Shown: positions 1-63,922, counted from the whole stretch's first letter. The stretch is DNA of 63,922 nt, filler included, from Licmophora abbreviata (GCA_900291995.1; 15 parts of 15 records of this genome joined end to end with filler, not necessarily neighbours in it); one strand, 5' to 3'. Numbers and translations are program-made. Notes: generated by a model from the sequence alone, not told the origin.

Positions 1-1401
1 ACTGCTACCTCGACTGCTAACTCGGCTTCTTCTGCAACGTGGAGCATTCACTTTGTCACGGGCGAACTCTTGTTTATATCATCCAGCCCCACTACTACTA
101 CCAGTACCGCTACTAGTCAAAGACTCCGATGCGACTTGATTGGAACAGTCACGCTCAGTGACAATTGGAAAGGATGGGAAGTCTGGCGCTTCCTGGAGGC
201 GACTGGTGGTCATGTTCGAATTTCATCCTGGATGCATTCTCAATACTATCTTTGCATCAATGGACAAGGAGCCGTCACGACGTGTACACTGTCACAGGCA
301 ACGTCATCGAACGAAGCACAACGACAAGACGAGTATGCCACTCTGTGGACGGTGGAACGAGATGTGTCGGAGAATGCGAATGGACTGACAATCAAGTCTG
401 TAGAGTGCGACGTGATTCTCTGTGTGAATCCTGCGACCGGCATGCTGTGTACAAAAGGAGTTGGCAGTGACGATTATGACCCACGAGTACTCGATCAGGA
501 AGGAGAGAACACTACACCACCACCATCACCAACAAGCCAAGCGACACTTGCAAGCGAGATCGATACTTGTGCTGTTACCACTCAACAACAACCCCTTTGT
601 AGCACGTGGCAACTGGAAGCTGCGCATCAACAAACATACACTCTGTCGTGTTGTGTGAGCAGCATCGATACTACCGACGAACAACAACAAGTGACGCGCA
701 GGTCGGTGGGTCCCTTTCCCTATGTCACTTGCAATCTCAAGCAATCGGACGAGTGGAAAATTGTGCCCAGCATACACAATGACGGGTTGGTCATGTTGAA
801 GTCGACGTCCAAACAACTCTATCTGGGCTGCAACGATGGGAATGGTGGTGACGAGGTGCGGTGTGTAGAAGAGGCGGGAGAGTCCGAATACTGGAGCATG
901 GAAATGGTCCCGGAAGACGAACAAGTTGGAGGAGGTGGATATGTGCTGAGACCCAAACTTAAGCGTGATGCATATTTGTCCTTTTGTGACACAGGCGAAA
1001 AGGATGGAAAGTTGTGCATCACAAACGAATGCAACCAACGAGTTGTGTGGCTCCTGGACCCATGCTTGCCGCGTGCTGTATCTTCCGCCAAAATCAAGAC
1101 CTTTGCCATCGGCACGAGCGCTGCTATTGCCACGACCGTCGCCATGCCCTTTGCCATGGCGGGTGTCATGGGTGTGCTGGGCGCCGTGGGAGCCGAGGTG
1201 GGACTTTTGGCCAACATTGTAACGGTGGGACTGACGGGGGCGGAAGCGGTGGCGTCGATTGGAGTCGTGGCGGGAACAGCGGCGCTAGTGTTTCGAGAGT
1301 CGGGAGACTCGTTTCAAATGAATGCGGAAGATGCGGAAGAAGAGGAAGATAAATCGACTGCATTCTCCAAGCGCCCCTTTTCTGCTTGGAGGACATGGTA
1401 G
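1..1401 (+). CDS. Hypothetical protein, 5'-truncated; fascin/ricin-like beta-trefoil repeats plus C-terminal Gly/Ala-rich hydrophobic hairpin
   Basis: Frame is open from base 1 to the TAG at 1399-1401. Repeated 'W...G.v.l.S....yL.c...G' units (e.g. EVWRF..GHVRISSW...YYLCINGQG; EWKIV...GLVMLKSTSKQLYLGCN). Hydrophobic tail AIGTSAAIATTVAMPFAMAG...GVVAGTAALVF. Confidence 0.6.
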   Translation, partial: TATSTANSASSATWSIHFVTGELLFISSSPTTTTSTATSQRLRCDLIGTVTLSDNWKGWEVWRFLEATGGHVRISSWMHSQYYLCINGQGAVTTCTLSQATSSNEAQRQDEYATLWTVERDVSENANGLTIKSVECDVILCVNPATGMLCTKGVGSDDYDPRVLDQEGENTTPPPSPTSQATLASEIDTCAVTTQQQPLCSTWQLEAAHQQTYTLSCCVSSIDTTDEQQQVTRRSVGPFPYVTCNLKQSDEWKIVPSIHNDGLVMLKSTSKQLYLGCNDGNGGDEVRCVEEAGESEYWSMEMVPEDEQVGGGGYVLRPKLKRDAYLSFCDTGEKDGKLCITNECNQRVVWLLDPCLPRAVSSAKIKTFAIGTSAAIATTVAMPFAMAGVMGVLGAVGAEVGLLANIVTVGLTGAEAVASIGVVAGTAALVFRESGDSFQMNAEDAEEEEDKSTAFSKRPFSAWRTW

Positions 1402-1710
1402 GTACCGGTACGGCAATGATATCGACGAAATAGACAGCAGAATAGCGATTGCCGTATGACGTGCAACTCACTCGCACGGGATATTCGCTATAATATCCGG
1501 GGTAACTAGCGAGGTACTCAATCTTTTGTATAGGCTGCATACGACTGTATTGGTATGTGTGTTTGTTGAGGGTCGCATTCCCACTACGAATCATTGTCTC
1601 TCATGAGGTGCGACACCGTACATGGTACTCAATCTAGTGAGTACCAGGTATCATACCAGGTACAAGATAGCGCTATTAGTCCAACACTTTTGAACTCGTA
1701 CAGTAGCTAG

Positions 1711-4700
1711 CTACTGGACCCACGTTTGTAGTTCGGCCTTGGTAAACGCTTCCGGTTGGGTGACGGAGCGAGTCTCACAGAGCGGGGCAAGCGACTGGCA
1801 ACCCTGTCTTGAAAAGACTAGAATGAGACAGTTCTCAGTCTGCGAATGGAATCCAGCTTCGCAGTACGTCAAATAGTAGTTCCAAACACGAAGAAAGACA
1901 TCGTCAAAGCCCAGCTCTCTCACAAAGGATTCGCTCGCGTTGAACCTCCGGCGCCATTCGGCCAGAGTCCGCGCGTAGTGCAAGCCAATGTTATCGATGT
2001 GTTCCAACGTCAGACACGACTGCCGGTACGCTGCATCGACGAGCGCATGCAGTGACGGACAGCACGACCCGGGGAAGATGATTGTGTTGATAAAGTCGGT
2101 CGAGCGACGGTAGGTCTCGTAGCGTTGTTCTGGTGTGGTGATGGCCTCCATGCACAGAATTCCATCGTGGGCGAGAACTTGCTCGACCGCCCAGAAGAAC
2201 TCTCCCAGGTGCTCGTGTCCTACCGCCTCGATCATTTCACAACTCAAAACGCGGTCAAACGTTCCCTGGTTTTCATTGCGCCGAGCGAACGTTCGATAGT
2301 CGACCACCTCGAACGTGATCAAGTCCTGCACTCCTTCACGTCTCACGCGCTCTTCCGCGAGGGCCTTTTGCTCCACTGAGAGAGTGATGCCTGTCACCTT
2401 GCAGCCGTACTTTTTGGCCGCATACAAGGACAGACCGCCCCATCCAAAGCCAATGTCGAGCATGGTTTGGCCGGGTTGGATCTGAGCACGATCGAGCAAT
2501 GTGTCCAGCTTGCGCCACTGAGCTTCTTCAAGAGTACCACGAAAGATGAGGCCACTTCTACCATCGGGTGCCTTGATACCATCATAAATCGCCGATGAGT
2601 ACATTAGGGTTTCCGTGTCCAAGAATGTCGTAAACAAGTCGTTTGACAAGTCATAGTGAGCATGAATATTCTTCAAACTGCCTCCGCGTTCCGAGTTGTC
2701 CATCGTTAACTTGTAGCGAAGAAAGTTCAGAAGCGACCCAATCCGGGAAATGACAAGACCCGACGCATTCGTCATGGCGTTGGAGTACCCGTGGCCTCGT
2801 CCGGCACGGCGAGGTAAATGATTCTCAGGACTATCACGATTGCCAATCAGCAACATGAAAAGCCGCATCAGTCCAACAGGATCCCCGAGAACGACTGTCG
2901 TCTCATCACGCGCGTCCGGCGGACGAATCACGGGGTCGTATTTGGACGGATCATCCAAGGACTCAACAACAAAATATCCCGCCATGTAAGATCTGTAGGG
3001 AAAACGACACGCACAGGTGAATACATCTTGTCATGCTGTTAGGATAGACACTCACGCTCATCTCTGAGTAAGCAAATATACCTCGCAAGTCCCAAATCGT
3101 ACTCCAGCGCTGTCTTGACAAAGAACCACGGATCAAAGACTCGCAATGTTACGGGACTCGCATCGCACCCGCACTCACTACCATCGCCAAAGCCAACGAC
3201 GGATCCATCATTGAACTTCAATTCCAAACGTCCCCTTTTCACAGCATACGACATGAACTTGTAGATGAAACGTCTGCAGACAGCGACCGGGAGATCGTAC
3301 ATGAGTTTCTGATACGCGTACTGGTACAGTCCACCCCAATAAGATTGGCGAGGTTTCACGAGAGTCATATCGGGCGGAGCCAACACCATCATGGCATTAT
3401 CACCCTCGCCTGTTCCGGCCCACGGCAACGGTACTCCCGACAATTGCGTCGCGACCTCAAAGCCACTACGACAACCGTCCTCGTGGAAGCCATATCCACC
3501 CCACGCACCGCAAAACCATAAACCGTCTTTGCCTTGGTTGTCAGCGTTGAGGAGCGTCTTGCGGGCAGTTAAGGTTTCCGCCGTAAATTGAGGATGAGCC
3601 AAAGTCAGGCGCTGGTAGGTGAGGGAAGGTGCGGGTGTTTCATGAGGATTCAACGAAACGAAAATGTCATTTGGCGTCTCGAGGTTCTGCAATCGATTCA
3701 GCCAGTACGTCACATAGACAGCCTTCATCCGTTGTTGGGGCTCCTCGATCTTGCCGCTGCTGTTCCCATTCGGTTCGGCCCTGCTACCAAATCCCGATTC
3801 CGCGCCCTCAAAGGCCTCGCCCTTTTTGACCGATTTGGTGGTTCCACTCATTGTTCGTTCAATCAAGTCACTCTTTCCCAGACAGTTCCACGACGCCCAC
3901 GCACGCTTGCGAAGCGGCATTAATTTTGGATCCGAGTGTACATAGATGGTATTGTCCGAATATTCAATCGATTCGAGTGCTACCCTTCGAGCGTCATCAT
4001 CATCATCATTGGTCGATGACAAGACTGTATCCAACAACCTCAAGGTGGTGGGTGGATGACACGCAAAGACAACATGATCAAAACGTTCCCACCGACTTGC
4101 GATTTGTCGTAAAGAGTTCGTACTTTTTGGTCTTGCCATTGCGAACGATATCCACAATGGGAGTCGACACATGCGCATTGTTGCCCAAGACCTCTTGCAT
4201 CTTGAGTGTGTACGACTGGGAACGACCCTTGACGGTCTTCCACTGTGCAAGCAAAAGAAGAAAGAATGGAAATAAAGAGTGGGTCATTGAGTCAGCAATA
4301 CGAGAGCTACAAGCAACGACGCCAATCCCTTATACACCAGATCACTGTGTATCATACAGTAATATCAGCACTTACAGTCGGCCGATCCATCAATTGCAAC
4401 ATTTTGTGATTGCACAAGAACCCGACAAGCTCTTGTGCTGGAAATTCCATGACTTCCTCCATACTAGCACTCCACAGTGCCGCCATCATGGGGAGCAGAT
4501 AGTACTTGCAAAAGGCGGACGAATAACCGTGGGAGCGTAGATAGTGCGCAATGCTCACATGCCTCCTGGGATCGTCCGGATGCAAGCGGAGCAGTTCACT
4601 CGCATGTTGGTTGAATCGCATCATGTCCCACACGTAGGTATAAAAGGAAGGTTCGACTATCTGTTTCCGCCTCGCCAACAAACCGTTCAACCCATCGCTG

Positions 4701-5041
4701 CTCCACTCAATCCCCTCCCCCTGATCCAAACTGACACTGAGACTCATGTCCGAGTCTTCACTTTCCACTTGCAGTTCACGGAACCATGCGGTCATGTTGG
4801 GATAATTGTGATCATTGTAGACCATGAAACCGATGTCGACATCCACGACGCCATCGACTTTGGGGAGAGTGTAAGCGTGGCCGCCGAGGCGGGCTTGTTG
4901 TTCAAAGACGTGCACGTCGCAGTCGGCGGTATTCGTGTGCAAGTGCCAGGCGGCCGCGAGGCCACTGACTCCGGCCCCGACCACTGCGACCTTCTTTTGT
5001 TCTTCCTGCTCATCGGAGGGAGTAGTCTTAATCGAATTCAT
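1711..5041 (-). CDS. Fused FAD-dependent oxidoreductase (flavin amine-oxidase/COG2907-like) + cyclopropane-fatty-acyl-phospholipid synthase family SAM methyltransferase, ~1035 aa
   Basis: Exons 5041-4376, 4242-3082 and 2992-1711 with GT-AG introns 4375-4243 and 3081-2993; one extra T in a T-run at ~4080-4083 joins SVGTF to DHVVFACH. N-domain motifs: VAVVGAGVSGLAAA, RLGGHAYT, VDIGFMVYNDHNYPN, TYWLNRLQN, WFCGAWGGYGFHEDG. C-domain motifs: NIHAHYDLSNDLF, MYSSA, LDIGFGWGG, GITLSVEQ, SCEMIEAVG, IFPGS, HYARTLAEWR, YLTYCEAGF. Confidence 0.93.
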
Positions 5042-5197
5042 TGCAAAGGAAGGAGAAGAGGGAGGTTCTTGAGAAAGATCGACGGCGACAGAAATCTAGT
5101 TGTGGCCGTTCCAAATTTTGGTTCGCAGTTTGGCGGGAAATGCTGGAGTACTGAATTTTGTGTAGGACCCCACACAGTACAAAATTCACGTAGGAAA

Positions 5198-5213
5198 TGA
5201 CGTACATACGTCA
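5198..5213. promoter_or_regulatory. Inverted TGACGT pair (TGACGTA-CA-TACGTCA) at the centre of a 330-bp bidirectional promoter
   Basis: Perfect 7-bp inverted repeat with a 2-nt spacer, ~165 bp from each divergent ATG (5041 and 5372). TGACGT is a bZIP/CRE core. Confidence 0.45.
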
Positions 5214-5371
5214 GAGTGATGGCTTGCCAGCACCTTCGCGCCAAGCAAGCGACTTGGAACATCTGGATCTTCTTCAGTCTGACTTGTCGTTGTCGACGTT
5301 GTCGTCGTCCTCTGGATCGTTCCTAGAACATCCATATCATACAGAGAGTTCACACAATCATCAGTAAGACA

Positions 5372-7579
5372 ATGTGTCATACGTCTTCGAAAGAAAAGGC
5401 AGCGGCAGCCACCATGACGACGACGAAGAAAACAGAGGAACCTACGGATGGCGTCACGCCGCCTTCTTCCGATTTGTCAAATCATTCTATGCTTTCTCTC
5501 TTGTCGGGTTGGAACTTGCTAGTCTTGCTTTGGTTTTCACTCTGCACCATGCTGGTATCACGGCAGATGGAACTGATCCATGTCTTTTTTGGATTCTGTG
5601 GATGCTTTGGACTCAGCGGGTGCATGCGTCGCATCATGATGAGGCATGATCGTTCTCCAAACAAGAGTTCGAGTACAACAACAACAACCAGTAGTAGTAT
5701 AGGTATCCCGGAAGGAGTCGGCCTGGTGGCTTGTGTCATGGCACTCTACGTGTTGGTGGTCCACCAGCAACCCTTTCAGGCACTGTCATTCGCCACTGGC
5801 TACTTGGCCTTTCATTTGTGGTATCTCTGTCTCTTTGGTGAAAGTGTACCCCAAACAACAACAACAACAAAATATGGCTCGATGCCATGACCCTGACGGC
5901 CTTTGTAGTGGTCTTGTCGCACTATAAGGATTGGCTGATGTGGACGGAACATGGGGACGATGGGACTAGTACTACTGCTCATACAGGTGGCAACTACTAC
6001 TGTGTCGGTGGATGGATTGTGTACAGGCTACTCATGCTCTTGCGGACGACAAGGTCGGGTGTGGGGCAAGTCACTCAAACGAGCTCGATGAAAAGGAAGA
6101 GCCACTTGAAACAAACGAAACACGGGAATTGTGTCGATCCATCGTTGTTGTGGACGGTGCATGGAGTCTCCTACGATCTACGAACCTTTGTCCCTCATCA
6201 TCCCGGTGGAACGGAAGCCATTCTGCTGGGTCAGGGACGCGACTGTACTGCTCTGTTTGAAAGTTACCATCCCTTTACAAAACAACACGAAGTGTTGTTG
6301 AATAAATATCGACGACAGCAACAACAAAAGAGTAATGACAAGCGCAGCGATGATGATGATGATGATGTGCCAGAATACCGCAACAAGAAGATGCCTTTTA
6401 CAATTTGCTCAAAAAAAGAGTATCGGACGTACTGGAACAGCAACACGGCATGGATCCCATCGTGGATCGAAGTGCACCACCCATGAGAGTCGCGTATTAT
6501 TGCTTGATTGGAGTCTGTCTCATGATCAGCTTTGTCTACCATGTCAAGGTAAGTGTGTGTCGATAGTTAGTTGAGTCTGCTTTGTTCTGGTTGCATTTAG
6601 AGTCGAGTCGCTCAAATTTTGACATTCTCCTCTACTGCACACTATGCTCCAGGGATCCATGCTGGGTTCCTTCTTTCTGGCCATCTTTGGTTGGCTCATT
6701 GGCGCCTTGGGACATGACGCGGGTCATTTCGCAGCCAGTCGGATCCCCTGGGTCAATGACGTTTGCGTATGGGCCATGTCCTTTTTGTGCAATCCCATGA
6801 TGTGGCAACACCAGCACACTTACGCCCATCACTCGCATACGAACGAATTCGAACACGATCCCGACCTGCATCACTTTGATTTGCTTCTGAGGGTGCATCG
6901 GCGATTTTACAAGAAGGATCTGTACAAACTTCAATCCCGCGTCGTATTTGTAGTCTTGGCTTACTCGCTGGTGGTCGTGGGAACGTGTGTTTGGATTCCA
7001 TTGGGGATGATGCAGAGTGGATCCCTGTATGGATTGGCGGAATGGACGGATCGGAAGCGACCGTGGCGAGCAATTAGCATGGTGGGACACTGGATAGTGT
7101 ATATTGGAGTGATACTGGTGTTGCCCTTCTTTACCAACTCGTCGTGGTACAAGGCCTCTGGAATGCTGCACATGGCCACGTCGGGATTGCTCTTTGCCGT
7201 TTTCTCGCAAATCAATCACTTGAACGAAGCCTCGTTGGAACTCAAGAGAAACAAGCGCAAGTCGATTGCCATTGTCTCTTGGGCAGCAGATCAAGTGGAA
7301 ACCTCCAACAACTTTGCTTCGCAAAGTCGACTGTGGCATATTCTATCGAATGGGTTAAATCTACAGATTGAACACCACCTGTTTCCAGGACTGAACCATA
7401 GTCATTTGCACCTGATTGCACCGGTGGTACGAGAGACGTGTGAAGAGTATGGTGTATTGTACAAAAGCTACGAATCCTGGAAGGACTTGATGGGAGCTAC
7501 CCTGCAGTGGCTCGACACGCTCAGTGAAGCGCCATCGGTGCACTGCAAAGAGACGGATGAGATTCTGAAGAATCGATGA
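5372..7579 (+). CDS. Cytochrome b5-fused front-end fatty acid desaturase (Delta5-like) with a long hydrophobic N-terminal extension
   Basis: Cyt b5 motif FVPHHPGG..AILLGQGRDCTALFESYH, linker EDAFYNLLKKRV, His boxes HDAGH, HQHTYAHHSHTN and QIEHHLFP. Intron 6549-6652 (GTAAGT..CAG). Needs a frameshift at ~6366-6390, and a second at ~5850-5870 to include 5372-5886, which could instead be a separate ORF. Confidence 0.88.
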
Positions 7580-7984
7580 GAAAGTTTGCTGCTGCCTCTT
7601 AGTTTTTTTGCAGTAGGCTACTTCCATGTACATACCACAAGAAATAGATGTGGATTAGAGACGTTAGCCGAAGAACTAGAGTACGTACCAGACGAAAAAG
7701 ACGATAACTCTCTCGCCTTGTTCGAAACGACGAGTTTTCCCGGATGTAGAGTTCTACGTGGAGGGAGTAGCAGTGACGCATTGACTTGGTCTGGCCGTAT
7801 GTACAACGCACGTGAGAGGTGCGTGTGTGCCAAGGCCACAGAAAAGAACATCAGCCGTGACGACGACAAGCACTGCCTTGTTTCGCTTGCTTCTCCATAC
7901 TTGGCTAACTTTGTTGACCAATCTGTCGTCTCTACATTCTAGCTTGTAGTCTAGTTTGAGCTGATCGAGCAGACAGTCGCAGAA

Positions 7985-9661
7985 ATGAGATCGCAATGGC
8001 TACCCAGTAGCAACATGAATCCACTGCGGAGGATCTCCCTGTTGTCGCTAGTTTTCCTGCTTTCTACCGCTGCTACCACATCGGCTCTGGTTCTCAAGAC
8101 CCCTGCAGCCTTTGTTCCAAGAAACAATCTAGGAGAGTCATCCACACGATCATCGCAATCTTTGCTTCGCATGTCCAGTGCATCATCGAAACAGACCACC
8201 AAGAACAAGAATGCTCCCCCTTCATCACAGCTCGAATATGACGCCGGTCGCATTCGAAACTTTAGCATTATTGCTCACATTGATCACGGAAAGTCCACCC
8301 TCGGTACGAGAATAAAGATTCTGCATTGTGAACGTCGTGCAAGCTCGGTTCCATCATGATCACTCACCGCCTTGGTTCTGTTGCTTCTCTATGTGTCTCT
8401 ATATGTGTTTGTAGCCGACCGCCTGTTGGAAACGACAGAAACGGTCGCCTCCCGCGATATGGAAGCTCAGTTGCTGGACAATATGGACATCGAGCGAGAG
8501 CGTGGTATTACAATCAAGTTACAAGCGGCGCGTGTCTTGTATCAGAGCAAAGTGGACGGAGAGGTGTACACACTCAATTTGATTGACACTCCGGGTCACG
8601 TCGATTTTTCCTATGAAGTGAGTCGATCGCTGGCGGCCTGTGAGGGAGCGCTCTTGGTGGTGGATGCGTCGCAGGGTATAGAGGCGCAGACACTGGCGAA
8701 TGTCTATCTGGCACTTGAAAATGATCTCGAGATTATTCCCGTCTTGAACAAGATTGACTTGCCAGCCGCGGAACCGGATCGAGTGGCGGAAGAGATTGAA
8801 ACGACGATTGGGTTGGACTGTACGGATGTCGTCCATGCGTCCGCCAAGTCGGGGATAGGCATTGATGATATTCTAGAGCGGATTGTAGAGAAGGTTCCGC
8901 CGCCTTTGGCGGCGACGGGAGGGCCCTTTCGGGCGTTGATTTTTGATTCGTATTATGATGCCTATCGAGGAGTGATTGTCTTCTTTCGCGTTGTCGATGG
9001 ACAAGTGAAGAAGGGCGATAAAGTAAGATTCATGGCATCGGCGGCGGAGCATGAAGTGACAGAGGTGGGAGTCAGTAAGTAGTGTATCTTATGGAGAGCT
9101 GAATGGGCGGATGCACTAGTGCTCGTGATGCTGCGGCTCACCTTGGGTGTTCTTGTCTTTTGACAACCTGTAGTGACGCCCACGCAGGTGCCTGTGGAAA
9201 CGTTGCGAGCAGGAGAGGTCGGCTACATGGTAGGAAGCATAAAGGATGTGCTAGATGCCAGGGTGGGAGATACCATTTCTCTGTCAAGTGAGTACAAGGC
9301 AGCCAGCGGAGAGATTGAGCCACTGCCCGGCTATGCTGATAGTGTGCCGATGGTGTACTGCGGACTGTTCCCGGTCGATGCCGATGATTACGAAGGATTG
9401 CGTGATAGTTTGGGAAAGTTGCGATTGAACGATGCCGCCCTGACATATGAGCCTGAGTCATCGGGATGCTATGGGGTTTGGCTTCCGATGCGGGTTCTTG
9501 GGGCTGTTGCATATGGAAATTGTCCAGGAGCGACTGCAACGAGAGTATGGCATTGATCTTATCGTGACTGCGCCGAGTGTCGTTTACAAGGTTGAGAATA
9601 AAAATTCTGACAAGGAGCTTGTGGTCGATGCGCCCAGTAAGATGCCAGACATTGGACGAGA
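7985..9661 (+). CDS. lepA: Plastid-targeted translation factor LepA/EF4 (GUF1 family), 3'-truncated by gap
   Basis: Motifs [66 protein letters not shown]. Introns 8304-8414 and 9075-9173; extra G at ~9463-9465. N-terminal signal peptide ending TSA-LV followed by a Ser/Arg-rich transit peptide. Confidence 0.95.
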
Positions 9662-9761
9662 NNNNNNNNNNNNNNNNNNNNNNNNNNNNNNNNNNNNNNN
9701 NNNNNTTAATTAATTAANNNNNNNNNNNNNNNNNNNNNNNNNNNNNNNNNNNNNNNNNNNN

Positions 9762-12700
9762 TTTCATTTCCTCGAGAAGTTTCTTGTAATCGACGTTCGG
9801 TCTCCCTCGTTTGCGAGACGGTTCTTCCACTGCGGCCACTGCCGCATCGAGATGCTCGTTCTCATTCAAGGGGGCCTTCAATAACGCGTCCATTTCGGCC
9901 TTGTCAGAGCTAGGCACTTCAACTGCCTCTCGTGCCAAGCGGAGGCGCGCAAGACGCAGTCGCTCCGCCTTTTGCTGGCGCTTTCGCTCACGATCTTCTA
10001 CCACGTGACGTTCGAACTGACTCTCCCATTCGCTATCCTCTGGGTCATACAGTTCTCGACTGCTCCCTCCGTCCACGAGCGCGCGAACGTGACTTGCGGC
10101 ACTTCGGGCAAAAGGAGAGACGATGCCGCCATGAATCTTGTAGCCACCTTCCAAAACAGAAATGATGCGACCTTCGCAACATGTGTTGGCAATTTTTACG
10201 AGCTGCTCTGTGACCCACTCATAATCTTCTTCCACCATGCCCACATAGCCGAAGTTCATTGTATCTCGTTTGTGGCCATCAAAGCCAGCACTAATGAAAA
10301 TCAAGTCTGGATCGAATTCACGCAAGTGCGGAAGAATTTTCTTACGATAAGTATCCCTCAGCTCAAGTCGTTGCATGCCAGGAATCGCATCTGGTTGCGG
10401 CAAACCCAGGCCACAATTGATAATCTTGCAGCAGTTGGCCTTGGAATCTTCACCCATGCGTGTCCACGATTGAGACAAGATGAAGTCTTGCACACTTGGC
10501 GTTTCGACCAGCGACGGGTTCAGGATGGCGTCAGATGTGTGCGTTCTTCCAGACGCGGGATAGAACCAGCTCTGTTGAGGCTGCACGTCACCGTACTCTA
10601 TGCCTCTGGAGCCATAGCCATGCGTACTAGCAAAAAAGACGTCATTGACATCTGTTTCGTCTAACCATGGACGATACTTTGAAGAAGATAGCTCTCCCGT
10701 CGCAAAAGGAGTTCGAATCACTGCTTTCTCAACCGTCGGTACCAACTGCCGGATGACTTCTTCCGTACCATTGCCGTGATGGACGTCAAAATCGACAATG
10801 GCGATCTTCCGAATGCCTTCATTTCGGTACATACAGCGAGCGTACGCGGCACCAATGGCAACGTTGTTCAGTAAGCAGAATCCATGGGAGCCACCCTCTG
10901 GATCGTTCGCACAGCGCACAATTCCACGGGGACCTGCGTGATGTCCTGGAGGCCGGACAGCGCAGAACGAATTCCGGATATCCGGAGACATCATGACTTT
11001 GTCTACGGAGTCGCATACGCTTCCTGCTGCTCTAAGGGCCGACTCGAAGGACCAGCGCGATACTGCTGTGTCAGCGTCCAAGTGAGCGATTGCTGATGGG
11101 TGGTCCGGGATTGCTGAGCACATGCGGCTGATACTTTCGATATAATTGTATTCATGAACCTGACGTACAAGTGGGTAAAACAAGAGATTTTGTCTGTAAG
11201 ACAACGCACGATGCCATTCTCAAAGAGACAGCGAATGATACCCACCTTCAGAATATCGCTCATTGCAGCTCGCCGCGCTTCCCCTTCCCACAGGAGTCTC
11301 CCGAATTCGCCAGTTCTTAAAATTCCATCGTCGTCGTTGATCAATACATGCAGCCGGCCAACGTTCTCAGGAGGCGCTTCAGGCGAATCTCTCCGGATCG
11401 GCGGACAGGTGCGGTGGCTCATACAAAGTTCGTGGCACATGAGCAGCGTGGAACCGTCTGGGTCCAAAATAAGGTCTCTGGCGGGAAAACTTGGAGTAGA
11501 AGCACCAAGTAAGCTGAGAAGATCAGCGGGGACCGGCATTCCTCTTTTGTGAGCAAGTTGCCCAGGTGCCACCCCTCGACGATCCTTGACCTGAGGGTTC
11601 GCATCAGCTCGGAGCAAGACGCGGACGACCGGCCAGTTTCCTCGAGAACAAGCCACATGTAAAGGAGTCTGTCCCAGCACATTGGGTGAGTCAATCTCAA
11701 TCCCCGGAGCCCCCACGAGTATCTGCGTAACCGCTGCAGTCATTGAATCCCCCGTTAGCGCCGGGGGTCCACTTTGACCGCCTGACGACACATCTCCCCC
11801 AGCGTCGCTCCCTGAGTGAACACTAGGCATGTGATGGCCGGAGTGGACGATTGTGCCGTCTGGATGGTGATGACCAACCGTAGGACGCAAGTGTTCGTCT
11901 GCCTTCGAAGGACTTGCAGACAAGGGGACGTCGAACTTTGCCGCAGTGTGAAGAGCCCTGCCACCATGACGGTCACACCTTGAATTCAGCGTAGATCTAC
12001 CAGCATCGCTTGAAAGAACATAGCTCACAACTTGCGGAAGGTTCATCATGCACGCAAGCGACAGGGGTGTGTGGAGCGATTCATCCTTCACAGTGATGTC
12101 GGCTTCATACTCCATCAGCACCTGGACACATTCCAGCGCGAAATCGGCATGGGCGGGCACACCACCTACGCTGATGGCGGTATGGAGCGGCGAGCTCCCA
12201 TCGCTCTTCCGATGTGGAGAAGCACCAGCCATCAGAAGGAGCTTAACGTGCTCTAGCTTCCGATTGTGGATGGCAACATGCAAGGCAGTGTTCTCGACCC
12301 CATCTCGTTCATTGATATCGTAGGGACAGTAGTAAGTAGTTTCTTTTTCCTTTCTGGCTGCAACCTCGACTTGTTCTGATGCCTGGTGTGCCTCGCCTTC
12401 AAATACACCACTAGGTGTGTCCGCACTGCCAGGCTCTACTGTCGCATCCTCGCTAGTGTCCATCGGAGCCGCAGCTTGATCATCCTCCGAAGTGACAGCC
12501 GCAGCATCCTTGGATGGAGAGGACTCCTTGGGTCTAATTGGATCTTCGCTCTCTTTCCCAAGGGATGAATCAGCAACAACCTCTCCAGGCTTGCTTGTGT
12601 CCCCATCCGTCTCTAGAGGTGGAGGAGGCATTCCGGCCAGTCCGAAAGCCGCCTCGGCGGTGGCCCCGACCCCATCAAATATTGCCCTTGGTACGCCAGG

Positions 12701-13135
12701 CGACTGACCGGTTGCCGCCGCATGTGCGGCTGCTGTCGAATCGTTGTCGTCCGTTGACGAGTTATCGCCATTAGACCCCGTAGAGGAGTTGTCATCGTCT
12801 GAATCATCTTGAGGAACAAAGATAAGCCTCTGTCGGTGGCGCGGCGCGGCATGCAAAATGTGAGCAAAACAGTCTCGAAAGGGAAGCACAACCGGTCGAC
12901 GGCAGGGCACGGCATGGGTGGAACCCGGAACTTCCCGATCATGGCGGCGCAAAGATCCGTCTCAAAAGCCCGATTCTCCGCCGATTTTCAACTGACAAAG
13001 CCCATAACTTACCCTCAGAGCTTCCGCGTCCTCGAATTCACAACAGTCGTGAACTGGATACCTCTTTGATCCAACATTGGCCGACTCAAACTGGAACTCA
13101 TCATCGTCGGAGGAAGACGCCGCAGCCACAGACAT
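9762..13135 (-). CDS. Ankyrin-repeat histone deacetylase (class II-like), 3'-truncated by gap
   Basis: ATG at 13135; introns 13012-12830 and 11245-11160. Ankyrin motifs TALHVA, SPLHTA, TPLSLA, RALHTA, TPLHVA. HDAC motifs RPPGHHA, GFC, DFDVHHGNGT, ISAGFD, LEGGY. Confidence 0.92.
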
Positions 13136-13777
13136 CCTGAGGTGCTCCTTTGTATTTCTTCAGTAGAATTCTACACGGGACGACTCAAACCGGGATAAAG
13201 ATGGCTAAATATTTCGCAAAAGCACTCTGGTTTCAGGAATGGGAGCGATCTGATTGGTCCAGAAAAGTCGCCTTCATCCCGCGAGCTCGCCCCGAAATTA
13301 TGAGCAAAACCGGAGATAAAAATGTGCAATGAGTCTTGTACAGCGGAATTAGTACTCTTCTACGACCGTATTTTCCACGAGTGATGTACCACATGTAGAA
13401 TCAACATCGGTTTCTACCGGGATTTGAATTCAGTATTCTTTCTACGTAGATGTCCTCATAGCCTGCCACGTGGCACAACTCGCAGTTCGCGAGACACGTT
13501 CTGGAGATTCGTTAAAACGCGCGAGCTCCTCTTCGATTTGAATTCTCGTTTGCGCCAAAAAAAGAGTGGCACACACCGCGAAACGCCGGCCTCCGAGAAA
13601 CTGTGAGACCTGACACCCTTCAGTTCTTGTTGCCACATCAGACTGATTTCTAAGCCCCGTCTCAGTCTTTACTATCAGTTTATCTCTCAATTTACAAACT
13701 TCTGCAAGTTGCTTGGCCGCTCGTGGCGATTGACCGACAAAGAACGGTATCGAAAACCTGATTTCTCGATTTCAACC

Positions 13778-16700
13778 ATGCCGACGCCTCGCATCAGCAA
13801 AATCACGACGCCTCGGAAGTCATCAGCTCGAAAGCCTTCGGGAACACCTCGAAAAGAGGCGACTCCGACTGCACGAAAGTCTTCTGTGACGCCACGAAAA
13901 GCGACAACTCCTACGCGGCCTCCCCGTGCCACGCCGAGGCGATCCACGACAGCGACGTCTAAGGTCGTTCGTTCCCCTGTTCGAGGTGCTAGTCCGCGCA
14001 AGGCAACCCCAACAGCTCATGTGGAACCTGTTCCCAATGACAATGGCGAGGAAGGAATCGTTGGTAAGCTTTCGCTTCGGGTGTGATGAGGCGTGAACAT
14101 GAGCTACACAAAATAATGAGATATCGAGACTCACATGTCCACTCTTCTTTTCTTCCCTCATCGCAGTCGCCATTCGCATGCGCCCATTGAATTCGAAAGA
14201 GTCAACCAGCGAAAGTGCTACGTCGGATGTCGCGAATCGCGTGTGGCGTGTCCTCCCGCAGTACAACTCTGTCACCCAGACAACTAACACGGGCCAGCCA
14301 TTGCCGGAGCGTGTCACGGGACGCACGTTCTTCTCGTTCGACCGTACGTTTGGAGAGGATGCGACCACGCAGAATGTGTACGATGGCGTCGCCAAAAACA
14401 TCGTACAGAGCGCCGTGACAGGTCTCAACGGAACGATCTTTGCTTACGGACAAACATCAAGTGGAAAGACCTATACTATGCAAGGATCGGGATCGATTGA
14501 TGAAGGCCGTCGTGTCGGTGGAGGTGGCGTTGTGCACATGGCGGCGACCGATATCTTTGGTCATATTCACAACACGCCTAATCGAATCTTTTTGGTTCGT
14601 ACTTCATTCATGGAAATATACAATGAGGAAGTGAGGGATTTGCTAGGAGGTAACGCGGTTCTGCAAATTCGTGAAGACCCCCGTAAAGGTGTCTTTGTGA
14701 ACGCTGCTGAGGAGATCGTGACGGACTTTGAGAGTCTTCTTCGAATTCTGTTTGCCGGGGAGAAGAATCGTGCGGTGGCGGCCACGGGTATGAACGAACG
14801 CTCGTCGCGCTCGCATACGATCTTTCGAATTACGATCGAGAGCCGTCATAAATCGGAGGCAAGCGAGGATTCGCCGTCGGATGACGGTGCCGTTCTGATT
14901 TCGACTCTAAACTTGGTGGACTTGGCCGGCTCTGAGAGTGTGCGTCATACCGGAGCCACAGGAGATCGCCAAAAAGAAGGGGCCAAGATCAATCAGAGGT
15001 GAGGAACAGGGCACTGTGGCTCGCAATCGATCTGCAGCTCCAAGCGACACCGCCTTCGAACACTCACTCATGTCTTTGCTTCTTGCCGACACACAGTCTA
15101 TTGACTTTATCTCGTGTCATTGTCGGTCTCGGGCAGCAAAATCAAGCACATATCAACTTTCGTGATTCCAAGTTAACCCGCATTCTCCAGCCTTCGCTCT
15201 CTGGAAACGCACGCATGGCCGTCGTCTGCTGCGCCACTCCATCCGAACTTTATTTGGAAGAGACGCGGTCCACACTCCTATTTGCATCCCGTGCTAAGCT
15301 TGTTAAGACTAAAGCTCAAGTCAATGAAGTACTTGATGAGCGCTCCATGATCAAGCGATTGCAGCGCGAGCTTGCAGAAGCACGGCGTCACAGTGTCGGT
15401 ACTGGGCAGATCGAACAAATGAAAACACTAGAGAGCGAAGCCACGAAAGCTGGAAATGCGGTCAAAGAAGCTGAAAGCAAGCTGCAACGGCTCAAGTCGT
15501 CACTATTGAATAGCTCTGTACTCTTCGGCGCTTCTCACATTGATCTGATACCAGGTGCGAATGACCCCGCTTCGAAGTGGAGCCTTCGCTCCAAGAAGCG
15601 CCGCCTGTCGGACGGACACATCCATGTTGACCGAAGCGGCATGCTAACACCGCTTAAGGAGAATGTGGACATTGCCTCTCCCCAAAGTCTTCGCCAGCCG
15701 ATCAAAAGTGAGCGTGCTGGACAAATTCATGCTCATCTCTCTCCCAACACTGAGCTTGCGCTTGTCCGCACTGCTTACGACTCTAAAGTGGGGCATACGA
15801 AGACTCTCCAGGGTATTATCGCTGAACTTGAGCAGAAGCTTACAGTCGAGATCAATGAGAAGGAAAATCTTGAGCACGCTGTTGAAACTCTGAAACACGC
15901 AAAGGAAGATTCTCAGAAATCAATTGAGGACCTAGAATATGAGAAGTCTGGTTTGCTGGATCGCGTCGAGAGCCTTTCCGGCGAGCGTGTGCGTGGTGCG
16001 TTTGACCTCGCTCAGTCGAACAGCGAGCGAGAGCGTCTCGCTAAAAGCTTGTCAGAAAATAAGAGAGAAACACAGCAGATGTCGGAAGACATCAGTCTAT
16101 TGAAGGCGACACTCAGAGATGCTATTGAAGAGAAGAACCAGATCGCGGAGCAGCTGAGCGAGACTAGGTCGACTCTAGAAGATGTTTCCGCTCAAAAGGC
16201 AAGAGCCGATCAGCAACTCGCTTCATTGACTGAATCCCTGTCAACACATAAGGATGAGCTGGCATCAGCTCTCTCTGCAAACGAAGATCTTGCTAGTAAG
16301 AATGGGAGCCTAGAAGCTGAAGCTGCCAGTATCTTGGCGGAGCTCGAAAACTCCCGGGCGACCATTGTCGAGCTGACGTCAACGTGCAACGAGCAGAACG
16401 AATCTATCCAAAAGCTTGAAGAAAACGCCGAGGAGGCGCAGACGATTCATTGCTCCAATATGGAGATGGTCACGAAGCAAAAGGAATTAGTTGTCCGCCT
16501 GGAAGATACAATTCAGCAACTGTCAACAGAGAATGAAGCCTCCGCGCAGCAAGTCCACGATTTTTCCGACAGGATAAGAGAATTGGAAGACTCTATTCAA
16601 GTTTCAGAACGCAACCTTTCTGAGACCGCCTCAGAACTGGACGATAAGAAGGCAGAGTTTACTGCGCAGGTGAAGTCCTGTAATGTGGCGACAGCCGCGC

Positions 16701-19613
16701 TCGAGGCAACTGAGCAGCGACTCAACGAAGCAAAATCGACGATAGAGGACCTTGTCAAAGACAATGAAGACAAGGAATCCAGGATCACAACCATGTCGTC
16801 CCATCTCGACGACATGATTAACCGTTTCGTTGATATGGAATCGAGCAAATGCGAAGTGGAGGAGATGATTGGAGAGTCTACTGCCGAACTGCAGCGCATC
16901 TTGGTAGAAAAGTGTAGGATCTCCGAGGAGCTCCAGGAACAGGCCGAGAAATTATCGATTGTTGCGGAACAGCGAGACACAACACAGGAGGCGTTGGAGA
17001 AGTCAGAAGCCAACAAAATGAACCTGAACGGTGTTATTGAAGAGCTGGAAGTTGAAAAGGAGGAATTGAAGTCTCGCGTCGAAGTCCTTCTCAAGGAGAA
17101 AAGTAGAGCAGCAGTGGATCTGGAGGACTTCCGAGCTGGGAAGGCCACGGTGGATGCACAGCTTGCGGATGCTACTGCTAGAGTTGAGGAGGTCTGCGCC
17201 GATAAGCTGCGTATGGTTGACCAACTTCAGGATCGACAATGCATCATTGATGCTCTTTCTCTCGAGCGCGAAGAGGCACAATCTTCACTGTCTTTCGCCA
17301 AATCACAAATTGAAGAGCACAGAGCTGCACAGCAACGTCTGGAGGAAGAGAAGACCGACCTCGTCAAGCGACTGGAATCAGAAGCAACAAGAGAAGAAGA
17401 AAAGCAACAAGCGCAGCTTATCGATCTTACAACCGAATGTTTCGAACTCAAACAGCTTTTGACGGATGCAAACCGCGCAGTCACACAAGCTCGACAGGAA
17501 GCCCAATCTTCGTCTATTGAACTACAACACAAATCTCAGAGTCTCGAAGCTTCCATTGGTCACCAGAAAGAACTCGAGAGCGAGCTCCATGCGGCTTCTC
17601 AAAGAGTTGCTTCCCTTGAAAGTCAAGGAAAAGAGGGCAAGGACGGAGAACTTGCAGAAGAGCTGGAAGCGTTGATGACGGAGAAATTGAATGTCGAAGC
17701 ACGCTTGCACGAGGAAATTTCTCGGCGGGAAGATTCCGAAGCCGAACTTCGACGACTTGCTGGCGAGGAGCAGAGAGCTCTTGTCCTAGAGGCAGAGAGC
17801 ACAATGAACGCACTTCGAAGTGAGGCCGCCCGTCTACAAGAGGCAGCTTCACAAGCCGAGGCGGATGTGTACGCAGCTCGACAGGAAAACGAAGAGCTTC
17901 AAGATCTGAACCGGCGCTTGGAAGACAAGGCACTAGAGTCTGAAGTCCTCAGGGAGACAGAGAAGGTTCTGAAGGGCAAGCTATCAACTCTTTCAGAAAG
18001 TAACTGCCAATTGCAGAGGGAACTCGAGCTCGAACGAAAAGCATCGAGCTTTGATGACAACCACGACGAAGAAATAGCTACGGTCAAGGCAGAGCTGAGT
18101 CGAGTGAAGGCAGAGAGCTATGCATCGACACAGGAAGCTCAAGATCTGAGAGCGGAGCTCCAACAGAATCGCTTCGAAACAGAGGCGGCGGCGAAAGAAT
18201 TCAGACTGAGCAGAGAACAATTTGCGGCTGCACTTTCGTCGCTCGAGAATGAGAATCGCGAATTGCTTAGTCAGATTCGATCTTTGGAAGTCAATGGAAA
18301 AGAAAACGTTTTGAGCACAGACGAAGTAGGAAAACTCCAACAGCAGGTAGAACAGTTGTCCTCCGAGCTCAAGAGGAGAGAAGCCCGTATCCAAAAACTG
18401 AATGCGACGAAGCTCACGAAGGATCAATGTGCAGCTTTGAAAAAGATAAAGGTAAAATTGCTCAATGGTCTGGTTTCGCAAGCGTGTTCGACCAATATTG
18501 GCTCACCTTCCGTGTCTTATGTGCTCTTGTTTGTTTCAGGATGAACGAGTCAAGTTTTCCAAGGATGCGAACGAGTATCGCATCAAATTGAACGAAGCCC
18601 AAAAACAAATTGCTATGCTGACATCTCAGCTCTCCCAAAATTCGGCCTCCTCCGAGACAGGGGATGCTTCTCTCAAGTTTGAAAAGGAAGCTCTGGAAAC
18701 GAAATTTCGCAAGTATGCTGCCCATTGCCAGCGTCTAGAAAGCGAGAAAGCAATGATGAAGGATGCGCTTGAGTCCGTCCAGGGGTTCCATGTGCAGCAC
18801 GGGGATGTCACTGGCGCCGTGGTTGCCATGTGCGACAAGATCAGCTCACTCGAAGAGGAGTGCGAAGCACTCTCAAACGCGGAGAGTAAGGCTTCATCCT
18901 TTCTGAGCGAGTTGGACCGACTTCGCGAGGAAAACGCCTCCCTTCACGAATCCATGGCCAAGTCCGAGACGAGACTTGCGGATCTTATGGGATCTGGAGT
19001 CACCCTCGAATCAAAACTGAATGAGACTGCTGAGAAGATGAACAGCCTACGCCATGAGCGGGACCATTTCAAAACCATTGCCGAGTCGGCGCAAGGCAAC
19101 GTTGAAAACCTCGAGAACGAGAAGGGTCGTCAGGTTCGGTACCTCGAACAAGAGAATCTTCAGCTCATGCTTGATCTCAAGAATGCAAAGAAACAGATCC
19201 AAAGTACAAGAAAGCAGCTGGACTCAATGCGCCTGAAAGTCACGGATGATGACACTGTCGATTTCGGCACCATACCGATCGCTCCCTTGGCCTTGCCTAA
19301 CCATGCGTCTGGTGAAGTCAACCCAGCCGTGTCCAGCGATACGCCGGGTGGAGTCAATGATGAGTTCTCAACTGGTTGGATGAGACCTGAAAATCCCGTT
19401 GACGATAAGGAAAACCAACCTGCGGAAATCCGGCTCAATGGGGTATCAGGTAGCGCTTCTAGATCCGAATCCACAGGTAAACGAAGACTTCCTCGCATTC
19501 CTCGCTCTGCCAAGAAGAAACTCCGAAACATTGCCACGCCTGGTCGCGCCGTCGGTCTTGGGGAAGCGGGCGACGACGGCAACGAGAATACTACCGAATG
19601 CAAGCAGAGTTGA
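13778..19613 (+). CDS. Kinesin-7/CENP-E-like motor protein with long coiled coil
   Basis: ATG at 13778; introns 14064-14166, 14999-15096 and 18452-18539. Motifs VAIRMRPL, FAYGQTSSGKT, NERSSRSH, LVDLAGSE, INQSLLTL, FRDSKLTRILQPSL, ETRSTLLFASRAK, then a >1000-aa coiled coil. Confidence 0.93.
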
Positions 19614-20154
19614 GTGAAAGAGTCCGAGTGGGCCATTCATGTAGATTGTGAGTGCAATAGATTTGTCGTTCCAACGATTCAACATTCCGGTAACAGATCT
19701 GGTCATCCTCTGGAAACGTTTCAGAGGTAGGTCCAACAGACTTTGTAGCGGGACTGGGACTGCTCGCCTTTGCTGGGTCACTTTCTGTTTACTTTCATGT
19801 CACGCTCAGATAACAAGCAAAACGAATCATACATTAAAAACGCAATTACTAGTAATCATAAACTTTGTTCCCGATACATAGTTTCCCGGCTGCAGTCCAC
19901 AAATAGCGCTGGGTCTGATATAATGGTAGCAAAAACAGGAGGTGAAGAATTCGGCTCTCTGCTCATAAGCTCTGTCCAAAGCAAAATGCATTCGTAATTT
20001 TGCGCCATGCTTGAGGACGAAGAATCGTTCGGGTGTTAAGAAATACATCGCTCGTCCATAGAGACAACATACGTGCTGCTGAACTTGTCGGAATTGAACG
20101 TTGCGCCTCCGACCACGAGCTTAGGATCGGAGCCGTCCACTTTCGAATGACAAA

Positions 20155-21086
20155 CTAGCTTCCGCACCCCGTCATCCACTTGCTCCAAAGGGTCATAGTC
20201 CATCCAATAGTTATNNNNNNNNNNNNNNNNNNNNNNNNNNNNNNNNNNNNNNNNNNNNTTAATTAATTAANNNNNNNNNNNNNNNNNNNNNNNNNNNNNN
20301 NNNNNNNNNNNNNNCCTTGTTGTTTGCAGTCTTGCTCGTATCGATAGGCAACCTCGTAAAAGTCCAATCGTAATCGTACGTCATTTCCATAAAGGGGCTG
20401 ACATGAAACGTCTTGGGAAAGACGTAGTTGATCGACGACGCTGTAGGTCGAACCGATGTGACATCCACACTTGACTCGTGCAAGACATAACACTGCATTT
20501 CATTCCACGGCGTATTACTGACTTCGGCCACAATGGCACACGGTGCCGTTTTCTTCTTCTCAAAGACGTAATAAAAACTGACGGGATTGAAGCAGTAGCC
20601 AAAGTAGCACAGGTGCGTCAACAAGACGACGCGATGTGTGTCGAGCGTGGATCGGAAACTATGCTTCGTTCGTTCTTGTACCAACTGGAGCGTGCGCTGG
20701 GCCAACTGGCGCTCTGAAAGCGCGGTTGAATTCCCCTTACTTTGCAGTCCCTCACCATTCTTGTAGTGATCGCGTGGACGCAGTGACATGACTATAGAGA
20801 GTGGCCATAGTTTTTTCGATCGAACGCTTCCAAACCACAACTCGTCGGCTTCTGTATTGAGTTCCACGGCCATCCAAAAGAAGGGATAGGCAAACGAGTG
20901 CACCGCTGGATGATACCGTGTATGAGAGACTCGTCCCACATAAAGAGCCGAGTAAAGCTTGTGGTCGTTTTCGTCGTTGTTCCTCCTCCATCGAAGCCAA
21001 GTCAGTGCTGCCAACGCCAGAGTGACACCGCAGACGAGCAGAGGCACTGAAATCAAGGCCAGTGCCGGGTACAAAAGGACATTCAT
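20155..21086 (-). CDS. DUF1365 family protein (UfaO-like) with N-terminal membrane anchor, interrupted by gap 20215-20314
   Basis: Motifs SALYVGRVSHTRYHPAVHSFAY, LLTHLCYFGYCFNPVSFYY, AEVSNTPWNE, PKTFHVSPFM. The frame ITIGWTMTLWSKWMTGCGS* (20214-20155) beyond the gap is a tentative C-terminus. Confidence 0.92.
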
Positions 21087-21413
21087 CGTTTTCGATCTCT
21101 GAATTGAATCAGATAGAGGGTCTCAGGCACGGAACTACTGTCTGCCCATGTCGCTACGTAACGACGACGGCGATCGATGCATCATGGTTCTCCATCGCGT
21201 TCCAGTTCTTTTTCGAAATCGAAACTCGAAGGAGCTCGTGATGAATACATAGAGCTCGTGATTACACAAAAAACAAAAAAACGGCCTTGACTATGATGAT
21301 ACGCATTACTAGATTCGACTCTGGAGTTTCATGCCTTACTATGTACAGAAACGTTGCACCCCACGTTCATTCTTTTTCATCTCATACGTTTCGTCCAAGT
21401 ACTGTACCCAATT

Positions 21414-22802
21414 TTAACCTACTTGCTGTGCTCGACCTTCCGCATGACTATTGGAAGTCCTTGCGTTTCCCGTTCGCGAGAGTAGAAGATCAAAGTCAAT
21501 GTAGGGTTCGTAGTGCTGCACGGTCGTCTCGACGCGATGTGAGTCATCAATATTAAGCTTGGGAGTATGCGTATGAATCATATTCATCACTTGGTGGGAC
21601 GGGTAGGGAGCCGCCAGAATGGGAGGTCCACGTCCATCCGCATCGTTGCAGGCGATCATGTCGAGAATTTGGGGATTCAATCGAAACTTCTTGGACCGAC
21701 CACATACCAGCAAGGCTGCTTCAAAAGAAGATCCATCTGCTGTCCCGCTCATGTGCACGCGGCGTTGGTATTCCGCCAAGAAGCCGAGAATGATGTCTTC
21801 GCGGGAAACATGGCAGATATACAGTGTCCTGGATGGTTTGATGCGGAGATTTTCCAAAAAGACGGAAAGAGAAGTTGCCACAAGATTCAAGTCCTTGATG
21901 GTATAATGTCGCAAACGATGTTCACGACCACTCCAAAGCTGCGTTCCAAAGAGCTTTTCGAGATCAGTCAGAGCCGGACACCCGAGGTACGGGCGATCGG
22001 GTATACAGCCGAGGAGGGGAACGTCGCCCCAGTGGTGCCGCAATGCCTTTTCGATATAGTGCTTTGTCTGGTCGTACTTGTCGTGCTGCACCTTGTTGAT
22101 GACGACGCCTGCAATATCTACTCCATAGGCTTGACATAAGACGCGGTTAAGCTCCAGCTCGTCGAATGCTTTTCCAAGTCCTCCATTCGCCACAAGTACC
22201 ATGCTGGCACCCAACATACTGGCCACCTGGGCGTTGCTAGCTTCCACGATACTTCCTACGGCACAGTGCCCCGTACCTTCGCACAGAACGACATCATTGG
22301 CCCTATCAATCTCGTGAAAGGCCTTTCGAATTTTCGAGTCCTGGTTGGTGTTCGAAATTTTGCCATCTAGATAGTCCTTGGTGTAGCCTGGTGGAATGAC
22401 GACGGGACTCATACAAGGAAATGGAATATGATGCAGCCCAAAGTGCTGTCGTACCACGACGACATCCTTGTCCACCGCCAGCTCGCGATGCTTGTCATAC
22501 TCGTCTTGAACCTCCAGCGTCTTTTGCCCTACAGGCTTGATAAAGCCCACTCGGCCGAATCTTTTCTGTAGACCCGATGTGAGTGCCAGCGAGACGGACG
22601 TCTTGCCCACATGCTGACGCGTGGCAGCCACGTAGATAGGTCGCTTCTTGCGGGAAGCTTGATCAGCTATACTATCATGTTCCTCCACCATGGCCGTGGA
22701 GAAGAAACGACTTGGCGAGGCGCCGATGGCGAGAACTGATTTTCTCGCCATGGACGCCATCAGGAGGCGCCGGGAGTCACCATAGGATAGACGGAGTGTC
22801 AT
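21414..22802 (-). CDS. Stand-alone BioD-like (AAA_26)/DRTGG protein resembling the N-terminal half of phosphate acetyltransferase; probable mitochondrial presequence
   Basis: P-loop ATRQHVGKTS, GFIKPVG, VLCEGTG, SNAQVASMLGA, GVVINKV, LLGCIP. Arg/Ser-rich N-terminus ending RFFST. No PTA catalytic domain. Confidence 0.8.
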   Translation of the reverse strand: MTLRLSYGDSRRLLMASMARKSVLAIGASPSRFFSTAMVEEHDSIADQASRKKRPIYVAATRQHVGKTSVSLALTSGLQKRFGRVGFIKPVGQKTLEVQDEYDKHRELAVDKDVVVVRQHFGLHHIPFPCMSPVVIPPGYTKDYLDGKISNTNQDSKIRKAFHEIDRANDVVLCEGTGHCAVGSIVEASNAQVASMLGASMVLVANGGLGKAFDELELNRVLCQAYGVDIAGVVINKVQHDKYDQTKHYIEKALRHHWGDVPLLGCIPDRPYLGCPALTDLEKLFGTQLWSGREHRLRHYTIKDLNLVATSLSVFLENLRIKPSRTLYICHVSREDIILGFLAEYQRRVHMSGTADGSSFEAALLVCGRSKKFRLNPQILDMIACNDADGRGPPILAAPYPSHQVMNMIHTHTPKLNIDDSHRVETTVQHYEPYIDFDLLLSRTGNARTSNSHAEGRAQQVG

Positions 22803-23221
22803 TCTTTTGATTTATTCCCAAAAGTGACAGCATGGACTCTTTTTGAAAAGAGTGAGGTCTTACTTCTCACTTTGCAGCGGCACCAATTCTCATGGTTTGG
22901 GGCGGCTTCGCCGCATTTGCGAAAATTTCGGCACGTACAGTCTACGTAGCTCTGGCAGTACTGAAAAGGGAAGTGAAACGTGATGTCACGATGACCCGGA
23001 GGCAGGGCGCGCCGGGCGAGCCACTCTTGGATGCAATATTCAATATGTTAAAAAGCTGTGGGACTGACAGCTCGTTTAGAAGTCAATACTAGCGCATCAA
23101 AGCGACGGCGGACGAATACCCTCAGTAGTTAGCACGACGCTACCAGGTAGATGTCTACGATACCACAAAATCTATCAGCAATGCAGCCCTTTTCTTCTTT
23201 CAAAAGTAGGTACGCATGTTC

Positions 23222-24981
23222 TCACGCTTCTCCTCGCCTTTTCTCGTTCACAGCCCCATGGCACCTGCTCGACCAAAGTTGGCTCGTCCAAACCCATCTG
23301 CTCCCTCGGGCTGCCTCGTCTGGGATTTTTCTCTTTCTTGATAAGACTTCCACTGCTTCCAGCGTCATGAGCAGTAAACTTACATCACTCACACGGTCAC
23401 TCGAGAGCCGTTCCTCCGTTCCGAGTTCAGCATAGGCCTGTTCTTCCACAAACCCGCACGCCAATAAGAGTCCCCGAGCGGCAGTGTTCCAGACTGCCGC
23501 GGCAAACTTTGGTTGAGCGATACGAATTTGACGATACTTGGTTTGATCGGGATGAGCAACAATGTTGGTCAAGTACTTCAACAACAGAGGTGAGTCGAGA
23601 TTCAACATGTGATAGTTGAAATAGGCGGTACGTTCCATGTGCTGCAATGTCCATTTGGCGGCCTTGATGGGAGTCTAATAATCAAGGAGAATAAAACGAC
23701 GCGCTTTGGTGAGTGTGGATGGGTTTCTTTCGATGGTGAAGCGCCATATTGTGTCCAGTATGCAGCACTTACATCGAGACTGTACTGCGGCGGATGCGGC
23801 AAGACAGGATCCACCACACGACACGTATACGGAGTCCCCGGGATATGTGGTAAGATATTCAACTGGTGCACTCCGATATCTGGATCCTCTGCACTAATGG
23901 TGGGCACTTGTCGTGTCGTCGGAATGACACGATAGGGAATGTAATGCAGCAGTACATCCTGTCCTTCTCCTTTCGGCCGAAACGTCCAGGGATGGCCAAT
24001 CCATGTGATTTGACGCCACATACCTCCAGGATGAATCACACCTCTTGACTTTTCTTGTCCATGATAGTCCACCCAAAAGACTTCGATAGGCACCAACAGT
24101 TGATTGGTCACTTGCAGGTGAATCTTGACATGGCCGCGTTCGGATTTGGGCAAAAAAGGGCAAATTACCGGAGTGCCGTCCCTGCGACCAAGTTCATAAA
24201 TGCGATATAGACTGGTTTCCACGTTGTACCAGTAATAAAAGGCATCCAAACCAGGATGGGTGTCGGATGTGGCCTTGATGGGAGTATGCTGCCGAATACT
24301 AGCAGTAGAAGGTTGCAACGTAGTTTGTGAGGCAGACGACTCTCCAACGGCGAACTCAACTGCTTCATCCTTGTCGGTGTCGTCATACTGATCATCTTCT
24401 TCAGCCCGTTTTGGTTCATTCCCTCCTTTCGTCTCGTCGTCGTTCTTCTCAATTGCCACATTCCTCTCGTGGTCTGCTACGAGTCGCGCAGATGGGTAGG
24501 TCTGAGTACAAGCATCTTCAGTTTCAGGAGAAGCAGCCACATTGGCTTCTTCTGGCGTCTCCTTCTTTTTGCGATCTTCTCTTCGTACAGAAGGATATGT
24601 CTGCGTACACGCATCTATAGATGGGTTCTCCACGACGACAAAGTCTTGCTCGTGAGAGTCCTCTTTCGCGATTGATTGTTTGCCCTTTGGAGACGCAACC
24701 TCGTCCTGTTCGAGTTCGTCGTAGAGCAGCGTCTCTTCCTGCTCATCGTCATCACCATCTTCCTCCTCCTCTCGATCCACAGCACTACTTCCAGCCAATG
24801 TCTTGCCTCGCGGGAGGGCACTCCTACTCGGATCTCGTGTATACAAGTGCCATGCGACCGCAATTACGACCGTCGCCACCAATCGCACCAACCAAATCAA
24901 AATCGGGTCATTTTGTTGCAGCAAGTGGTGTTCCAACCAGGATTTCAAGGAAAACGAGCGGGTAGGAATGTCACTCTCCAT
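23222..24981 (-). CDS. Membrane-anchored VHL beta-domain + PUB domain protein
   Basis: N-terminal TM (ILIWLVRLVATVVIAVAW) and acidic linker. VHL-like NQL..PIEVFWVDYHGQE..RG.IHPG...QITWIGHPWTFR. Intron 23772-23675. PUB-like LLKYLTNIVAHPDQTKYRQIR....F......ARGLLLACGF. Confidence 0.78.
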
Positions 24982-25733
24982 GGTTGTGCCTATTCAATGT
25001 ATTCAAGCTGAGGACTGTGCGAATGGAGATGAAATGCAACGAATGTGGCAGCGGTCGACGATGCGGCGGTCACATCCGTGAATGACACGATGACCGCGAG
25101 GCGATCTTTCGCCTTCGAGTCAGTCGAAGTATTCGATGGGGTTACTTGAGACGAGTGATGGTGTATGTGACTCGGCGCTTAGAGTCTTCCAGTCCCTTGG
25201 TAGCAATGGCGGCTTTCGAAATTTCATAGACATGACTGTTGAACGAGTCATAGTCGAACAATGGGACCGAGCCTAATTTCAAAATTGTAATTGCTTGAAA
25301 AAGGGAGGCCTCGAAAGATATTTGCGAAAGCACCCATCGGGTAGCTAGCACGTCGTCACTGCTCGGAGGCTATTACGCCGCTACAGTGCGAAGCATCCCA
25401 CTCCTTGAATAACAGTCTTTCTATTTCTGACTCTTGACAAACTCCTGATAGGCCTCCATGGCTGCCTCTTGCAGTTCCACCGCCGCCGACGGCGGCAATT
25501 CCTCCACCACCATGCCCGGTTTGCCTTTTACCCGCGAAAAGGGCGGCACGACCGTATCAGCTCCAATCACACAGTCATCTTCAAGTATACACGCATCCTT
25601 GANNNNNNNNNNNNNNNNNNNNNNNNNNNNNNNNNNNNNNNNNNNNTTAATTAATTAANNNNNNNNNNNNNNNNNNNNNNNNNNNNNNNNNNNNNNNNNN
25701 NNATTCATTCATTCCACGGGTTGAAATATCATC

Positions 25734-26466
25734 ATGAGTGCCGATACAGAGTCTGCAGCAGCGGATGTAGATATGGCAGATGTCTGTGAACCAGCGGCGG
25801 TGAGTACGATTGGAATGAAAGGGACGGCGCATGGTGTGTTTCGCGTCTTGCACGCTCGACCCGACACGCAGAGATTCCTTGGAGACGTACCAGTCTATGT
25901 AAACAATGTACTAGAATAAGGAATCCGGGATGTTCACCTATGCCAAGATACAAACGGTCGGTGACAGCGCGTGTACCATGCTTCACCTCACCCCCTCTTT
26001 ATCTTTCTGCCTTGTCCATGTTCTATCCCAACACAGCCCGCCGCCGCCAAGGCACCCAAGGCTGTCCCTAGATTCGAAATCAAAAAGTGGAATGCCGTGG
26101 CCATGTGGTCGTGGGATATCTGCGCCGACACGGTACGCCAGTGTTTGGAATTGTGATGTTTTTTCGGGGCGCAAGGAGGAGGCCATGATACAAGCGACGG
26201 CGTGTCTCACCCTATCGTTCTCTTTCTTGCTGCAGTGCGCAATTTGCCGCAATTCATTGAACGAACCCAGCATCGAGTATCAAGCCAACCCGTCGCCCAC
26301 CAACGACAATGGACTTTCGATTGCATTTGGAAACTGTGGACATGTCTTTCATCTGGATTGTATCCAACGGTGGCTCAAGACTCGAAGTGTCTGTCCTCTA
26401 TGCAATAAGGAATGGGACTTTGCCAAGATTGAACGGATTCCGGGATATGGGCAGTTGGGAATTTAG
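25734..26466 (+). CDS. RBX1: RING-box protein RBX1/ROC1 (cullin-RING ligase subunit)
   Basis: Exons 25734-25799, 26037-26132 and 26236-26466. [27 protein letters not shown]...[27 protein letters not shown]. Confidence 0.95.
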
Positions 26467-27159
26467 AAAGAGCGCAGTTCATATGATAAAGCAAAACTCG
26501 AGTGGCAATGCCACCTCGAGACGAGCGCACAAGAGCGACTGAGTTGACACCTGTACTTATTATATAACTTCGCGAAACTCAGCAGCTCCCCGAACGAAAG
26601 AGTTACGAGTAGTGTAAGCCACTCTGCAGTAGCGTAAGGATTCGACTTGTGTCATGCGGCGCCTAGAACACCATTCGATGGAGCAGATCGTCTGCCGCTG
26701 AAGAAGCAAGTATAGGTCTACACTGTATATCTTCCTCCATCNNNNNNNNNNNNNNNNNNNNNNNNNNNNNNNNNNNNNNNNNNNNTTAATTAATTAANNN
26801 NNNNNNNNNNNNNNNNNNNNNNNNNNNNNNNNNNNNNNNNNATTGCTCGCGGACGTAAATAGCTCACTTCTAGATGATTCTCGCTCGGTGACAGAACGAC
26901 AATGCGACCCGAGAACCTTGGCTCCGGCCGGGTGCCGGAGGAACAATCGTACATCGCACTTCCGCTATCAACATACACTACGCACGAACTCTTTATAAAC
27001 TGGTCCTGCCCACCGGACACAGTCACCTTGACGGCTAGATGAAATCCGAGGACAGGCGTTCAAACTACGAGTAGCTAAAACCTAGAATCAGAATGCGTAG
27101 AGACGAACAAGCCCATTGCTTACTAGATCCGTGTTGGTATATCAGACTTTGCCGCACTC

Positions 27160-27766
<607 letters not shown>

Positions 27767-28716
27767 ATCTTCACTATTGTAATGGCAACCGTAGCTCTAC
27801 AGGGCGTTCAGGATGACAAGCAGAAAGAGGAGGTGAGCTAAGGGGCCATTTGCACCGTCCAACAGCGGCAAGAACACATGATCATGGAGACAGAATTACG
27901 AAGCGAGATTCCTTCTCGACACAGTTCCCAGCACAAACGATTCAATAAAATCAGCTGAGAAGGAATCCGGGATTTCCAATGCTTTCCGATCCAAGAGCGT
28001 AGAGATCCACGAGCGTAAATCCATTACTCGCTTCCAGTTGCAAGACCTCCAACGGCGCCTATTCTTCGTTCCAGTCGATTCATCACATCTATTCTCTATC
28101 TCTTTTCATTTCCATGTCCATTGGAGCCGCCGAAACAAGCAAAAGGAGCCTCCACACGCAAGCACGCACCAACCGAGTGATTGTGACCGAACCGAGCCGA
28201 TGGCGGATTCCGTGTACATGACTATGTCGTAGAAATCCTACGTAGCCGACCTCGCCGAGGCCTTTCGAGCTCTTTCGAAAACGACTTCTTCGAATAAAAA
28301 TCAAAAAGTGCGCGACAAGCCAGCCAGATCNNNNNNNNNNNNNNNNNNNNNNNNNNNNNNNNNNNNNNNNNNNNTTAATTAATTAANNNNNNNNNNNNNN
28401 NNNNNNNNNNNNNNNNNNNNNNNNNNNNNNAATAACCTATATACAAAACTGAATACGTGTATTACATACTATGGCGCACTGACATAAGCTCCATGAATAT
28501 TTTATAAAACGCCCTGAGGATATAGTTAACAAAGTAGGCTTCGCCAATTCTTTTGGCGGGAAGTCAAAATTGAGTTTCTACAAGACCACACATGGCGAGA
28601 ACGGGTGTTCCACACTCTTGCTGTCTTGCTCATCCATTCTTGGATTGATTGCCAAAGAGGTGATACGTAGATGCACACCGCCTATGGGCGCCTCTGTTAC
28701 ACAAACAAGAACCAAA

Positions 28717-31111
28717 ATGTCATCACCAGGAAAAACACCGCCCACTAAGGGAAGCTGGAAATCACGATTTGGAATGCGTCGTCCATCCGAGCAGGAATCG
28801 TCGCCTCGTTCCAAGACGACTACGACTACAAGCTACGAACCACTCAAGGAAAATACAACAGTTGAAGGTAGCAGTGCTCGTGGAGGGGCATCCCTGGCGT
28901 CGTCCCGTCAATCCGCTAGGTCCAAGAAGGGGATGGGTGGACGACTCCGAAACTTGCTGTCGCCGTCAACTTTGGAGAGCAAGGGGGAACCAAGAGACAC
29001 ACAATCCCCATCCAAGAAATCGACGTCCAACACTGCCACTACAAGTACGATCAGAAACAAGAATCAGTCACAGCAACAAGTCGTGGAGACACCGTCACTT
29101 CCTGTCTTTTCCTATGAACTCGATGAGAAACGTACGAGCAAGGAGCGCGACGGGTTTTGCCGCAGAGTGGATCATTACGATGGACAAGTCGTAGTTGTAG
29201 ATGGAAAGAACACATATGAGCTTGGGAATTACTTGGGTGGGGGTGTTGCGGGGGTTGTGTACGAAGGGCATCGACTCCGTCCCATGGAAGAGTACCCAGT
29301 CCGAGGAGGTGTCATCGTGGAGGATAAGGATCAGATTGTTGAGGAACCGAAAGTTTTAAGGAATCAAGAAGCCGCCTCGTTCCTAATGTGTGGAGACGGG
29401 TTCCTACCCGCCGAGGAAGATGAGGGGCCAGAAGCGGTGAAGCCAGCGGAGGACATTCTTGGAGCACCTCCGCGCGTGCCTTCGACGCCCATGATGGCCA
29501 TGGACGTGGCAATTGAAACGACGGCCGACCAGGATCAAGCCGTTGTAGTGGATACCGTGGATGCACCGTCACGAACGAAATTGCAGCTTGCCAAAAAGGC
29601 CACCGAAGCCCATCCTCTGTCAGACGAGACGGTGGCTATCAAGATATTAAATCCAGTGGGCTTCCGCATATTGCCCGCCGACGCGACTCAGAAGGCCGTA
29701 GTCCTACGTGAGGGCGAGCCCATGCCCAAGCCTGTACAGCAAGGCAAAATGCCGATGCAGGAGAATCATGTGTGGTGGATTATCAATCCAAATTCACGAA
29801 ACTTACGGACTCTACAACGTACGTCTGACACAGTGGAGCGAGGTACGGCCGAAAAGGGCCTGAGGTTGAGCATGGTGGCAGCCTACAAAGACCCCGAATC
29901 AAATCAGCTGCGTGAGCTACCACTCACTCGATGCATTGAAATCTGGGGTCATGTTCCATTCAGTGCTTCAGACAAACAGTTCGATCAAATGATGGAGGCC
30001 ATTGAACGAGTAAATGCTGGACAAGTGCCCCTGCCCGTGCTGATCAATAGCTCCTCGCCCCCCTCGCGAGTCGGCACGGACACGACCTCTTCCGCCTCTG
30101 CCGGGTCTACCGAGGACAACTTGGCAGATNNNNNNNNNNNNNNNNNNNNNNNNNNNNNNNNNNNNNNNNNNNNTTAATTAATTAANNNNNNNNNNNNNNN
30201 NNNNNNNNNNNNNNNNNNNNNNNNNNNNNCGCGAACTAGCTTGCGGCATCTTCTACTGCCATTCGAACGGTATTGCTCACAGAGACCTCAAGCCCGAAAA
30301 CCTGTTGGTCCACAGTGAGCCCGATGGTCATGGCACGCTTAAGATTGCTGACTTTGGTCTCTCTGCTACGTTCGCCATTACAAACGCCGGTACTTCCGAC
30401 GACGTCATCGACTCCTTCGGCAACACGATTGATTTTGATCGATTCAGCTCCGTCTCTTCAATGGTGAAGGGGTCACCGGACGCGACCACGCCTGCTGTTC
30501 TTTCAGCTCCAACAAAGCCCTCCTCACCGCTGAACACCATTGCCACATTGAGCGCGTCGGCCCTGAATATTTTGCAATGTGGAAGCATGGACGATATTCT
30601 GTGCGGGCGTGCCCCTGGGGACGAGGACGCGCCACCGTCGCCGCTCCGGCGCATGACATCGATTGTGGGTTCTCCGCACTACGTCGCACCCGAAATCATT
30701 TCGCAACACGATGAGAACCAATCTAGGTCGAGGAAGAAGAAGAAGGCCGCCGGCCCAGGCTACGATGGTACCAAGGCGGATGTGTGGAGCGCAGGCGTCA
30801 TTTTGTACGCCATGCTATTCCGATCCTTGCCTTTTGGAGAGGATCTACTGCGGTGTCCGCGGTATCAGTCTTTCTTAAAGTGGTACGAAGACGCTCGAGT
30901 CGGTGGAACCCGAAGGTCGAGCGCTGCAGGCGCGTTGGATCCAAACTTCACTGAGGCCGACGAGCGTAGCATGCTGGGCCCGCACTGGTTCTTCCCCGAT
31001 GACAGCAGCCGAGAGGCGAAAGATGTGATTGTTGCTATGCTGAATCCAAATCCAGAGGATCGTCTGTCGATCGAACAAGTACTGCAACACCCGTGGTTCG
31101 AGGCAAACTAG
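28717..31111 (+). CDS. Ser/Thr protein kinase (CAMK/SNF1-like) with large insertions, spanning gap 30130-30229
   Basis: [10 protein letters not shown] and VAIK lie before the gap. [37 protein letters not shown] and [16 protein letters not shown] lie after it. Confidence 0.88.
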
Positions 31112-31735
31112 CCGCATCGATGATCTTACATGCACTAGTACATGACTCATATCTCAATCGAGCTAGCTAATGTCTAAAGTTTTCCGATGATCTTTTTTAC
31201 GGTGCGAGCTCGCCTGAGCCGCACGCCGCTTCTTGAAAAACTCATCTCACGAAAACCCACAGGGCAATGAAACACCGATGCGAATTGGCCATGTTCCTTC
31301 ATCACACTAGAAATCGCACCATGGAAGATACCTCAATGATCACCGCTCCAAGCGACTCGTCCAAAGACTTGATGAAGTTTGTCTTCCTGCGGAAGGATAT
31401 GCTCACGTACTTGACGTACGATCATGTTGTCCGAGCCTGAGGGCCATTTGGATTCAGGAACGAACGCGATGAACAAGGAAGAGACCAACGCTGCTCCGGA
31501 CTTGAAGTTATTATGACACCTGGGTCGGCGGCATACTGAGTTTGCTCAAGTTGTGCATGTGCGAGCAGGAAGGAGCTATTGGCTAGTTTCCCAACGTCAC
31601 TTGGAGGTTTCCCATGTCTGGAGGTCGGCTGGAGTACACATCGATGATGAGTGGGTAAACGATAGCTTACAGCTGATTTAGCGTTAAATGCTCAACAGTA
31701 CAGTGTGATAGCGACGTAGAAACCAATGGGTCGTC

Positions 31736-32458
31736 CTAGCTGACCCAGTAATCGTCAGAGGTGGTGACTGTGCCATGGTTGTGATGATTTGGTTCCCAGC
31801 TCCAATAGGCATCACTTGCCGTTACTTTGCAAGTATTCCAGCTCCAATAGTCGTGTGAACAGGATGTTGTTGCTGCATTTTCCACTAGTTTCTGTTCCAA
31901 GTGCCGAGCACTCAAGAGCAGCCGCGCCTCTCGTGCGGCACGAGCAACCTCGACGCGTGCTTGCTGTTTGTCTTCTGTTGAAAAGTCCCAATAGGATGGG
32001 TCTTTGCTTGCCACGGTGAACTTGTTCAAAGCCCGGTCGTGAATGACGTTCGTGGCGGTAAGTACAGATGCGTGTTGGGGTTGACTGGCCACAGCTGCTG
32101 TCTCCGCCGTGTCCGTCTCGGCTGACCACGTCCAGTAGTCGCCATCAATCGACGCATCCGGGTCGGTCTCGACCTTGCCGAGTTCTTTGGACGCAGCGAT
32201 AAGCTTCGCCTCGATGTGAGCAGCTGAAGTGATTTCGCGGGCCTTCTCTTTGCGATCAGCCTTGCTCGAAGCGGGCCACGTCCAATAGTCGATAGCATGG
32301 TTCGACGACGTCTCGACTAGATTCTTCGATGCGGTGGTATGAATCTCTTCGTTGGAGTCGGTGAGAGGGAGGAAGTCTGATTTGACTATCAGAGAGGACA
32401 GGTCGACATTCGAGAGGCTCTCGACGACGCTGGCGACTTCAAAGACGTTCGGAGGCAT
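31736..32458 (-). CDS. Hypothetical protein with six (D/A/S)YW motifs, mostly YW(S/T)W
   Basis: 240-aa ATG-started ORF with motifs DYWTW, DYWTW, SYWDF, DYWSW, AYWSW and DYWVS. Confidence 0.7.
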   Translation of the reverse strand: MPPNVFEVASVVESLSNVDLSSLIVKSDFLPLTDSNEEIHTTASKNLVETSSNHAIDYWTWPASSKADRKEKAREITSAAHIEAKLIAASKELGKVETDPDASIDGDYWTWSAETDTAETAAVASQPQHASVLTATNVIHDRALNKFTVASKDPSYWDFSTEDKQQARVEVARAAREARLLLSARHLEQKLVENAATTSCSHDYWSWNTCKVTASDAYWSWEPNHHNHGTVTTSDDYWVS

Positions 32459-32838
32459 GTTTCAGTGTAGTAAAATGAGTCTTTGTCGATGTTTCGGTTG
32501 GCAAATTGTGAGGCCACAGCGATCATTTCACAACCGGAAACGCACTTTCGTTTTTCCANNNNNNNNNNNNNNNNNNNNNNNNNNNNNNNNNNNNNNNNNN
32601 NNTTAATTAATTAANNNNNNNNNNNNNNNNNNNNNNNNNNNNNNNNNNNNNNNNNNNNTGACAATCGGACCGACTCGACGATTGGATGGAGGACATCAGT
32701 GAAACCATAGCTAGCAACATTGACATACTAAGCGAAGGATCTTTTAGCCTGTATTTTTCGACCTAGTACGAGCATCGTGTCCATTTCAATATCTGCTACC
32801 ATAGTCGGAACGTTGCAACCAGCCAGTTCGAATACCGC

Positions 32839-33431
32839 TCACCAAAAGAGAGGCCCCACGAGAACACTCAAGGCTGCCACCATCGCCAACAGGTAATTGG
32901 TAACCAAACTGTACCAGATGAAACGCGCCAAGAAGTGATTGTATCGACCCGACGGCCCGTTCTTTGCGTAATCACCAGCCCAAGCCACTCGAGCCCAGCA
33001 CCAAAGAGCGCACGAAACAAAGGTGACAAGTGGAAAGCACAAGGCCGCGATCACAGATGTAGCATAAACTGAGTCAAAGACTCAAGAATCTGCTGATGGG
33101 AACGCTGCACGCTGTTGAAGCCCTTGGCATTCGCGGAAGTTCCGTGAACATAGAGATTTGGAATCAAATATCTGTCCAAGTCCTTTTCGCCATCCTTTTC
33201 AGCTTTCTCCTTGTAAGACGAGCGCGTTCGACCCACACTTAGTCCATAGGCCGTGAGCCAAAATGAGAAGCCAGTCAGTACGAGCAGGACGAGTCCGAAG
33301 GCACGCGGAGGTCCCCCGACGACTTCGGAGCGTTCATACAGAAAAGGCACGGCGGGTTCCACGATCTTCTTCTCAAATAAACTCCCTCCAATGGCGCCCA
33401 ACGAGCACAAGAAAAGAACTTTGGTTGCCAT
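32839..33431 (-). CDS. MAPEG family protein (microsomal glutathione S-transferase 3-like)
   Basis: Motifs VGRTRSSY, YLIPNLY, FNSVQRSHQQILE, ARVAWAGDY. One T is missing in the run at ~33066-33068; restoring it gives QFYATSVIAALCFP. Confidence 0.82.
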
Positions 33432-33739
33432 TGTGTTGAGTAGTCTAATAGTGGAGCAGGAAGAGTCTACTGTGATCTTATCCGCGACGCCGGTGTTGTG
33501 TGAGCATCTTCACATCGACCAACGTCGTCTCTTGAATCTGCGCGCGTCGGCGGTTGTGGGCGACACCGCGCAATCTCCGCGCAACTTTTGTGGAACTTTA
33601 CAAGAGCGCACGGTCACCCTCACAAAAGTTTCCAGTCTCTCACCTATCACACCGTTTTGGCGTAAGCATTGTAAGCACATCGACTGACTCTATGGGCGCC
33701 TCTACTATTATATGGCAAGCGTAATAGATTTAATACAAC

Positions 33740-34959
33740 TTACTCGCGTTTCTTCTCATCCTTGAGAAAGACATCGGCGGCTTTGTAGAAAATATCTCGC
33801 TGCTTCTCACCGGGAATCTTCTTGGCCATGTCCAAACGAACCATGTAGGTATCGCGCAAGAGCATATTTTCGTACTGACCCGAGAGCGGCACCAGAACTC
33901 TGCGAAACACTACTTCCGCACCCTTGAACATGGGAAGAAACAAGTATACCGTTGCCACAAGACACAACGAGTAGAATCCACGAATCTGGCCGACCCATGT
34001 CTCGAGGTAGTCCATGACGATGAAGAGTAAACTGAAACATGCCCAGTATGTGAGCCAGTAGGTATCATCTTTGACATCCGACTCGGTAGTAACAGCTACC
34101 AGCGACGCAATCACGGGATAGACAGTTCCCGTCGCCACGACAACAAAGCGACGCGCAGGTTCCGGAAGTGACATGAATGTGAACCATATCATCCAGAGAT
34201 GAGCCGAGTTCACGATCGTCAATATCCATCCACCCCAACCGTCAAATTTGCTTTTGAGAGACTGAGCTCGGGGCGCAATGAGCGGCAGGGTAATTTTATC
34301 GTAGAGAAACCCAGCACCGTCGGTCCAAGGGAGCATCAACCATATCGTAACAAAGAACTCAAACTGGTACCAATGTTCCGCCAAAAAGGGAATCTTATCC
34401 GCCAGTGTATCCATAAATTCAGTTGCATACGAAAAGGTTCCAGAAGCCAACCAGAACTGGGGTTAAGAGAGAGAGAGCAAGAATGTGCTGATGAGCATGT
34501 TGACGAACAAGAATCCTTCGACTGAGCGCCGAGCTCAAACAACACAACCCTTGTAAAATCGCAGGAGAGGTTCGAAACGTTTCCCGGCCACCATCCAAAA
34601 GAACAATCCAGCAGGGGTCTGGCGCCAAACCCTGGATCACCACTCTAGCCCACACGCACCTGCAGCCACGCCGTGTCATCTGCCTCTCCGATACTGCAGA
34701 CCGCCACGATACTCTCATAGACAGGCACCAGAGTTCCAAACACCAACACTCCACCCTCCGAGAACAAGACGTCCTGAATCTTTTCGGGAACAAGCACCAG
34801 CACGGCAACGGCAGCTCCAAGAAAAATGAGATGATAGATTGGATTCTTGCCCCGGGAGCGACGGACGCGGTGCAGAATGGGACACAAGACAAAGATACTC
34901 GCGATCGCTCCGACGTATGTGAGCGACTTGACGGGATCTTCCCATAGAAAGTCCAACAT
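33740..34959 (-). CDS. TB2/DP1/HVA22 (REEP-like) membrane protein with two repeats
   Basis: Intron 34659-34457. Repeats GTLVPVYES...DDTAWLQFW...WLMLPWTDGA and GTVYPVIAS...DDTYWLTYW...YLFLPMFKGA. Confidence 0.87.
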
Positions 34960-35493
34960 GATGATTATGCTTCACAGTCAGCAATACATACATCGAAACA
35001 CCCTTGGGGCGGGGTGCAATGAAAGATCTGCCCTTCAAGTCAATCCCGACTTCATAGGTGTCAACACACGAGCTCCACTACGAAGTCTACTCACTGCTCT
35101 GGGGGGAAAGTTCAAAGTGGAAGGCCGCCCGGCGTGTGCAATTATTGAGCATACATATTTAGTCAAGTGTTGAGGATGCATTCAGGTGCCATTTGCGAAG
35201 CATTTAGCTATGATTACTTCAAAGTCAANNNNNNNNNNNNNNNNNNNNNNNNNNNNNNNNNNNNNNNNNNNNTTAATTAATTAANNNNNNNNNNNNNNNN
35301 NNNNNNNNNNNNNNNNNNNNNNNNNNNNTCTACTCTAAAAGACCGAGATCTTTTGCGATCTTTTTGACCGCGAACAGGAGAACCAGAACGAAGCACGAAA
35401 CCATCCTACAGCATCAGCAGGCAACGAACAGTCGTCTGTAGTCGAGCAAGCAACCCAATTTGATCCCCCGGAACGCTTAAAACATTGTGCATC

Positions 35494-37327
35494 ATGGCCT
35501 TGACGGACGAACAAAAGAAAAAGCAAGAGGAGGCGAAAGCCGAGCTCGGCACGATTCTCGCCCAGTCGCGTCCCAAAAATCTTCGTCAGGGCGTCGTGCG
35601 GGGCGTGGGCAACGTCGTCTCTGGATGCGTCGGCGGCGTAGGAGTCCTTGTCCTCGCCCCGACGGCGGGACTGGCCATTGGCGCCCAACGCGGGGGACTA
35701 CTCGGTGGAGTTTTCGGCCTCACTGGCGGTGCTATTATCGGAGCGGTCGGAGGAGCGGCCATGATCGTAGGAGGTGTGTATCATCTTGTACCGGTATACT
35801 CGTACGCTTGAACTGAGTTCAGTCTACGACTGTCGACATTACGGACCGTTTCTCACTATCACCCGTCTCTTATTACTTCCAGGTGCCTTGGGCGGTGTCA
35901 GTCAGCTTGTCCAGGGAGTCGTGGCCATCCCTGGAGCTCTTGTTGGTCCGTCGCAAGGAAAATGGTGGAATGAGAATGAGGGCCGCTGGGTCAAAACTGA
36001 GCTCACGAAAGACTTGGCGGACATCATGGACATTCCCGAGGACGACAGTGACATCTTGGGAGACCTTGAGAAGGAAGTAGAGGGCAGTGTTCTCAAGGGT
36101 GCCACAGGCGACGTCAAAGACCCTTACTACTATGAAGTTCTGGAAGTCGACCCCAAGGCAGAACCGTCGGCCATTAAGCGCAAGTACTATGTCCTTGCTC
36201 GTAAGTACCACCCAGACAAGGTTGGAACAGACGACAAGGAAGCTGCGGACAAGTTCAAGAACATTGCGGAGGCCTACCAGGTGCTGAGCGACCCGGAACT
36301 CCGTGCGCGATACGACACTGATGGACGCGATGGATTGTCGGCAGATAAGACGACTGTCGCCGACGAAGTCCCCAAGCTTGACCCTGCCCTCCTCTTTGCC
36401 TTTTTGTTTGGATCCGATCGTTTTGAAGATTATATTGGACGCGTCGCTATGGCTACGTCTGCCATGGTTGGAGACTCTCCCAAGGTTACGAAAGCGCAGG
36501 CTCGCACCATCCAGAAGCGTCGCGTCACGCGTCTTGCTGGAAACTCGCAGAAAAGCTGCAAAAATGGACCGAGGAGGACTACGATGCCTGCAAGGTCATG
36601 TGGAAGACGGAGGCCGCAGAGTTGAGCACTGCCAGTTNNNNNNNNNNNNNNNNNNNNNNNNNNNNNNNNNNNNNNNNNNNNTTAATTAATTAANNNNNNN
36701 NNNNNNNNNNNNNNNNNNNNNNNNNNNNNNNNNNNNNATGGTCTTGAGCTTGTCCGCACGATCGGTAAGATTTACAATCTGGCTGCCGTGCATTTCATCG
36801 GATCGACGGAAAGCGGCATCGGCCTGCCAGCTGTGAGCGACTGGGCCAAGGGTCACCAGGCTAACCTCAAAAAGTCCAATGATGCCAACAAGACGAAGTA
36901 CGCGCAGACCAAAGCTGCTTTGGATGCTGCCATGAAAGGCCAGAAGTACGCCAAGAGGATGGAAGAGGCCAAGACGGACGAGGAGAAGCAAGAAATCCAG
37001 GCGGAGATGGAAGCCAACTTGGCTTCAACTCTCCTGCAGATCATGTGGACCACGACGGTCGTGGATATTACAGCCACGCTCTGGGAAGTGGCCCAATTGG
37101 TTTTCTTTGACCAGAGCGTCGACGATGATACTCGCAAGAGGCGCGCATACGGACTCAAAAATTTGGGTGAGATCTTTATGGAATGTCCGGAGCCGCCAAA
37201 GGGCGAAGACGAAGAAGTAAAGGATGCTCAGAAGCTTTATGAGGAAGCGGCCTTCGCCGCCATGCTTGAGACTGTGCAGCGCCAGGATGATGCCAAGTTT
37301 AACAAGGAGAACATGTTTAACCAGTAG
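35494..37327 (+). CDS. DnaJ-domain protein with DnaJ-X domain, spanning gap 36638-36737
   Basis: Intron 35774-35882. YYEVLEV...IKRKYYVLARKYHPDK...AYQVLSDPELRARYD, FGSDRFEDYIG, DITATL...KRRAYGLKNLGEIF. Frameshift at ~36540. Confidence 0.9.
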
Positions 37328-37566
37328 GGAAAACTAACGTCGCGCGAATTTCAGTTAAACGTAGAATCTACTATTGTCAAACATCATCGACCAAAAAATA
37401 AACTCCACTACAATGAAACTTGTGGTCCGGGTTTCCGTAAAGAGGGCGGGAGGCTCTCAGGACACCTCGAAGATCACGTCATGGATTAGCCGCGTTGAGG
37501 ATGGTTGATGCAGCTACTACGCTATTCAACAACGACACAATACGAGAATAGACTAGCAACTTCCCT

Positions 37567-38888
37567 CTATGATATCTTGACGACTTTGAGCAGTCCGAGC
37601 GCAAAATGATCGAAGTTCCCTCCCACTATCCAATCACCCGAATACCAATGGCTTACTGGGAGCGCCGTCAAGACGACCAAGGTCGACACAATAGGCCGTG
37701 GCAGCCTCTGGACGAGCCATTGAAAACCTGGCAAGCGGCCAAGTGGTCTTTCCAACAACATGGTGAGACCACAATACAGAAAGAAAGCTGTCTGTTTGAA
37801 CAAGATTGGAAAGAAACAGTTCACGCAACCGGCTTCAATCGTTCGACGTTGGTGAAAGAAGATTAGGGTCCACGAGTAGTCGTGCAGGATTCCCGAGGCG
37901 ACAAAGCACACAATTACCGCAATCGGAGTCGAAAAGTATTTTCTGGTGGGAAGAAATGCGCCTCTTTTGAGAGTCCCATGAATGACCAGATTCCACCTTT
38001 TGGACCAGAATTGGCTTGGACAGTCCGACGTGAAAAGTGGGTTCCGAAAAACCTCCTTCGTCACCCAACCCTGTGCATTCTGACCGAAAGCCGTCAGACT
38101 GAACCCAACAGACAATGTCAAATACGTAAGGACTACAGTACAGAAAGAAGCGAAAAGAGTTTAGGCACGCATTCACTCCTCGATAGATTGCCAAAGAGTA
38201 AAATTCTCAACGTACCAGCCGCCAAATAGTTGTTCGCGAGTTGCCCAGGATAGAGAAGCTCAGGCGTCACATGAAACTCATTCAGCACGACCTTCGATTC
38301 AAAAGGCTTGAAGTTGTAGGCCATAAGGTAGCTCAGAAGCAATGAAACCATGAGAAATTGAACGACAATGCGCCATATGTTCACCAACATCTGTCTCGTA
38401 GTAATTTTGAGCCGCTTGTTTGTCTTTTCATCCCACTCAAACTCGATGAGCGACGAGCAATAGGCAGCGTAATGACCGATCGACGTCTCAACTGAGCTCG
38501 GTGAAGTTCCATGCATGGCCTCGATGCAGCGAAAGACAATCACCGTCGGTAAGGTCCCGGCGCTCAACTTGAGAGTGCGGTTTTGGAGGTCAAAGTATTC
38601 GAGCAGGGGATACGGTATCCACATGACGATCGGGATGATGAAGCCATATCCGAGCAGGTAAGCACCTAAAGATCCTCGATGCTTGATAATGTTATTGTAC
38701 ATGATAGTTGAGAACGCGCACATGAGGACTGTCTGCAAAGCAAGGAGGTAAAGGAGGTGGTTCCAAAACTGCATTTTGGGCGCCAACACTCCGAACGTGC
38801 CCTCCACTCCAGGAATCTCCAATGTCATAAACGGCTCGCGGTCATCGTCGACCAGCTTGTCCGCAAACAGATCTTGAAGGAAGGCCAT
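37567..38888 (-). CDS. Membrane-bound O-acyltransferase (MBOAT_2/wax-synthase-like)
   Basis: Intron 38215-38133. Motifs NPLFTSDCPSQFWSKRWN and FVASGILHD; multiple TM segments. Confidence 0.85.
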
Positions 38889-39332
38889 CTTTCGTCCTAG
38901 ACAGCACAGAAGAGCTACCGGTATAGTCTATGGCTGCCACGCAATCGTTTTGAATGATGCGATCGAGAACTAGTTGATGTGATGGGTCTCGAGATGAACC
39001 CCGCGCCAACCTGAAACTGAAAGATCAAAGATCGCGACTCACTCTGTGGCGACGGCCAGATTGGGTCATGCACGCTCAGTGTCTGGTCGTCGTGTCACCG
39101 CCCTGAACTCTCGACCGTCGGGGGTAGGGATATACGGCACAAGCAGCTCTCTCTGCTGTTGTCGTTGACAGTCTACCGAGAAATCCTTGACCCATATACC
39201 AACAAGTAGTCTCTATAATAAGAGAGTAGAGTACAAGGAGTCTAACACTGGGTTCCATACATATGTTTATGGAGTTCTGCTACGCATCACTTTTCTCTTG
39301 CGCGTGTGTATATTCAGAAAACAACGTTTCCA

Positions 39333-40304
39333 TTACTGTCCACAGTAGTAGCTGTGCTGACTCAAGATAAGGGCTACGATCAGACCGCTGAGGTAGATAG
39401 AAAGTGACAACATTACAATGAGAAATGGAACCGAAAGCAAACAACGCGACCCATCACTCCACAACTTACTACAGCGCCAACGCCTCACTAAAGATCAGCA
39501 TAATGAGCAAGCCCACATATAACTTGTTTGACTCTTCCACAGCCGTCATTTCTCGTCCCTGTGCTTCTGCAGGATCCACTTCACCGCCGTCGCCTGCTGT
39601 GTCCCACGCTCGTCTACCGGCCGCTGCTTTGAGGCCAAACCCTCGGACGCCAACGTCTCCAATCATGCCAATCGTTCCACCAGCTGCTAGACAGGATAAG
39701 CCGCAACACAGACCAGCGGCCAACTGTGAAAATAGAGAGAACGAACCTGAGCGTTCCGACCTCCATCGAGTCAAATCGCTACCACATACACACACGACTT
39801 ACGTGAGCCCATGCATTGTATACGCTATAGGTCGCTTCACTGTTGGCATCTGGTGGCAGAATCGCCTGCACAATAATCACTGAAACAATAAGACCATAGA
39901 TGCCGAGAACGCCTGCCATGACAATGGGGACGATATTCTTGATAATTCCTTTCGGGTAATTTACGCCCATGTCGCAGACACCGAGTCCAGCCTTCCAGGT
40001 ACCCCATGCGGACCCCCAATTTGCTAAAATTGCACACGATGCGGCTCCCATGTACCCACTACGACAAGAAACAATGAAAAAGTGAGTTTGAGGTTTTCAG
40101 TGTTTGCCCCGTGGAGTCAAGAAGTGCGAGAGATGGACCTTTCTGTTTCGCAGTACTGCAGCATCGCGCATGGACGGGACTCGAGGCGCAGACGGCTCAA
40201 TTTCTTCACCCTTTGCTCTTTTTCGATGCTCTCTTTCACTCATCCTCTTCTAAGACTTACAAGGCGGGTGCCCAGGTGGGACATGTTTCGTATCCGGCTG
40301 ACAT
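39333..40304 (-). CDS. V-ATPase V0 proteolipid subunit c, divergent paralog 1
   Basis: Exons 40304-40261, 40058-39803, 39723-39470 and 39387-39333. Motifs [47 protein letters not shown]. Confidence 0.92.
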
Positions 40305-41077
40305 GGTAGCTTTTCTGGGTCCGTCTCTCAATGGTTGTACTTCCTTGCCCCACCGATGTCGTCAGTGTCGCTCGTTTCCCATGGCTTCGCCAAAGTTGCG
40401 TAGAAATCACGTAGAAACGAGCCTGCACGGATTCTGCGAATTCCAATGCCACACAATTTGAATTATATATAAGCGCAATGAATATTCTGAATATATGCTT
40501 GACGCGACTGACTGACGACGCGCGACGGCCAGATCAAAATAGAATGAGTCGAATGAGTCGACTCTGGAGGACGCTGGCTGAACTCAATGATAGACTGACT
40601 CGTACTGGTACGAACTTCTCATACCATCGATCGCCTCCTAGGAGACACATCGCCTATCTCTTGCGATGCCGTGACAGCGAAGAACCGAGGGAGCAAGGAC
40701 GCTCGTGGTCAGAGAAGTAGACTGATTTTTGATATTTCACTCTAGAGTTATTCTAACATGATCGTCGTACGTCACACCGTATGAACTCTAGTCTTAAAAT
40801 GATGCAGCGGTCCTGGAGTCGTCGTATCAGAGGATGAGTATTATCAGATAGCGGGTTCTACTACAACACAGCAACGATCAAGCACACGTTCACTCCGACA
40901 GCCGGACTACCAATCGCATAAAAGTAACCTCACAAACTAGGTCTATCGTAAGGTTACATTCGGAAAGTCAAGAGCTCTCTTTCCTTTTCCGTCGCTTGTC
41001 CCATACATGGTAATGCGGCGCATCATTCCGTAGGGTATTGTTATTAGAAGGCTAGATTGCAAAGGAACGAAACTCGT

Positions 41078-41872
41078 TTACTCCTTCTTCTTCTCCTCCT
41101 TCTTCTCCGAAATGCCCTTGAGATCATTCCAAGTCTTCGTGAGCTGCTTGGGGGTCGCTTCCAGGAAGCCACTGTATCCCATCTTTGCAACCAACTCATC
41201 CAGTGCTTCATCTGCGGATTTCATCTTTCCAGGACTGGTGGCAGCAAAGGCTTCAATCTTGAGCTTGGCAGCATCCTTTGTGAAAGCCTTGAGCGTATCC
41301 TCAGCCTTGGCCAGATCCAGCGAGACGGTGGAGACCGCTTCGGCGAACCAGGGCTCATCACCGCCATCGGCTGCGCCAGAATAAGAGCTCTGTCCGACAG
41401 GGGAGGTTCCAGGCACCTTCCAGTCGTTTGGGGAGACGGCACCGAAGGTGCCCTGTCCACCATCACCGCCCGTGGCAGGTACGTAATCGTTCTTCTTTCC
41501 GTAATCCAAATCGTACTCTGCCATCAGGAGTGCCGACGCTGTTTACGAGAGGGAGGAGCAGCGGACATTGTGAGTGGCATGGTGTGTTGGAATCGACAGA
41601 ACGAAACTAGTCCCTTGCCAAAATCGATTGCCACAGACTGCCGATTGAAGCGACGCGCTCGAAGGATACCGCTGTGAATAGTTCGTACGGAGGCACCAAA
41701 AGATCGTCCCCCGAGCAGATGACCTCTATGCACATCATTTCGTTTCTATCGGCTCCTTCGACTCCATTCTCGTTTCTCAGATAATCAATTACGTACAGCG
41801 GACTCCGAATCGGGCTGGCGCAAAGGCCGAGACGGCGGAAGCAGACAGAATAAGAGCGGCAGCGACCTTCAT
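41078..41872 (-). CDS. Small plastid-targeted protein (perfect ASAFAP-type motif); possibly the diatom PSI subunit Psa29/PsaS
   Basis: MKVAAALILSASAVSAFAPARFGVR; intron 41796-41539. Mature part has GGDGGQG..GAVSPNDW..PGTSP...DEPWFAEAVS and a Lys-rich tail. The PSI identity is only a recollection. Confidence 0.75.
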
Positions 41873-42199
41873 GGTGAGATGGATTGTCAAGAGATGTGGC
41901 TGTCGTGCGATTGGCAGTGAGATGGCCTACGTAGAGACTCAGTACTTACCCACAGCAAGGATCGCGAGCCTTCAAGTTCAACTGAAACTTTAGCTTTATC
42001 CCTACTGAGGTGGATGGTCGGTTTGTATTACTTCGTAGCTCGCAAGANNNNNNNNNNNNNNNNNNNNNNNNNNNNNNNNNNNNNNNNNNNNTTAATTAAT
42101 TAANNNNNNNNNNNNNNNNNNNNNNNNNNNNNNNNNNNNNNNNNNNNCATCGATGCAATGTGAAAATGATTATCTTGAACAGGGGTACAAGTGCTGATC

Positions 42200-42467
42200 C
42201 TAAAGGGCGCAGCCAATACTGACGTCCCAGGCTGTGCCTGCATTCGGTGCATTGATAGTAGCTTCGATAATAGTGCCGGAGCCGGAAAAGGAGACATCAG
42301 TGTTTCTAGAGCCTGAGACAAGCCCCCCAGTGGAAAAGATGACAGCGCCCTCGTACACAATAGTGAGCTCATCTGTGATGGTGTACATCTCGTAGAAAAC
42401 AGGAAAGGTCCCGGAGTTCTTCTGCAAATCGATGACGAGTCGCGTCGTTCCCTGCCCACCCGATCTC
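42200..42467 (-). CDS. Orphan terminal exon encoding a small beta-rich extracellular domain (SGGQG...YEMYTITD...TGGLVSG...GTAW...C)
   Basis: Protein-like sequence starts directly after an acceptor-like TTCGACGCAG and ends at TAG 42200. No convincing start codon of its own. Confidence 0.5.
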
Positions 42468-43016
42468 TGCGTCGAAGGATATTGAGCAGCAAGAGCGATC
42501 GGCTCGATGATTGAGTCAGTCTGCGACTGGTTATCGGCTGGGGAGCAGCCTAAGCGAGGAAGGGCTGCCGCTGAGGACGAGATTGAACCGTGCGGAGCGG
42601 TGAAGTGGAGGAAGTGCGGCCTGGAGACCCGGGCCACTGCGGGGTGTGACGAGTGGGTGGAGCCTGAGGGGTCTCCGGCTTGGATTGCGCAGTCGAACTC
42701 GTCTCAGTTCATATCATACCTCACTGTACTACTCTTGTTCTTGAAACGCACTTCTTATAATGTGTATGCCTCTTACTTGCTATCTTGTTCTTTTTGTTCA
42801 TGCATCTTGTTCCTAAACTTCAGTCATAGCTAGTGTTGCTCAGTCGTCTTCGTGTGCATTTGCGTATTCTTGTCTCAGTTCCTCTCAACAACGCTCTCTA
42901 GTAACTTCTCCTCATCGAATCATTCCAACATTTTCAGGTGGTCGACAGTCGACAGACACCCCCGGCAACGTAGTGGTGCCGTCGCAAAAACAAAAACCGC
43001 ACCACGTGCGTGCTGG

Positions 43017-45359
43017 TTAGGGGGTGGTCGCGAGGACCACCAACTCACCATCAACCAACGCAGTTTGACAACTGGCGTTACAGTCAACCCCCGCGCTAGT
43101 AGCTAGATTGCGGCCAACCTCATTGTTGAATAGATCCATACTGATGTCTTCGGGAGCCGCATTTGACTGCGCGCAAGCTTCGTGAAGATTGCCAACCTCT
43201 GCGGCTTGCTCTGATCCAAGCTCTTGTGCCATGCGGCAGTTCCAGAAACAGTGACGGAAAGCATCTGCCTCCCCCGAAGCAAGTCCAGGCAAACCCGAGC
43301 TCGCGGTGGCTTGTTTCGCCTCATTTGCCAGGGTTTTACCGGCTTCCCAAGCGTCAAAGCCCCCCACTTCCAAAACGGCCAGAAATTCTTCAGGAAGTAT
43401 ACAACTCCACTCCTCCACGAAGTCAACACAGACTTTGGAATCAAGTTGATCGTCAGCAACATTCGCGACGGCTATGTCAACTGCAACCCTATCTCCCGTT
43501 GAGTCCAGCGCAAGCCAGACATTTCTCCAGCCTGTTGCACCCGAGGCAAAATCAAATGCGGCAAACCCAAGACCGTTCATGGTGGCAATCTCGGAAGCAG
43601 AAGCACCACGGTTCTGGCTGCGGAGGGAGATGCGGAAGTAATCATTGAACTCGGTACCAAAGTATCCAGCAGGCACCTCCGTAGGTAACAAAGCGATACC
43701 GAATATGGACAAGTGTTGAAGCGAAGCCGGCATCGAAGACTCGAGACACGATTCGCTCGTCGTTGTTGATTCCAGCTGTGTCGAGACATAGGTCCATGTT
43801 TGTGAGAGCTTCATCAAAGAAACCGAGGTGCCTGCGGCTACCACCGAGGAGTGGATTTGGTGGACCGACGTCTTCTTGATGGCTCTCAATGCTGGCATGA
43901 GGCATGTCTTCGGGGCTGACACTCCAGCCATCGAGGCCTTGCGAGAAGTCGTTGTTGTCGATAGGGCTAGGGTCACCAAATCCCGCTAGGGATATCGTGA
44001 CCGAGCTCACACCTCCGGCGACTGCACCAGCACTTCCTGTCTCAGCGTTCTCGCCCTGAAGCAAGGAAATTAAATGAAGCACGTAAGAGTTGAAAGTATT
44101 GGCAGGGGGCTCAATTGACACGACATTTGTTTTGATCGACGTTTAGTGTATTATTGGAACACATGCACGTACCAAAACTGTGAAGAGAATTGTTCGAGGG
44201 GGGAGGTTATCGAACTGGACTGCACCGTTGGTGGTGCTCACGGTCATCTGAACGGTCTCGTCATCACTGAGTCTGGCTGTGACCTCTGCCAAACCGGTGT
44301 ATGCCACACCTGTTTCAACCTCAATGTTGGCCGTAATGCTATTTGTCTCCGCCCACAAAACAGCCTCGAAAGCAAAGGGCGAGCCTGTCACAGTGAGAGC
44401 AGTGAGAGAAATGTCATTCTTGCCCTCGCTGAGAGATGTTGCAGTGCAAACAATCGTAGAGCTGATTGAGCTCACCACGACATCACCCCCGTTGATGGAG
44501 AAGCTCACTTGACCTACATCTTCAAGGAACTCTGCATTTTCGATCTCAATGCACACTGGTCCACCAAGTGAATTGAAGATTGTTTCGGAGAAACCTTGGA
44601 AGGAAGCGACAATCTCTTCAGGCGACTCTGTAGGTGACTTGGCCGGTGCATCAGTTGGCGCATTGCCGGGATTATCGGTGGGTGATTCTGATTCGGGGGC
44701 ACGACACTCACAGACACACTTCTGATCTGGACAAGTAGTAGTATCACTGCTGCACTGCCCCCCCGGCGTATACAAAGGGCACTGACCATTTTCCTGACAG
44801 TTCTGGTTGGGACCGCACACCTCTTTGCAGTTCTCGCTGGTAGAGCAGGCTCCAAGCAAGTCGCCATTTCTACGATGCTTGGCGACGTTCTTCTTGGCCA
44901 CTTCGATCGTACTGAATGTGGCGGTAGCTTTAGTTTGGCGGACACGGCACATGGGCACTTTGTTTGGTGACTGGGTCCATGTAAGCGCGCGTCGAGAGGA
45001 GATGTCCTCACATTCACACGCACAGGTCTCCCCGTCCGCACAGTCAACAACCTCAACGGCGTTGCAAATTCCCAAGCACTGACCATTTTCCATGTCACAT
45101 GTGCTTCCAGGACACAGCTCGTTGCAGTTCTGGCTAGTAGTGCAGCCTCCAACCAAGAAGCCGCCTCGTCTAAGAAGACCGGCGACCTTGTTCTTCTTTA
45201 CTCTGATATTACTGAACCTGATAGGGTTCGTTTGCTCGATACGGCACATGGTCACTTTCTGTACTGGTGTCTGGAGCCATGAAAGCGAACGCTCCTGGGT
45301 AGTCTTCGTATCGTCTTCGCGAAGAAAGCGGTGACCACCAGTCGTCGTCGTCGTTGCGT
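43017..45359 (-). CDS. Multidomain, probably secreted Cys-rich protein with C-terminal DUF6973-like domain, 5'-truncated by gap
   Basis: Two Cys-rich repeats (KV.MC...I.V.K..V......G..LG.C), a Pro/Thr linker and beta-rich domains. Intron 44172-44056; frameshift ~43685 restores RYRFVTTEVPAGYFGTEFNDYF. C-terminal DAFRHCFWN...GNLHE...MDLFNNEVGR. Confidence 0.72.
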
Positions 45360-45469
45360 NNNNNNNNNNNNNNNNNNNNNNNNNNNNNNNNNNNNNNNNN
45401 NNNTTAATTAATTAANNNNNNNNNNNNNNNNNNNNNNNNNNNNNNNNNNNNNNNNNNNNCCCTACCCGA

Positions 45470-46270
45470 ATGACGCGCCGCGCTAGGAGTGGTGCTAGTA
45501 GCACTCTCTTGTCGTCGTCGTCTCGGTCAACATCCGTACCGGCGGTGCAGGTCGTTTCGAACATGCCAGAACCCCTCCCGAAGGATTTGAAGAATCATTA
45601 TTACCTCTTACGACATGGACAGAGCACTGCCAATGTGGCCTCCATTATTTCATCGTCCCGATCGCTGGCCTACTCCGACAAGCATGGACTCACGCCTGTG
45701 GGATACGAACAAGGAAAGGAATCCGCAAAGCAGCTCATCAGTTTGTTGAACGAGACAGTAGAGTCGGGAGATGAGGTTCTTTTCTATTCCTCGCCGTTTG
45801 CTCGTGCTCGACAGACCGCACAAGCTTGCCTCGACGGCCTAGCGGAACTCCAGTCCGAGGTGAAGGCGCTGGGCATCGAGGTTTCGAAGGACGTTCTCAT
45901 GGAAGATCGACTCATGGAACGCTACTTTGGCCGCTTGGACGGGGAGGCCATCTATACGTACGCGTACGTATGGCCTGTGGACAAGTTCAACACTACCCAT
46001 ACCGCCTTTGACGTTGAGAGTGTCGCGGCGGTCGCGACGCGACTGCGAGAGGTCGTGGAGAATATCGAGGCCACGAGAAGAGACACACACATTGTTTGGG
46101 TCTCGCATGCGGATGTCTTGCAAATTGCACAGTTGTATGGAGCGAATGTGGACAATGTGGGAGTCTTTTCGTCGTATCGATTTGGCAATGGGGAAGTCCG
46201 AGCGATGAAACGAACTCCAGACTCGTTGCCGCCCCCGGTACCATTGGAAGCTCCTAAACGAACCATATAG
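45470..46270 (+). CDS. Histidine phosphatase/phosphoglycerate mutase family protein (5' end may lie in gap)
   Basis: Motifs YLLRHGQS, SSPFARARQTA, LMERYFG, VSHAD. Confidence 0.88.
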   Translation: MTRRARSGASSTLLSSSSRSTSVPAVQVVSNMPEPLPKDLKNHYYLLRHGQSTANVASIISSSRSLAYSDKHGLTPVGYEQGKESAKQLISLLNETVESGDEVLFYSSPFARARQTAQACLDGLAELQSEVKALGIEVSKDVLMEDRLMERYFGRLDGEAIYTYAYVWPVDKFNTTHTAFDVESVAAVATRLREVVENIEATRRDTHIVWVSHADVLQIAQLYGANVDNVGVFSSYRFGNGEVRAMKRTPDSLPPPVPLEAPKRTI

Positions 46271-46322
46271 AACGCGCGACTGTAGATGTCAGTGTCTTAT
46301 TATAGTACCATGTGCCTGGCTA

Positions 46323-48911
46323 TCATTGCATCGAGTCCAAATTAAATTCGGGCAGTTGGGGACAGTCCTCCAGGTGAATAGCGTGCATTTGAAATGTACA
46401 GAGCGCAGTTTCTGGAAGATCCGCCTCCTCTGCGGCTTCAATGATGAGCGCGAATGCAATCGTCAGCGCCTTCGTATGACCCTTGACAACACTGAGAATA
46501 CCCTTGGCGATACGCGAGGCTGTTATGATCACATCGACCTCGTATACGCCCTTCTCGTCCTTCGAAGGTGCCCGAAAGTAGTACTGCAGCGGAATCACCT
46601 TTCCCAGGAGTGCAGGTGAGGAACCTGGACCGACCGCGGTGCGAACAATCCATGGGCCATCCACAACAACAGGCAGCAACTTGAGACGCGCATCTCTGTA
46701 CGCTTGATCGCCGTGAAGGAATTTGGTCCACACGTTTGCCAGCTTGGGCGGAAACGTTTCAATGGGAGGAACTGCAAAGTAAGCCACAAAGTTTCCAAAG
46801 GGTAGCAAGAAATTAACCAAGAAAGTATGGTCCTCTCCCAATTTCCCACCCAGAACACTGGGATGACGAGCAATGTGGCGTTCAGGGTTGTCCGTCAGCC
46901 AAATGTCGACCCCGCGGCACACAAAGGGAGCCTGGGCGGAAGGAATCTTGACGCGATCGCTCAGGTAGTTGGCACCGCGAACATAGAAAATGTCGTCAGG
47001 TGGCTTGGACCAGCACGAGACACCCCCATTGTTGGGATGTTGCGGCAGCGGAGATGAGAGAATGCCTTCTTGGCGGGCCAACGAATCCCCCGACTCTAAC
47101 GGTTCTATGTCTCCATCCGCGAGCAAGTCATCGGTACCATCTTCTTCTTCGGTGGTAGCTGACTGAAGGTCCAAAAGCAATTCGTCAATCTGCTCTTCAC
47201 CTTTTGTTGTCGATACCGCTACTTCGCGTGGAATATGCACAGATGATGTTCGGGCAACTACTCTCGGTTCCGCTGCCATCGACCTTGCGAATGGATACAT
47301 TCTCTCTATCATTCGTCCGGCATACACAGAAGCAATCCAACTGACAACCATCACATCCAACCGAATTTTCATAGAAGTCATATTTTGCTCATACAAATCA
47401 AGTAAAGGAGCCCACAACAGTACAGACGAAGCTAGAGCCCCCATAACGATGGCGGGACGTTGAACGATCCACACGATGAGTGCCATAGCAGGCAATGTCA
47501 ATCGATCCACGTCTTGTTGCACCAGCCATTCCTTGACAAAATCTTCCGTGCTTTCTGGGGCTGCTAAATGCCGCTGACGATACAAACCACTTCCGCTATG
47601 AATCTTCGAAAAGCTCTGTTGTTCAGTCTCTTCGGTCAAACTCCAGAACTTCCGCAACGCTTGAGAGTTGCAAATCACCGCATTCATGGCCAGAGTTCGC
47701 AGACAACCATCGACCGCTAGTAGCGATGCCACCATGTCTGTGTAAGAATAAGGTCGACATGCTGGCACCTCTTCATGGATTGTCTCTCGCACACGCTTCC
47801 AAACTCGTCTAGCCGACGTCAATGTGTTGCTGCTACGACTCTTACGGCTCTGTTCTTTCAACTTCAACTCTAGATGCAACGCCTCCAGCATGACTCTCAC
47901 ATCGTCCGGCGTTCGCAAGATACTACGTTCTTCCACAACCGCATTTTCTCCCTTTCGTTGAAGAATCAACAAGACTGCAATGCGATAGGCCAAATCACAC
48001 GCCAGCGCTTGCGTACGGATAAGCCGCACCGAGCCCACCTTGGTGACTACAATCTTTCCAGGTTTCGATCGGTTCGTGGTGGACGTAGTAGCTCTGCGAC
48101 CTTTCGAAGAAGAAGCAGCAGAAATTCTCTGTTGACCTCTGCCGCCGCCATCATCACCACGCAGGACTTGGAAGACGTCGTGACTAGCAGCACGGCGTCG
48201 TCGACGACTCCTCGCCGCAGCCGATGGAGTTCGACCGTGCTGTACAGGAACGGTCGATGCAGTCGAAAGCAAGTCGATATCTGCGTGATCCCATCCATCC
48301 TCTTCTTGTTCCTCTTCCACACCATCACTACTCTGAAACTTCCTTCGGAACTGCGGCGACCTACTGACATCCACTACACGTTGTGATGCCCACTGCAAGG
48401 CCACCACCCAACACTGCGCTTCTTCCAGTGTATCTACTGCACAGAGAAAATCCCTGGGCGCATTCGGAAGATCGGGGGGATGGCATGTTTCCAACATGAG
48501 CACATCATTAGGATGATGTTGTGCAGTATGGTGAAAGAGTCGCTGTCCCGAAAAGACATATCCATACGAGGCAATGGGAAGTCCTACGTGCATGTCTCGG
48601 AGCGTCGTGACATCAATGATGCGAGCCGAATGAATCGCAAGCGTGCATTTCAGAAGCATAGTTTCATTCGGACTTTTGACTTCACCAGCATTCTGCTGCA
48701 CGTCATCCTCTTCGTTGAGTTCGTAGTACCGCACGAGTCCATTGTCACAGAGTTCGAGGTAGCGGGGTCGCCAAATGCGGCGAATTTTGCCACGAATCAA
48801 GGCGCGACCAGAATGGCGCACGGGAGATGTAGACAGAGATCGGGATGAAGGGAATGTATTACTGGGAGACATGGTGGTCGGAGGCGATAGTGACGGCGAT
48901 GATGATGGCAA
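46323..48911 (-). CDS. PH domain + EDR2 C-terminal (DUF1336) domain protein with central TM segments; start uncertain
   Basis: PH: IWRPRYLEL...EEAQCWVVALQ. EDR2_C: CWSKP...FYVRGANYLSDRVKIPS, FLVNF, RDARLKLLP.VVDGPWIVR, PALLGK, EVDV.I, LPE. Confidence 0.87.
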   Translation of the reverse strand: MPSSSPSLSPPTTMSPSNTFPSSRSLSTSPVRHSGRALIRGKIRRIWRPRYLELCDNGLVRYYELNEEDDVQQNAGEVKSPNETMLLKCTLAIHSARIIDVTTLRDMHVGLPIASYGYVFSGQRLFHHTAQHHPNDVLMLETCHPPDLPNAPRDFLCAVDTLEEAQCWVVALQWASQRVVDVSRSPQFRRKFQSSDGVEEEQEEDGWDHADIDLLSTASTVPVQHGRTPSAAARSRRRRRAASHDVFQVLRGDDGGGRGQQRISAASSSKGRRATTSTTNRSKPGKIVVTKVGSVRLIRTQALACDLAYRIAVLLILQRKGENAVVEERSILRTPDDVRVMLEALHLELKLKEQSRKSRSSNTLTSARRVWKRVRETIHEEVPACRPYSYTDMVASLLAVDGCLRTLAMNAVICNSQALRKFWSLTEETEQQSFSKIHSGSGLYRQRHLAAPESTEDFVKEWLVQQDVDRLTLPAMALIVWIVQRPAIVMGALASSVLLWAPLLDLYEQNMTSMKIRLDVMVVSWIASVYAGRMIERMYPFARSMAAEPRVVARTSSVHIPREVAVSTTKGEEQIDELLLDLQSATTEEEDGTDDLLADGDIEPLESGDSLARQEGILSSPLPQHPNNGGVSCWSKPPDDIFYVRGANYLSDRVKIPSAQAPFVCRGVDIWLTDNPERHIARHPSVLGGKLGEDHTFLVNFLLPFGNFVAYFAVPPIETFPPKLANVWTKFLHGDQAYRDARLKLLPVVVDGPWIVRTAVGPGSSPALLGKVIPLQYYFRAPSKDEKGVYEVDVIITASRIAKGILSVVKGHTKALTIAFALIIEAAEEADLPETALCTFQMHAIHLEDCPQLPEFNLDSMQ

Positions 48912-49849
48912 CGAATGAATTTCTCTTTGATTTTACAGATTTTGGTGATGGCGATGGAGGTGATGATTTCAACTGTGATTCGCCTTACAGAGTGAGAAGT
49001 TTGATCCAATTTCCAGTTTCCTCTGCAAAGTGAATCACATTAGTAGACAACCAAGCCAAGAGCGATGTTCTCGAAAGCATGAATCAGAAAACAAACGAGG
49101 TGATGTCTTCATCATGGTGCTGGTCGCAAAGAAAAAGAATGCGATCTGCTTCGACGCGATCTTTCGGTTGTCACGCGCGATCGTTCTGCGAGCTCTATGA
49201 TTGGTTCCCGCAAAAACCTCGTTGTTCAATCGGGCGCGCCTTCTTTGATGATATGATATAATCATGAATCACTATGTTGGAATTGAATTTAAAGGTAAAC
49301 GTTCATGAGGCTAATCATATCGATTCCCGGAAAGCAATTTCAACACGCATCTCAACGCAGCGATGGAAGAGACAATCGCGTCGTTCCGGCATCGACGACA
49401 CACGAAGGGCCACTCCGCCGATCCCTTCGGATGAATTGAATTTTGGCGACATACCGTCCTTGTAGCGAATCCTTCCTTCTCTCCGAATCGACGGACCGAA
49501 AGAGGAAAAGAGCGAGGTATTCGTTCGTTCGAAAAAAAGCGTCGCACGACCTAGAGATCGGCATCCACATTGGAACGGCTCTATTTTGCTAGTACTGTAG
49601 CTAGAACTACCGCCGGGACTGCTACATTCGGTCCCGTCTGTCGACTCGCCAATCTCATTGAATACTACTCATTCACAGTCCAGGACTCGTCTTCCCCGAA
49701 TCCGTCTGTTTAAGGGTCCATCAATAGCCTTGGCTCTCTCTCAAATCGTCATTAGAGAGGCTCAAGAAGTTTGATTTTGTTACGAGTTTTCCAGCACCCA
49801 CCACTACAAGTACCTCCTACGTTCACACCAAAAACTGACATTTTTTAGA

Positions 49850-50380
49850 ATGGGAAACTGTCTACCTCTCTTGACGTGTCATGATCGCCATCGTCAAGAG
49901 CACCCTAGTGTTATCGATACGGCGGAACGCCAACAGATGGAACAAGAGCGTGCGGAAGGACAAGCCTTACTTCGAGAAATGGTAACATCCCGTCAATCGA
50001 CCAGTACCATCGATTGGGCGGCCGTCATTGCCAAGGCCAACGACTTGCATGCACGAGAACAAGAGTATTGGAAAAGGCAGCAGTCTAAAAGGAAACGACA
50101 GCATTATCTGGGAAACTCGATGAAACGACAGAAACGCAAGCAGCGACAGAACGAAGCGGTTGGAAGCTTTTCGGTCAATGTGCTCAATTATAGACGCCGC
50201 GCGGATGACAGTCGTAGTAACAGCAGTACCGAAGAGGAAGGGAGCTTTCGAATTCATAACCGGAGTAGTACAGCTGCGACGAGGAGTGTGGGAGAAGACT
50301 CGTATGATGGGAGTCATACTACGGGACTGGCAGTAAATAGAAGTGTGGACGGCATGCAGCCGATTGATGAGGAGTCGTAG
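49850..50380 (+). CDS. Hypothetical protein with N-terminal MGNC acylation-like motif
   Basis: 176-aa ATG ORF between two clear genes; MGNCLPLLTC start, basic central segment. Confidence 0.55.
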   Translation: MGNCLPLLTCHDRHRQEHPSVIDTAERQQMEQERAEGQALLREMVTSRQSTSTIDWAAVIAKANDLHAREQEYWKRQQSKRKRQHYLGNSMKRQKRKQRQNEAVGSFSVNVLNYRRRADDSRSNSSTEEEGSFRIHNRSSTAATRSVGEDSYDGSHTTGLAVNRSVDGMQPIDEES

Positions 50381-50620
50381 AGCGTCTTCATGGTTGGAGG
50401 GAGGAGACAGTGTATTACAGGGTGGTGGGACTCGTGAACTTACATTAGACTTAAAGCGTTGTATATAGAATAACAAAGACAGAACAGTTGCTAACTACGG
50501 TATGATACACGGTCACAGTAGAAGTTCAACTTTCTCTCTAGTTGCGAGTTTAATGGTACATTCCTGGTCAATTTGCAGAAATCAAAAGCAGGTGCTTAAC
50601 AGCACACCATTTCGTGCCCT

Positions 50621-51826
50621 CTATCGAATCCCTTCGTAGAACTGATACTTTGGAACGTGTCGTTTGAGAAACTGCCAGGCCAGATCGTCGTGGATGTCCC
50701 CTCTCGGGATGCTGTCCAGCGTAAAGTTCTGACACAACAGATTGACTTCATCGTAGCCATGCGACATGCGCCCCCGGTTGCATCGCTTCAGCGTGTATTC
50801 TTCCAAGCTCTTGTACATGTAGTGGTGTATGGCAGCAACATCGATTGTTCCGTTCGAATTCCAACTCGGATTGTTCACCCCGTACTGTTCCATCAAGTCT
50901 CCCTTGATCTCAGTGCCATGCGGATCTCGTCGTGTGCCCTGTTTCAGATAGACCCAATGAGGCGACCGGTTCCGGTCGTAACTGTCAACATGGACGATAG
51001 ATTTGACAATCCGCGACATGTTCAGACGATACTGAAAGCGATACGTCAGTGGGATAGGTTCGTATGCGGTTCGATTGGCAGTACCAAAGCGTACCCAGTT
51101 TATACTGACCGAACCGGTTGGACAGGTTTCTCGCAAGAAGTCGATCACATTGGAATGCCTTTTCAAGACCAGATACTCATCCACATCGATCAGTGCTACC
51201 CATGTGTGTCCATCTCTCTTGACATGCTGGTTGATGCATCGCTTCTGTCCGACTCGTTGTCTTTGAGGTCCCGTGTTGTTATAGTGCACAATCTCGGTGT
51301 TGGGGTAGGAGTCCTGATATTGCTCGAGCTCAAAGTCCAATGAGTTATCGTAAATATAAATGTTGCTAAAGCCCAACGCCAAATGATAGTCAACAAACTC
51401 TTCAATGTAATTTGGTTCACTCCGAACCATCATGCAAACAGCTGCGGTTTGATCATACTTGTTCACTGATGGCGATGGTTCTCGATCCGGCGATGCACCG
51501 TCCTCGATGAGCGGATCTAATTTCTCGACTTTCCCACCATCGTCTTCTAGCTTTGTTCTTCGAGCATCGTCAGACCCTCTCTCCAATGGCTTCATACGCA
51601 GCGACCAGATACCTTCTGCAAGGTCCCGATCATGGCTTCTTGCCGCCATGGATGACGACTCTGTGGTGACCATGACCAGAATAGACGTGCCCGCAAATGC
51701 CGTAACAATGACAAAGAGAAAAAATGCTAGCATCCTGCGATCAAGCCTCCGTCGACTAGTGCCCCGACCGGCCATGACTGGGGACAGAATGGGTCTTACG
51801 TCTCTACTGCTGCTCACCATCGTCAT
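50621..51826 (-). CDS. Type II membrane glycosyltransferase (GT92/GT2-like)
   Basis: N-terminal TM; VCMMVRSEPNYIEEFVDYHLALGFSNIYIYDN, WVALIDVDEY (DxD), KSIV, IHHYMYKSLEEY. An in-frame upstream ATG at 51940 is an alternative start. Confidence 0.87.
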   Translation of the reverse strand: MTMVSSSRDVRPILSPVMAGRGTSRRRLDRRMLAFFLFVIVTAFAGTSILVMVTTESSSMAARSHDRDLAEGIWSLRMKPLERGSDDARRTKLEDDGGKVEKLDPLIEDGASPDREPSPSVNKYDQTAAVCMMVRSEPNYIEEFVDYHLALGFSNIYIYDNSLDFELEQYQDSYPNTEIVHYNNTGPQRQRVGQKRCINQHVKRDGHTWVALIDVDEYLVLKRHSNVIDFLRETCPTGSVSINWVRFGTANRTAYEPIPLTYRFQYRLNMSRIVKSIVHVDSYDRNRSPHWVYLKQGTRRDPHGTEIKGDLMEQYGVNNPSWNSNGTIDVAAIHHYMYKSLEEYTLKRCNRGRMSHGYDEVNLLCQNFTLDSIPRGDIHDDLAWQFLKRHVPKYQFYEGIR

Positions 51827-52119
51827 GAAGAGGATCACGCCATTATCATGGTGGGATGCGTGATTGTGTACGTTTTCAAAATTGGTTTGCAGTTTTGAAT
51901 TTTCATGATTTCTAAAATTCCGGATGCCCTCCCTATACATGTAGCGGTACCGTTTCCGGCACTGGCTACGGGTACATTAACCGGTAGAAGCCGTGACGAT
52001 TGAATCTACCCTAACGGTAAGCTTTCATCTACCTTGTATGCTGATGTTTGACAATCCAGTTGTACGCGGCAAACCATACTGGTCTGGAAAACCACGTGCA
52101 GAAATAGTCTTAGGCAATA

Positions 52120-53709
52120 TCAACTACTGTTTATTTTGCTGCGAGTACTACTACTACTTTTCATTGAAATAGGAGTATGCGTCGGAGCCTCGGGAAGAGA
52201 AAGGGGTGGCAGCGCAGGATTCGTACTTGCCTTCGTCCCGATGGTTTTGCTCGCATAATTATCCTCCAAAATGAGTTTCTGAAGTTCGCCCAACAAATCA
52301 TCTTCTTCTTCGCGCGAGACTTGGGAAATCGCAAGGGGCAAAGTTGGCGTTTCGTCGAGCTCCTCCTGCAGGTCGCCAATGACCGTTTCGACATCAGGCG
52401 TCTCTAGCCGCAACTGCTTCAATGCGCCTGACGTCGATTGAAGTGCTTGGAGGACCTGGGTCTGGTTGATATGGGAGCTTTCCAATTCAAGCTGGGCATG
52501 ATGCAAGTTGAGCAGCGTCGCTTGAGCAGTCTCTACGTGTCCACTTAGAAGCCGTCGTTTTCTGAGTTGCACTAGTGCCGCCTTTTCGTCCCCTCGTGCC
52601 TTGGCCTGGGATGCACGGCGTGTGCACTCGTCCATGGCCTTTGTCCACTTGAGAACGTTGCGCTCCGTGTCGTCGATGGCTTGATCCAGCTGAAACAGTG
52701 CAACGTGTACTTGTCGCTGCGAATCAGTCAATGCAGGTGTCTTGCGCTTGCAAAGTATCAGCAATTGGTTATCAGATACCGCTTCCGCATGTCCAAGCTC
52801 TATCAACACTTGCACCAAAAAGTCCAAATCGGGGGAGGAAAGGCTCTTCAGTAGCATCGCTCCTGCTTCCATCGGCTCTTGTGCATGAGCATTGCCACGA
52901 CACCATCCCGTCCATGACGTCTTGCTCTTTCCAAGTTGTCCCTGATACAAGACCAAAAGAGACGACTCTGACTCACCCTCTATCCGATCCAAGACATACT
53001 CGACGCATTGCTTTACTAATTCGACACACACCACTCGTTCCGTGTAGTCCACGAGTGCTGACATCCCAACACTCGCGGTAGCATCGTCATTCACCTGTGC
53101 CCATGTGCTAGCATCTTTCTCCTCTTCATCGTCCTCCTGAAGGTCCGTATCATCCACACCAAGCAAAATCAAATTTGAGAGTTGACCAGCTGCCCACGAG
53201 ATACCAGAGTACCGGTAGACGGCTCGAGGAGCCGTCCACATCAGTGAGAAAGACTCCGATTGAGTGGCAGTAGCCGAGGCAAGTCGTCGCTCCTGCTCAA
53301 TCCACCGTGCCGCTGCGGGTATATCGCCAACAGAAATGACCTGATTCGTGCGCGGACGTTTCATCCCAGGCTGTGTAGCCTCCTGAAGCTCCAAGACGCG
53401 ATGCACGGACGACGACAGGGTGTCGTCGTGTAAACATGTTCGATATAGGGCCTCCTTCCACGTAGTACCGTTGGGGGGAGACGATGACGGTACGGATAGA
53501 TCTGCACGACCCAGGATGGACGGCGAAAGAGGAGTCGAGTCGTATACAGAAGCAGGCACCAGCGGATTCACTGGCGGCGCAACGTTCGTAGTGGTCGAGT
53601 CTCCCTCCTCCGAACTCATCGTCTCCGTGCCGTCATTGTTTTTCAACGTTTGCGGCTCTTGACTTGATTCTTTCTCTTCTTTCTTAGTGCGTCTGAAAAA
53701 AGAAAACAT
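52120..53709 (-). CDS. Snf7-family ESCRT-III protein with long N-terminal region (CHMP7-like)
   Basis: C-terminal Snf7-like helices: AKARGDEKAALVQLRKRRLL...TLLNL...VLQALQSTSGALK...DVETVIGDLQEE...EDDLLGELQKL...LPEAPTH. Confidence 0.72.
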   Translation of the reverse strand: MFSFFRRTKKEEKESSQEPQTLKNNDGTETMSSEEGDSTTTNVAPPVNPLVPASVYDSTPLSPSILGRADLSVPSSSPPNGTTWKEALYRTCLHDDTLSSSVHRVLELQEATQPGMKRPRTNQVISVGDIPAAARWIEQERRLASATATQSESFSLMWTAPRAVYRYSGISWAAGQLSNLILLGVDDTDLQEDDEEEKDASTWAQVNDDATASVGMSALVDYTERVVCVELVKQCVEYVLDRIEGESESSLLVLYQGQLGKSKTSWTGWCRGNAHAQEPMEAGAMLLKSLSSPDLDFLVQVLIELGHAEAVSDNQLLILCKRKTPALTDSQRQVHVALFQLDQAIDDTERNVLKWTKAMDECTRRASQAKARGDEKAALVQLRKRRLLSGHVETAQATLLNLHHAQLELESSHINQTQVLQALQSTSGALKQLRLETPDVETVIGDLQEELDETPTLPLAISQVSREEEDDLLGELQKLILEDNYASKTIGTKASTNPALPPLSLPEAPTHTPISMKSSSSTRSKINSS

Positions 53710-53959
53710 GACACTCTCCTATCTTTTCAGCAATCAATGGAAGAAGATCTATGATACAACAGGCACAAAGCATAGCACCGCGCCGGTGTGTCGCAATGTC
53801 GCAATCACATCGAAGGACGACTGCACGAATGGAGGCCGCGCTCTCGGTTCCGGGAAAAAGAGGTATCCATTACAACCCGGATGTACAATTTGAATTTACC
53901 TTGCACGAAAAGCGTCGCGGCGTCACGCACCGCACACACATCACAGCAACAGTTTGACC

Positions 53960-56177
53960 ATGATGATGACCACCTTGTCGTCGATACATTCTGTATTTTG
54001 GTCATGGGGGACCTTCTGGCTGGTGATTATGCTTCTTGCACCTTTATTATCGATGCCTATGCCAGATCTAGCGAAGATATTTGGTAGAAAGAAGACGAAG
54101 AAGAGGTCGTCAACTAGTGGCGTCCTGAGAGGTGGAAAGTACACTCCCGACCACCCGCTGGATCACGACGCTCCCGCCTTTCTGCAGGCCGTGCCAGAGC
54201 CATCCGAAACTTCTGTCGTCTGGAAGAAAATCCTCTATCGTCTACTTGTTTGGGTTTTGAGCGTCATGTCGACGATACTTTTGGTCGTATGCACCAGCAT
54301 AACACGTCTCGTTCGTCGCGCATGGCGAGGGTGCCGACAGTTCTACAATGCGCATCGCAGAGACACTCCGCCGCAAGTGTCGTTCGTGGAGGAAACGGAT
54401 GGTTCTGTCAAGACGACGCATCACACCTTTGATCCCAAGACTGCACCACGCAGTCGTGTACAACAAAAGACGCCTGTCGTCTTGACAACGACGGACCACG
54501 CTTCCGAGGAAGATAGCGGCATGACAACACCTACGAACGGGACTGCGCCACAAGGCCGAGTCAGCAGCCAGCTGCACACTCCACCGCCTCCTAGAGATCA
54601 ATGGAAGCAAGACATCTCCCTGTCGAAAGAGAAGAAAAAGGACCCATCGACGACTCCTCCATCCACGACGTCTCTGCATCGTTTCCGACATTCTTCTGTC
54701 CTCGCCTACCAGTCCTCCCCGTTTCTGTCTAGCTCCAGCCGGGCTCTGGTGGCGTCATCTGCGTCTCGTCTTCCTCTCTCACAGCTATACAAGCAGCAAA
54801 TACAAGAACGACAGAGTAAGACACCAGATTCGGTCGTCTTCAAGCGACGGCGACCGGACAGTATGACTCCTTCTCCATTGCAGGAGACACCCTCCAAGCG
54901 ACGCAAAACCTTTGCAAGTCCACGAGTCGCACTGAAGGCTTCTTCCTCAAGTCGTCGTCGTAGGCCAGCGAGTTTTCTTACGCGTGCTTCCTTGCAACTG
55001 AGTCACGAAGAACGGGAGCAGCGTGATGCGTGGTTGTGGGAAGACTTTAGTCGACCGCAGAAGCGTATAAAGAACAACGAGAATGTGTCTCCGAACAATG
55101 CGACTGCTAGGACTGGGACGGCTGCTCCAGCATCATTTTCTCTCGGTGCCTCACAAACTCTTGCAACCAGCGATACTTCGGCGGCAGTGACTCCCGCGGT
55201 GAAGGACGCCGTTGCCTCTGCGGTTGCCCAGCCTGGCGGAACGGTTCCGCCTTCACAAGCCGTCGCGGCAAGCAAGCCAGTGTTCTCGTTCGGACAGACA
55301 CCAGCACCTGCTACGGCGCCCGCTCCCGCGATGAAGGACGCTGTTGCCGTTGCTCAGCCTAGCGGAACGGCTCCACCGGCACAAGCTGTCGCGGCAAGCA
55401 AACCAGTGTTCTCGTTCGGACAGACCCCAGCACCTGCTACGGCAGCAACGGCGCCAGCTACCTCTGTCGCTCCGGTGACTTTTGGGAATATGCCAACGCC
55501 CGCCGCAACAAATTCTTCGGAGAAAGACCAAAGCGCGGCAGCAGCTCAACCCACTGGTGGCTCCTTTGGCGCACCAGCATTTGGTGCATCGACCTCGACA
55601 CAGCCTTCATTTGTCGCGGCTCCAATACCTACTACTCAATCAGTGCCATCATTTGGTGCTCCTGATGCATCTCAACCTGCCTTCACTGCTGGTCCAGCAC
55701 CAGCCTTTGCTGTACCACCAACGTCTCAGGCTTCATTTGGTGGGGTTCCGACAGCTGCTCCTACCTTTGGAAGTGCGCGCCTCGACTCAACCAGCGGCAA
55801 CTGGGTTTCAGCAGTCCTCGTTCACATCAGGGGGCGCTGCACCAGTTCCTACAAGCTCGACCGCTGCTCCCTCATCGCAGCCTTCGTTCGCGTTCGATAC
55901 TGCCCCGGCCACACCCAAGGCAACACCGTCCTTCGGTGGAGGGGCTACGACTCCACCAACCGCTCCGAACTTCGGGGTGCCTCCGGCTCCACAAGCTACG
56001 ATCAAGGCTGGTGTGTCTTCGATCGGTGGCGGTGCACCCGTCATGCCATCCTTTGCTCCGCCCGCGGCTCCAGCCATGCCAGCTTTTGGTGGTACAGGCG
56101 GCGCGGTGGCCGCCACGGCGACCACAACTGGAGGTGCCAGTGCTCGTCGACGAGCTGCTCGACACAAGCGTCGGTAG
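53960..56177 (+). CDS. Transmembrane FG-repeat nucleoporin-like protein (POM121/PNET1-like architecture)
   Basis: Two N-terminal hydrophobic segments, basic NLS-like clusters (KKTKKR, KRRRP, PSKRRK), many FG/FSFG motifs, basic tail ARRRAARHKRR. A frameshift at ~55779 joins the two ORFs. Confidence 0.68.
55191..55443 (+). repeat. Imperfect tandem duplication (~125 bp x2) inside the FG-repeat gene
   Basis: 55191-55317 and 55323-55443 both encode PA(V/M)KDAVA...AQP.GT.PP.QAVAASKPVFSFGQTPAPATA. Confidence 0.9.
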
Positions 56178-56308
56178 GATGAGTACACCAAGTCTAAGAA
56201 CGACAATGTAATCTGCTTCTCTAATGCTATTATCAGGTGCAGTTGCAAAAAAGGTGCTTGCGCTAGGAGAGTAGTTTGTATATCTGTAGTAGACAGGATT
56301 CCCATCCT

Positions 56309-57639
56309 CTACTTGCCTTCACATGGATACGAATGCTGACTGACAATCAACGCTACAATCAGGCCACTGTGCGAAATAGAATGACAGTTATTACGGATGA
56401 GTACAGTCTCAGTCACAACAACACCATCATCACATCCAAATAGTGATACTCACTACAACGCTAAGGCCTCGGAAAAGATGAGCATGATCAACATTCCCAC
56501 AAACAACTTGTTCTGATCCTCTGATCCACTGACTTCTTCTCCAGCACCCGCCGCGTCTTCACCGTCGGGAATGGTTGAGTAACCCTCCTTTTCGCTGCCA
56601 CTGGGAAAGAGTGTGATTTGGGATGCTCGATAGCCAACGGCACGGACGCCATAGTCACCGACAATACCAATGCAGGCTCCGGCGGCAAGTCCGGAAATTC
56701 CACAGCACAGGCCAGCACATAACTTTACAAATATAGAATCAGAAAGAGTGAGTCGAAAAGGACCAAGATTCAGCCCACCGGTCTCGCTTTTGTAACTTAC
56801 ATGAGCCATCCCTGTATAGGTGGAATATACATTGTTACGTGCATTGGTGGGAGTTTGGATCCCTTGCGCGAGAATGACTCCAACAATGAGTCCGTAGATT
56901 CCAATGACTATAAAGAGGAGGATACAAAGCGAATACAGCGAGGAGATCAGAATCACGATCCAAGCGACGAGTCGCCAAAATCAACAAAGCATAGTGCACT
57001 CGTCACCAGCGATTGCTCTGCTGCCTCTCTTTCCAGAAAACACGTACCTCCCGCCATGACAATGGGAATAACATTCTTCATTATGGATTTTGGATGGCGA
57101 ATGCCCGTGTGGACCAAGCTTGTACCAGCCTTCCAGGTTCCCCACTGTGCGTGAAATTAGGTTCGAAACGAAGGAAGTAGAGGATGTCAAAACGGAACGG
57201 CAAGTCGAGTCAGTAAAGCGTCTCGTAGTCAATCAGCATGATGTAAGCATACCCATGAAAGGCACCCCGCCCACAAGAAACACCCAAACACTGCAAGCGG
57301 CTCCTTCCTTCCAACAAGCCCCCACCATGGTTATCCCCGTCGCTTGCACCTCCATCGGCGCATCTTCCACTCGGTATCAACATCCACCACTGAATACACA
57401 TATGTACTTCATCCATAAGTAAAGGTGTTCGCAATTTCCCCTCTCCACCAATCACAGTGCGCCTCAACGCACATCCGCGAACACCCCCGCGAAACCTCCA
57501 AGTCGTACACGGAAGCAGTGTGGGAACCTACCGCGCTTCCCCAATTGCTCAGAACAACAGCAGAAGCTACTCCAAGATAGCCCAGCGCAGTCGCCCAGGA
57601 AGGACAGAGCGCATCTGCTGGAGTCTCATCGTCGTTCAT
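56309..57639 (-). CDS. V-ATPase V0 proteolipid subunit c, divergent paralog 2
   Basis: Exons 57639-57532, 57144-57048, 56907-56801, 56722-56454 and 56366-56309. Motifs [50 protein letters not shown]. Confidence 0.92.
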
Positions 57640-58038
57640 TGTAAAAAAAGTGAAGGAGAGACGACGACGCTGCTGTCGTGACTGGCGGCAGTCTCGAAAA
57701 TGTCTGTCACCAAGCGTGAGACAAGAGTTGTGGAGTACTAACTCCACACAGTTTCTACTGTTCTGGTAGATATCTACGTACATTCTACGTGAATTTGCCG
57801 AGTGNNNNNNNNNNNNNNNNNNNNNNNNNNNNNNNNNNNNNNNNNNNNTTAATTAATTAANNNNNNNNNNNNNNNNNNNNNNNNNNNNNNNNNNNNNNNN
57901 NNNNGTTCTGGTAGATATCTACGTACATTCTACGTGAATTTGCCGAGTGAGCCTTGCCCAGCGCGCTTTTTTTCACTTCCCACCATCTTTCAGCAGCACC
58001 TCATCGCTCGCTTTCAACGCCAGCGACCCGATTCGACC

Positions 58039-59037
58039 ATGACCACCGTAACAGCTGGAATGGACACATGTCCCGACTGGGCACCATTTTTGTAAGTCCC
58101 AGAACGTGAGGAAAGGAAGAGAGAATGAAAAAGAAGGATTGACAAGCGAGCAAACGATTTCAGTCACAGCGCGACGACGAGATCCTTGCGATTAACGCTA
58201 TCTCTAATCATCGAACTCACCTTCGCATCTCGTTGCGTTTTCTACTCTATTGTTATCATTCTGATGCATCAGTGGCTACTTGGGAGCCGCTTCCTGTGCC
58301 ATCTTAGCAAATTGGGGTTCCGCATGGGGCACATGGAAGGCTGGATTAGGCGTGTGTCACATGGGAATTGACTACTCGAAGGGTGTCATTAAGAATATTG
58401 TCCCTATTGTCATGGCGGGAGTCCTGGGTATTTACGGACTCATTGTTTCCGTCATTATTGTGCAGAGTATTTTGCCTCCCGATGCCGACAATGCCACCAC
58501 CTACAGTGTTTTCAATGGATGGTCCCATGTAAGTAGTACGGGCTCGCGCGCGCAAGTACTTGGCAGAAGTAGAAACAAAAGCGTAACGCGCTCACAACCA
58601 TTTTCTCGTTACTACTTTTCTCTCTCTCTCTCAACACAGCTCGCCGCCGGCCTCTGCTGCGGCCTCTCTTGTTTGGCTGCAGGCGGAACTATTGGAATCA
58701 TCGGCGACGTGGGCACACGTGGGTTCGGTTTAAAGGCGAGCGGCGGTCGACGGTGCTGGGACTCGGAGGATGGAGGCGGCGATGGCGGCGGTGACTCGTC
58801 GGCGGCACGAGAAGCCGTGTCGGCCGAAGATGCCAACAAACTCTATGTTGGACTACTGATTATGCTTATTTTCAGTGAAGCACTCGCATTGTAGTACGTA
58901 CGAGCGTGTATCTTTGTTGTTGCTATGCGTGCTGGCATCTCTCGTTACTGTTCCTCACGTTGATTCTTATTGATAACTACAGTGGTTTAATTGTTGCACT
59001 CATCTTGAGTCAAAACAGCTACTACTGTGGAAAGTAG
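58039..59037 (+). CDS. V-ATPase V0 proteolipid subunit c, divergent paralog 3
   Basis: Exons 58039-58091, 58273-58528, 58640-58893 and 58983-59037. Same intron positions as paralog 1; [12 protein letters not shown]. Confidence 0.92.
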
Positions 59038-59416
59038 TCGTAGCGGTAGATTTTGAAAGACAACACGCTTTGTCAATGACATACGACCAGGAGGGTAGTC
59101 GTCCCATATGAATATGTCAGCCACATTGTTATTGGGATAAGCTACCAAAACAACACTTTTTAGCCCTTTGTAATGCTCTCCCTCTCTCCTAGTTCTATAG
59201 AAGTATGATCTCTAGTTGATGCTCTGAAGACTTCCAGTAGATAAATATGAGAGTCATCATTCTCAACACGGCGTCGTTTCCTTTTGTATGCGCGCCGCCG
59301 TCTTGCTCAACGCGCGCGTCCTGCCGCCGACAAAACACACGACCACACAACAACCACATCGACCATGATGTGCTGCCTGATGTCGCTTGCGTCTTCTCTG
59401 GAGCAATTACTACCCT

Positions 59417-60454
59417 ATGGACCTCCTGGCGGTCTATGATGACACTGATGACGAGGAGAATCTATCACCAGAAGATGAATGCACGACANNNNNNNNNNNN
59501 NNNNNNNNNNNNNNNNNNNNNNNNNNNNNNNNTTAATTAATTAANNNNNNNNNNNNNNNNNNNNNNNNNNNNNNNNNNNNNNNNNNNNCAGAAGATGAAT
59601 GCACGACAACGGCGACACAAGCTGCATCGTCTACGCTAGGACGAGATCTGCATACTCATCCTACAGCCGCCGTGCGTGGCTCCGTTTACATTGTGTCTTC
59701 GCTGACGACGCCAGACGAAGACGATCCTCCAGTCTTGTCGTCGCTCTTTGTTCGTTCCACTCCTCATGTGAGAGGAAACTGGGCGGGTCATGTGTTTGTG
59801 AAATTGGCAGAACAGGATTCCATGAGGGAGTCCATGTGGCACAGACGAGCGCGTCGATCCACACGGCGGCTTGGCGACGCTCTGGAACGTGCAGGCTGGT
59901 CGGGGCCGTTGGTGACACACTTTCCTCTTGATTATACGACAAAGCGTGGAGACATCTCCCCACCAGGCCTCCATCTTTCTCTATCACGCCCCTTCTTTCT
60001 CCAACTGGCCTCGATACCCTCCTTTGTCCAGAGTTTGCAAGAACGATTGAGTACGGAACGAAGTATTTCTTCTCTGGCTGTCGAGACGGCCGAGGAACGC
60101 ATGCTGGTTAACGATGATGGGACACGCTCCTTTTGGTGCTGGTCCGTCACACGAAGCAATGCATCCCTGCTTAGGATTCTGGCTCATGTCGATGCAGTCT
60201 TGTCCGCCTATCAGCAACCGACATACTACAATCCTCCCGACTTTCATATTAGTGTCGCGTCCGTCCCGGGAGATGTCAGGAGTGCATTGGCAGAAAGTGA
60301 GGCGAGCAGGAAAGAAGCAATGCGTGATGAGAAATCAAGTGACGACAGCGATTCCGACGAAGATGACTTTCAAGCGTTCCTGCAGATCCAACGAGTGTAC
60401 TGCTCGTTTGGAACAACCAAATTGTTTGCCATAGATTTGTTGCCCTCCTACTGA
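59417..60454 (+). CDS. USB1: U6 snRNA phosphodiesterase Usb1 (2H family)
   Basis: Motifs RSTPHVRGNWAGHVF, LHLSLSRP, LVNDDGTRSF, YYNPPDFHISVAS. Start MDLLAVYDD at 59417; the frame is continuous once the 20-nt overlap across gap 59489-59588 is collapsed. Confidence 0.88.
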
Positions 60455-60645
60455 TAATACTACTATAGTGATGAACGAGAAGCACCCACGTTAGGCGTTA
60501 CTCGTTCCCCGGCGCCACGTAGACTGCCGGTCCACCAGTGGTTCACATTTGCTCCGCAGAGGTTCAAAATAACATGAAAGTTTTTTATTACACAACCCGC
60601 TACATAGACAAATTCCCCTACAATTCTATTTCCCGCTATTCCTCT

Positions 60646-62752
60646 TTATACCGTCCCTTCGTTCAGCTGTGAGAGATTAGGCGGATCAATGAAACACCGT
60701 GTACAGCATTCTGGAAATGGGCATGAGATCTCTGGAGCGGCCCCGCCGCAGTCCGCCCATAGATCTTCTAGTATACCTGTCCCATCCTCCCGTAAGGAAC
60801 AGACTGATGCCGGCATAGTCCCACTGAATGAATTGCCTTGTATCAGAAACTCGTTTAGTCGGTCGAGGCTTCCGTCGGGGATGTCTGGGACCAGCCCCTC
60901 CAACAGGTTGTTCTCCAGGAATAGATCTCGGAGCAAGGGTGGATCTGAATAGCTCGACGGAAGGCCGCCTGTCAGGGTATTATTCGCCATGTAAACATTT
61001 TCTATTGTTGGAACTGTGAATATGGAAGCTGGGATGGGACCTCCTAGGGCGTTGTTACTTGCATCAAAGAATTCGAGCCTTGTAAAACCCGCAAAGACGT
61101 CCGGAATATCCCCAGTCAGCTTGGTCGATCGCTGGTCGTTCAACAGAAGAAACTCTGCGTTCCAAGTAGGCAATGCAACGGATTGTGAGCAAAACGCGGG
61201 TATGGTAGAGATTTCATCGGGCCAATAGCAGTGCTCGCTCAGTACGTACCAAGCTCCGTTAGGCGTCCTATCTCCGAAGGGATACTTCCAGTGAGGAAAT
61301 TGAATTCCAAGCGCAGCGTTCGCAAGAGCTCCAATTGTCCAATGTTGGTGGAAATAATTCCCGTAAGCGCGTTCAAGTCCAAGCGTAAAATACGAAGCGC
61401 GCTGAGATCAAAGATTGCCTCTGGGAGGCTTTCTTCGAAGAAATTTTCCTGGGCACGAAACTGGGTCAGATTCTGCAAGTTGCCGATCTGTTGAGGAAGC
61501 ACGCCGCTGAAGCCGTTCGTGTATATGAACCATGTTTCTGCACATAAAAAAAAGACAACATGATGAGAACAGGATATCGCTACGTGATATGACCACTGAT
61601 CCAACATGTACGGAGTCGTCAGATGTACTCACCGAGGTTCTCGAGCGACCCAATCGTCGTGGGGATTTCCCCGGAGAAATCGTTCACAGCAATCCACATT
61701 TGCTCTAGCATAGATAACTGGTTGATCTCCGCGGGGATTGAGCCACTCAGGGCGTTAAAGGACGCGCGAAGTACTCTCAATTTGCTCAACCCAATAACTT
61801 TGTCCGTAAACAACTGGCCAGTAAGATCATTGCTCTCGATATCAATCGTGTCTAGGTCCGAAAGGTCGCCGATTGTTTCTGGAATAGTCGAATTTATCCC
61901 GTTGTCAAAAACTTTGAGCTGATGCAATGTCGAAAGAGTTGAAATTTCGTCCGGTAGCGAACCTACGAGGTTGTTCATTTCTGAACGAGAGAAAATGGAC
62001 AGCGTTAGCAATACATGTTTTCCAGAATAATGAGCACGCAGTGAAAGTCTAAACCATCAACCCACCTAAATCAATCTTAATGGCAAAGATGTCCTCCCCA
62101 TCCTCCGAGCAGTCAACACCAAACCAGTTGCACTCGACCGAATTGGAGAGCCACCCATTGCTATTCTCCCATGCCACTCCTGTCGTGGAATAATAGATTA
62201 CCACAAGACCGTAACGCTGATCAATCGTGGGATAGGTACACACGTCAGGGTTCAACGGATCGACGTTCACCATCCAGTTAAATGCCTGACCCTGTGGCGT
62301 GGTCGGGTCAGTTAAAAGTTCCACAGGAGTAACTTCAGAAAGTGTATCAAGAAGAAATGCCTCCCTAGTGGTTCCGGCTAGACAATCGATCGATGGCATG
62401 GCCGTCATTGTCGTCACTGCCGTTGGTCGCGGAGTCGGTTGCGGAATAATCCCCGTGGGAACGCGGCTAGGGGCTGACGTGGTAGGATCAGGCCTTGGTG
62501 TGGGTTTCGCAGAGGGCCTTGGGGTAGGCTTAGGCACGGGGGAGTCATCACTTGATCGACCCGTCGATCCCCCAGTAGAATCACTAGATCCCCCACCACG
62601 TGGATCGTAACAGTAGTCTTCCTTATTTCCACGTCGATTGATGGCACGATTGCCTCGACAGCCAGGTACTGTGTTCGAGTCCACAAAATCAAAACATACG
62701 AGGTCTCCTTGACAATCGTGGTCGCTGTCGCAGTCCCCCTCACACAAGGAGA
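60646..62752 (-). CDS. Leucine-rich-repeat protein with frustulin-type acidic Cys-rich module and Pro/Thr linker, 5'-truncated by gap
   Basis: CEGDCDSDHDCQGDLVCF...VPGC...DYC; PKPTPRP linker; PQGQAFNW..QRYGL..YYSTTG..W...GWL...CNWFGVDC cap; plant-type LRRs (N.L.G.IP.EIG.L). Introns 62065-61981, 61632-61538 and 61249-61155. Confidence 0.88.
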
Positions 62753-62852
62753 NNNNNNNNNNNNNNNNNNNNNNNNNNNNNNNNNNNNNNNNNNNNTTAA
62801 TTAATTAANNNNNNNNNNNNNNNNNNNNNNNNNNNNNNNNNNNNNNNNNNNN

Positions 62853-63922
62853 TCACTGTAGATGTGAGCGTAGAGGAAGATCCTTGGGTTGCTGAATGGC
62901 CTGCACGCCAGAAAAGGCAGCTCTCTCTCCCTTTCCGTTAGCCTCGGTCCAATAAACGTCCGCAGAAACGCCTTGATTATTGCTGTTGTTCGGATCATTT
63001 CAAGTCCAAGAATTAAAACAGCGTCAATAAGAACCAGTTGGATAAAGAACTCTGACTGCGGTGGCAACGAAATTGCCATAAAGCGAAATAGATCACCGGC
63101 TGTATCGATCTGTTGAAAGGCCCCGATAAGGCTCCCACTAATCGAAGCGATAAAGAACGTTTGAACGATCTGCATTGGCAGACATTAACCGCATACATGA
63201 GTTCCTGTTTCGAAATCACGAGAGCGCGCAGCACATGCGGAAGCTACAGCGTTAGGGCACGTACCAGAAACACCGCCATCTTTGTCATCATCGATGTAAG
63301 AAGGCGAGATTCCCCAACGACACCCTCTAGCCTGGAAATCAGCTTCATGAGGTCAGGGAGAACAACGTTGTTCATGAGCTGTATGAGGAGAGGTCCTAGC
63401 TGGTTGAGGAAACCCTCCAACCAAGGAGCGGCTTCTAGCCATTCCGCGATCTTCGGGAAATGGTCACTGAGCCACTCCGGTTCTGTGAGCGTGACCAAGA
63501 ACGTGACCGGCACCGTCCAGAATACGCAGACCAGACCTGTGATCGCAAAAGATATCAGCTGACGTGAACTACGGACTGACGGAGGGATAGCAGCGTTTGC
63601 CCAAATCACTTCATTCGGCTGAGGGGGTTCTGCAACGTGCATCCCATTCGGGTTCGCTGTGTGAACAATTTGGCGCGCCGCGGAGACTGCGCTGAGACTG
63701 CTTAATGTCACAAAGCCTGAGGTCATTTGATCACCTTCAGAGCCGCAACTGAGCCCGGTCAAATCAGGAGTATGCGCAACTTGTTTCACAGTATCCGACG
63801 CCTTCCTCGAGAGAGTCGCTGCAGACTTGGAAATAACGTCATCGACGGACGACAAGACGTCGCTGACAGATGAAGACAGGTGCTCCAATATACGCTTGTC
63901 ACTCGAAGCCGGATCTTTTGCT
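62853..63922 (-). CDS. CSC1/OSCA/ERD4 (RSN1_7TM) family channel, internal fragment
   Basis: Motifs SGFVTLSS..A..ARQ, EPPQPNEVIWAN, VFWTVPVTF, FFIASISGS, SLPPQSEFFIQ. Intron 63264-63170. Confidence 0.85.

Follow-up and report, generated by a model that had tools for sequence, protein, structure and literature searches.

Results

A diatom counterpart of the bacterial ufaD-ufaO-ufaM genes

In a stretch of 63,922 nucleotides of Licmophora abbreviata DNA (the window; filler included, GCA_900291995.1) we find a gene encoding a flavin oxidase fused to a methyltransferase, a divergently transcribed cytochrome-b5 desaturase and a separate DUF1365 gene. Domain content and the gene order of the closest bacterial relatives indicate that the fusion and the DUF1365 gene are very probably orthologues of the bacterial ufaD-ufaO-ufaM module. 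The three diatom genes are loosely linked on one draft scaffold, and the initial annotation of them as a cluster is partly supported. The features are as follows.

1711..5041, minus strand: flavin amine-oxidase (UfaD-like)::CMAS methyltransferase (UfaM-like) fusion gene, ~1035 residues (Pfam, splice sites, collinear tblastn)
5041-4376, 4242-3082 and 2992-1711, minus strand: exons of the fusion, with the stop codon at 1711-1713 (read from the sequence)
4375-4243 and 3081-2993, minus strand: introns of the fusion, both GT..AG (splice sites read from the sequence)
4078..4085, minus strand: one-base frame break at a TTTT run in the second exon of the fusion (homologue alignment)
5042..5371, no strand: divergent intergenic region of 330 bp between fusion and desaturase (two start codons)
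5372..7579, plus strand: cytochrome-b5-fused membrane fatty-acid desaturase, front-end type (Pfam, tblastn, three-frame reading, His boxes)
6549-6652, plus strand: desaturase intron, GT..AG
near 5850-5900 and 6366-6390, plus strand: desaturase frame breaks (tblastn of seven diatom homologues, three-frame reading)
9662..9761, no strand: artificial scaffold linker, at which the 3' part of lepA and probably also that of the HDAC gene are missing
20215..20314, no strand: artificial scaffold linker cutting the DUF1365 gene and hiding at least 300 bp of coding sequence
20316..21086, minus strand: DUF1365 (UfaO-like) gene, 5' two thirds, ~256 codons (Pfam PF07103)

The fusion gene and its divergent desaturase

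The initial annotation placed a flavin oxidoreductase fused to a CFA-family methyltransferase at 1711-5041, and domains, introns and homologues all bear this out. Exon 1 matches NAD_binding_8 (E 1.3e-16) and Amino_oxidase (E 4.9e-11), exon 3 matches CMAS (PF02353, E 1.4e-71, 241 bits), and five full-length diatom fusions (949-1056 aa) are collinear in tblastn with all three parts of the gene. Among the matches listed, fused orthologues occur in many diatoms at 69-83% identity, and both Pfam sets occur together in single diatom proteins of 949-1138 aa; the source annotation of the listed diatom fusions is 'cyclopropane-fatty-acyl-phospholipid synthase'. An N-terminal FAD oxidase and a C-terminal CMAS domain on one polypeptide is also the oxidase::CPS architecture of the SfCPS/GhCPS/AT3G23510 family.

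The head-to-head b5 desaturase is likewise present, 330 bp from the fusion, with Cyt-b5 (E 1.1e-10) and FA_desaturase (E 1.2e-34) domains. Its N-terminal b5 domain carries HPGG and its His boxes read HDAGH, HTYAHH and QIEHH; a third box opening with Gln instead of His is the hallmark of front-end b5 desaturases. The intergenic region may act as a shared bidirectional promoter. The match lists of fusion and desaturase have in common four contigs of at least 5 kb of exactly equal size (84,180, 53,641, 5,786 and 5,306 bp, from four other assemblies), where 0.09 would be expected. Judged by this repeated co-location, the divergent desaturase is a conserved neighbour of the fusion in diatoms, which lends some support to its proposed membership of the set.

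Both genes carry frame breaks. At 4078..4085 the window needs a +1 shift where the homologues run unbroken (..GTF|DHVV..); because the homologues switch frame at 4081/4082 and there is no room for an intron, we interpret this as a one-base break. None of the metagenome contigs listed covers the site. With this break in the fusion, two in the desaturase and no read evidence correcting them, the breaks might be genuine and the two genes decaying pseudogenes in this strain. We consider this very improbable: outside the breaks the frames are long, stop-free and 70-83% identical to homologues, and two housekeeping genes nearby are broken alike. In lepA, GTP_EFTU profile positions 2-24 and 20-188 lie in adjacent frames at 8356/8360, and in the kinesin gene profile positions 1-257 and 257-326 lie in overlapping frames (14936-14999), in neither case with room for an intron. 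Single-base indels, at 5758 and 9466, also distinguish the window from independent metagenome contigs that are 99% identical to it. Because lepA and kinesin break in the same manner, the breaks in fusion and desaturase are probably assembly indels.

The DUF1365 gene

The DUF1365 fragment matches PF07103 with E 4.3e-45 and 154.6 bits (cut-off 25) over profile positions 1-162 of 235 only, and is 40-57% identical to at least 120 listed diatom and other proteins. In the columns covered it retains all nine invariant and all 18 near-invariant residues (conserved His/Arg/Glu/Tyr); the C-terminal third is absent from the fragment. An N-terminal hydrophobic anchor precedes the region matched by bacterial homologues. 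All six diatom homologues (360-404 aa) align only as far as their residues 249-298, and the ~100 residues at their C-terminus find no match in any part of the window. For this reason 20155-20214, which had been taken as part of the gene, is not supported as a DUF1365 piece; the 58-codon frame there has no Pfam match. The gene at 20316-21086 is real, and its last ~100 codons are absent from the window.

Relation to the bacterial Ufa proteins

In Cereibacter/Rhodobacter sphaeroides UfaD is RSP1091, UfaO is RSP1090 (the DUF1365 protein) and UfaM is RSP2144, as the initial annotation had stated, and furan fatty acids are still made there without the in-operon CMAS gene RSP1089; Rhodopseudomonas palustris RPA2571-2569 is a proven ufaD-ufaO-ufaM furan-fatty-acid operon (Lemke et al., 2020; PMC7380195). 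All three families, FAD amine-oxidase-like, CMAS and DUF1365, are present in the window by Pfam. Bacterial relatives of the CMAS domain are 34-47% identical, and in 33 of 38 metagenome loci whose upstream sequence extends for 2.6 kb or more they lie directly downstream of an amine oxidase and DUF1365 on the same strand. For DUF1365, the best 80 genome loci include 65 with both flanks, and every one has the order oxidase-DUF1365-CMAS; these come from species-representative genomes of Gammaproteobacteria, Nitrospira, Marinimicrobia, Planctomycetota and others. Neither R. palustris nor C. sphaeroides is among these 80, and the relation of the diatom proteins to the characterized reference proteins (UfaM Q3J4I7, RPA2569, UfaD Q3IYV7, UfaO Q3IYV8) is read via the operon-type relatives. 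Since the gene order of the closest relatives is that of the proven R. palustris operon, the homology reading is sound, and the predicted assignment of the three domains to the UfaD, UfaM and UfaO families holds.

The diatom genes resemble the R. palustris and R. sphaeroides Ufa genes in comprising the same three families, with the nearest bacterial relatives in the same order. They differ in that oxidase and methylase are fused, DUF1365 is separate and at least 15 kb away and has the extra N-terminal anchor, the genes contain introns, the immediately adjacent gene encodes a cytochrome-b5 desaturase, and identity to bacterial homologues is only 29-47%.

The CMAS domain and the likely product

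When scored against true CFA synthases, a check that the initial annotation had proposed, the CMAS domain falls short of all three NCBIfam equivalog cut-offs (NF053839, 210 of 600 bits; NF008686, 204 of 400; NF040703, 179 of 650). The window residues at E. coli C139, E239, H266, I268 and Y317 (checked on sequence L081) are S-E-E-I-Y, an incomplete version of the five-residue bicarbonate site. Diatom CMAS domains have Ser at C139 and Glu or Gln at H266; the Glu of the window at H266 is Gln in the operon-type bacterial proteins (68/68 and 75/75). E. coli Cfa (b1661) shares the CMAS fold family, the SAM-binding motif and a phospholipid-bound olefin substrate, with 33.5% identity over 284 residues, and the best solved-structure matches of the window domain are CFA synthases in the PDB. 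However, in the diatom this domain is joined to an oxidase and differs at H266 and C139, and on its scores and residues it is not a canonical Cfa.

The fusion could instead be a plant-type cyclopropane (or mid-chain methyl/methylene) synthase, whose oxidase domain merely enhances or further modifies the cyclopropane product; DUF1365 would then serve another reaction and no furan fatty acid would be made. The diatom proteins carry a cyclopropane-synthase annotation, and the available part of one report (PMC3132707) describes cotton GhCPS1/2 and Sterculia CPS (SfCPS), with the same two-domain architecture, as making dihydrosterculate in yeast and plants. According to that part, the E. coli ligands are replaced much as in the diatom domain (C139 by Ser, H266 by Gln/Glu): Ser stands at C139 in GhCPS1/2 and Gln at H266 in GhCPS1 and GhCPS3, with GhCPS2 listed as I729. 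The plant enzymes differ in that what they have been shown to form is a cyclopropane ring, they can do so without the oxidase domain (~30% activity is left after its deletion) and a DUF1365 partner is not discussed in the portion available (PMC3132707). In the same portion, neither GhCPS3 nor an Agrobacterium oxidase and CMAS pair yielded cyclopropane acids, and the authors detected none in either seeds or leaves of Arabidopsis, so cyclopropane synthesis is not general in the fusion subfamily. Because the cotton cyclopropane synthases share both residues and architecture with the diatom protein, neither allows the product to be called; compared at these positions, the Ser/Gln-Glu signature fails as a predictor. 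The bacterial three-gene module (65/65) and the proven R. palustris pathway also argue against a cyclopropane product, and suggest that oxidase and DUF1365 act on the methylase product. We know of no cyclopropane acids as a feature of diatom lipids. Overall, we consider a plant-type cyclopropane synthase unlikely.

Reasoning by analogy, we would give roughly even odds that the window holds a diatom version of the bacterial lipid-modification module acting in a furan-fatty-acid pathway, and the prospects that the diatom genes yield a furan fatty acid appear equally balanced. P. tricornutum is reported to contain furan fatty acids (Batna et al., 1993, as cited in the reference list of PMC6213525). 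By analogy with the bacterial pathway, from which we infer all the chemical steps, the CMAS domain would methylate a monoenoic acyl chain of a membrane phospholipid to give a methyl-branched trans-olefin, and the N-terminal oxidase domain, as an FAD-dependent acyl-chain desaturase, would then form a conjugated diene. The membrane-anchored, UfaO-like DUF1365 protein would insert oxygen in an O2-dependent step that closes the furan ring, and the product would be a furan fatty acid able to scavenge singlet oxygen. The cytochrome-b5 desaturase probably supplies or tailors the unsaturated substrate, and the enzymes would likewise be placed at the ER or lipid droplets.

How tight is the linkage?

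At least 15 kb separate the fusion from the DUF1365 gene. This interval holds two unverified linkers and three genes unrelated to the set (lepA, ankyrin-HDAC and kinesin), which had been named in the initial annotation and are confirmed by Pfam. All 14 N stretches in the window are one 100-bp construct, 44 N + TTAATTAATTAA + 44 N. The linkers are placeholders and not measured gaps, and do not give the real size; the two gaps noted earlier between fusion and DUF1365 are thus of unfixed size, as had been stated, but are artificial. We could trace no gene across 9662-9761 or 20215-20314. Pfam-backed continuity exists at one of the 14 linkers, 36638-36737, across which DnaJ runs on into DnaJ-X, so the scaffolding is not random.

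One reading of these data is that the genes serve one pathway without the cluster being a functional unit: only the desaturase-fusion pair would be a conserved neighbourhood, and the DUF1365 contig would be close by either as residual synteny or because scaffolds were joined arbitrarily or wrongly. The intervening genes and the untraceable linkers are consistent with this. Furthermore, five of six other eukaryote-like contigs with several kb of flank (L003, L004, L005, L007 and L009) lack a nearby DUF1365 gene, and the neighbours of the fusion vary by diatom lineage, being a CNMT/LIME-like methyltransferase in the Thalassiosirales-like contigs L003, L004 and L007 and the desaturase in the window. 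Several observations point the other way. In P. tricornutum the fusion and DUF1365 proteins have the same longest contig, a chromosome of 702,471 bp, a coincidence with a chance of ~3% in a genome of 27 Mb. One DUF1365 match and one desaturase match lie on contigs of equal size (8,616 bp; 0.05 expected). In another eukaryotic contig, L006, a DUF1365 gene of at least three exons is directly head-to-head with the fusion, and the DnaJ continuity speaks against arbitrary joins. We put the chances of the non-unit reading only a little short of even, and think it possible, though somewhat doubtful, that fusion, desaturase and DUF1365 form a functionally meaningful linkage group. The proposal of a one-locus cluster stands for the recurring desaturase-fusion pair but not as a tight arrangement. 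Synteny in other diatoms, which had been suggested as a check, is similarly divided: P. tricornutum has fusion and DUF1365 on the same chromosome, but among the listed matches of Nitzschia inconspicua the longest contigs differ for desaturase (5,376,619) and fusion (3,523,723).

Discussion

The initial annotation knew of no defined diatom gene set. A eukaryotic version has already been named in Arabidopsis: the fusion AT3G23510 is AtUFAMD1, the DUF1365 protein AT1G30130 is AtUFAO1 and LIME1/AtFUFM1 is AT4G33110, the first two named by homology (Omata et al., 2024; PMC10940516). There the furan-fatty-acid role is put forward on homology only and called putative, with localization to lipid droplets. 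The eukaryotic Ufa gene set is thus not new, as plants have already been the subject of the same argument from homology. The likeness to the diatom, which is drawn from the published description, is an oxidase::CMAS fusion with a separate DUF1365 protein (PMC10940516). In contrast, the AGI codes place the Arabidopsis genes on different chromosomes, and a LIME/FufM-like gene is absent from the window, yet lies beside the fusion in the Thalassiosirales-like contigs.

We speculate, with low confidence, that diatoms and other algae have retained their furan-fatty-acid genes as a cluster that is dispersed yet not random, descended from a bacterial ufaD-ufaO-ufaM operon. In this scheme, to be taken with the same reserve, the desaturase would share its bidirectional promoter with the fusion and make a specific monoene for methylation, and in Thalassiosirales the adjoining LIME/FufM-like methylase would add a second methyl group. 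To our knowledge, no eukaryotic furan-fatty-acid biosynthetic enzyme has been demonstrated. The candidate diatom set consists of the fusion, DUF1365, the conserved partner desaturase and, in some lineages, the LIME/FufM-like methylase. With this set defined, the biosynthesis question is directly open to knockout and heterologous expression; diatoms rank among the main primary producers of the sea, and Phaeodactylum is amenable to genetic work. Furan fatty acids, which animals presumably obtain from algae and plants, are strong scavengers of radicals and singlet oxygen. If the scheme is true, the dispersed algal cluster would be the long-sought primary biosynthetic source of marine F-acids, which build up along the food web as far as fish.

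Gene structure of the fusion and the desaturase

The oxidase-methyltransferase fusion, the neighbouring desaturase and the DUF1365 gene were delimited as follows.

Gene features in the window
1711-5041, minus strand: fusion of a UfaD-like flavin amine oxidase and a UfaM-like CMAS methyltransferase, ATG at 5041 and stop at 1711-1713 (three-frame reading)
5041-4376, 4242-3082 and 2992-1711, minus strand: fusion exons (three-frame reading and splice sites)
133 nt and 89 nt, minus strand: fusion introns, GT..AG (splice sites read in the sequence)
5372-7579, plus strand, opposite to the fusion: cytochrome-b5 desaturase gene (Pfam and three-frame reading)
20316-21086, minus strand: UfaO-like DUF1365 gene, starting at 21086 and entering a linker at 20315 after ∼256 codons (Pfam)

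Exon 1 of the fusion encodes a GxGxxG dinucleotide fold (Pfam NAD_binding_8, E 1.3e-16; Amino_oxidase, E 4.9e-11) and exon 3 a CMAS-family methyltransferase (PF02353, E 1.4e-71). All three parts are collinear with five full-length diatom proteins (949-1056 aa), relative to which the frame switches at 4081/4082, in a TTTT run, with no residue lost. Among the 120 matches listed there are fused proteins of ∼950-1140 aa with 69-83% identity to the CMAS exon; the named ones are all from diatoms (Phaeodactylum, Nitzschia, Mayamaea, Amphora, Conticribra, Thalassiosira and Cyclotella), and further ones carry MMETSP labels beginning 'Step', 'Detonu' and 'Skelet'. These relatives, with those of DUF1365 given below, show that the source is a diatom, in which group the oxidase-CMAS fusion is a standard gene.

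The desaturase is separated from the fusion by 330 bp and lies on the opposite strand. Its features are a cytochrome-b5 domain containing HPGG, the histidine boxes HDAGH, HTYAHH and QIEHH, a GT..AG intron (6549-6652) and two frame breaks (∼5850-5900 and 6366-6390). Its protein-atlas label is 'fatty acid desaturase' only.

A bacterial oxidase-DUF1365-CMAS module

A metagenome scan with the fusion alignment kept 80 loci, nine eukaryote-like and 71 bacterial-like. An amine oxidase and then DUF1365 lie directly upstream of CMAS, on the same strand, in 33 of the 38 bacterial loci that extend 2.6 kb or more beyond the start of CMAS; of the other five, L010 has oxidase and DUF1365 in another order and four are without both. 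Species-representative genomes were scanned independently, with an alignment of DUF1365; the best 80 loci are from members of the Gammaproteobacteria (Woeseiaceae, Lysobacterales), Nitrospira, Marinimicrobia, Planctomycetota and others, and the oxidase-DUF1365-CMAS order is present in every one of these that has both flanks (65/65). In Rhodobacter sphaeroides, according to the excerpts of Lemke et al. (PMC7380195), UfaD is RSP1091, UfaO is RSP1090 (a DUF1365 protein) and UfaM is RSP2144; RSP1089, the in-operon CMAS gene, is dispensable. The initial annotation had given these three identities, and they match that source. The diatom proteins are the predicted eukaryotic counterparts of the UfaD/UfaO/UfaM module.

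The CMAS subfamily and its product

The CMAS domain is 33.5% identical to Escherichia coli Cfa and scores far under the NCBIfam CFA-synthase equivalog cut-offs. The bicarbonate-site positions of Cfa (C139, E239, H266, I268 and Y317, confirmed on the E. coli K-12 gene) read S-E-E-I-Y in the window. The H266 position is Glu in 11 of 12 eukaryotic sequences, the exception being Mayamaea with Gln; Gln occupies it in 68/68 bacterial proteins from the metagenome loci (71 minus three short or reversed matches) and in 75/75 CMAS genes from the best 80 genome loci that passed the filters. Gln or Glu at this position marks an oxidase-associated subfamily without predicting the product. Its use as a sign of non-cyclopropane chemistry was ruled out, the replacement being found also in true cotton cyclopropane synthases (PMC3132707, in part).

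A plant-type cyclopropane synthase stays a live rival because cotton cyclopropane synthases carry the same residues. In the excerpts of PMC3132707, GhCPS1 and GhCPS3 have Gln at H266, GhCPS2 is given as I729, and GhCPS1/2 have Ser at the C139 position; cyclopropane acids are the products of GhCPS1/2 and of Sterculia CPS. GhCPS3 and an Agrobacterium oxidase-CMAS pair gave none, and none were detected in Arabidopsis seeds and leaves. We consider cyclopropane or another methyl-modified acid an unlikely product of the diatom enzymes, and the chances are about even that they would make furan fatty acids.

The DUF1365 gene

The DUF1365 fragment covers Pfam profile positions 1-162 of 235 (E 4.3e-45). 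All six diatom homologues compared (360-404 aa) align no further than their residues 249-298, and their conserved C-terminal part has no match anywhere in the window. The initial annotation had included 20155-20214, on the far side of the linker, in this gene; because the C-terminal part of all six homologues is without a match in the window, that piece apparently lies outside it. The linker (20215-20314) conceals 300 bp or more of DUF1365. Next to it, and like DUF1365 on the minus strand, there is a 58-codon open frame (20039-20212) without similarity to DUF1365 or to any Pfam family.

Relatives of the fragment among the matches listed are 285-448 aa long and 40-57% identical, and include proteins of Fistulifera, Seminavis, Phaeodactylum, Fragilaria and Amphora. 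A sequence-based search found no related solved structure. An alignment of 53 DUF1365 sequences (A2) has invariant or near-invariant His, Arg, Glu, Asn, Tyr and Lys columns common to the diatom and bacterial proteins (H65, R67, H73, Y77, E195, N198, E203, Y207, K232, H235 and Y246 in P0125 numbering). At these columns the uncharacterised UfaO fold may bind a metal or cofactor.

Linkage of the three genes

The observation in the initial annotation was partly borne out and its homology reading is sound; the putative physical cluster is loose and extends across two linkers. In the window 15 kb or more separates DUF1365 from the fusion, with lepA, an ankyrin-HDAC gene and a kinesin in between. Linkage has indirect support from P. 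tricornutum, in which the fusion and DUF1365 proteins have the same 702,471-bp longest contig, and the two genes are therefore on one chromosome. An intron-containing eukaryotic contig (L006, 2210-7070), whose fusion is 59-61% identical to diatom fusions, also speaks for it: DUF1365, in three or more exons, is head-to-head with the fusion gene. Against linkage, DUF1365 is absent near the fusion in five further eukaryote-like contigs that include several kb of flanking sequence. The linkage of DUF1365 is loose and may be a remnant.

Among listed matches with contigs of at least 5 kb, those of fusion and desaturase share four contig sizes exactly (84,180; 53,641; 5,786; 5,306) versus 0.09 expected from near-miss pairs, and those of DUF1365 and desaturase share one (8,616) versus 0.05. 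The desaturase match and the fusion of Nitzschia are on different contigs as listed, and no desaturase occurs in the 1.2 kb available upstream of the fusion in L005, a eukaryote-like locus. We read the desaturase-fusion pair as a conserved diatom neighbourhood.

A weak MBOAT_2 (membrane-bound O-acyltransferase) match at 37570-38160 (minus strand, E 1.3e-6), ∼16 kb past DUF1365, is the sole other lipid-related match in the window.

Neighbours in other diatom lineages

In the Detonula-like metagenome loci L003 and L004, the fusion has 84% identity to a 'Detonu...' MMETSP protein. In L003 (309-10573) five intronless genes lie on one strand: a b5-type desaturase, a 210-aa unknown, the fusion, a 425-aa methyltransferase and a second b5 desaturase. 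L004 has the same five, but its first desaturase is inverted. In the Skeletonema-like contig L007 (3-5901), with a fusion 93% identical to a 'Skelet...' protein, a methyltransferase of the 425-aa type is head-to-head with the fusion, ∼365 bp apart, and a homologue of the 210-aa gene lies downstream.

Among solved structures, the 425-aa methyltransferase matches best to coclaurine and pavine N-methyltransferases (204 and 196 bits), the family to which Arabidopsis LIME1 (AT4G33110) is usually assigned. LIME1 was matched to FufM by Omata et al. (PMC10940516). Ten bacterial loci have relatives of the L003 LIME-like protein (35-46% identity) within a few kb of the oxidase-DUF1365-CMAS operon, and these genes may encode a FufM-type second methylase. 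In the window there is no LIME/FufM-like methyltransferase gene.

Bacterial loci with a second CMAS-like methyltransferase (sequence match to the L003 protein)
L010, L020, L024, L026, L036, L038, L047, L055, L059, L071

Linkers and frame breaks

The window has 14 N blocks (9662 to 62852), all of them an identical 100-bp construct (44 N, TTAATTAATTAA, 44 N) between contigs of 1.0-12.3 kb; they are scaffold placeholders, and the real size need not be 100 bp. At linker 9662-9761 the lepA frame ends after EF-Tu domain 2, with the C-terminal domains absent, and the HDAC frame enters from the opposite side. Beyond linker 30130-30229 a kinase resumes at profile position 110, with nothing kinase-like before it, and at 62753-62852 RSN1_7TM has no continuation. 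The contig order at the two joins that matter is plausible but unproven, because Pfam-backed continuity spans only linker 36638-36737 (DnaJ before, DnaJ-X from profile position 47 after).

Both lepA (8356/8360) and the kinesin motor domain (14936-14999) likewise change frame where no intron would fit, with contiguous Pfam profile positions on the two sides of each break. The assembly thus seems to contain many single-base indel errors. Metagenome contigs with 99% identity or more to the window show single-base indels against it at 5758 and 9466; those aligned to 1600-9661 are 151-350 nt long and of low depth, and the ones listed miss 4081 and 6366-6390. Marine-metagenome DNA runs contain part of the window (share at most 0.24), and RNA runs are absent among the matches listed. 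We infer that the frame breaks are assembly indels, not gene decay.

Relation to published work

DUF1365 and pathway homologues in eukaryotes were pointed out by Lemke et al. (PMC7380195, in part). The Arabidopsis fusion and DUF1365 protein received the names AtUFAMD1 and AtUFAO1, on the basis of homology, from Omata et al. (2024; PMC10940516), who localised them to lipid droplets; a 2026 review still terms their role putative. The available part of a Chlamydomonas paper on singlet-oxygen signalling includes CFA2 and a PF07103 gene in its regulated-gene table, and furan fatty acids in P. tricornutum appear in the title of Batna et al. (1993), as cited in the accessible text of PMC6213525. [quoted passage not shown] In the main text of open full-text papers we found no paper describing diatom UfaM/UfaD/UfaO homologues or diatom DUF1365. 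The main additions made here are the conserved partner desaturase and the lineage-specific neighbours of the fusion.
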